This document shows, piece by piece, positions 1 through 32,000 of a stretch of 32,000 nt of DNA (position 1 is the first letter of the stretch; every line of letters starts with the position of its first letter). The position numbers and the translations under genes were made by a program. The DNA is from Ruminococcus albus 7 = DSM 20455 (GTDB taxonomy: Bacteria; Bacillota; Clostridia; Oscillospirales; Ruminococcaceae): assembly GCF_000179635.2 (NCBI RefSeq), contig NC_014833.1, forward strand, positions 480,001 to 512,000. Reading direction: 5' to 3'. The notes beneath the pieces were generated by a model that worked only from the letters and a program-made list of their open reading frames with translations, did no database searches and had not been told where the DNA came from.

Positions 1-74
1 GAGATCACTGTAAAAGGGCTGTATTGCTTGGTGCGTCAGGGTGATAAAATATAATATTGAAAAGAGGAAAGATA

Positions 75-1301
75 ATGAGCAGAGATATGTCATATTTAAA
101 AGGGATGCCTGTAGCGGTCCTTGGAAGTGGTGCAGTAGGTAAAACGATAGCTGCAGATTGTAAGCTGGCAGGTTCGGAAGTCAGACTATGGGGCAGTGAG
201 GAGTATTACGAGAGTTCAATGAAGATACTTCATAAATCGGGGATACTTCTTGACGGCATTCAACGCAACAGGGACGGGTTTGAGCGCTCCGGCAAAGCTT
301 ATCTTGATGTAATCTCTACTGATATGGCAGAGGTTGTAAAGGGTGCTGGAATAATATGCGTTGCTACTACTTCCTGGAGACATGAAGCTATGTTCAGGCA
401 GCTGATACCTTGTCTTGAAGACGGACAGGTCGTAATGGTATTTACAGATAACTGGGCAAGTCTTCTGCTAAGAAAGATGATGAGAGAAGCAGGCTGCACT
501 AAAGACGTTATAGTTGGCGGATGGTCTTCTGCTCCTTATGGTACAAGAATTGAAAAGATCAATGATTACTGGCTGCCTCATGTTGGCGTAAAGTACAGAG
601 CTATCAGCCTCAGAGGTGCTGCTATGCCTGCAAAGGACAGCGATGATTTTATTGAAGCATCCAGATATCTTCCGGCTATGGACAGTGTTACACAAGGTGA
701 TGGTCCTGTTAAGGGTGATACGATCCTGGATATTGATTTTGCTAATGTAAATCCGGTTATCCATGTCCCGGCATCTGTTCTTGGTGTATCAAGTATGGAG
801 AACTGGGTACTTGTCTACGGAAATGCACCGGAGACATATTCAATGTATTCTCACGGACTATGCCCTTCTATTTGTGAGGTACAGTATCAATTCTTCAATG
901 AAGAGATAGCACTTGCAAAGAAACTTGGTGTCGGATGTCCGAGGTACAAGAAGCAGATGTTCTTCTCCAGAAGAAGTGTTCTGACGCAGGAGTATATGGG
1001 TCTTGATAAAGACGGAAACGATAATGTCGTTTTTCCGCTTGATCAGCCTTCCGATGAGGGAAATGTCGGTCCGAACAACATAAATCACAGATACCTGACA
1101 GAGGATATCCCGGTAAGCTGTAAGCTGTATCATGACCTTGGCGTTGCATACGGAGTTCCGACACCTGTCATTGACGCTATGATCATTCTGGGCGGTGCAT
1201 TCCATCAGACTAACTATTTTGTTGATGACAGATATACGCTCGATTATATCGGTATAGGCGGAATGAGCATTGAGGAGCTTAATGATTATCTGAGAAACTG
1301 A
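75..1301 (+). CDS. NAD(P)-dependent opine (octopine/nopaline) dehydrogenase-family oxidoreductase
   Basis: ORF 57..1301. Has an N-terminal Rossmann GxGxxG motif (VLGSGAVGK) and a central NVNPVIHVP motif typical of the opine-DH C-domain. The ATG at 75 lies 6 nt after AGAGGA, so it is preferred over TTG at 57. Confidence 0.55.
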   Translation: MSRDMSYLKGMPVAVLGSGAVGKTIAADCKLAGSEVRLWGSEEYYESSMKILHKSGILLDGIQRNRDGFERSGKAYLDVISTDMAEVVKGAGIICVATTSWRHEAMFRQLIPCLEDGQVVMVFTDNWASLLLRKMMREAGCTKDVIVGGWSSAPYGTRIEKINDYWLPHVGVKYRAISLRGAAMPAKDSDDFIEASRYLPAMDSVTQGDGPVKGDTILDIDFANVNPVIHVPASVLGVSSMENWVLVYGNAPETYSMYSHGLCPSICEVQYQFFNEEIALAKKLGVGCPRYKKQMFFSRRSVLTQEYMGLDKDGNDNVVFPLDQPSDEGNVGPNNINHRYLTEDIPVSCKLYHDLGVAYGVPTPVIDAMIILGGAFHQTNYFVDDRYTLDYIGIGGMSIEELNDYLRN

Positions 1302-1361
1302 TGATCCTGCGTTCGATTTGAACGACAGTGTGCTGATAGTATAAAGTACGACAAAAACTGA

Positions 1362-1394
1362 AAGGCTGCGTGCTCGTAAGGAACACGCAGCCTT
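1362..1394. terminator. Bidirectional intrinsic terminator between convergent genes
   Basis: Perfect 11-bp stem AAGGCTGCGTG / CACGCAGCCTT with an 11-nt loop. An A-run lies upstream (a T-run on the minus strand) and T-rich sequence lies downstream. Confidence 0.75.
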
Positions 1395-1446
1395 ATAATT
1401 ATGTTTGATTCTGTTTGGATCCGTTTAAATATGTCAGACCCGATCG

Positions 1447-2517
1447 TTATAAGCAGATAAGCTCTTTTCTTGCGAGAGTCATATTCTCGCAGCCGTTATT
1501 TTTTACAACCGCGAAGTCCTCTATCCTCACACCGAACTCACCTTCAAGGTATATGCCCGGTTCAATGGTGATAACGGAATTTTCGGGTATAAGTGCCTGA
1601 GAAACAGGTGACCCGTAGGGTTCTTCGTGTATCTCAATACCTACACCGTGACCCAGTGAATGTCCGAAATTATCGCCGTAGCCTGCAGCGGATATGATAT
1701 CTCTTGCGGCAGCATCAAAGTCCTTGCCGGAGATATCCGCTTTAAGTGAGTCTATGCCTGCCTGCTGGGCTTTCAGGACTATGTCGTAAACCTTGCGCAT
1801 CTTGTCGGCAGGTTCGCCCACGCATACTGTCCTTGTCATATCGCTGTGATAGCCGTCAACAACTGCGCCGAAGTCCATAAGTACGAACTCGCCCTTCTGC
1901 ACTTTTCTGTCCGAGGGCACACCATGAGGAAGAGATGTATTTGGACCGCTCAGCACTATCGTATCAAAGCTGAGAGCTTCCGCACCGTGGGAAAGCATGA
2001 AATAGTCCAGCTTCAGCTGCATTTCGCGCTCTGTCAGACCTTCTTTTATATAGCCCAGCATGAACTCGAAGCCCTGTTCGGCTATGCGCTGTGCGGCTAT
2101 CATTTTTTCTATTTCGTCAGCAGACTTGACCATGCGCAGTTTGCGTATGGTACGTCCGAAACGTCCGTCGCCCGGTATCTCAGCATTCAGCTGTTTGCGG
2201 TAAGATGCCAGTTCGCTGACGGTACAGGTTTGGCTGTCTATGGCAACTGTCTTGGTACCATGCTTTTCAAGAAGCTCGTTTATCTGGACATATTTTTCAC
2301 TGCCTCTGGCTTCAAGCAGTACTTCACAGTCCTTTACTGTCGCGCTGGCTTTTTCGATGTACCTGAAATCTATTATCAGATAGCTTTTTTCAGGGAATAC
2401 CAGCAGTGTTCCTGCACTGGATCTCATTCCCGTAAAGTAACGTCTGTTTATATCGTCAGTGATGATGCCGCAGGTACCTTCGTCGAGTTTTTCCTGCAGG
2501 CGTTCAAGCCTTGTCAT
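1447..2517 (-). CDS. M24B Xaa-Pro aminopeptidase/dipeptidase (PepP/PapA-like)
   Basis: 356-aa ORF with a creatinase-like N-domain and M24 metal-ligand motifs (DFGAVVDGYHSDMTRT, HSLGHGVGIEIHEEP, IEPGIY, RIED). RBS GAGGGTG lies upstream of the ATG. Confidence 0.9.
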   Translation of the reverse strand: MTRLERLQEKLDEGTCGIITDDINRRYFTGMRSSAGTLLVFPEKSYLIIDFRYIEKASATVKDCEVLLEARGSEKYVQINELLEKHGTKTVAIDSQTCTVSELASYRKQLNAEIPGDGRFGRTIRKLRMVKSADEIEKMIAAQRIAEQGFEFMLGYIKEGLTEREMQLKLDYFMLSHGAEALSFDTIVLSGPNTSLPHGVPSDRKVQKGEFVLMDFGAVVDGYHSDMTRTVCVGEPADKMRKVYDIVLKAQQAGIDSLKADISGKDFDAAARDIISAAGYGDNFGHSLGHGVGIEIHEEPYGSPVSQALIPENSVITIEPGIYLEGEFGVRIEDFAVVKNNGCENMTLARKELICL

Positions 2518-2537
2518 AATTTACACCCTCGTTCTAT

Positions 2538-2963
2538 TTAATAAGAATACAGCTCATAAGGAAAGTACTCAATACCATTCAGGCTGTCCGCATTTATGTT
2601 GAGTGCTTTCATCAATGCAGCGATCTCAAATGTCCAATATCCGAAATAGAGCTTTTCCTTGGCTTTATGTGCATCATACCAGTAAGCGTGGGAATGGCTT
2701 TTATACCATTTTTTCTGCAGGTATCCTATGATGCCGCCGGTATCATTTTTGCAGATCATTTCCCACATATCACCGTAAATATCGGGATATTTCAGAGTAT
2801 TACAGTCAGGCAGCGCATTTGCTTCCAGGCACTCGATGATACTGTCATACCCGACATTTTCCTTTATCAGCTTTGTGACTTGATATATGGTATCATTGTC
2901 CGCTTTAAAAAGCACACACAGGGACAAAAAGCGCAGACCGTCATCATACGAATCAGTATCCAA
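2538..2963 (-). CDS. PoNi/DUF1911-like (polymorphic-toxin immunity type) C-terminal domain ORF; probably the downstream half of a frameshifted gene
   Basis: The motif KKWYKSHSHAYWYDAHK...YFGYWTFEIAALMKAL matches my recollection of the DUF1911/PoNi_C signature. The only start is TTG 2963, with no SD. The same frame stays open without any start codon up to about 3098 (…IAKYSRGYAIDKLKSEFTDLIRSVSDSL-DTDSYDD). Confidence 0.5.
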   Translation of the reverse strand: MDTDSYDDGLRFLSLCVLFKADNDTIYQVTKLIKENVGYDSIIECLEANALPDCNTLKYPDIYGDMWEMICKNDTGGIIGYLQKKWYKSHSHAYWYDAHKAKEKLYFGYWTFEIAALMKALNINADSLNGIEYFPYELYSY

Positions 2964-3036
2964 ACTGTCACTGACAGATCGGATCAGATCCGTGAATTCG
3001 CTTTTCAGCTTATCGATCGCATACCCTCTCGAATAT

Positions 3037-3453
3037 TTAGCGATCAGCAGACCTGTCCTGATAGAAAACAGCTTTCTTTTCGCTGGTATTGTAAACGATG
3101 TGGTCTATACTTGATTTTCCCAGCAGGATATAGTCGGTTATATCCGTCATATCCCTGAAAGATGAGTTGAACCGTATTATATCCATGCTCTTTTTTCTCG
3201 GATATTCGGTTAGGAACTCTTCATCATACACCCCGCAGATACTGCGTCCATCATATGACAAACCATTTGTGTGGTGCAGAAATTCTATATAATCATTGGG
3301 TAAACCAACTTCAAATAAAGAATAGAATTCTTTATCTGCGTCGTTTATCTTTTCCTGTGTCGGCTTTTTGTATGCAGCCGTATCGGGCAGTTTTGAAAGA
3401 AATTCTGTATACGTATTATTCAGCCTGTTCGCTCCACTTATAATTGAGTGCAT
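3037..3453 (-). CDS. SMI1/KNR4 (SUKH-1) family immunity-type protein
   Basis: Has the signature LPNDYIEFLHHTNGLSYDG followed by ILLGKSSIDHIVYN. The start ATG 3453 (TTG 3456 just upstream) lies inside the aroQ 3' end, and I saw no convincing SD. Confidence 0.6.
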   Translation of the reverse strand: MHSIISGANRLNNTYTEFLSKLPDTAAYKKPTQEKINDADKEFYSLFEVGLPNDYIEFLHHTNGLSYDGRSICGVYDEEFLTEYPRKKSMDIIRFNSSFRDMTDITDYILLGKSSIDHIVYNTSEKKAVFYQDRSADR

Positions 3454-3862
3454 CAACTGCCATGAGATAAGAATACTTGCCGAAACCGCTTATCTGTCCC
3501 ACGCATACGGGGGCTATCACGGACTTTTCACGGAATTCGTCCCTAGCGTGGATATTGCTGAGGTGTACTTCTACCACGGGTATCTTTATAGCGGCTATGG
3601 CATCGCGGATAGCGTAGCTGTAATGGGTATACGCGCCTGCGTTCAGCACCACACCGTCGAATTTCTTTCTTGCAAGATGCAGTTCGTCTATTATCTCACC
3701 CTCATGGTTGGACTGGAATACCTCACAGTGGATGCTGTATCCGAGCGCGTGCGCAACTATCTCATCGTTTATGCTCTCGAATGTATCAGTGCCGTATACT
3801 CCGGGCTCTCTTTCGCCCAGAAGATTGAGGTTCGGTCCGTGTATCACAAGTATCTTTTTCAT
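3416..3862 (-). CDS. aroQ: Type II 3-dehydroquinate dehydratase
   Basis: 148 aa starting MKKILVIHGPNLNLLGEREPGVYG, with NAGAYTHYSYAIRDA and VEVHLSNIH, all canonical AroQ motifs. Confidence 0.93.
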   Translation of the reverse strand: MKKILVIHGPNLNLLGEREPGVYGTDTFESINDEIVAHALGYSIHCEVFQSNHEGEIIDELHLARKKFDGVVLNAGAYTHYSYAIRDAIAAIKIPVVEVHLSNIHARDEFREKSVIAPVCVGQISGFGKYSYLMAVDALNYKWSEQAE

Positions 3863-3886
3863 TATGTTCCTCTTTTCTGCCGTCCG

Positions 3887-4510
3887 TTATTCTGCGTTGG
3901 ACGGCTTTGTTATTTCAAGCTCGATATAGCTGTCTATCTCACCGCCGCGGACGAAGAACATATCGTATATGCCCTCGGTGGCTTCATCGGAAGCCACGCA
4001 CATTCCGCCAAGATCTCCGTGTTTTTCTTTGTCGGGCTTGTTGCCGTAGTCGTTGGCGAATCCGCCTTTTTCACTGAGTTCTTTCAGCTTTTCCTCGGTG
4101 AGTGATGACATATCGCCTACACTGTCCTGACGGCATATATAGATGTTCCAGCCGTCATCGAGATCGGTGTCGATGTACATCTCAAATACTTCGTCAAGTT
4201 CAAAATCGGATATAGCGACTTCCTTTGTGTAGCCTTCCTCTGCCATCTCCTCTATATCGGGTGAATTGCGCCAGGTGGATTTTGATTCGAGTATCAGCCC
4301 TTTTATCGCCGAGGGCTTATCCTCATACATATCCTTCAATACACCCAAGGTATCCTCTTCGCCTTCTGCAGCAGATTCATCATCCTTAGCTGCGGAAGTT
4401 TCCTTGTCAGCTTTGCTGGCTGTCTGCTTTGGTTTTTCCTTATTGCTGCAGGCAGCAAGACAAAGTGCAGCTGCAAGCAGCGATATCACTAATACTATTT
4501 TTCTGTTCAT
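3887..4510 (-). CDS. Lipoprotein of unknown function
   Basis: Signal peptide with a lipobox (LAAC-S), followed by a K/E/D/S-rich linker and an acidic globular region. It ends 24 nt upstream of aroQ, so the two are probably co-transcribed. Confidence 0.7.
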   Translation of the reverse strand: MNRKIVLVISLLAAALCLAACSNKEKPKQTASKADKETSAAKDDESAAEGEEDTLGVLKDMYEDKPSAIKGLILESKSTWRNSPDIEEMAEEGYTKEVAISDFELDEVFEMYIDTDLDDGWNIYICRQDSVGDMSSLTEEKLKELSEKGGFANDYGNKPDKEKHGDLGGMCVASDEATEGIYDMFFVRGGEIDSYIELEITKPSNAE

Positions 4511-4540
4511 ATCCTGTCACCATCCATATATTGTTTCAAG

Positions 4541-4571
4541 AAAAAAGCCGACGGATATTGACTCCGTCGGC
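4541..4571 (-). terminator. Intrinsic terminator after the L,D-transpeptidase gene
   Basis: On the minus strand the stem GCCGACGG / CCGTCGGC has an 8-9-nt loop and is followed by TTTTTT (plus-strand A-run 4541..4546). Confidence 0.8.
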
Positions 4572-4581
4572 TGTCTGCTTT

Positions 4582-6363
4582 TTACCAGTACATAAATACA
4601 GGCGTGTCTAACGGAACGTTGTTGTATATGTACTCTGCTGCATCGTATGGCAGATTTATACAGCCGTGGCTGCCCCATGTTGGAGATTTATACTTATCTC
4701 CTCCGAAGACTCCTCCCTGCCAGGAAGCATCGTGGAAACCTATGCCTATGGTGCTGAAATAGTTCCAGAACTCAACATAAGAAGCGTAGGACTGTCCGTC
4801 CGAACTGCCGACCAGTGTCTTGCCGCGCTCCTTCAGCCAAAGCTTATATACTCCCGCAGGAGAATTTCTGGATTCGCTTGGATAGCCTGATACGAAATCG
4901 CTTTCCATTTTCATCTCGCCGTTTTCATAGTACCATAGATGCTGCTTCGCGAGATCCACATCGAAATAGGTATCGCTGAAATCCGATTCGGCAGTGAGCC
5001 AGTCGGGGTTGCAGGTATAGCTGTAAGTCGAGTCGGGGTTGACATAATATATAGCTTCTGTCCTGCTTGATTCGCAGTTCTTTATGCTTTCTATGATATA
5101 GTCCGTCATAGCGTCTTTGTTAAGCCACCATCCATAGCAGCCTGCGCCCTGGGGTACTGTTATCGCGCCCCTGCTGGTAGATACGAATTCTCTGTCTTTG
5201 CCGAAGGTATCATATTTGCTTGCTAAACGATTTACATACTGCTCGACCTGATCGCGGTCTACCTCCAGGGAATTTACAGGATCGTCTTCATCAAAGCCTA
5301 TCCATTTCGTAATGGTAAGACCGTCAATCTTCTCAGTGCCCTGGTGAAAATCGAATACAATTTCGATACTATCCAGATTGTTGAGCTTCTGGCATTGTTC
5401 ATAAAGGTCATCTGCATGGATCTTTGCTTTTTTGTAGCAGTCAACCGAGCCGATAGCAATATCAAAATTCATATTATCAAGTTCGCTTTCGACGTAATCG
5501 AAAAGCAGCTGTATCTTGTTTGTATCTATGGTATCGCCGTCTTCTTCGTTTACAACAACGAAACTGCCGCTGTCGCTGCGGGTTATATAAGCGTCCTTTG
5601 GCGGCTTGGCTTTCTGATTCTTTATAAGCTTGTGCGCCAGCAGATTTTCCAGTTTTTTCTTGTCGTAGTGGAATGAATTCTTTATGGAGTATTCATCCTT
5701 TTCAAACTTGGCATTGAGCCACTTGCCGTGATCCTGACCGTTATAGTACTTGTTTATAAGTTCCTCTGTATTATCGACGTAGCCTATATCTTTCAGCGCG
5801 ATATTCATCCCTGAGCCGTCCCTTTTGGTAATATAAACAGTTTCCGGGATGACGGACTTCTTTTTTAACTCTGCCAGAGCCTGTTTCTTGTCCATTCCGC
5901 CCACATCAACACCGCTTATGTAAGTGTTGTCGAGAAAGGTGTCCTCATAAGCTTTTCTGCCTATGATAAATACGCCGCCTGCCGTTACAAGACCTGTCAG
6001 CAGTATGCACGTGCAGATCAGGGCTGCCTTGGTCGCGGTCATCTTTTTCTTTTTCTTCTTTTTGACCTTTGCGGCCTGCTTTCTGACAGCGGATGTATTT
6101 GTGCTGCTTTTGCTGCCTGCGGACTTTGCAGTGCGACTGCCGCTGCGCTGTCTTTGTGCGGTACTGTTTCTGCTGCCTGATGAACTGCCTGTGCGCTTTT
6201 TACGCGGATATCTTTCTCTCGCGGCAGAGGCATAAACAGTATCGAAAGCATCCTCGCCGAAATCCGTCACGCCCCTTACAGGCTCGGGATCATCACCGAA
6301 ATTTTCTGTCATGGACATATTCCTGGCGATCATTCTGGCAAGATCTTCTTTTCTCGTCTCCAT
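4582..6363 (-). CDS. Membrane-anchored L,D-transpeptidase (YkuD domain)
   Basis: The C-terminal catalytic motif is FHDASWQ...GSHGCINLP. A single TM helix (ALICTCILLTGLVTAGGVFII) is preceded by a K8 run and a Ser/Arg/Lys-rich tail. GGAGG lies 14 nt upstream of the ATG. Confidence 0.85.
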   Translation of the reverse strand: METRKEDLARMIARNMSMTENFGDDPEPVRGVTDFGEDAFDTVYASAARERYPRKKRTGSSSGSRNSTAQRQRSGSRTAKSAGSKSSTNTSAVRKQAAKVKKKKKKKMTATKAALICTCILLTGLVTAGGVFIIGRKAYEDTFLDNTYISGVDVGGMDKKQALAELKKKSVIPETVYITKRDGSGMNIALKDIGYVDNTEELINKYYNGQDHGKWLNAKFEKDEYSIKNSFHYDKKKLENLLAHKLIKNQKAKPPKDAYITRSDSGSFVVVNEEDGDTIDTNKIQLLFDYVESELDNMNFDIAIGSVDCYKKAKIHADDLYEQCQKLNNLDSIEIVFDFHQGTEKIDGLTITKWIGFDEDDPVNSLEVDRDQVEQYVNRLASKYDTFGKDREFVSTSRGAITVPQGAGCYGWWLNKDAMTDYIIESIKNCESSRTEAIYYVNPDSTYSYTCNPDWLTAESDFSDTYFDVDLAKQHLWYYENGEMKMESDFVSGYPSESRNSPAGVYKLWLKERGKTLVGSSDGQSYASYVEFWNYFSTIGIGFHDASWQGGVFGGDKYKSPTWGSHGCINLPYDAAEYIYNNVPLDTPVFMYW

Positions 6364-6442
6364 AAAAAAGAAACTAACCTCCTAAATCTTAGAAACTCAT
6401 TTACACTCTCCTCTGTACTTACGCGTACAGAAATCCATTTTT

Positions 6443-6471
6443 ATTATACAACATTTTTTTATCTTTTTCAA
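6443..6471 (-). promoter_or_regulatory. Sigma-A type promoter for the L,D-transpeptidase gene
   Basis: The minus strand reads TTGAAA, a 17-nt spacer, then TATAAT. Confidence 0.6.
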
Positions 6472-6643
6472 GAACTTTTTGAAAGTTTTTTCAATAGTGA
6501 TCCGGGTGATGCTGAGAAAACCAATGATTGTTGTATCGGGGAATTTAGTAACAAAACGCTATGTCGGATGATATCGTTACCAATTGTGCAAAATCTCTAA
6601 TAATCGACATTGTTAGCCGATAGGCATTCTAATCGGCAAGTGA

Positions 6644-6672
6644 TTGACAAGAGCAGTTTTTTAAGTTATAAT
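6644..6672 (+). promoter_or_regulatory. Consensus sigma-A promoter for the Na/Pi cotransporter gene
   Basis: TTGACA (6644..6649), an exact 17-nt spacer, then TATAAT (6667..6672). Confidence 0.7.
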
Positions 6673-6750
6673 TTATGATGCAGGAGTATGATAGAGTTAA
6701 CGAAACGAGGGCGGCCGGGGGGCTGTCGAGGAAAGTAAAGGAGTAAAAAT

Positions 6751-8544
6751 ATGTCTATCTTCTTCAACATACTGGTCGCGATAGGCGGACTGGCGATGTT
6801 CATGTACGGTATGAAGACCCTTAGTTCGGGTCTTGAAAAATCTGCCGGCGGACTTATGGAAAAGATACTTGCAAAAGTATCGGGCAATATCTTCACAAGT
6901 ATATTCTTCGGCGCTGTTGTGACTGCGGCGGTGCAGTCCTCGACTGCGACTACGGTAATAGTTATCGGTCTTGTTAATGCGGGACTTCTGAAACTCCGCG
7001 GCGCGGTGGGAATAATCATGGGTGCGAATATCGGCACGACCATGACAGCTCATATACTCAGACTTGCAAGTGTTGGTGAATCTGACAGTTTTCTGATAAA
7101 CCTTGTAAACCCTGTAAATCTTTCAGCAATTCTGGCGATAGCGGGCATGGGTATAATAATGTTCTCGAAGAAGAACAAGAAAAAGACGGTCGGCGAGATA
7201 CTGCTGGGTGTTGCGATACTGTTCACAGGTATAACCACCATGAAGAACTCTATCGGACCTCTTTTCAAGGATCCCGATACGGTTCAGAAGATATTCAGTC
7301 TGCTGAAGAACCCTGCGCTTGGTATACTGGTCGGTATAGTCGTAACTATCTGCACACAGTCCAGTGCGGCTGCGGTAGGTATACTACAGATAATCGCAAG
7401 CGGATCGGGCGGCGCAGTACTGTTTGCATCGGCATTTCCGATAATCATGGGTACAAACATAGGTACCTGCGCGACACCTCTGCTGTCGTCACTGAAATCT
7501 TCCAAAAACGCAAAAAGAGCGGCACTGCTGCACTTTTACTTCAATTCCATCGGTACTATACTGTTCCTGATAGTGATATACGCAGTTCAGTTCACTGTGG
7601 GCTGGTCATTCTGGAATGAAGGATTCGATGACGGTGACATAGCAAACTTCCATACACTGTTCAACGTTATCGTGACTGCGATATTCATACCCTTTGCAGG
7701 TGTACTTGAAAAGCTTGCCTGTATCACAGTTCGCGATAAGCCAGGCGAGGAAGAAGACGTATTCTCCAAGGAAGATCTGCTGGACGAAAGATTCCTTGTT
7801 ACCCCGAATGTTGCTATCGCACAGACAAGGGAAGCGGTCGTTCAGATGGGTATATATGCCCGCAAGAACTTTGAATCTGCCTGCATGATGTTCGATAAGT
7901 ATGACATGAGGGAGATAGAGAAGATCAACGAGCGTGAGGAACTGCTGGACAGGCTTGAAGACCGTGTGGGTCAGTACCTTATCAAGCTGAATGACTGTAA
8001 GCTCAACGAGGACGAGGGACGAATGGTAACTACCCTATTCCACCTGATAAGCGAGTTTGAACGTATCGGTGACTACTCGGTGAACCTCTGTGAAACAGCA
8101 AATGTGCTTTATGAGGAAGAAGCACACTTCTCTGAAAGGGCTAACTGGGAGCTCAGTGTAGTTCACGGCGCTATTTCCGAGATAATCGGTCTTGCAATCG
8201 AAGCAACAAAGACTATGGATATGAATGTACTGACTGAGATAGAACCTCTTGAAGAGGTGGTAGACCGCCTGGTGGAAGAACTCAAGGCGGTACATATCGA
8301 CCGCTCAAAGAACGGTCAGTGTCCTATCGAAGTCGGAATACATTTCCTGGATATACTTACCAATGTGGAGAGGATATCCGATCACTGCTCAAATATAGCA
8401 ATATATCTTATCTCGACAAAACAGCAGTATGAGACCCTTAAAAAGCACGAATATCTGGACGAACTGCACAAGCACGGTCCCGAGACCTACGAGAAAAAGC
8501 TCAAAGAGTACAGTGCAAAGTACTCACTTGAAACACTGGCTTAG
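6751..8544 (+). CDS. Na/Pi cotransporter family protein with C-terminal PhoU-like domains
   Basis: 597 aa. The N-terminal polytopic half has duplicated QSS(T/A)A(T/A) motifs (AAVQSSTATTV, CTQSSAAAVG). The C-terminal soluble half has paired PhoU-type helices (ERIGDYSVN, ERISDHCSN). RBS AAGGAG. Confidence 0.88.
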   Translation: MSIFFNILVAIGGLAMFMYGMKTLSSGLEKSAGGLMEKILAKVSGNIFTSIFFGAVVTAAVQSSTATTVIVIGLVNAGLLKLRGAVGIIMGANIGTTMTAHILRLASVGESDSFLINLVNPVNLSAILAIAGMGIIMFSKKNKKKTVGEILLGVAILFTGITTMKNSIGPLFKDPDTVQKIFSLLKNPALGILVGIVVTICTQSSAAAVGILQIIASGSGGAVLFASAFPIIMGTNIGTCATPLLSSLKSSKNAKRAALLHFYFNSIGTILFLIVIYAVQFTVGWSFWNEGFDDGDIANFHTLFNVIVTAIFIPFAGVLEKLACITVRDKPGEEEDVFSKEDLLDERFLVTPNVAIAQTREAVVQMGIYARKNFESACMMFDKYDMREIEKINEREELLDRLEDRVGQYLIKLNDCKLNEDEGRMVTTLFHLISEFERIGDYSVNLCETANVLYEEEAHFSERANWELSVVHGAISEIIGLAIEATKTMDMNVLTEIEPLEEVVDRLVEELKAVHIDRSKNGQCPIEVGIHFLDILTNVERISDHCSNIAIYLISTKQQYETLKKHEYLDELHKHGPETYEKKLKEYSAKYSLETLA

Positions 8545-8573
8545 GCTGAATAATAAAAACCGAATAAGTATCA

Positions 8574-8626
8574 AAGCAGGTATGCGGAATTCTGTGGCTG
8601 TACAGAGTGAGTGTGCCTGCTTTTTT
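8574..8626 (+). terminator. Probable intrinsic terminator after the Na/Pi gene
   Basis: AGCAGGTAT... pairs with ...GTGCCTGCT (with wobble pairs and a long loop), followed by TTTTTT. Confidence 0.55.
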
Positions 8627-8740
8627 GCGGATGAATGGCAGTCAGTATCAGAGAATAAATGCTCTGCTCAGACGTTTGTTTGTGATCAGCAGAGTAGTTG
8701 ACGGCAAAGGTCGGAATGCCTGTAATTAACGAAAAATCTC

Positions 8741-8769
8741 TTGACATAACGCTCCTTACGATGTATAAT
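8741..8769 (+). promoter_or_regulatory. Consensus sigma-A promoter of uvrB
   Basis: TTGACA, a 17-nt spacer, then TATAAT. Confidence 0.7.
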
Positions 8770-8772
8770 AGT

Positions 8773-8784
8773 AAACGATTGTTC
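8773..8784. promoter_or_regulatory. Putative LexA (Cheo/SOS) box
   Basis: AAAC-GATT-GTTC compares with the Gram-positive consensus GAAC-N4-GTTC at one mismatch. It lies 3 nt downstream of the -10 of uvrB. Confidence 0.5.
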
Positions 8785-8827
8785 GCATATTATTTCTGTG
8801 TTTTTTCAGCAGGGAGGTTTGGTGTTC

Positions 8828-10798
8828 GTGGATAGATTCCAACTGGTTTCGGATTATAAGCTTTCCGGCGATCAGCCTGAAGCAGTGGATGCTCTGGTAA
8901 AGGGCGTAGAATCGGGTATGAAGGAGCAGACGCTTCTGGGCGTTACGGGCTCGGGCAAGACTTTTACTATGGCTAATGTTATCGAGCGGTTAAACCGTCC
9001 GACCCTTGTACTTGCTCATAACAAGATACTTGCGGCACAGCTTTGTTCGGAGTTCAAGGAGTTTTTCCCGAACAATGCGGTGGAGTATTTTGTAAGCTAC
9101 TACGATTACTACCAGCCCGAAGCCTATGTTCCCAGTACAGATGTGTACATAGAAAAGGACAGTTCTATTAACGATGAGATAGATAAGCTGCGTCATTCTG
9201 CTACTACGGCTATAACCGAAAGGCGGGATGTTATAATAGTAGCCAGTGTTTCATGCATATACTCCCTTGGTGATCCGTCAGAGTATAAGTCCATGGTGGT
9301 AAGTATACGCAAGGGAGCTGAAAAATCACGTGATGAGCTTATTGCGGAGCTTGTGAAGATACAGTACGAGCGAAACGACATCAATTTTGTAAGAAATAAG
9401 TTCCGTGTAAGGGGCGACGTGGTTGAGATATTCCCTGCGGATTCCACGGATAAGGCGCTGAGAGTCGAGTTCTTCGGAGATGAGATCGACCGTATATGCG
9501 AGGTGAACGTGCTGACTGGGGAAGTGCTCTCAACGCTGAATCACGCTGCTGTTTTTCCTGCATCTCATTATATCGTCGGCCGCGAGAAAATGCTGGATGC
9601 TATCGACGAGATAAAGGAAGAACTTGCTGAACGTGTGAAATGCTTCGAGGACAGAGGTATGCTGATAGAAGCACAGCGTATACAGCAGAGGACGAATTAC
9701 GATATGGAGATGCTGGAGGAGATAGGCTTCTGCAGCGGAATAGAAAACTATTCCCGCGTACTGGCAAGACGTTCAAAGGGTGCTGTACCTTTCACGCTGT
9801 TTGACTTCATGCCGGATGATTTTCTGCTTATGGTGGACGAATCTCACGTTTCACTGCCGCAGGTAAGGGGAATGTTCGCAGGGGACAGGGCGCGTAAGCA
9901 GACTCTGGTGGATTACGGTTTTCGTCTGCCCTCGGCACTGGATAACCGCCCTTTGCAGTTCGATGAATTTTACGAGCGCATAAATCAGGCTATATTTGTA
10001 TCAGCTACCCCGGGACCCATAGAAAAAGAAAAGTCGCAGCAGATAGTGGAACAGGTGATAAGACCTACAGGACTTCTCGATCCGCTGATATCCGTAAGAC
10101 CTACCGATGGTCAGATAGAGGATCTGCTTGGCGAGATAAACAAAAGGGTAGAGAAAGGTCAGCGTGTGCTTGTGACTACGCTCACAAAAAAGATGGCTGA
10201 AGATCTTACTGCCTATCTGAAGGGCTTTGATGTTAAGGTGCGGTATATGCACCATGATATTGATACCATTGAGCGTATGGAGATAATACGCGATCTTCGT
10301 CTGGGCGAGTTTGATGTGCTTGTTGGTATCAACCTTCTGAGAGAGGGTCTTGATCTGCCCGAGGTTTCACTTGTTGCGATACTCGATGCTGACAAGGAGG
10401 GCTTCCTGCGTTCGGAAAGTTCGCTTATCCAGACCATAGGCAGAGCGGCAAGAAACTCGGAAGGTATGGTAATAATGTATGCCGACAGCGTGACACGCTC
10501 GATGGAGAGTGCCATACGTGAGACTGAAAGACGACGTGCTATACAGGAAAAATATAATGAGGAACACGGCATAGTTCCCAAGACCATAGTCAAGGATATA
10601 AGAGATGTCATTGAGATATCCACAAAGGAAGAAGCGGAGTATTCCGCAAGACAGGCTGTGAAGCTTTCGAAGGCAGAACAGCAGAAGCTTATAGATAAGC
10701 TGACCCGCGAGATGAAAGAAGCTGCGAAGCTTCTTGAATTTGAGCACGCAGCATTCCTGCGTGACAGGATAGCTGAACTCAAAGGGGAGAAAAAGTGA
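8828..10798 (+). CDS. uvrB: Excinuclease ABC subunit B
   Basis: Unmistakable UvrB: GVTGSGKT Walker A, DESH, helicase motifs and a C-terminal UVR domain ([14 protein letters not shown]). GTG 8828 gives [10 protein letters not shown], like other UvrB N-termini, and lies 10 nt after GGAGG. Alternative starts are 8822 and 8798. Confidence 0.95.
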
Positions 10799-10825
10799 CC
10801 TGTGGATGGTTAGGAATGGATAAAT

Positions 10826-10975
10826 ATGAAAAGGGTTTTCTTTAAAGCACAAGGCGTATATAGTGACTATATTGATAGTTTCATTGATGACCTGAATGAT
10901 AACGGCAACGCAGAAGTCTCATTCTGTGCTAGTATACAAGGTCTTTATTATGCTTTTATTGAGATGGATAACTGA
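10826..10975 (+). CDS. Candidate 49-aa small ORF between uvrB and uvrA
   Basis: Encodes [58 protein letters not shown] lies 5-9 nt upstream. It fills most of an otherwise unexplained 197-nt gap and is below the ORF-track cutoff. Confidence 0.3.
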
Positions 10976-10995
10976 TATTAAACGGAGTTGATAAA

Positions 10996-13830
10996 ATGCC
11001 CATTAACGAAATAATCATAAAGGGTGCGAGGGAGCATAACCTTAAAAATGTGGATCTTACGATCCCACGTGACAAGCTGATAGTTATGACGGGGCTTTCG
11101 GGATCGGGTAAGAGTTCGCTGGCTTTTGATACTATATATGCGGACGGTCAGAGAAGATATGTGGAATCACTGTCCTCTTATGCAAGAATGTTCCTGGGGC
11201 AGATGGACAAGCCCGATGTTGACAGTATTGAAGGGCTTTCCCCTGCGATATCCATAGATCAGAAGACTACATCGAAGAATCCGCGTTCAACTGTGGGCAC
11301 TGTTACGGAGATATATGACTACCTGCGTCTTTTGTATGCGAGGATAGGTGTGCCACACTGCCCTGTTTGCGGACGAGAGATAAAACAGCAGACAGTCGAT
11401 CAGATAGTCGATCAGCTGATGGCGCTGGAAGAGGGTACCAAGATACAGCTTCTCGCTCCCATAGTGCGTGGAAGAAAGGGTACTCACCAGAAGGAGTTCG
11501 AGCAGGCTAAGAAGTCCGGCTATGTACGCGTGAGGGTGGACGGCATAACCTATGATCTTTCGGAGAATATAGAGCTTGAAAAGAACAAGAAGCATACTAT
11601 CGAGATAGTGGTTGACAGGCTTGTTATCAAGGAGAGCGTAAAATCGAGACTGACGGATAGTATCGAAACTGTGTCCGCGCTGACGGGCGGACTTGTGACG
11701 GCTGATGTTATCGGCGGCGAGGAAATGACGTTCTCGCAGAGCTATGCCTGCCCTGAACACGGAGTGTCCATAGGGGAGCTTGCACCCAGAATGTTCTCGT
11801 TCAACAATCCCTACGGTGCCTGTGAGAAGTGTACGGGTCTGGGAGTTTTCAAAAAGATAGATCCCGACCTGATAGTGCCGAACAAGAATCTATCCATATC
11901 CGAGGGCGCTATCAAGGCGAGCGGCTGGAACGTTTCTGACGATAGCTCAATAGCCAATATGTATTTCAGGGCGATATCCGATGAATACGGCGTGCCGCTG
12001 GATAAGCCCGTCAGCGAACTGACAGAGGAACAGCTCGACCTGTTCCTGTATGGTACAGGCGACCACAAACTTCATCTTTCACGCGGCAGCAAGTTCTACA
12101 AGGCGGAGTATGATTCAGCTTTTGAGGGAATAATCCCCAATCTGGAAAGACGTTATAAGGAATCGAACAGCGATTGGTCAAAGGCTGATATCGAATCGAA
12201 TATGAGCGAGGAAGCCTGCCCTGCCTGCAAGGGCAGAAGACTTCGTTCCGAGAGCCTTAGCGTGACTGTGGGCGGACTGAATATTGCGGAGCTTTGCGAT
12301 AAGTCTGTTGTGGCAGTTCTGGGATTTCTTGAAAGTGTTGATCTGACAGAACGCGAAAAACTCATAGGCGAGAGGATAATCAAGGAGATAAAGGACAGAC
12401 TGGGATTCCTTGCCAGCGTGGGTCTTGAATACCTGACACTGTCCCGTTCTGCGGGTACGCTTTCTGGCGGCGAGAGCCAGAGAATAAGGCTTGCTACGCA
12501 GATAGGTTCGTCATTGGTGGGCGTGCTTTATATCCTTGATGAGCCGTCTATCGGTCTGCACCAGAGGGACAATGATAAGCTGATAGCTACGCTGAAACGT
12601 CTGCGCGACCTTGGCAACACGCTGATAGTGGTCGAGCATGACGAGGATACCATGTATGCCGCTGACCATATAGTCGATATAGGTCCGGGAGCAGGCATAC
12701 ACGGCGGTGAAGTCGTGGCGCAGGGTACGGTGGAAGATATCAAAGCCTGCGAACGCTCGATAACAGGGCAGTACCTCAGCGGAAGAAGAAAGATACCCGT
12801 ACCGACAGAAAGGCGCAAGGGCAACGGTAAATTCCTGACAGTAAAGGGTGCTAGGCAGAACAATCTGAAAAATATAGACGTTAAGATACCGCTGGGAACT
12901 TTCACCTGTGTTACAGGTGTATCGGGCAGCGGAAAGAGTTCATTGGTGAACGAGATCATCAACAAATACCTTTCTGCAAAACTTAACCGCGCGAAAGTAA
13001 GGGCGGGAGAGTTCGATAAAATGGAGGGTGTATCCCATCTCGATAAAGTAATAAATATCAACCAATCCCCCATAGGCAGAACACCGAGATCGAACCCTGC
13101 GACCTATACAGGCGTTTTCACCGATATCCGTGAGCTTTTCGCCCAGACACAGGACGCGAAGATGAAAGGCTACAATTCGGGAAGATTTTCTTTCAACGTA
13201 AAGGGCGGACGATGCGAAGCCTGCGAGGGCGACGGCATAATCAAGATTGAGATGCACTTCCTGCCTGATGTGTACGTGCCCTGTGAGGTCTGCGGAGGAA
13301 AGCGGTATAACCGCGAAACTTTGGAAGTAAAATACAAGGGTAAGAGTATATACGATGTACTGGAAATGACAGTTGAGGAAGGTGTGCAGTTCTTCACGAA
13401 TATGCCGAAAATACAGCGCAAATTGCAGACCCTTTACGAAGTAGGTCTGGGATATGTGAAGATAGGTCAGCCTGCGACAACGCTTTCGGGCGGTGAAGCA
13501 CAGCGCGTGAAGCTTGCGACTGAGCTTGCAAAGCGTGCGACGGGACGCACCATATATATCCTTGATGAGCCGACAACAGGTCTGCATACGGCGGACGTTC
13601 ACAAGCTGATAGAAGTTCTGCAAAGGCTTGCCGATGCGGGAAATACTGTGCTTGTGATAGAGCATAATCTCGATGTTATAAAGACAGCTGACCACATAAT
13701 CGACCTGGGACCCGAGGGCGGTGACAAGGGCGGTACAGTGGTATGTACAGGCACACCCGAGGAGATAGCGGCTTGTGAGGAGAGCTATACTGGTCAATAT
13801 CTTTCTAAATTCATAATTCACAATTCGTAA
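10996..13830 (+). CDS. uvrA: Excinuclease ABC subunit A
   Basis: 944 aa with two ABC ATPase modules ([18 protein letters not shown]; [16 protein letters not shown]) and zinc-finger Cys clusters. Confidence 0.97.
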
Positions 13831-13849
13831 TTCATAATTGTTGGCAGGG

Positions 13850-14220
13850 CAACGACGAAGTTGGATAAGAATGCCAAGGAGAAGAGCTTTTCGCTAAAGT
13901 TCCGATTTCGCGACAGCAAATCTGTGTCCCAAACAAACTACGCCGCGAATCAAAGCGCGCGGTCAAGCCTCGCGCTAGCAGGCTTGCGGGGAGCCACAGT
14001 CAGCAAGGCTGACTGTTAGGGGCAGAGCCCTCAATCACCAAGGAACAAAACTAAAATGCACAGCGAACTATAAAAGCAAAACAAACTACCGACCAAATAA
14101 AGGCGCGGGCAATACCAAAAAGTACGAGCGTATACGACCGTATGCACTCGTATTTTTTTGTGCGTGATTATTGTCCGCGCCCGAAATCGGACAGCGAAGC
14201 GAATCCGATTTCTCGCACCG
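13850..14220 (+). other. GC-rich, hairpin-dense noncoding element (candidate structured RNA or repeat element) downstream of uvrA
   Basis: Contains a string of perfect hairpins: 13996..14016 (9-bp stem), AAGCCT/AGGCTT near 13964..13986, and GAAATCGGA/TCCGATTTC at 14183..14212. An 11-bp helix, 14102..14112 with 14171..14181, encloses a terminator-like hairpin. There is no credible ORF. Confidence 0.3.
14122..14159 (+). terminator. Probable intrinsic terminator of the uvrBA transcript
   Basis: The stem GTACGAG...CTCGTA(T) is followed by TTTTTTT and preceded by AAAAA. Confidence 0.6.
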
Positions 14221-14331
14221 TCAGGGGCGACCCGATACCGCAGGACTGTCGTTACCATTAGCTTGGTACGGCTATTTTTATATGACAAAAAGGGAGTTAT
14301 GTGAAAATTTGGAGAAAATTTTATATAAGTA

Positions 14332-14366
14332 TTGACAAAATGAGTGAAATGGTGTAAAATTACACC
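14332..14366 (+). promoter_or_regulatory. Sigma-A promoter with an overlapping 16-bp palindrome (possible operator)
   Basis: TTGACA, a 17-nt spacer, then TG-n-TAAAAT. The inverted repeat GGTGTAA-AA-TTACACC (14351..14366) covers the -10. Confidence 0.6.
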
Positions 14367-14401
14367 ATAGAAGCAAAAAGATACTATTTGGGGGAGTTTT
14401 A

Positions 14402-15274
14402 ATGATACTCAAAAAACTGCTTGCAATAATGACCGCGGCGGTGCTGGCTGTTTGTGCGGCGGGGTGCGGGAAAAATACTGAAAAAGCGCCAAAGCACTAC
14501 ATGGCGGCAGATTATGAACTCGATGACCCTGCACAGCTTGATGACTGGCAGATAAACGTGCTGAAATCAAAAGGTCTGCCGACGGATTACAATGAGCTTA
14601 AAATCGGTCAGCGGGATTCGATTTACCGCATGGGAATGATGCACCGCTATCTGGTGGATAAGTACGGCATTGAGTTTGAGTATGCGGGCTATTATCAAAG
14701 TGGGTTCGGGCAGAAAGAAGAACTCATTGTAATGCCCGAAGGTGCTTATGAGAACGACAGCAGAAGCATAGTTTCTGTACGGGAGAAAGACGGGGAGTTT
14801 TCTGATAATTACGGAGATTATGAAGTGTTGATGTATATTGAAAATATGTACGAAGAACACGCAAAAGAGTTTTTCAAATCTGACAAGATCAAAGCGATAG
14901 CAGTTTCAGTTAATGATAATCAACTTGGTTACAGCCATTTTGATGAAGAAGAAAATTTTCACAATGACTTGGGAATCAGCGCAGTTGTTATAATTTCCGA
15001 TGAGATATGTGACAGAGAAAAATGTGAAGAATACGCTGATGACTTAAGAAAATATCTCGGAGAGAGAGAACTAGTTGGGATAACAAGGATTTCTGTATTA
15101 AAAAATGTAGATGTAAGTAAAATAAATAATAATAATTTAAAAGATTATCGTAACGACAACTATATAATAGACTTAGATCTTGGACGAGATTCTGATGGAA
15201 AGACGGATATTTTGTATTTACATGAAGATAAGCATATCTATTATGATGAAAAAGGTAATATAATCGATAAATAG
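14402..15274 (+). CDS. Lipoprotein of unknown function
   Basis: Signal peptide with a lipobox (AAGC-G). RBS GGGGGAG. Acidic 290-aa protein with an AT-rich, Asn/Asp/Lys-rich C-terminal tail. Confidence 0.7.
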   Translation: MILKKLLAIMTAAVLAVCAAGCGKNTEKAPKHYMAADYELDDPAQLDDWQINVLKSKGLPTDYNELKIGQRDSIYRMGMMHRYLVDKYGIEFEYAGYYQSGFGQKEELIVMPEGAYENDSRSIVSVREKDGEFSDNYGDYEVLMYIENMYEEHAKEFFKSDKIKAIAVSVNDNQLGYSHFDEEENFHNDLGISAVVIISDEICDREKCEEYADDLRKYLGERELVGITRISVLKNVDVSKINNNNLKDYRNDNYIIDLDLGRDSDGKTDILYLHEDKHIYYDEKGNIIDK

Positions 15275-15290
15275 ACAGAGGGGTGATAAA

Positions 15291-15746
15291 ATGAACCGTG
15301 ATGAATTCATCAGTATGATGAGCCGGAATCTTAAACTGGTGAGGACGGAGTTTGAACTCAATCAGGATAAAATGGCGCATTGTCTGGGGATATCGAAGAA
15401 AACTCTGGTGGAGATAGAAAAAGGAAGAACTCTGCTGGGGTGGACGGGTTCGGCGGCGCTGGCTGTCATATTCTCGGACAGCAGTGTTTTGCAGAATGCT
15501 TTCGGCGGCGAAATGAGTGACCTTGTAAAGGCGCTGGCTTTCGATGATACAACTGTCAACTTTCGTCAGACACATGGCGGCAAGGTATGGTGGAGGCAGA
15601 TAGAGACCACCGATAAATGGAAGATACAGCAGAACTATATATCACAGCATTACCGCCTGCTGACAGCGGGCGACAGGTGCGTGTATTCCTCATTCCATCT
15701 GGAAAAGGTGAAGAAAGCGGCTGAGGAATATGAGCGGGGATTGTGA
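15291..15746 (+). CDS. XRE-family helix-turn-helix transcriptional regulator with an unknown ~85-aa C-terminal domain
   Basis: The N-terminal sequence LKLVRTEFELNQDKMAHCLGISKKTLVEIEKG is an HTH_3/XRE-type motif. RBS GAGGGGTG. The gene starts 16 nt after the lipoprotein gene. Confidence 0.72.
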   Translation: MNRDEFISMMSRNLKLVRTEFELNQDKMAHCLGISKKTLVEIEKGRTLLGWTGSAALAVIFSDSSVLQNAFGGEMSDLVKALAFDDTTVNFRQTHGGKVWWRQIETTDKWKIQQNYISQHYRLLTAGDRCVYSSFHLEKVKKAAEEYERGL

Positions 15747-15755
15747 CAGGCGAAG

Positions 15756-16055
15756 ATGATCTCGGGAAAAAGGAACATCATTATAAGACTATCCCTCGGA
15801 TTGCCTGTATGTGCGGCAATGACGATATTCTGGGCGAAAGTTATGGTAAGTGCCGAATACGGCGGTATAGCTTTTTTCAACTCAGGCGGAGATTATATCG
15901 CAGCCGCGATTATACTGCCGATAGTGTACATTATCTTTTGCAGGGTTATGGCAAAAAAGCTTCCTGTTGAAAACGGAAAGTGGGACGCTGGTTGCTGGGC
16001 GATGATGTTGATAGTTTATCCTGTTGCGACGCTGATTTGTAATTTCGTATCGTAA
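15756..16055 (+). CDS. Small membrane protein (3 predicted TM helices)
   Basis: 99 aa with three hydrophobic stretches. It starts 9 nt after the XRE stop. The overlapping alternative frame 15743..15970 is less protein-like. Confidence 0.5.
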   Translation: MISGKRNIIIRLSLGLPVCAAMTIFWAKVMVSAEYGGIAFFNSGGDYIAAAIILPIVYIIFCRVMAKKLPVENGKWDAGCWAMMLIVYPVATLICNFVS

Positions 16056-16178
16056 AAGCGGACAAAAATAAAGCAGAGAATTTGTGCAGAACGACACCAT
16101 AAAAAGAGAGCAGACAAAACGTATATTAAAAGTAAGGGCTTTTAATAGCAGAAAAGTTCAGGAAAAAGCCCTGTCATC

Positions 16179-16207
16179 TTGAATATTTGTTAACGATATG
16201 TTATAAT
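16179..16207 (+). promoter_or_regulatory. Sigma-A promoter of the giant membrane-protein gene
   Basis: TTGAAT, a 17-nt spacer, then TATAAT. Confidence 0.65.
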
Positions 16208-16265
16208 ACAAATAACAAATGATTTTGAAATACTTTCCCCGTAACAGGGGCAAAGGGGTGAAACT

Positions 16266-19200
16266 ATGGGAACAGTATTATTTATCATATTATGGGTGCT
16301 CTCGCCTATCATATTGCTGCCTATGTGTATCAGTTATTCATTGAAACGCAAAAAAATTGAGCGCTTCATAGATCAGCTGTACAGAGAAAGCAGGATATCC
16401 TCGAAAGAGAAGTTTGAACTTAAAACAGAGAGGGAGACTAACAGCAGGACGCTTTATAATATGACTCCCGTGCAGAGAAATGAAGGTTACTTCTTCAAAG
16501 ACGAGGCACGTAATACTTACGGGCAGAAAGGGCTTCAGGACAGTGCGGGAAATGTCGGGTATGTTCCGCAGCCACAGCAGATTTCTGCTGAAAAGAATAC
16601 TGCGGCGGCACAGAACGTTTCTGCGGTACAGGAGAATACACCTGCACAGACGGCTGTTCAGGCTGAAATACAGCCTCAGCACCATCACGACGGTGTTGAC
16701 CTTGTAAAGCATACTGAAACAGTACAGGAAAAGCCCACAGAGGCAAGACCTGTTCAGCCTGAGCAGAAAAAAGCTGCGGAGATACATCAGCCTGCAGCGG
16801 TGCATACTGTTCCTGTTCAGCGTACACCCGCTCCTATGACGGCGGAGGAGTACAACAACAGACAGCCTCTTCCAGAATGGGCTAGACCTCAGGTCGTTCA
16901 GAGACCTCTGCACGCGCCGAGACCGAAACGAGAGAAGAAGCAGTACAGCTCTGCGGCGGTGCTTACCGGTATAGGCATAACATTCGTAGTGCTGGCAGGA
17001 ATAATATTCTCAACTGCTTTCTGGGTACAGATGAGCGACTGGACCAGAGTTGGTGTACTTGCTGCACAGGCGGCGCTGTTCTTTGGGATGTTCGGCTTTA
17101 CACATAAAAAACTGAAAATAGAGGGCACTGCGTCAGCGGTATACATACTGGGCTCGGTGTTCACAACGATAGCTTATTTAACTACGGGATACTTCGGTCT
17201 TTTCGGAGCGTGGTTCGGAATAGAGGGCGGCGGTATGCTGCTGTTCCTTGCAATGGGCGGACTATTGATAACGTTCTTTGCAGCGGGTGCTATGAAGGTA
17301 TTCGCTAAGCCGGTATATGAATATGTTTCCTGTGCGACAATAGCGATATCGGGCACACTGATCCTTGGACAGTTTGCTGATTATTTTGAAAACAAATACG
17401 CAGTATTCTCGCTGCTGGTATCGGCTGCAGGTCTGCTGGTTTCAGTATTATTGTCTCTCAGAAAAAAAGATGGCAAAGAGATATCCAAGCCTGCGTATCT
17501 GATATACAAATTCGTTAAGGCAGTCTATGCGGTAATGGCTGTGCCGTGTCTGGTAGCTGATATCGGAAAAGGTGAGGTAGGATTTGGCTGGTCGCTGGCA
17601 GGCTGGGGCGTATGGATGATCTATACAGGTGAGACTCTCTGGCGTGCGATCCGCGATAAGAGCCGGAAATGGCTGGCTTACCATGCGGTGCTCATACTTG
17701 CAGGTTCAGTTGGCCTGATCATGACACTTGATAATTATCCTTTGTTTGCACTGCTGATAACCATATTCTCAGCTGTTGGCAGCTGGTCATATATCTATCT
17801 TGAAAAGAAAGATATGCTGCTTTTCAAGGCGGATAAGGTACACTTCTTTATGCGTGCCGTTTTCATTATGGCTGCGATACCCTTGCTGTTCAGACATCCT
17901 TATGAAAGCGGTGCACAGTTTGCTGTGATACTTATATGGCTGGTGGATCATGCTGCGATGGCAGTGCATTACAAACGTCAGGCGCTGATGATACCTCAGT
18001 GTGCAGCGGTGCTGAGTCTGGCACTTGAACTGATATCCAGGCTGGATCATATCGTCGATTTGTACAATACTGAAACGCTTGCCTCGCTGATACTTATCGT
18101 TGCAGGTATTATAGGTACTATGGTGTACAGATATCTGGAGCACAAGGGCAAGGTAAAGCTGAAAGCTAATGCTGTCAATGTACTTATGAGGATCTTGCTG
18201 AGCTTACCTGCATTTGCGTGCATGATTTTCGGAGCGGATGACAAAAACCTTATTATTTCCATGAGCCTGCTGCTGATCACAGAACTGAGCGTTTACGCTG
18301 TACTGTTCCGCAGACAGAATGAGCTGTTCTTCAGATTTGTATTTATATGTATAACTGTCGGGATGCTCATACCGCATGACTTTGACAAGTTCGGGCTTGA
18401 TGATGATAAGCTGTTCGCACTGATAATGTTCGGTATGAGTCTGGTATGTACTGCGGTCTATGAGATACTGCTGCGCCATGACAAGGTGCTGTTCCGCGCT
18501 AAGCAGTTCATATTTTGCTCAAAGGCGTTTATCAGTCTGTTCGGACTTGCTATAGTGCTAGGAGATTTCTTCAGTGACAGTACATTCGGCTGGTTCGATT
18601 GGGTGATGCTTGGCAGTGTGGCAGCAGAAACACTTGCGTATGCTGTCATCAAGAAGAGCCCTTACCTGCTTTTGGTACACAATATCTGTCTTGCATTCAT
18701 GCTTGCAGAGTGTGGTATACTGATCGATGACGCACCTTTATTTGCACTGATGGTGACAGGACTTCTCTCGGCACTTTCGATGATATACTTCCGTCTGCAC
18801 GATACCGGCAAGCTGAGATTCAGCGCTAAGACTTCGATAATACTCATGCGTGGAATATTCGGGTATTTTGCTCTTGCTATACTCATACAGGACTTCGGAA
18901 CATGGCGCTGGGAGTGTTTTGGCATAGCTGTGATAATTGCAATTGAGATGCTCTATTACGCTATTGCCAAGAGAAATCAGGGTATACTTCTGGCACATAT
19001 AACAGCACTGACCTATTCGTTCCTGATGATAGGTATATATGCAAAGGACTTCACTGTATTTGCTTTGATATGCTGTCTGGTGGCTGCTGTCGGAAAACTG
19101 GTACATCATATACTCAAAGTGAAAAACAAACTTCGCTTTGATGTCGAATACCTTGTCTTCAGGGTGAATTTAGTTTATATACTGCTCTATGTGGTGATGC

Positions 19201-20792
19201 TGTTTATTGAATACCCGGATTACAGTCCTATATCAGCGGTAATATGGGCGATAGTCACAGCAGAACTGATATTCTACGGTATAGCCGAAAAGGACAAAGC
19301 CTATATCTATGCTCACAGTCTGACACTGCCTGTTTTGTTCCATGTGATAAGCTATATGATAGGCTCGCATTTTGGCGGCGGATATACAAACACATTTATA
19401 TTCACAATGCTGATAGCTGCAGCACTGGCGCTTTACTATATCATACCTGCGATATTCTCGGATCTGGCTGATGTGCTTTACACAGCAGCACTGTTCGGAC
19501 TGGGTGTAAAGCTGCTTTACGGTGCGGCACTTCCTTATGGCGTTATAGCTATGGCGGTGGCAGCGATATTCATGGCAATACAGGCATTCAGCAAGGATCA
19601 TTTACAATCAAAGCTCATGCGGCTTCTTCTGCCGCTGCCTGAGATTGTAACAGCCATGATGCTTTCTGATCATATCTACAGAGAATACGGTATGCACTGC
19701 AGATCGCTTTCCATGGGAATATGTGCGGCGGTGCTCTGTGCAGGTGCATTTGCACTTCAGTTCGGTGATGAGAAAGAAAACAATTACAGGCTGATGAAGA
19801 CCGTTACGGAGATCGGCTCGGGTGTATCACTTCTGATGGCATACGATCACGGGCGAGATCTTACGGCGGCACTGATAATGACTCTGGTGAGTGTAGTGCT
19901 TTTCGCAGTTATGCAGACTTCAAAGAGCAATATACATTCTGCACTGCCGGTGTTCACAATGTTCGCAGGTGCAGGTATGGCGGCACGTTCTATATGGTTC
20001 GATCCGATGCGTGAGGGTAATGCGATAGTATTGTTCTCAATTGCAATGACAGCAGTGCTGGCTGTTACATCAAAGCTTATGTTCCCTGACAGGCTGTATA
20101 AAAAAGATAATGACGGTCTGAAGCTTGACGTTGCTCATTTCGGTATAGTGTTGTGTGCGATCAGCTGTATCAAGGAGAGTATGATGTTCTCTCCGAGGGC
20201 GAGAATGTTCATAGCCCTTCTGGAACTGACAGTGTTCACAGCGAACTTTATACGCAGTGAGAGCACAGCTTCCTGCAAAAATGCGGCAATGACGACAGCG
20301 GCAGGGCTGGCGGGACTGGCACTGATCGGAAGACCTTTCATGCAGTTTGAAAACAGCACTGTGACAACCAAGATAATACTGGTTATAATCGTCCTCTTCG
20401 GTCTGGCAGTGAAGAAGATATGGGCTGATGACAAGAAGGTATCATCTGAATTCAGCCAGACAGTATTTATGGCAGCGTTCCTGCTGCTAATAGCTGACGG
20501 ACTTATGAATCAGTCACTGCTGAACTCATTAGTGGTTCTCAGTGTATCTCTGGTGCTGCTGATATATTCCTTTGTCAGAAAGACAAGACGCTGGTTCCTG
20601 GTATCAGCTGTCGCACTGCTCGGACTCACCCTTTACATAACAGGCGATTTCCTTGCGGCTGTGGCATGGTGGGCTTACCTGCTGCTGGCGGGCATAGTGC
20701 TGATAGTAGTAGCGGCGGTCACGGAGTATCTTCGTCAGCGTGCGGCAAAGAACCCGCAGGAAGAAAGATTCTTCGTAGATTGGAAATGGTAG
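16266..20792 (+). CDS. Giant (1508 aa) polytopic membrane protein of unknown function with tandem 4-TM repeat modules
   Basis: A single uninterrupted ORF with RBS AAGGGGTG. It has an N-terminal TM helix, a ~200-aa Q/P/A/E-rich linker, and then ~1250 aa of hydrophobic helices. Six units of 107-113 aa can be aligned across aa ~378..1040. Confidence 0.85.
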   Translation: MGTVLFIILWVLSPIILLPMCISYSLKRKKIERFIDQLYRESRISSKEKFELKTERETNSRTLYNMTPVQRNEGYFFKDEARNTYGQKGLQDSAGNVGYVPQPQQISAEKNTAAAQNVSAVQENTPAQTAVQAEIQPQHHHDGVDLVKHTETVQEKPTEARPVQPEQKKAAEIHQPAAVHTVPVQRTPAPMTAEEYNNRQPLPEWARPQVVQRPLHAPRPKREKKQYSSAAVLTGIGITFVVLAGIIFSTAFWVQMSDWTRVGVLAAQAALFFGMFGFTHKKLKIEGTASAVYILGSVFTTIAYLTTGYFGLFGAWFGIEGGGMLLFLAMGGLLITFFAAGAMKVFAKPVYEYVSCATIAISGTLILGQFADYFENKYAVFSLLVSAAGLLVSVLLSLRKKDGKEISKPAYLIYKFVKAVYAVMAVPCLVADIGKGEVGFGWSLAGWGVWMIYTGETLWRAIRDKSRKWLAYHAVLILAGSVGLIMTLDNYPLFALLITIFSAVGSWSYIYLEKKDMLLFKADKVHFFMRAVFIMAAIPLLFRHPYESGAQFAVILIWLVDHAAMAVHYKRQALMIPQCAAVLSLALELISRLDHIVDLYNTETLASLILIVAGIIGTMVYRYLEHKGKVKLKANAVNVLMRILLSLPAFACMIFGADDKNLIISMSLLLITELSVYAVLFRRQNELFFRFVFICITVGMLIPHDFDKFGLDDDKLFALIMFGMSLVCTAVYEILLRHDKVLFRAKQFIFCSKAFISLFGLAIVLGDFFSDSTFGWFDWVMLGSVAAETLAYAVIKKSPYLLLVHNICLAFMLAECGILIDDAPLFALMVTGLLSALSMIYFRLHDTGKLRFSAKTSIILMRGIFGYFALAILIQDFGTWRWECFGIAVIIAIEMLYYAIAKRNQGILLAHITALTYSFLMIGIYAKDFTVFALICCLVAAVGKLVHHILKVKNKLRFDVEYLVFRVNLVYILLYVVMLFIEYPDYSPISAVIWAIVTAELIFYGIAEKDKAYIYAHSLTLPVLFHVISYMIGSHFGGGYTNTFIFTMLIAAALALYYIIPAIFSDLADVLYTAALFGLGVKLLYGAALPYGVIAMAVAAIFMAIQAFSKDHLQSKLMRLLLPLPEIVTAMMLSDHIYREYGMHCRSLSMGICAAVLCAGAFALQFGDEKENNYRLMKTVTEIGSGVSLLMAYDHGRDLTAALIMTLVSVVLFAVMQTSKSNIHSALPVFTMFAGAGMAARSIWFDPMREGNAIVLFSIAMTAVLAVTSKLMFPDRLYKKDNDGLKLDVAHFGIVLCAISCIKESMMFSPRARMFIALLELTVFTANFIRSESTASCKNAAMTTAAGLAGLALIGRPFMQFENSTVTTKIILVIIVLFGLAVKKIWADDKKVSSEFSQTVFMAAFLLLIADGLMNQSLLNSLVVLSVSLVLLIYSFVRKTRRWFLVSAVALLGLTLYITGDFLAAVAWWAYLLLAGIVLIVVAAVTEYLRQRAAKNPQEERFFVDWKW

Positions 20793-20799
20793 ACATGAT

Positions 20800-20838
20800 A
20801 TATCGGAGGGCGGTCGAGCCGTTCTCCGATATTTTTTG
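20800..20838 (+). terminator. Intrinsic terminator after the giant ORF
   Basis: 9-bp stem ATATCGGAG / CTCCGATAT followed by TTTTTT. Confidence 0.85.
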
Positions 20839-20933
20839 CGATTATTGCTGTGCAGTGCTCACAAAAAGTATGTTTCAAATTTGTGCATAACGGCATTGTG
20901 TGAAGGCTTTTTGTGTAAACATCTCAAAAATAC

Positions 20934-20962
20934 TTGCAAGATGTTCGGAAATATGGTATAAT
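20934..20962 (+). promoter_or_regulatory. Sigma-A promoter (extended -10) of the PHP gene
   Basis: TTGCAA, a 17-nt spacer ending in TGg, then TATAAT. Confidence 0.65.
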
Positions 20963-21028
20963 TATTTAGTCAGTATGTATATACTGTGTTTATATAACTT
21001 ATAGGATTACGATTTGGAGGTTCATAAA

Positions 21029-21952
21029 ATGGTAGGCGATCTGCATTGTCATACGACCCTTTCGGACGGTTCACTGGGCATAGAAGAAGTTATTGCGCAG
21101 GCAAAGCGCATGGGGCTGGATTTTCTTGCCATAACCGACCATGATACGCTGTCATCCACGAGCCGTGCGCAGATACTTGGTGAACGCTACGGAGTAAATA
21201 TAATACAGGCAGTAGAGCTTTCTGCATGGGACAAGAAGCGCAACGAGAAAGTGCATATCCTTTGCTATGCGCCGCAGAAACCCAACAGGCTTGAAGGTCT
21301 TTGCCTTAAATCATGTCAGATAAGGACAGAGTGTGCGAAGGACATGATAAACAAGATCATGGAAAGGTATCCCATTCCCCGCGATGCTGTGATGAAGTAT
21401 ACCAAGGGCTCAAAGAGCATATATAAATCACATATAATGCGTGCGCTGATAAGCTACGGTTATGCCACTGAGTTTTACGGCTCAGTGAATGACAGGCTGT
21501 TCTCGTATCCCCGCGGTGAGTGCCTGGTGACAAGAGAATATCCCGATGTCAATTTCGTGCTTGATCTGATACATTCTTCAAAGGGAGTGGCTGTATTGGC
21601 ACATCCCCATATGTTCGGCAATATCCAGCTGATGAAGGAACTTACAGAAGCAGGTAAGCTTGACGGCATAGAGTGTTTCCATTTTTCGGCAACGGAAACA
21701 CAGCAGAATGCGCTTAAAAAGTATGCTGAAAAGCATGATCTGATAGTTACGGGCGGCTCGGATTTCCACGGCCTTTACAACAGCACCATGACCCATATCG
21801 GCAAGTTTACAACCGATGAGGAGAATCTGGAAAAGCTGTTCAGGCTGATACACCAGAATGCGAAGAAAGCCAAAAAAGCAGGCGAAGCCTCTGATATACA
21901 GGCTAAGGAGGATACCGCTCCTGCCGAGGAAACATCGACTGAGGAAGAATAA
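21029..21952 (+). CDS. PHP-domain metal-dependent phosphoesterase (TrpH/YciV-like)
   Basis: Has DLHCHTTLSDGS, ITDHDT, AHP and GGSDFHG motifs. ATG 21029 lies 8 nt after GGAGG and is preferred over TTG 21014. The C-terminal tail is K/E-rich. Confidence 0.85.
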   Translation: MVGDLHCHTTLSDGSLGIEEVIAQAKRMGLDFLAITDHDTLSSTSRAQILGERYGVNIIQAVELSAWDKKRNEKVHILCYAPQKPNRLEGLCLKSCQIRTECAKDMINKIMERYPIPRDAVMKYTKGSKSIYKSHIMRALISYGYATEFYGSVNDRLFSYPRGECLVTREYPDVNFVLDLIHSSKGVAVLAHPHMFGNIQLMKELTEAGKLDGIECFHFSATETQQNALKKYAEKHDLIVTGGSDFHGLYNSTMTHIGKFTTDEENLEKLFRLIHQNAKKAKKAGEASDIQAKEDTAPAEETSTEEE

Positions 21953-21960
21953 TATAAAAC

Positions 21961-21989
21961 TAAAAGGACAGCTTCGGCTGTCCTTTTTA
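21961..21989. terminator. Bidirectional intrinsic terminator
   Basis: AAAA-GGACAGC-TTCG-GCTGTCC-TTTTT lies between convergent genes. Confidence 0.85.
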
Positions 21990-21992
21990 TGT

Positions 21993-22682
21993 TCACTGAA
22001 CCTTTATTTTCACTTTTTCATCTGTCCAGAAGTCTGCGCTGTATTCCAATTCGATGTCCTTACTGTCAGCAGGTACTTCATAGTAGGTCGTAAAAGATAC
22101 TTTTCTTCCTGATGAAAGATTTGTATTTAAAAAATCATTATCGTCCGGAAGGTATTTTTGCTCACAGCTGTTATTATCCGCATAACAATCAAAATCATAT
22201 ATGCTCACATATTTGTCTGAATCATCAACGTTTTCAAATGTAAATGATACAGCAATGTACTTGTTGCCTTCGCCGGCTTTGTATAGACCGAATTCATCTT
22301 TTGCTACTTTGTAGTCATTGTTTACTGATTCAGCTGTTATACTGAGTCCTTTACATTCAAAGGTATCACCCACTTCTATTGTTTCTGCATCAGCGCCGTC
22401 TTCTGTATTTTGCGTATTGCCTGAGCCTTTTTTTACAACAGTTGCCCCATTCTTCTTATTAGATTTTCCGTTCGAGCCTGCGATTGCCGGAATTATTATA
22501 ATACCAACTATTACCAGAGAAATAATACATCCTAAAGGAGCTGATTGTTTGCGATTACATATAGGACAAACTTTTGCCTTTGCTGGGATATCACTTTGGC
22601 AGTGTTTACATTTTTTCGTTGGTATATTGGGTTGCATCATACCTGTGTCATTGGGCATAGTGTTGAAATCTTGATTTTTCAT
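21993..22682 (-). CDS. Zinc-ribbon / single-TM / DUF4352-like extracellular domain protein
   Basis: CKHC-x11-CPIC zinc ribbon, then the TM helix LGCIISLVIVGIIIIPAIAG, then a beta-rich domain with the DUF4352-like pattern (VGDTFECKGLSITAESV...KYIAVSFTFENV...DFDCYADN). RBS AAGGAGGA. Confidence 0.65.
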   Translation of the reverse strand: MKNQDFNTMPNDTGMMQPNIPTKKCKHCQSDIPAKAKVCPICNRKQSAPLGCIISLVIVGIIIIPAIAGSNGKSNKKNGATVVKKGSGNTQNTEDGADAETIEVGDTFECKGLSITAESVNNDYKVAKDEFGLYKAGEGNKYIAVSFTFENVDDSDKYVSIYDFDCYADNNSCEQKYLPDDNDFLNTNLSSGRKVSFTTYYEVPADSKDIELEYSADFWTDEKVKIKVQ

Positions 22683-22759
22683 GATTAATCCTCCTTTATC
22701 AGCGTAAGCTGTGTTGTTTTTTCGGCATAATTACAAAAAATTCGTTTGCCGTTAACTAT

Positions 22760-22788
22760 ATTATACCCTAAAAGTTATAATATGTCAA
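22760..22788 (-). promoter_or_regulatory. Consensus sigma-A promoter of the DUF4352 gene
   Basis: The minus strand reads TTGACA, a 17-nt spacer, then TATAAT. Confidence 0.7.
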
Positions 22789-22826
22789 CCCTGAAAGTTA
22801 CTTTATTTGAGAACTCTCAGGGTATA
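22762..22826. promoter_or_regulatory. Three copies of a 14-mer, likely XRE operator sites
   Basis: TATACCCTAAAAGT (22762..22775), TCAACCCTGAAAGT (22785..22798) and the inverted copy ACTCTCAGGGTATA (22813..22826, whose reverse complement is TATACCCTGAGAGT). Confidence 0.55.
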
Positions 22827-22846
22827 GTATTATAAAGGGTGATAAA

Positions 22847-23179
22847 ATGGATGAGCTTAACTACATGGAAATTGGTGCAAGGATACGTAAAAGCCGTGAA
22901 AGTCAAATGTTTACGCAGGAAAAACTCGCTGAGATGTTGGATGTGTCTGTGAAATTTATAAGTGATATCGAACTGGGCGCAAAAGGAATGTCTTTAAAGA
23001 CCTTGAATAAGCTGTCTCAAAGTCTTTTGATAACAACAGATTATATTTTGTATGGTAATGACAGTGAAGCCGAGATAGGTGAGATAATGATGCTTTTGCA
23101 GAAATGTCCCACTGAAAAACGTAAATACGCAGTTGATCTTTTGAAGGTCTATGTAAGATCGATAGATAGTAAGTGTTAA
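22847..23179 (+). CDS. XRE-family HTH transcriptional regulator
   Basis: 110 aa. IGARIRKSRESQMFTQEKLAEMLDVSVKFISDIELG is a classic HTH_3 motif. RBS AAAGGGTG. Confidence 0.8.
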   Translation: MDELNYMEIGARIRKSRESQMFTQEKLAEMLDVSVKFISDIELGAKGMSLKTLNKLSQSLLITTDYILYGNDSEAEIGEIMMLLQKCPTEKRKYAVDLLKVYVRSIDSKC

Positions 23180-23273
23180 TTGTATATTATACACTTATTT
23201 TGATCCCCGAGCGTGGCAAAATTATGACATCATCTATGTGTTGGGCGAGGGAGATGCGTGCCCGCGCGAGGGC

Positions 23274-23302
23274 TTTACTTTTGCGTGATAATGTGGTATA
23301 AT
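23274..23302 (+). promoter_or_regulatory. Sigma-A promoter (extended -10) upstream of the malic enzyme gene
   Basis: TTTACT, a 17-nt spacer ending in TGg, then TATAAT. Confidence 0.5.
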
Positions 23303-23372
23303 ATTTTCAAAGCATAATTGTTTCAGCGGCAAGGTGCCGTTATATTGAAAGTATCGAAAGGAAGTAAGTAAA

Positions 23373-24545
23373 ATGAACGTTATGGAAGAATCTTTAAAGC
23401 TTCACGAACAGTGGAAGGGCAAGATAGAGGTCATCTCAAGGGCTAAGATAAACAATGCCCGCGACCTTACACTGGCATACACCCCCGGTGTTGCTCAGCC
23501 TTGCCTTGAAATAGAGAAGGATCCCGATCTCAGCTATGTGTATACACGCCGCGCTAATCTTGTAGCTGTTATAACAGACGGTTCTGCAGTACTGGGCCTT
23601 GGCAATATTGGTCCTGAGGCAGGTATGCCTGTTATGGAAGGCAAGTGCGCTCTGTTTAAGGAATTCGCTGATGTTGATGCTTTCCCTCTCTGTGTAAGAT
23701 CTAACGATGTTGATGAGATCGTCAATACCGTTGCTATGATAGCAGGAAGCTTCGGCGGTATAAACCTTGAGGATATCGCTGCACCAAGATGCTTCGAGAT
23801 AGAGGCTAAGCTGAAAGAGCGCGTTGATATCCCTGTATTCCACGATGACCAGCATGGTACTGCTATAGTTGTAGGCGCTGCTATGCTCAATGCCTGCAAG
23901 CTGACAGGCAGAGATATCGGCAGCCTGAAAGTCGTAATGAGCGGTGCGGGCGCTGCGGGCTGTGCTATAGCTAAGTTCCTGATGAGCCTGGGCGTAAAGG
24001 ATATAATCATGCTGAACTCCAAGGGTATCATCTGCGAGGGTGACGATATCAAGAACCCTGCACAGGCTGAGATGGCAAAGATAACCAACCGTGAGCATAT
24101 CCGCGGCGGACTGGCTGATGCTATGAAGGGCGCTGACGTATTCGTAGGCGTATCCAAGCCTGATCTGGTAACTCCTGATATGGTAAAGAGCATGAACGAT
24201 AAGCCTTTCATCTTTGCTATGTCCAACCCTGTACCCGAGATAATGCCCGATGTTGCAAAGGCAGCAGGCGCATACATCGTAGGTACCGGACGTTCTGATT
24301 TCCCGAACCAGATAAACAACGTTGTTGCATTCCCCGGAATATTCAAGGGTGCACTGGCAGTACGCGCAAGCGATATAAACGAGGAGATGAAGCTGGCAGC
24401 GGCTTACGCAATAGCTTCCTGTGTTCCCGATGACAAGCTGTGTCCCGAATTTATCCTTCCCGATGCTTTTGACAGAGCAGTTCCCGTTGCAGTAGCAGAA
24501 GCTGTAGGCAAGGCTGCAAGAGAAAGCGGAGTTGCGAGGATTTAA
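23373..24545 (+). CDS. NAD(P)-dependent malic enzyme (short form, oxaloacetate-decarboxylating)
   Basis: Has [52 protein letters not shown] and SNP motifs. RBS AAGGAAG. Confidence 0.92.
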
Positions 24546-24548
24546 TTT

Positions 24549-25340
24549 GTGATAACATCGTGGAATGTGAATGAGTTCTGTGGGGGAGAAGAAGCTGCGA
24601 TAAATATATCGTATAAAGAAAAGTGCAACATATGGAAAGTCAATGGCAGCCGGTATATTGAAAAGATAATCTCATATCTGAATAATAAAGACGATATCGT
24701 TTTTATCAATGAGTTCAAAGGTGTCAAGAGTATAGTGAATACGTTGGAGAACAGATATGAGATAGCTTCTTATCCTATCGGTAACAACAAATTTGTCACT
24801 GCTGCTATTTTTTCTAAAGGGGCTTATAAACTATACGGAGAAAAAATACTTGATGAAGAATTTGGTTCATTCCGTAATCGTGTAATTGCTGTTCAGAGAA
24901 AAGACGACCCAACGCAGATCATATTCGGTATACACATACCTACATATGATCCGACAGATAAACACACTTCCATAGAGTTATGGAACAGTATTATAAGAGT
25001 ACACCGCAGGCTGCATGAAGATAACAGAAGTGTTATTTACATAGGTGACATAAATACTTACATACCCGGTACTGTAAATAAAAGCAAGCTGTATGAGTTT
25101 ATGTCAGAAGGGCTTGTAGACTTCTGGATTGAAACCGGGCATGATCACAATGAGCATACATCAAATTTCAATACCCGAATTGACTATGCCCTGGTAACAG
25201 GCAAGGACTTCGATAAGCTTAATAAGAAGTATGATATGACAGTGGACCATACAGTACGCGTAAACGGGCTCTCCGACCATTCCGCGATAATACTTAAAGA
25301 ACGTACACCCGAAACGAAAAAGACAGGTGAATTGAAATGA
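24549..25340 (+). CDS. Endonuclease/exonuclease/phosphatase (EEP) family protein
   Basis: Has SWNVNE, GIHIP, IGDINT, RIDYALV and LSDHSAII motifs in the canonical EEP order. The GTG start lies 3 nt after the malic-enzyme stop, with GAGGA 9 nt upstream. Its stop overlaps the nadA ATG (ATGA). Confidence 0.7.
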   Translation: MITSWNVNEFCGGEEAAINISYKEKCNIWKVNGSRYIEKIISYLNNKDDIVFINEFKGVKSIVNTLENRYEIASYPIGNNKFVTAAIFSKGAYKLYGEKILDEEFGSFRNRVIAVQRKDDPTQIIFGIHIPTYDPTDKHTSIELWNSIIRVHRRLHEDNRSVIYIGDINTYIPGTVNKSKLYEFMSEGLVDFWIETGHDHNEHTSNFNTRIDYALVTGKDFDKLNKKYDMTVDHTVRVNGLSDHSAIILKERTPETKKTGELK

Positions 25341-26269
25341 TAAGAGATATCCAGGACAAAATACTTGAACTGAAAAAGGAACACGATATCTGTATACTTG
25401 CTCACAGCTATCAGGCTGCCGAGATAGTGGAGATCGCAGATATCACAGGCGACAGCTATAAGCTGAGTGTAGAGGCTGCTAAGGTGCAGAACAGGAATAT
25501 CCTGATGTGCGGAGTGCATTTCATGGCGGAAACAGCCAAGATGCTCTCGCCTGAAAAGAATGTGTATCTTGCAAACGGCGGTGCAGGCTGTCCTATGGCT
25601 GAACAGATGGAACCTGCTATGATACGCGGGATAAAGATGGACGAGCCCGACCGTAAGGTGGTATGCTATATCAATACCACTGCCGCACTTAAAGCGGAGT
25701 GCGATGTATGTGTTACATCGTCTTCGGCTGTGAAGATAGTCAAGAATATGGATGCTGACAAGATACTGTTCATACCGGACTGCAATCTTGGCACCTTTGT
25801 AGCTAATGAATGTCCCGATAAGGATATCATGCTGTTGAAGGGCGGCTGTCCTGTACACGCATCTATTACCGTTGATGAGGTGGAGGAAGCTCGTGCAGCT
25901 CACCCGAATGCAAAGCTCCTCGTTCACCCCGAGTGTGTTCCTGCTGTTACAAAACTGGCTGACTTTGCAGGTTCTACAGCTGATATAATGAGATACGCCG
26001 CAGAAAGCAGCGAACGTGAATTCATTATAGGTACAGAAATATCCATCACTGAGCATCTGCAGTACAAATTCCCCGAGAAGAGGTTCTATAACCTTTCAAA
26101 ACGCCTTATCTGTCCCAACATGAAGCTTACTACACTCATGGACGTATATGGCAGCTGCAAGGCTATCGGCGGCGATAGCAGTTTTGATGTGACTGAGATA
26201 GTTATGAGCGATGAGCTTATAGCCAAGGCTAAAGGCTGTATCGACGAGATGATAAGACTTTCTGTATGA
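25337..26269 (+). CDS. nadA: Quinolinate synthase
   Basis: 310 aa with ILAHSYQ, DITGDSY, VHFMAETAK, the conserved cluster cysteines (GCPMA, CYINT, KGGCPVH context) and a HPEC motif. Confidence 0.92.
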   Translation: MIRDIQDKILELKKEHDICILAHSYQAAEIVEIADITGDSYKLSVEAAKVQNRNILMCGVHFMAETAKMLSPEKNVYLANGGAGCPMAEQMEPAMIRGIKMDEPDRKVVCYINTTAALKAECDVCVTSSSAVKIVKNMDADKILFIPDCNLGTFVANECPDKDIMLLKGGCPVHASITVDEVEEARAAHPNAKLLVHPECVPAVTKLADFAGSTADIMRYAAESSEREFIIGTEISITEHLQYKFPEKRFYNLSKRLICPNMKLTTLMDVYGSCKAIGGDSSFDVTEIVMSDELIAKAKGCIDEMIRLSV

Positions 26270-26281
26270 TATGCAGTCCGG

Positions 26282-26315
26282 TCGCCCACACCTTCACGGT
26301 GTGGGCGATTTTTTT
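26282..26315 (+). terminator. Intrinsic terminator after nadA
   Basis: 11-bp stem TCGCCCACACC / GGTGTGGGCGA with loop TTCAC, followed by TTTTTTT. Confidence 0.9.
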
Positions 26316-26362
26316 ACGAAAACGTTATACTTTGTAAAATTTTAATTTTTCTGGGAAAATAC

Positions 26363-26391
26363 TTGTAAAAATTCTATTTATATGGTATAAT
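26363..26391 (+). promoter_or_regulatory. Sigma-A promoter (extended -10) of the c-di-GMP gene
   Basis: TTGTAA, a 17-nt spacer ending in TGg, then TATAAT. Confidence 0.65.
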
Positions 26392-26468
26392 GCAAAGTAA
26401 GGAAATGACTGCGTAAATAATTTTGTTGACTATACACAAATATTATGCCAAAGCAACGGGGGATAACT

Positions 26469-29400
26469 ATGGAAAGGAATCCTAAACAAAGACCTTTGAT
26501 AGGTGTTGTTATAAATGAGCCTGATCAGGATTTTTATAATAAAGCGCTGTATCATGTCCAGAAGGAGATTTTTGCACATGATGCTGACGCTGCAATCTTC
26601 AATACCCTGCTGACTCAGATCGATCAGGTGGGCGTAGAAAACTCTGTCTTCTCGCTGATAGAGCCGGGTCTGCTTGATGGTATGATCGTGTTCGGATATA
26701 CAATAAAGAATGAGGATGCTAAAGCGAGTATACTCCGTATCATAGACCACAGTGATCTTCCTGCGGTATGTATCGGTTTGGAAACTGAGAATATGACCAG
26801 CATCATGTTCGATAACGATGAGTGTACGGATAAGATAGTCAGACATCTGACAGAGTGGCATCATGTAAATGATGTATGTTTCGTCAGTGGTCCTGAGGAC
26901 AGCATTTTCCATAACAGAGTACTGAAAAGCTTTAGAAAGGCATTTTCGGAACAGGGGATAGATCTGACTGATGACAGGATAATCTACGGTCCTGACTGGA
27001 TAGGTGAATATACCTCGGTGGCTGATGATATACTTGATCACGGCTTGCCGCAGGCTATTGTATGCATAAGTGATTTTACAGCTGCGGGAGTTATCGGTGC
27101 TCTTACTGAGAAAGGTGTACATATACCCGAGGATGTTATTGTTACGGGCTACAGCATGAATGAACCCTTTGCATCTGATTATATTAACATAACCTCCATC
27201 GAGCGCCGTCCTGAAACTATGGCGGTAGAGGCTGTGAGAAAACTTTTTGCCAAGATAAAATGGGAGGAGTATGTTCCTGCGGAGAGAAAGCCATGCTGTG
27301 TACTTCGCAAGGGTGTTACCTGCGGATGTGAAAGGATCAATCTTGCAGAGCTTTCTCGCTCGGCAATGGATAATATGGTATCTACAAGGCGTTCGGGATT
27401 TGATTCATACTATAACGATATGTCTGAAACGCTGGTAAACGCTGAAAGCTTTGACGAATTTTTATGGAGACTTGATTGGTATACCCGTTACCTTGGGGAT
27501 TTTGAGAGTTTCTGGCTATGCATTAATGATGGCATAATGCACGTGCTCGGTGACAAGCTGGAGGATTATTCCGAAACGCTGTCCATAGCCTACAGCCGAC
27601 AGAACGGCAAGGGTGCTGTCCCGGGCGGAGCGGGATTCAGCAGGCGCGAACTTCTTCCTGCTATATTCGGTGAAAGGGACAAGCCGAGTGCTTTTATATT
27701 CAACTGTCTGCATTTCAGACACGTGAATTATGGGTATACTGTGCTTTCGTACGGCGATTCAGGTGCTTTTTTTGATAAGCACTACGTTATGTGGCTGCGG
27801 TATGCGGCTATTGCTTTGGAAAAGCAGAGAAGGCATGTACTTTATAATGACAGCGTTTCCGATGACCAGATCAGAGATTCGCTGACGGGTCTGCTGAATG
27901 TTAAAGGATATAAAAAGGTCATGACACAGCGCTGCGGCAGCTTTGACCGTCCTGATATGATCATGAGGATAATCTCTGTAGATGTTGAGAACCTGAGAGG
28001 TATAAACTCTGCCTACGGATACAGTGAGGGCGACAGGGTACTTCAAAGGCTGGCTATGATACTCAACAACAGCGCAGGCGAGGACGATATCTGCGTAAGG
28101 GTCAGCGGCGATGAGTTCTTTATTTGCGGACTTATGGAGGCAGCTGTGCCTGTGGACGATGTTCCTGTTAATCTTGAAAGGAACCTTGATGCGTTCAATT
28201 CTGATTCGACAATAGATTTCGGTGTGCATTTCTATACTTCAAGAGTGGTTGCACCCCTTACTTCTGCGGAAATACTTGATACTCTGCCGTACGAAGCAAA
28301 TTATCAGCGTACGCTGGCCAAGGATAATCATAAAAAGAAGCGTACAGGTATCGCTGACGGACGGGAAAACAAGAGTGCGGAGCACTATGATGAGGATGAG
28401 AGAAAGCTGGTCGCAAAGATACTCAACGATGACCTGCTGACCTACCACTTCCAGCCTATAGTAAGTGCCAGGACCGGTGATATAGTTGCATATGAGGCAC
28501 TTATGAGATATGAGGGAGAGGTGAAGATATCTCCTATAACGATACTGAGCCATGCGTCTGCTATGGGCAGGCTTGATGATGTTGAAAGACATACCATGTA
28601 CAACCTGTTCAAATTCGTTCATGAGCATCAGGATGATCTGGGTGAGAGACAGCTGTTCATAAACAGTATACCTTCATGTACCCTGCCTGACAAGGACTTT
28701 GAAGAACTATGCAGTACCTACAGCGATATCGTCAAGAAAATAGTTATAGAGTTTACGGAGCAGACCGAAGCCAGCACACAGCAGCTTGAAAAGGTGCTGG
28801 AGAGGCGCAGCCGCTACGGCATAGGCATAGCTATAGACGATTATGGAACGGGCTATTCCAATATAAGCAATCTGCTGACATTCATGCCGAACTGCGTGAA
28901 AATAGACAGAAGCCTTATCATGAATATCCATGAGGATAAGCGCAGACAGCATTTTGTTAAGAATATAATCGACTATGCGCGCGATAATCATTTCAAGGTA
29001 CTGGCAGAAGGCGTTGAGAAAACAGAGGAGCTCAGAACTGTCACAGGCATGGGCATAGACCTCATACAGGGATATCTGACAGCACGTCCTGCACCCGAAC
29101 CGATAAAAGTAATACGTGCTGATATCAGGGATAAAATAAGAGAATGCAACCGTGTGAATGAGAATATAAAGGTCAAAAAGACTTTCTTTGCAGGAGGTGA
29201 ACGCGAGCTTTCGCTGATGGCATTGGATTTTGATGACTATACAGAGGTATTTGTCACTGACGGCAACTGTGCATTGAAAGGTACAGAGGGATACACTTCA
29301 TCACTTTGTATAAAGAACAAAGATGGTCTTGATTGCAGGCTGAGACTGGATAGTGTAAGTCTGTCGGGCGAAAACAATGAGGCATCTATAATCGTCGGAA

Positions 29401-30209
29401 AGGGCAGCAGACTGACGCTGGAGATAGAAGGTAATGTACTGCTGGGCGGTTCTATAAGTGTTCCGACGGGAGCATGGCTGGATATAGTCGGCAAAGGTGA
29501 CCTTATGATGCGGTCGTATATGACACAGAGCTATGGCATAGGTTCGGATCCTCTCAGCGGTTATGGCATGATAAATGTTCATCTGAACGGCAGACTGGAT
29601 ATCAGCATAGATGGAGAACATTGTATAGGCATAGGAGGAGGCTTCGCTTCGCCTAACAGCAAGATCGAGATATGCTCTGAAGATGTGGATATCGAGCTGG
29701 CGGGCAAGCACCTTATATGTGTCGGAGCGATAGATTCCGACACTTCGGTAACGATCAGGGATACCAGGCTGCTAATGTCGACACACTGCGTTGAGGGTAT
29801 GGGTATAGGCAGCAGCAAGGGCGAACTGGATCTGTTGGTCGAAAACAGTGAGCTGAAATATGATGCATCAGGTGATAATATCTCCTGTATATGTGTTTCC
29901 GATAAAAAGAGCGGCAAGGCTGTACTGCGTGGGACTGAGATCTCAGCAACTATGCGCGGAAAGAATCTGATGGCTATAGGTTCGTCGAATGGTAATGCCT
30001 CGGTAAATGCCGAAAACTGTATATTCGATATACTGGGTGAAGGTGCAAGGGCTATGGGCTTAGGCGGTGCCGATCCTGAAACGGAAGTGAACCTGAAAAA
30101 TTGCAGCGGCCATATCAAATTCAGCTCCAGCCATTGTGAGGTGTTTGAGGTTGCGGAGGATAAGCTGAAGCAGGAGGATTGTGATATCAAGATCAGTCTG
30201 AATGAGTGA
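26469..30209 (+). CDS. Multidomain c-di-GMP turnover protein: LacI-type ligand-binding domain, unknown region, GGDEF (SGDEF), EAL, and a C-terminal ~29-aa repeat domain
   Basis: No TM helix or signal peptide. Residue numbers are counted from the 26445 ORF start.
- aa ~17-272 resemble a LacI/PBP type-1 sugar-binding core (IGVVI, DGMIVFG, FDNDECT, CFVSGP, AIVCISDFTAAG, IPEDVIVTGY) without an HTH.
- The GGDEF domain has DSLTGLLN and RVSGDEFFI.
- The EAL domain has YEALMRY, IEFTE, DDYGTGYS, KIDRS, EGVE and QGY.
- ATG 26469 lies 7 nt after GGGGGA and is preferred over 26445. Confidence 0.85.
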   Translation: MERNPKQRPLIGVVINEPDQDFYNKALYHVQKEIFAHDADAAIFNTLLTQIDQVGVENSVFSLIEPGLLDGMIVFGYTIKNEDAKASILRIIDHSDLPAVCIGLETENMTSIMFDNDECTDKIVRHLTEWHHVNDVCFVSGPEDSIFHNRVLKSFRKAFSEQGIDLTDDRIIYGPDWIGEYTSVADDILDHGLPQAIVCISDFTAAGVIGALTEKGVHIPEDVIVTGYSMNEPFASDYINITSIERRPETMAVEAVRKLFAKIKWEEYVPAERKPCCVLRKGVTCGCERINLAELSRSAMDNMVSTRRSGFDSYYNDMSETLVNAESFDEFLWRLDWYTRYLGDFESFWLCINDGIMHVLGDKLEDYSETLSIAYSRQNGKGAVPGGAGFSRRELLPAIFGERDKPSAFIFNCLHFRHVNYGYTVLSYGDSGAFFDKHYVMWLRYAAIALEKQRRHVLYNDSVSDDQIRDSLTGLLNVKGYKKVMTQRCGSFDRPDMIMRIISVDVENLRGINSAYGYSEGDRVLQRLAMILNNSAGEDDICVRVSGDEFFICGLMEAAVPVDDVPVNLERNLDAFNSDSTIDFGVHFYTSRVVAPLTSAEILDTLPYEANYQRTLAKDNHKKKRTGIADGRENKSAEHYDEDERKLVAKILNDDLLTYHFQPIVSARTGDIVAYEALMRYEGEVKISPITILSHASAMGRLDDVERHTMYNLFKFVHEHQDDLGERQLFINSIPSCTLPDKDFEELCSTYSDIVKKIVIEFTEQTEASTQQLEKVLERRSRYGIGIAIDDYGTGYSNISNLLTFMPNCVKIDRSLIMNIHEDKRRQHFVKNIIDYARDNHFKVLAEGVEKTEELRTVTGMGIDLIQGYLTARPAPEPIKVIRADIRDKIRECNRVNENIKVKKTFFAGGERELSLMALDFDDYTEVFVTDGNCALKGTEGYTSSLCIKNKDGLDCRLRLDSVSLSGENNEASIIVGKGSRLTLEIEGNVLLGGSISVPTGAWLDIVGKGDLMMRSYMTQSYGIGSDPLSGYGMINVHLNGRLDISIDGEHCIGIGGGFASPNSKIEICSEDVDIELAGKHLICVGAIDSDTSVTIRDTRLLMSTHCVEGMGIGSSKGELDLLVENSELKYDASGDNISCICVSDKKSGKAVLRGTEISATMRGKNLMAIGSSNGNASVNAENCIFDILGEGARAMGLGGADPETEVNLKNCSGHIKFSSSHCEVFEVAEDKLKQEDCDIKISLNE

Positions 30210-30222
30210 TAATAAAAACATT

Positions 30223-30258
30223 ATCGGCGGCGGAACGAAAGTTCTGCCGCCGATTTTT
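30223..30258 (+). terminator. Strong intrinsic terminator
   Basis: ATCGGCGGC-GGAAC-GAAA-GTTCT-GCCGCCGAT forms a ~14-bp stem with a GAAA loop, followed by TTTTT. Confidence 0.92.
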
Positions 30259-30266
30259 GTCCTATA

Positions 30267-30291
30267 AAACGTTTGATTTCAGGAAACGTTT
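30267..30291. promoter_or_regulatory. Two tandem AAACGTTT palindromes (LacI-family operator-like cores)
   Basis: Exact 8-mers at 30267..30274 and 30284..30291, 17 bp centre to centre. Confidence 0.45.
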
Positions 30292-30537
30292 GCGTAACTG
30301 TACAAGTCAGTGTACAGCGAAAATCTTAGCGGGAAGATGATAGAAGAATTATTGCGGAGGAACAAAGGTTTTAATGAAAAAAATGATGCCGATCGGGATG
30401 ACGGGTGTGAAATTTGCCTATAAAAAATCAAAATACTATATGTAGTATGAACAAAGATGTGTATCGGCAAAATAATGGTGGGTAAGTGAACCGGTAATTT
30501 GCACAAAGAAAAATAATCAATACAAAAAAACACCCGA

Positions 30538-30545
30538 AAACGTTT
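30538..30545. promoter_or_regulatory. AAACGTTT palindrome (operator-like)
   Basis: An exact 8-mer within CGAAAACGTTTAAA. Confidence 0.4.
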
Positions 30546-30804
30546 AAAAATATGAACAGCCGGCATTTGATGTACGAAAAAATGTACGTTAGAGGGAATA
30601 TCTATAAAAGTCGGTAACATTTTATGTAAATTTTGTACACTCATTATTGCGCCTGTTGCTGTTCTGGTAAAAAAATACAGCCCAAAAATTACAAATCAGT
30701 TACAGAGCTAACACTTGAATTTACAAAGTGCACAAAAGCGCAAAGGCGTGTTTGTCTATTGCTACATAATTTATTACATCGGGCAGAAAAATTCCAAAAA
30801 ACAC

Positions 30805-30833
30805 TTGAAATTTGCACGAAAATATAGTATATT
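30805..30833 (+). promoter_or_regulatory. Sigma-A promoter of the LacI-family regulator gene
   Basis: TTGAAA, a 17-nt spacer, then TATATT. Confidence 0.55.
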
Positions 30834-30845
30834 TCTTATTGGCGG

Positions 30846-30885
30846 AAACGTTTGAGATAATAATGGTACGAACGCGTAAACGTTT
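30846..30885. promoter_or_regulatory. Two AAACGTTT palindromes at the lacI-family gene's 5' end (probable autoregulatory operators)
   Basis: Exact 8-mers at 30846..30853 (13 nt after the -10) and 30878..30885. Confidence 0.5.
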
Positions 30886-31921
30886 AACCAACAGAAAGGC
30901 GGAAACATCATTGGTTTCATTAAAAGATATTTCCGTGCGCTGCGGCGTTTCGGTCGCTACTGTCAGCAAGGCGCTGAACGGACATAAGGACGTCAGTGAG
31001 GCGACAAGAGAAAGGCTGCTTAAAGCTGCTAAGGAAATGGGATATTTCCCGAACTCCCAGGCAAGGGCACTGAAAACCAACAGAACACTGAACCTCGGTG
31101 TGATGTTCTCGGATGATGCGGGAAGAGGTCTTACTCACGAATTTTTTGCAAAGGTGCTCAACAGCTTCAAGACAGAGGCTGAATCGGCAGGATATGACAT
31201 CACATTCATAAATAAAAATGTGGGTCGTCAGAAAATGTCCACCTATGAGCATTGCAAGTACCGTAACGTTGACGGCGTGGTGATCGCCTGTACCGATTTC
31301 ACGACTCAGGATGTGTACGAGGTCATAAACGGTGATATACCTGTAGTGACTATCGACCACATATTTGACTGCCGCACAGCGATAATGTCAAATAATGAGA
31401 AAGGGATCGAGGAGCTTGTAAACTATGTGGCCGATATGGGTCACAAGCGTATAGCTTACATACAGGGCAACAGATCAGCCGTTGCGGACAGAAGACTTGC
31501 AGGCTTCTGCAAGGCTTGTATGAACAGAGGGATAGAAGTTGATTCTTCGCTGCTGCTTGCGGGGGATTACCACAATCCTGAAAAGACATACGAGATGACG
31601 AAGGAGCTTATTGCGATGAGCAACAGACCTACCTGTATATTTATGCCTGATGATTATTCATCAATGGGCGGGTTCAATGCCATCAATGATTCGGGGCTGT
31701 CGGTGCCTGAGGATATATCAGTAGTCGGATATGACGGGATCGCATATTCACAGCTGTTATCACCAAAGCTGACAACGTATCTTCAGGATACGGCTGCGAT
31801 CGGCACAGAGGCTGCAAAGCAGCTGATATCGCTGATCGAGAATCCACAGACGACCTTTACAGAGGTCATTACAGTAGACGGACGGCTCATTGAAGGTGCG
31901 TCGGTCAAAAAATTAAAATAG
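30863..31921 (+). CDS. LacI-family transcriptional regulator
   Basis: Has the HTH VSLKDISVRCGVSVATVSKALNG followed by a PBP type-1 core (LGVMFSD, DGVVIAC, VVTIDH, IAYIQG, CIFMPDDYSSMG, VPEDISVVGYD). ATG 30863 is the first ATG. The in-frame TTG 30911 would give a more canonical N-terminus (M-VSLKDI) and would place both operators outside the CDS. Confidence 0.88.
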   Translation: MVRTRKRLTNRKAETSLVSLKDISVRCGVSVATVSKALNGHKDVSEATRERLLKAAKEMGYFPNSQARALKTNRTLNLGVMFSDDAGRGLTHEFFAKVLNSFKTEAESAGYDITFINKNVGRQKMSTYEHCKYRNVDGVVIACTDFTTQDVYEVINGDIPVVTIDHIFDCRTAIMSNNEKGIEELVNYVADMGHKRIAYIQGNRSAVADRRLAGFCKACMNRGIEVDSSLLLAGDYHNPEKTYEMTKELIAMSNRPTCIFMPDDYSSMGGFNAINDSGLSVPEDISVVGYDGIAYSQLLSPKLTTYLQDTAAIGTEAAKQLISLIENPQTTFTEVITVDGRLIEGASVKKLK

Positions 31922-31988
31922 GCATTAATCGCGGCACAATGCTGCGAAAACAATAATATGATAATGCAAAATAAGGAGGAAATTTATC

Positions 31989-32000
31989 ATGGCAAATCTT
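31989..32000 (+). CDS. Start of a downstream gene (truncated by the window edge)
   Basis: ATG 31989 (MANL...) lies 8 nt after AAGGAGGA. Only 4 codons are visible. Confidence 0.35.

What the first reader, a model, noticed from the sequence alone, without database searches (positions are those of the whole stretch)
16266..20792. Giant 1508-aa membrane protein assembled from tandem ~110-aa four-helix modules with a conserved buried Glu and His
The ORF has its own TTGAAT-17-TATAAT promoter and a strong terminator.

Architecture read from the translation:
- One N-terminal TM helix (aa 4-24) followed by KRKK.
- A ~200-aa Q/P/A/E-rich low-complexity linker (aa ~25-228, nt 16338..16949).
- About 1250 aa of almost uninterrupted hydrophobic helices (by eye, about 40 or more).

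Between aa ~378 and ~1040 (nt ~17397..19385) I can align six consecutive units spaced 113, 112, 111, 108 and 107 aa apart. Each unit has four helices:
- Helix 1 is of the (L/V)FAL type.
- A basic loop follows, with the pattern K-x-(K)-L-x-F-x-A: KDMLLFKADK, KGKVKLKANA, HDKVLFRAKQ, TGKLRFSAKT, KNKLRFDVEY.
- Helix 2 ends in D/E-(F).
- Helix 3 carries a Glu: GETLW, TELSVY, AETLAY, IEMLYY, AELIFY.
- Helix 4 carries a His: AYH, LVH, LAH, YAH.

More degenerate copies flank this core. I do not recognise the family. A charged/polar pair conserved inside every repeat argues for selection on function, such as ion, proton or substrate handling, or a very large membrane scaffold. It argues against a random hydrophobic ORF.
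Basis: seen in the sequence. Interest (0 to 1): 0.72.

Follow-up and report, generated by a model that had tools for sequence, protein, structure and literature searches.

The report
Accordion-like giant bacterial membrane protein
This is a real, selected Ruminococcus gene for a membrane protein of about 46 helices; its middle is six tandem copies of a four-helix module that relatives carry in 1 to 9 copies, and its function is untested, though related proteins sit beside membrane-signalling genes.

Summary
ORF 16266..20792 encodes a 1508-aa protein with an N-terminal anchor helix, a roughly 200-aa polar cytoplasmic linker and about 45 further membrane helices. Residues 377-1039 are six significant tandem copies of a roughly 110-aa four-helix unit.

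The unit occurs in very few proteins: 16 of 1.84 billion representatives. Copy number is 5-9 in the Ruminococcus albus group and 1-2 in relatives of about 800-1230 aa.

The "buried Glu" is acidic in 97% of 188 copies. Tyr, Arg, Glu and His/Gln all sit 5-8 residues from the cytoplasmic helix ends. I read this as a structural polar clasp rather than an ion path.

The protein is a divergent member of an uncharacterised Bacillota family with a DUF2157-like N-domain and an SCO7613_CTERM-like C-domain. Different lineages of that family have independently amplified modules of about 105-118 aa. The end domains are conserved and the array evolves fast, yet it is under purifying selection.

Sister subfamilies lie directly upstream of a 7TM HisKA_3 kinase and a NarL-type regulator. 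This clade always has an XRE regulator upstream.

Best guess, with low to moderate confidence: an extensible membrane sensor or scaffold coupled to transcription. No fold, family or literature match explains it.

The parts
15291..15746 (+). XRE/HTH_19 regulator gene (151 aa). It is the only conserved neighbour of the giant gene in this clade.
   Evidence: Pfam HTH_19. Homologues of 66-96% identity lie upstream on the same strand in all multi-repeat loci that have enough upstream DNA: L001, L002, L007, L008, L013, L016-L019 and L021. The regulator family itself is large and sits next to other genes in other genera.
15756..16055 (+). 99-aa small membrane protein in a variable cassette slot between the regulator and the giant gene
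   Evidence: It is missing in L013. In a 99.2%-identical contig, L093, a 164-aa membrane protein takes its place. Both small-protein families recur in other multi-repeat loci. No Pfam or NCBIfam match.
16179..16207 (+). Promoter-like site TTGAAT-17-TATAAT with TG before the -10 element
   Evidence: the sequence was read. Consensus matches in this region are not above the shuffle expectation, so this is a plausible site and not a proven one.
16253..16260 (+). Shine-Dalgarno-like AAGGGGTG, 5 nt before the ATG
   Evidence: Read directly from the sequence.
16266..20792 (+). CDS of the 1508-aa polytopic membrane protein
   Evidence: A 99%-identical protein, P0001, occurs on independent contigs. pN/pS is 0.13.
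16275..16337 (+). N-terminal anchor helix (aa 4-24), followed by KRKK
   Evidence: It is conserved across the Oscillospirales members of the family.
16338..16943 (+). Cytoplasmic polar linker (aa 25-226). It contains a conserved FIxxLYxxxRISxxE helix (aa about 31-52, SHOCT-like by eye) and the motif HHHDGVDLVKH (aa 139-149, nt 16680..16712).
   Evidence: Composition; the first modelled residues have low pLDDT. Motif conservation is seen in the consensus. Zinc ribbons occupy the equivalent linker of P0019. The SHOCT test was inconclusive.
16944..17393 (+). Conserved N-domain of 5 TM helices (aa 227-376), equivalent to the DUF2157 region of homologues
   Evidence: P0019 residues 306-420 match PF09925 at 41.6 bits against a cut-off of 32.4, and that region aligns to this stretch. 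This domain is 61-80% identical in orthologues whose array is 30-54% identical (P0002, P0014, P0015, P0017), and 40% against 25% in the most distant one, P0019.
17394..17735 (+). Repeat unit U1 (aa 377-490), four TM helices
   Evidence: Polar set: L396, K418, E456, H473.
17736..18071 (+). Repeat unit U2 (aa 491-602)
   Evidence: Polar set: Y509, R530, D561, Q578.
18072..18404 (+). Repeat unit U3 (aa 603-713)
   Evidence: Polar set: Y621, R642, E673, R690.
18405..18731 (+). Repeat unit U4 (aa 714-822)
   Evidence: Polar set: Y732, K753, E788, H805.
18732..19046 (+). Repeat unit U5 (aa 823-927)
   Evidence: Polar set: Y841, R862, E894, H911.
19047..19382 (+). Repeat unit U6 (aa 928-1039)
   Evidence: Polar set: H947, N968 (with R966 two residues earlier), E1000, H1017.
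19383..20789 (+). C-terminal membrane domain (aa 1040-1508, about 17 helices plus a small beta hairpin). Residues about 1049-1131 (nt 19410..19658) are the module that P0023 has amplified. Residues 1327-1493 (nt 20244..20744) are SCO7613_CTERM-like. The protein ends in the conserved ERFFVDWKW.
   Evidence: AlphaFold2 model. hhalign of the P0023 unit against this region gives probability 95%, E 2e-8. NF047321 scores 18.4 bits against a cut-off of 45. The last 208 aa are 71-82% identical in orthologues P0002-P0017 and 49% in P0019.
20800..20842 (+). Intrinsic-terminator-like hairpin (15-bp stem) with a T-run

Best explanation
**Shown here**
- The gene encodes a genuine integral membrane protein of about 46 TM helices from an uncharacterised Bacillota family.
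- Its plan is: an N-out anchor helix; a cytoplasmic linker of about 200 aa tethered at both ends; a conserved N-domain of 5 helices (DUF2157-like); a variable array; and a conserved C-terminal multi-helix domain (SCO7613_CTERM-like).
- The array here is six tandem, same-orientation copies of a four-helix unit. Loops 1 and 3 of each unit are basic, and loops 2 and 4 are acidic or aromatic.
- The array arose by tandem duplication of a unit that is single-copy in relatives of about 800-1230 aa. It has 5-9 copies across the R. albus group.

**Inferred**
- Each unit is held together by a polar clasp about one third of the way in from the cytoplasmic face. The clasp comprises Tyr (helix 1), Arg/Lys (helix 2), Glu/Asp (helix 3) and His/Gln (helix 4). 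The Arg-Glu ion pair is its core.
- The Glu is therefore structural and not a transport site.
- The array acts as a length-adjustable, in-plane helical solenoid between two conserved end domains. It enlarges the protein's membrane footprint.

**Inferred with less support**
- The protein reports or organises the state of the membrane or cell envelope and is coupled to transcription.
- In sister subfamilies the coupling would run through the 7TM HisKA_3 kinase and NarL-type regulator encoded immediately downstream. That is the gene order and kinase/regulator class of liaF-liaS-liaR.
- In this clade it would run through the XRE regulator that is always encoded upstream. The more conserved cytoplasmic loops and the linker motif would be the likely contact surface.
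For: **Anatomy**
- The K+R count is 46 inside against 11 outside.

**The repeat is real and rare**
- establish the repeat.
- Only 16 of 1.84 billion representative proteins match the unit profile. Seven have 5-8 matched stretches, eight have one, and one has two.
- Copy numbers in species genomes are 6, 7, 6, 7, 8, 7, 8, at least 9, and 7. Shorter relatives have 1-2.

**Polar clasp**
- Position 40 is R or K in 180 of 188 copies, position 72 is E or D in 182 of 188, and position 19 is Y in 156 of 188.
- The basic and acidic residues are lost together: A/Q three times and N/Q once. Fisher p = 7e-6.
- All four residues lie 5-8 residues from the cytoplasmic helix ends in 23 of 24 cases; the exception is 10 residues.

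**Spacer behaviour**
- Against P0014 the array is 33% identical. The N-domain is 70%, the C-terminal 208 aa are 76%, UvrA is 89% and the XRE regulator is 83%.
- The array is still constrained: 8 synonymous and 0 nonsynonymous changes against a 99.2%-identical strain.
- Cytoplasmic loops carry more information (1.6-1.7 bits) than outer loops (0.5-1.1 bits).

**Accordion trend across the family**
- 28 of 75 family proteins have internal repeats. The minimum period is 105-118 aa in 24 of them, and copies reach 97% identity.
- The P0022 unit is homologous to this unit (probability 86.5%, E 4.6e-6). The P0023 unit corresponds to a different module, aa 1049-1131 here (probability 95%). The P0027 unit is unrelated.

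**Link to signalling**
- A HisKA_7TM + HisKA_3 kinase and a Response_reg + GerE regulator lie directly downstream on the same strand in 14 Oscillospirales loci.
- That group includes 796-aa proteins that hold one copy of this very unit: L042, and also L040, whose contig ends too soon to show the kinase.
- DUF2157 was unified with the LiaI/LiaF N-terminal 4TM "sensory" domain in PMC11237479.
- The XRE neighbour is conserved in all 11 testable multi-repeat loci.
Against: - No experiment bears on function.
- The query itself does not reach the Pfam or NCBIfam cut-offs. DUF2157 gives no hit, and SCO7613_CTERM gives 18.4 bits against 45.
- This clade lacks the two-component system next to the gene. 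The giant gene has its own promoter-like site and terminator.
- The XRE family is large (1313 hits), and in other genera it sits beside unrelated genes. Its linkage here may therefore be clade synteny and not a functional partnership.
- I could not inspect model coordinates, so the Arg-Glu contact and the solenoid geometry rest on helix boundaries, covariation and the kind of Foldseek hits obtained. Those hits were soluble alpha-solenoids with TM-scores of 0.1-0.3.
- The covariation rests on about three independent events.
- The DUF2157-LiaF link is one paper's claim, and I did not re-test it.
Confidence: 0.4

Rival explanations
1. It is a passive structural membrane scaffold or organiser with no signalling role. 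The array would simply provide membrane area or a platform, for example for surface assemblies. The regulator and kinase neighbours would control its expression and would not receive a signal from it.
For: - Copy number is free to vary from 1 to 9, and unrelated modules have been amplified in other lineages.
- There is no globular domain and no catalytic motif.
- The array diverges fast.
- The gene has its own promoter-like site and terminator.
Against: - The end domains and the cytoplasmic loops are much more conserved than a filler would need.
- A kinase/regulator pair lies tightly downstream, with gaps from an overlap to about 110 nt, in 14 loci spanning two divergent subfamilies. That is the pattern of accessory sensor proteins.
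Confidence: 0.25
2. It is an ion, proton or substrate transporter or channel. The acidic residue repeated once per unit, together with His, would form a relay or binding sites.
For: - One membrane-embedded acidic residue per unit is conserved in 97% of copies, and H or Q in 81%.
- The array is under purifying selection.
Against: - The acidic residue is paired with, and covaries with, a basic residue at the same depth.
- The charged cluster lies near the cytoplasmic third of the membrane and not along a trans-membrane path.
- There is no sequence or fold similarity to any transporter or channel in Pfam, NCBIfam or the PDB.
- All units share one orientation, so there is no inverted repeat.
- Orthologues work with 1-9 units.
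Confidence: 0.12
3. It is a fast-evolving surface-exposed target or shield, such as a phage receptor or decoy, or a bacteriocin-related immunity protein. Its array would diversify and change length under an arms race.
For: - The array evolves much faster than its flanks. DNA identity to L013 is 70% for the gene and 81-92% for the flanks. Protein identity to P0014 is 33% for the array and 89-93% for UvrA and UvrB.
- Copy number varies between close relatives.
- Some lineages show recent amplifications with up to 97% identical copies.
- The adjacent slot for small membrane proteins is swapped between 99%-identical strains.
Against: - Outer loops are very short (about 5-10 aa). They are the least conserved parts but expose little surface.
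- No nonsynonymous change occurs in the array between close strains.
- There are no PADLOC or PHROG matches and no mobile-element context. The flanking genes are uvrA, uvrB, a PHP phosphoesterase and a malic enzyme.
Confidence: 0.1
4. It is a membrane enzyme, for example a polymer or lipid synthase. SCO7613 was proposed to be PhaC-like.
For: Weak C-terminal similarity to the SCO7613 C-terminal domain. Deleting SCO7613 lowered PHA content in S. coelicolor (PMC8313934).
Against: - The match is sub-threshold and covers only TM helices.
- No lipase-box or alpha/beta-hydrolase domain is present, and there is no soluble domain beyond a disordered linker.
- There are no Foldseek hits to GT-C or synthase folds.
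Confidence: 0.03
5. It is an assembly or annotation artefact, or a non-expressed ORF.
For: None beyond the lack of expression data.
Against: - The same 1508-aa protein occurs on two independent metagenome contigs with pN/pS of 0.13.
- Intact orthologues of 1516-1825 aa occur in cultured R. albus strains KH2T6, 8 and AR67.
- A ribosome-binding site, a promoter-like site and a terminator are in place.
Confidence: 0.01

Closest known systems
DUF2157 (PF09925) / "LiaI-LiaF-TM" domain proteins, e.g. LiaF of the B. subtilis liaFSR envelope-stress module
   Same: - Homologues of the query match DUF2157 at the first TM block after the linker.
- One comparative study merges DUF2157 with the 4TM N-terminal domain of LiaI and LiaF (PMC11237479).
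- Sister subfamilies have the same gene order as liaF-liaS-liaR: membrane protein, then a HisKA_3 kinase, then a NarL/GerE regulator.
   Different: - The query itself gives no Pfam hit.
- It has no C-terminal Toastrack/DUF2154 domain.
- It is about five times larger, with a repeat array and a large C-terminal TM domain.
- The kinase in sister loci has a 7TM sensor (HisKA_7TM) and not LiaS architecture.
- In this clade the neighbour is an XRE regulator and not a two-component system.
SCO7613 C-terminal domain-containing membrane proteins (NCBIfam NF047321)
   Same: The last 170 aa or so match the model at the same place in the query and in 12 of the 13 relatives scanned (all but P0022). Scores run from 16.9 to 41.4 bits. 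These are also large polytopic proteins of unknown function.
   Different: Every score is below the curated cut-off of 45 bits. SCO7613 is actinobacterial, and its only functional report is a modest PHA phenotype (PMC8313934). That report says nothing about this domain.
Piezo channel blades (tandem four-helix transmembrane units). This comparison comes from my own knowledge of the Piezo1/2 structures.
   Same: A long run of same-orientation four-TM-helix bundles forms an extended in-membrane array. The very high TM-helix count is also shared (Piezo has 38; this protein has about 46).
   Different: - There is no sequence or fold match. Foldseek against the PDB gave nothing at E of 0.001 or better, and no Piezo entry appeared among the 50 best hits for either model.
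- Units here are compact (about 110 aa) with very short loops.
- No pore module, cap or beam is present, and the oligomeric state is unknown.
- The resemblance is architectural only.
Soluble alpha-solenoid repeat proteins (TPR, HEAT, designed helical-repeat toroids)
   Same: These are the only kind of structure Foldseek retrieves for both models. Like them, this protein has tandem helical units, variable copy number, fast-evolving surfaces and a few conserved packing residues.
   Different: Those proteins are water-soluble with two-helix units. TM-scores are only 0.1-0.3 and E-values 0.08 or worse, so this is a similarity of type and not homology.

Membership tests
DUF2157 (Pfam PF09925) | Match to the Pfam model at or above the gathering score (32.4 bits) | tested here: inconclusive
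   The query gives no hit even at E of 1 or less. Its homologue P0019 (E 1.6e-170 to the query) scores 41.6 bits at residues 306-420, which align to query residues about 235-349. P0029 scores 39.5 bits. P0022, P0021, P0024, L042, L072 and L091 score 20-30 bits. Membership is by transitivity only.
SCO7613_CTERM (NCBIfam NF047321) | Match at or above the curated cut-off (45 bits) | tested here: not met
   The query scores 18.4 bits, E 0.0013, at residues 1327-1493. Relatives score 16.9-41.4 bits at the equivalent position and none reaches 45. Remote homology is plausible but formal membership is not.
LiaF-type accessory proteins of envelope-stress two-component systems | C-terminal cytoplasmic Toastrack/DUF2154 domain after the N-terminal TM domain | tested here: not met
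   No such Pfam match was found, and the protein is helical and hydrophobic to its last 12 residues.
LiaF-type accessory proteins of envelope-stress two-component systems | Encoded directly upstream of a HisKA_3 kinase and a NarL-family regulator | tested here: not met
   In the window the downstream genes are a PHP phosphoesterase, DUF4352 and HTH_3. The feature is met in 14 loci of sister subfamilies.
SHOCT domain (PF09851) in the N-terminal cytoplasmic segment | Match to the Pfam model (27 bits) | tested here: inconclusive
   Of eight N-terminal segments scanned alone, only P0024 gave a hit: 13.3 bits, E 0.07. The L..L...G.IS..EY pattern is visible by eye in most members.
Piezo-type mechanosensitive channels | Fold similarity of the four-helix units or blade to solved Piezo structures | tested here: not met
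   Foldseek of both models against the PDB gave no match at E of 0.001 or better and no Piezo entry in the 50 best.
Piezo-type mechanosensitive channels | Trimeric propeller with a central pore module; mechanically gated current | not testable with these tools
   Oligomeric state and conductance cannot be assessed here.
Known transporter or channel superfamilies | Sequence-profile or fold match; inverted-topology internal repeat | tested here: not met
   No Pfam, NCBIfam or PDB match. All six units share one orientation by the positive-inside count.
The four-helix unit defined here (no database model exists) | About 105-114 aa and four TM helices, with F-A-L...Y (helix 1), K-x-K-L-x-F-x-A (loop 1), R/K (helix 2), E/D...Y (helix 3), K/R loop, H/Q (helix 4) | tested here: met
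   Six copies lie in the query. The HMM built from them detects 6-9 copies in orthologues at E 1e-13 to 1e-30 per copy. Column statistics over 188 copies are.

The most novel reading that the evidence does not exclude
This family would be a bacterial, membrane-embedded helical solenoid that senses a physical property of the bilayer, such as tension, curvature, thickness or lipid packing, over a large in-plane footprint. It would be analogous in principle to a Piezo blade but evolutionarily unrelated. Its sensitivity or range would be tuned by tandem gain and loss of four-helix units. Its output would pass through the conserved end domains and cytoplasmic loops to a 7TM HisKA_3 kinase in sister clades, or to an XRE regulator in the R. 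albus clade.
Probability: 0.12. Interest if true: 0.85.

Novelty: new variant of a known kind. Interest (0 to 1): 0.55.

Why it matters
**What is unusual**
- Proteins with more than 40 TM helices are rare. As far as my searches show, a bacterial one built from a copy-number-variable array of four-helix transmembrane units has not been described. No Pfam, NCBIfam, PDB or literature match turned up.

**What the family offers**
- It is a natural series for study: 1 to 9 units, independent amplifications of different modules, and some copies still 97% identical. That series could show how polytopic membrane proteins grow by tandem duplication and how a buried Arg-Glu pair stabilises a minimal four-helix membrane module.

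**What would follow if the sensing link holds**
- It would add a new kind of accessory membrane sensor in Bacillota, including cultivable R. albus strains and Bacillaceae.
- It would make directly testable the question of whether membrane footprint size tunes sensing.

**If it does not hold**
- The protein is still a well-defined and experimentally approachable orphan family.

Tried and rejected
**Database and fold searches with no explanatory hit**
- Pfam and NCBIfam on the giant gave only sub-threshold noise plus SCO7613_CTERM.
- The PDB sequence search gave 0 hits.
- Foldseek against the PDB for both models, and against BFVD for the C-terminal model, gave nothing at E of 0.001 or better. 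Only generic alpha-solenoids and a weak EccD3 hit (E 0.5-0.9) appeared.
- PADLOC and PHROGs gave nothing for the giant.
- Rfam found no leader RNA in 13800..21100.
- Tandem Repeats Finder found no DNA-level repeat, so the units are old.

**Ideas tested and dropped**
- The repeat unit as a diverged copy of the DUF2157 N-domain or of C-domain segments: hhalign was not significant.
- The small neighbouring membrane proteins as free-standing copies of the unit: there was no HMM match.
- The upstream lipoprotein (14402..15274) as a conserved partner: it is absent from R. albus KH2T6 and other loci.
- The XRE regulator as a dedicated partner: its family is large, and in other genera it sits beside a PBP_like_2 protein or a 173-aa protein. 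I therefore weight it only moderately.

**Searches that yielded little**
- The C-domain profile search in the 5.8-billion-protein set returned mostly fragments.
- The first profile for the genome scan was too diverse and had to be rebuilt.
- A first self-BLAST for repeats failed for technical reasons and was replaced by a windowed search.
- The literature holds one paper that mentions DUF2157 and one on SCO7613. Neither addresses this family.

Full report
**1. The observation**

The ORF at 16266..20792 (+) is intact and encodes 1508 aa. A promoter-like TTGAAT-17-TATAAT with an upstream TG lies at 16179..16207. An AAGGGGTG ribosome-binding site lies 5 nt before the ATG. A terminator hairpin with a 15-bp stem and a T-run lies at 20800..20832. 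Promoter-like matches are not enriched in this region, so that element is plausible and not proven.

Residues 4-24 are a hydrophobic helix followed by KRKK. Residues 25-226 are polar (Q, E, A and P make up 39%; 30% hydrophobic). The remaining 1282 residues are 64% hydrophobic.

AlphaFold2 models of residues 215-1110 (pLDDT 77.6, pTM 0.52) and 925-1508 (pLDDT 81.5, pTM 0.68) are almost entirely helical. They show 5 helices in 229-371, 24 helices in 377-1036 and about 17 more to the C-terminus, plus one small beta hairpin. Taking the helices as alternating spans, the loops assigned to the inside hold 46 K+R and the outside loops hold 11. This supports a simple up-down topology.

**2. The repeat**

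Six units (377-490, 491-602, 603-713, 714-822, 823-927, 928-1039) are mutually similar. Smith-Waterman z-scores against shuffles reach 17.5. Equally hydrophobic control segments from the N- and C-domains score about -1 to 3 against them. BLOSUM autocorrelation peaks at offsets 106/112, 220 and 332.

A profile of the six units finds 6, 7, 8 or 9 copies in independent homologues at per-copy E-values of 1e-13 to 1e-30. At the DNA level there is no tandem repeat, so the duplications are old.

**3. What is conserved in the unit**

Statistics cover 188 distinct copies.

| Position | Helix | Residues |
|---|---|---|
| 72 | 3 | E 158, D 24 |
| 89 | 4 | H 85, Q 67 |
| 19 | 1 | Y 156 |

- The basic and acidic positions are present together in 178 copies and absent together in 4 (A/Q or N/Q). 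Five copies are mixed. Fisher p = 7e-6, from about three independent events.
- In all six units of the query, these four residues sit 5-8 residues from the cytoplasmic ends of their helices, with one exception at 10.
- I infer a polar clasp with an Arg-Glu ion pair.
- Cytoplasmic loops are more conserved than outer loops: 1.6-1.7 bits against 0.5-1.1 bits.

**4. Distribution and evolution**

*Rarity of the unit.* An exhaustive profile search of 1.84 billion representative proteins found only 16 proteins with the unit. Seven have 5-8 matched stretches, and nine proteins of 462-1148 aa have one or two. The one-unit forms share the whole plan: anchor helix, RISxxEY segment, N-domain, one unit, C-domain, and an ...RFFEDW(K/T)W ending.

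*Spread of the family.* A scan of one genome per species with a C-domain profile found relatives in 201 genomes. They include Ruminococcus, other Oscillospiraceae, Lachnospiraceae and Bacillaceae such as Cytobacillus, Halobacillus, Oceanobacillus and Virgibacillus.

*Copy numbers.* In the R. albus group the counts are 6 (KH2T6), 7 (strain 8), 8 (AR67), and 6-9 in MAGs.

*Accordion trend.* In the wider family, 28 of 75 proteins have internal repeats. The minimum period is 105-118 aa in 24 of them, and copies reach 97% identity.
- The P0022-type unit is homologous to the query's unit (hhalign 86.5%, E 4.6e-6).
- The P0023-type unit corresponds to a different module that is single-copy in the query (residues about 1049-1131; 95%, E 2e-8).
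- The Peribacillus P0027 unit is unrelated.
- Amplifying a module the length of four helices is thus a recurrent, independent trend of the family.

*Rates.* The table gives protein identity against the P0014 organism.

| Region or gene | Identity |
|---|---|
| Repeat array | 33% |
| N-domain | 70% |
| Last 208 aa | 76% |
| XRE neighbour | 83% |
| UvrA | 89% |
| UvrB | 93% |

DNA identity to R. albus KH2T6 is 70% for the gene against 81-92% for the flanks. Even so, against a 99.2%-identical contig the gene shows 24 synonymous and 10 nonsynonymous differences (pN/pS 0.13). The array has 8 synonymous and 0 nonsynonymous differences. The gene is therefore functional and constrained. The array tolerates change at most positions over longer times.

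**5. Family assignment**

The query has no Pfam hit and only a sub-threshold NCBIfam hit to SCO7613_CTERM (18.4 bits against 45). Homologues match DUF2157 at the first TM block. P0019 scores 41.6 bits and P0029 39.5 bits, against a cut-off of 32.4. Homologues also give consistent sub-threshold SCO7613_CTERM matches at the C-terminus, up to 41.4 bits.

There are no PDB sequence hits. No Foldseek match at E of 0.001 or better was found in the PDB or in BFVD. The best hits are soluble TPR, HEAT or designed solenoids with TM-scores of 0.1-0.3, plus a weak EccD3 hit. There were no defence-system or phage-family matches.

**6. Context**

*In the window.* The giant gene is preceded by a lipoprotein-like 290-aa ORF, an XRE/HTH_19 151-aa gene and a 99-aa membrane protein. 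It is followed by a PHP phosphoesterase. uvrB and uvrA lie upstream.

*What is conserved.* Only the XRE gene is conserved (66-96% identity). It is present upstream on the same strand in all 11 multi-repeat loci that have enough sequence. Between it and the giant gene lie 0-4 variable small membrane protein genes.

*The regulator family.* The XRE family is large. Elsewhere it sits beside unrelated genes.

*Sister subfamilies.* In 14 Oscillospirales loci the family protein is immediately followed, on the same strand, by a HisKA_7TM + HisKA_3 + HATPase_c kinase and a Response_reg + GerE regulator. The group includes 796-aa proteins with a single copy of the query's unit. A bPH_2 (YdbS/YdbT-like) pair lies upstream in one subgroup.

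*Comparison with lia.* This order and these protein classes match liaF-liaS-liaR. That statement rests on established knowledge of the Lia system. DUF2157 has been merged with the LiaI/LiaF N-terminal 4TM domain in one comparative study (PMC11237479).

**7. Interpretation**

*Shown:* a real, selected protein of about 46 TM helices. It has conserved end domains and a six-unit, same-orientation four-helix array produced by tandem duplication. Copy number varies across relatives.

*Inferred:*
- The Tyr/Arg/Glu/His cluster is a structural clasp.
- The array is an extensible in-plane solenoid.
- The protein reports or organises membrane or envelope state and is coupled to a transcription regulator.

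*Rivals:*
- A passive scaffold remains quite possible.
- A transporter or channel is disfavoured by the charge pairing, the depth of the charged cluster, the tolerance to copy number and the lack of any match.
- An arms-race surface protein is possible but weakly supported.
- An enzyme or an artefact is unlikely.

**8. Novelty**

The superfamily's end domains are catalogued but uncharacterised. As far as I could determine, the four-helix unit, its rarity, its copy-number variation, the covarying ion pair, the family-wide accordion behaviour and the link to two-component systems are not described anywhere. I rate it a new variant of a known but uncharacterised kind, of moderate to fairly high interest, with function still open.

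Noticed in passing
window 15756-16055; L093 543-1037: The slot between the XRE gene and the giant gene is a swappable cassette. The window has a 99-aa membrane protein there. A 99.2%-identical contig has an unrelated 164-aa membrane protein instead. Both small-protein families recur in other multi-repeat loci: the 99-aa type in L015, L019, L016, L018 and L001, and the 165-aa type in L008, L021, L007 and L017.
   Followed up: partly
window 16680-16712 (aa 139-149): The motif HHHDGVDLVKH sits inside the otherwise low-complexity cytoplasmic linker. It is conserved (HHHxGVDLVKH) across R. albus-type orthologues. More distant orthologues (P0019, P0020) have two or three zinc ribbons in the linker instead. 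It could be a metal- or partner-binding site.
   Followed up: partly
window 16356-16421 (aa 31-52): The segment FIDQLYRESRISSKEKFELK follows the L..L...G.IS..EY pattern seen in nearly every family member, including those from Bacillaceae. By eye it resembles a SHOCT bihelical domain. Pfam supports this only weakly: one member at 13.3 bits.
   Followed up: partly
L027 (P0022), L030, L032, L025: Sister proteins carry 5-7 tandem units of about 112-115 aa that are 85-97% identical to each other. These are very recent amplifications within the coding sequence, and the genes lie next to a HisKA_7TM kinase and a NarL-type regulator.
   Followed up: partly
L040-L046 upstream of the family gene: A YdbS/YdbT-like pair of bacterial PH-domain (bPH_2) membrane proteins (about 142 and 478 aa) lies directly upstream of the roughly 800-aa family proteins in six loci. 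Four of those loci (L042, L043, L044 and L046) also have the kinase downstream.
   Followed up: partly
L004 989-2641 (Peribacillus P0027 locus): A PadR - HAAS - DUF4097 (Toastrack) trio lies 3-5 kb upstream of the family gene. These are partner domains of the PSP/Lia envelope-stress systems. This may be coincidence.
   Followed up: no
window 26445-30209 (+): A 1254-aa protein with an N-terminal LacI/periplasmic-binding-protein-like sugar-binding domain, followed by GGDEF and EAL domains, so it belongs to cyclic-di-GMP signalling. GGDEF/EAL genes also lie just upstream of the family gene in L030 and L032 and in several Oceanobacillus loci.
   Followed up: partly
window 4582-6363 (-): A 593-aa protein whose C-terminal half matches L,D-transpeptidases (E 2e-41 to PDB entry 1zat).
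   Followed up: no
window 14402-15274 (+): A 290-aa lipoprotein-like ORF (signal sequence ending in AAGC) with no Pfam or NCBIfam match. It is absent from the corresponding position in R. albus KH2T6 (L013), which has a different insert of about 2.7 kb.
   Followed up: partly
window 15291-15746 (+): The XRE regulator has a C-terminal extension of about 85 aa (…GGKVWWRQIE…WKIQQNYISQHYRLL…) with no family match. The whole protein belongs to a large, well-conserved family of about 150 aa in Clostridia (1313 hits; the 120 best share 52-99% identity). The gene downstream of it differs between genera.
   Followed up: partly
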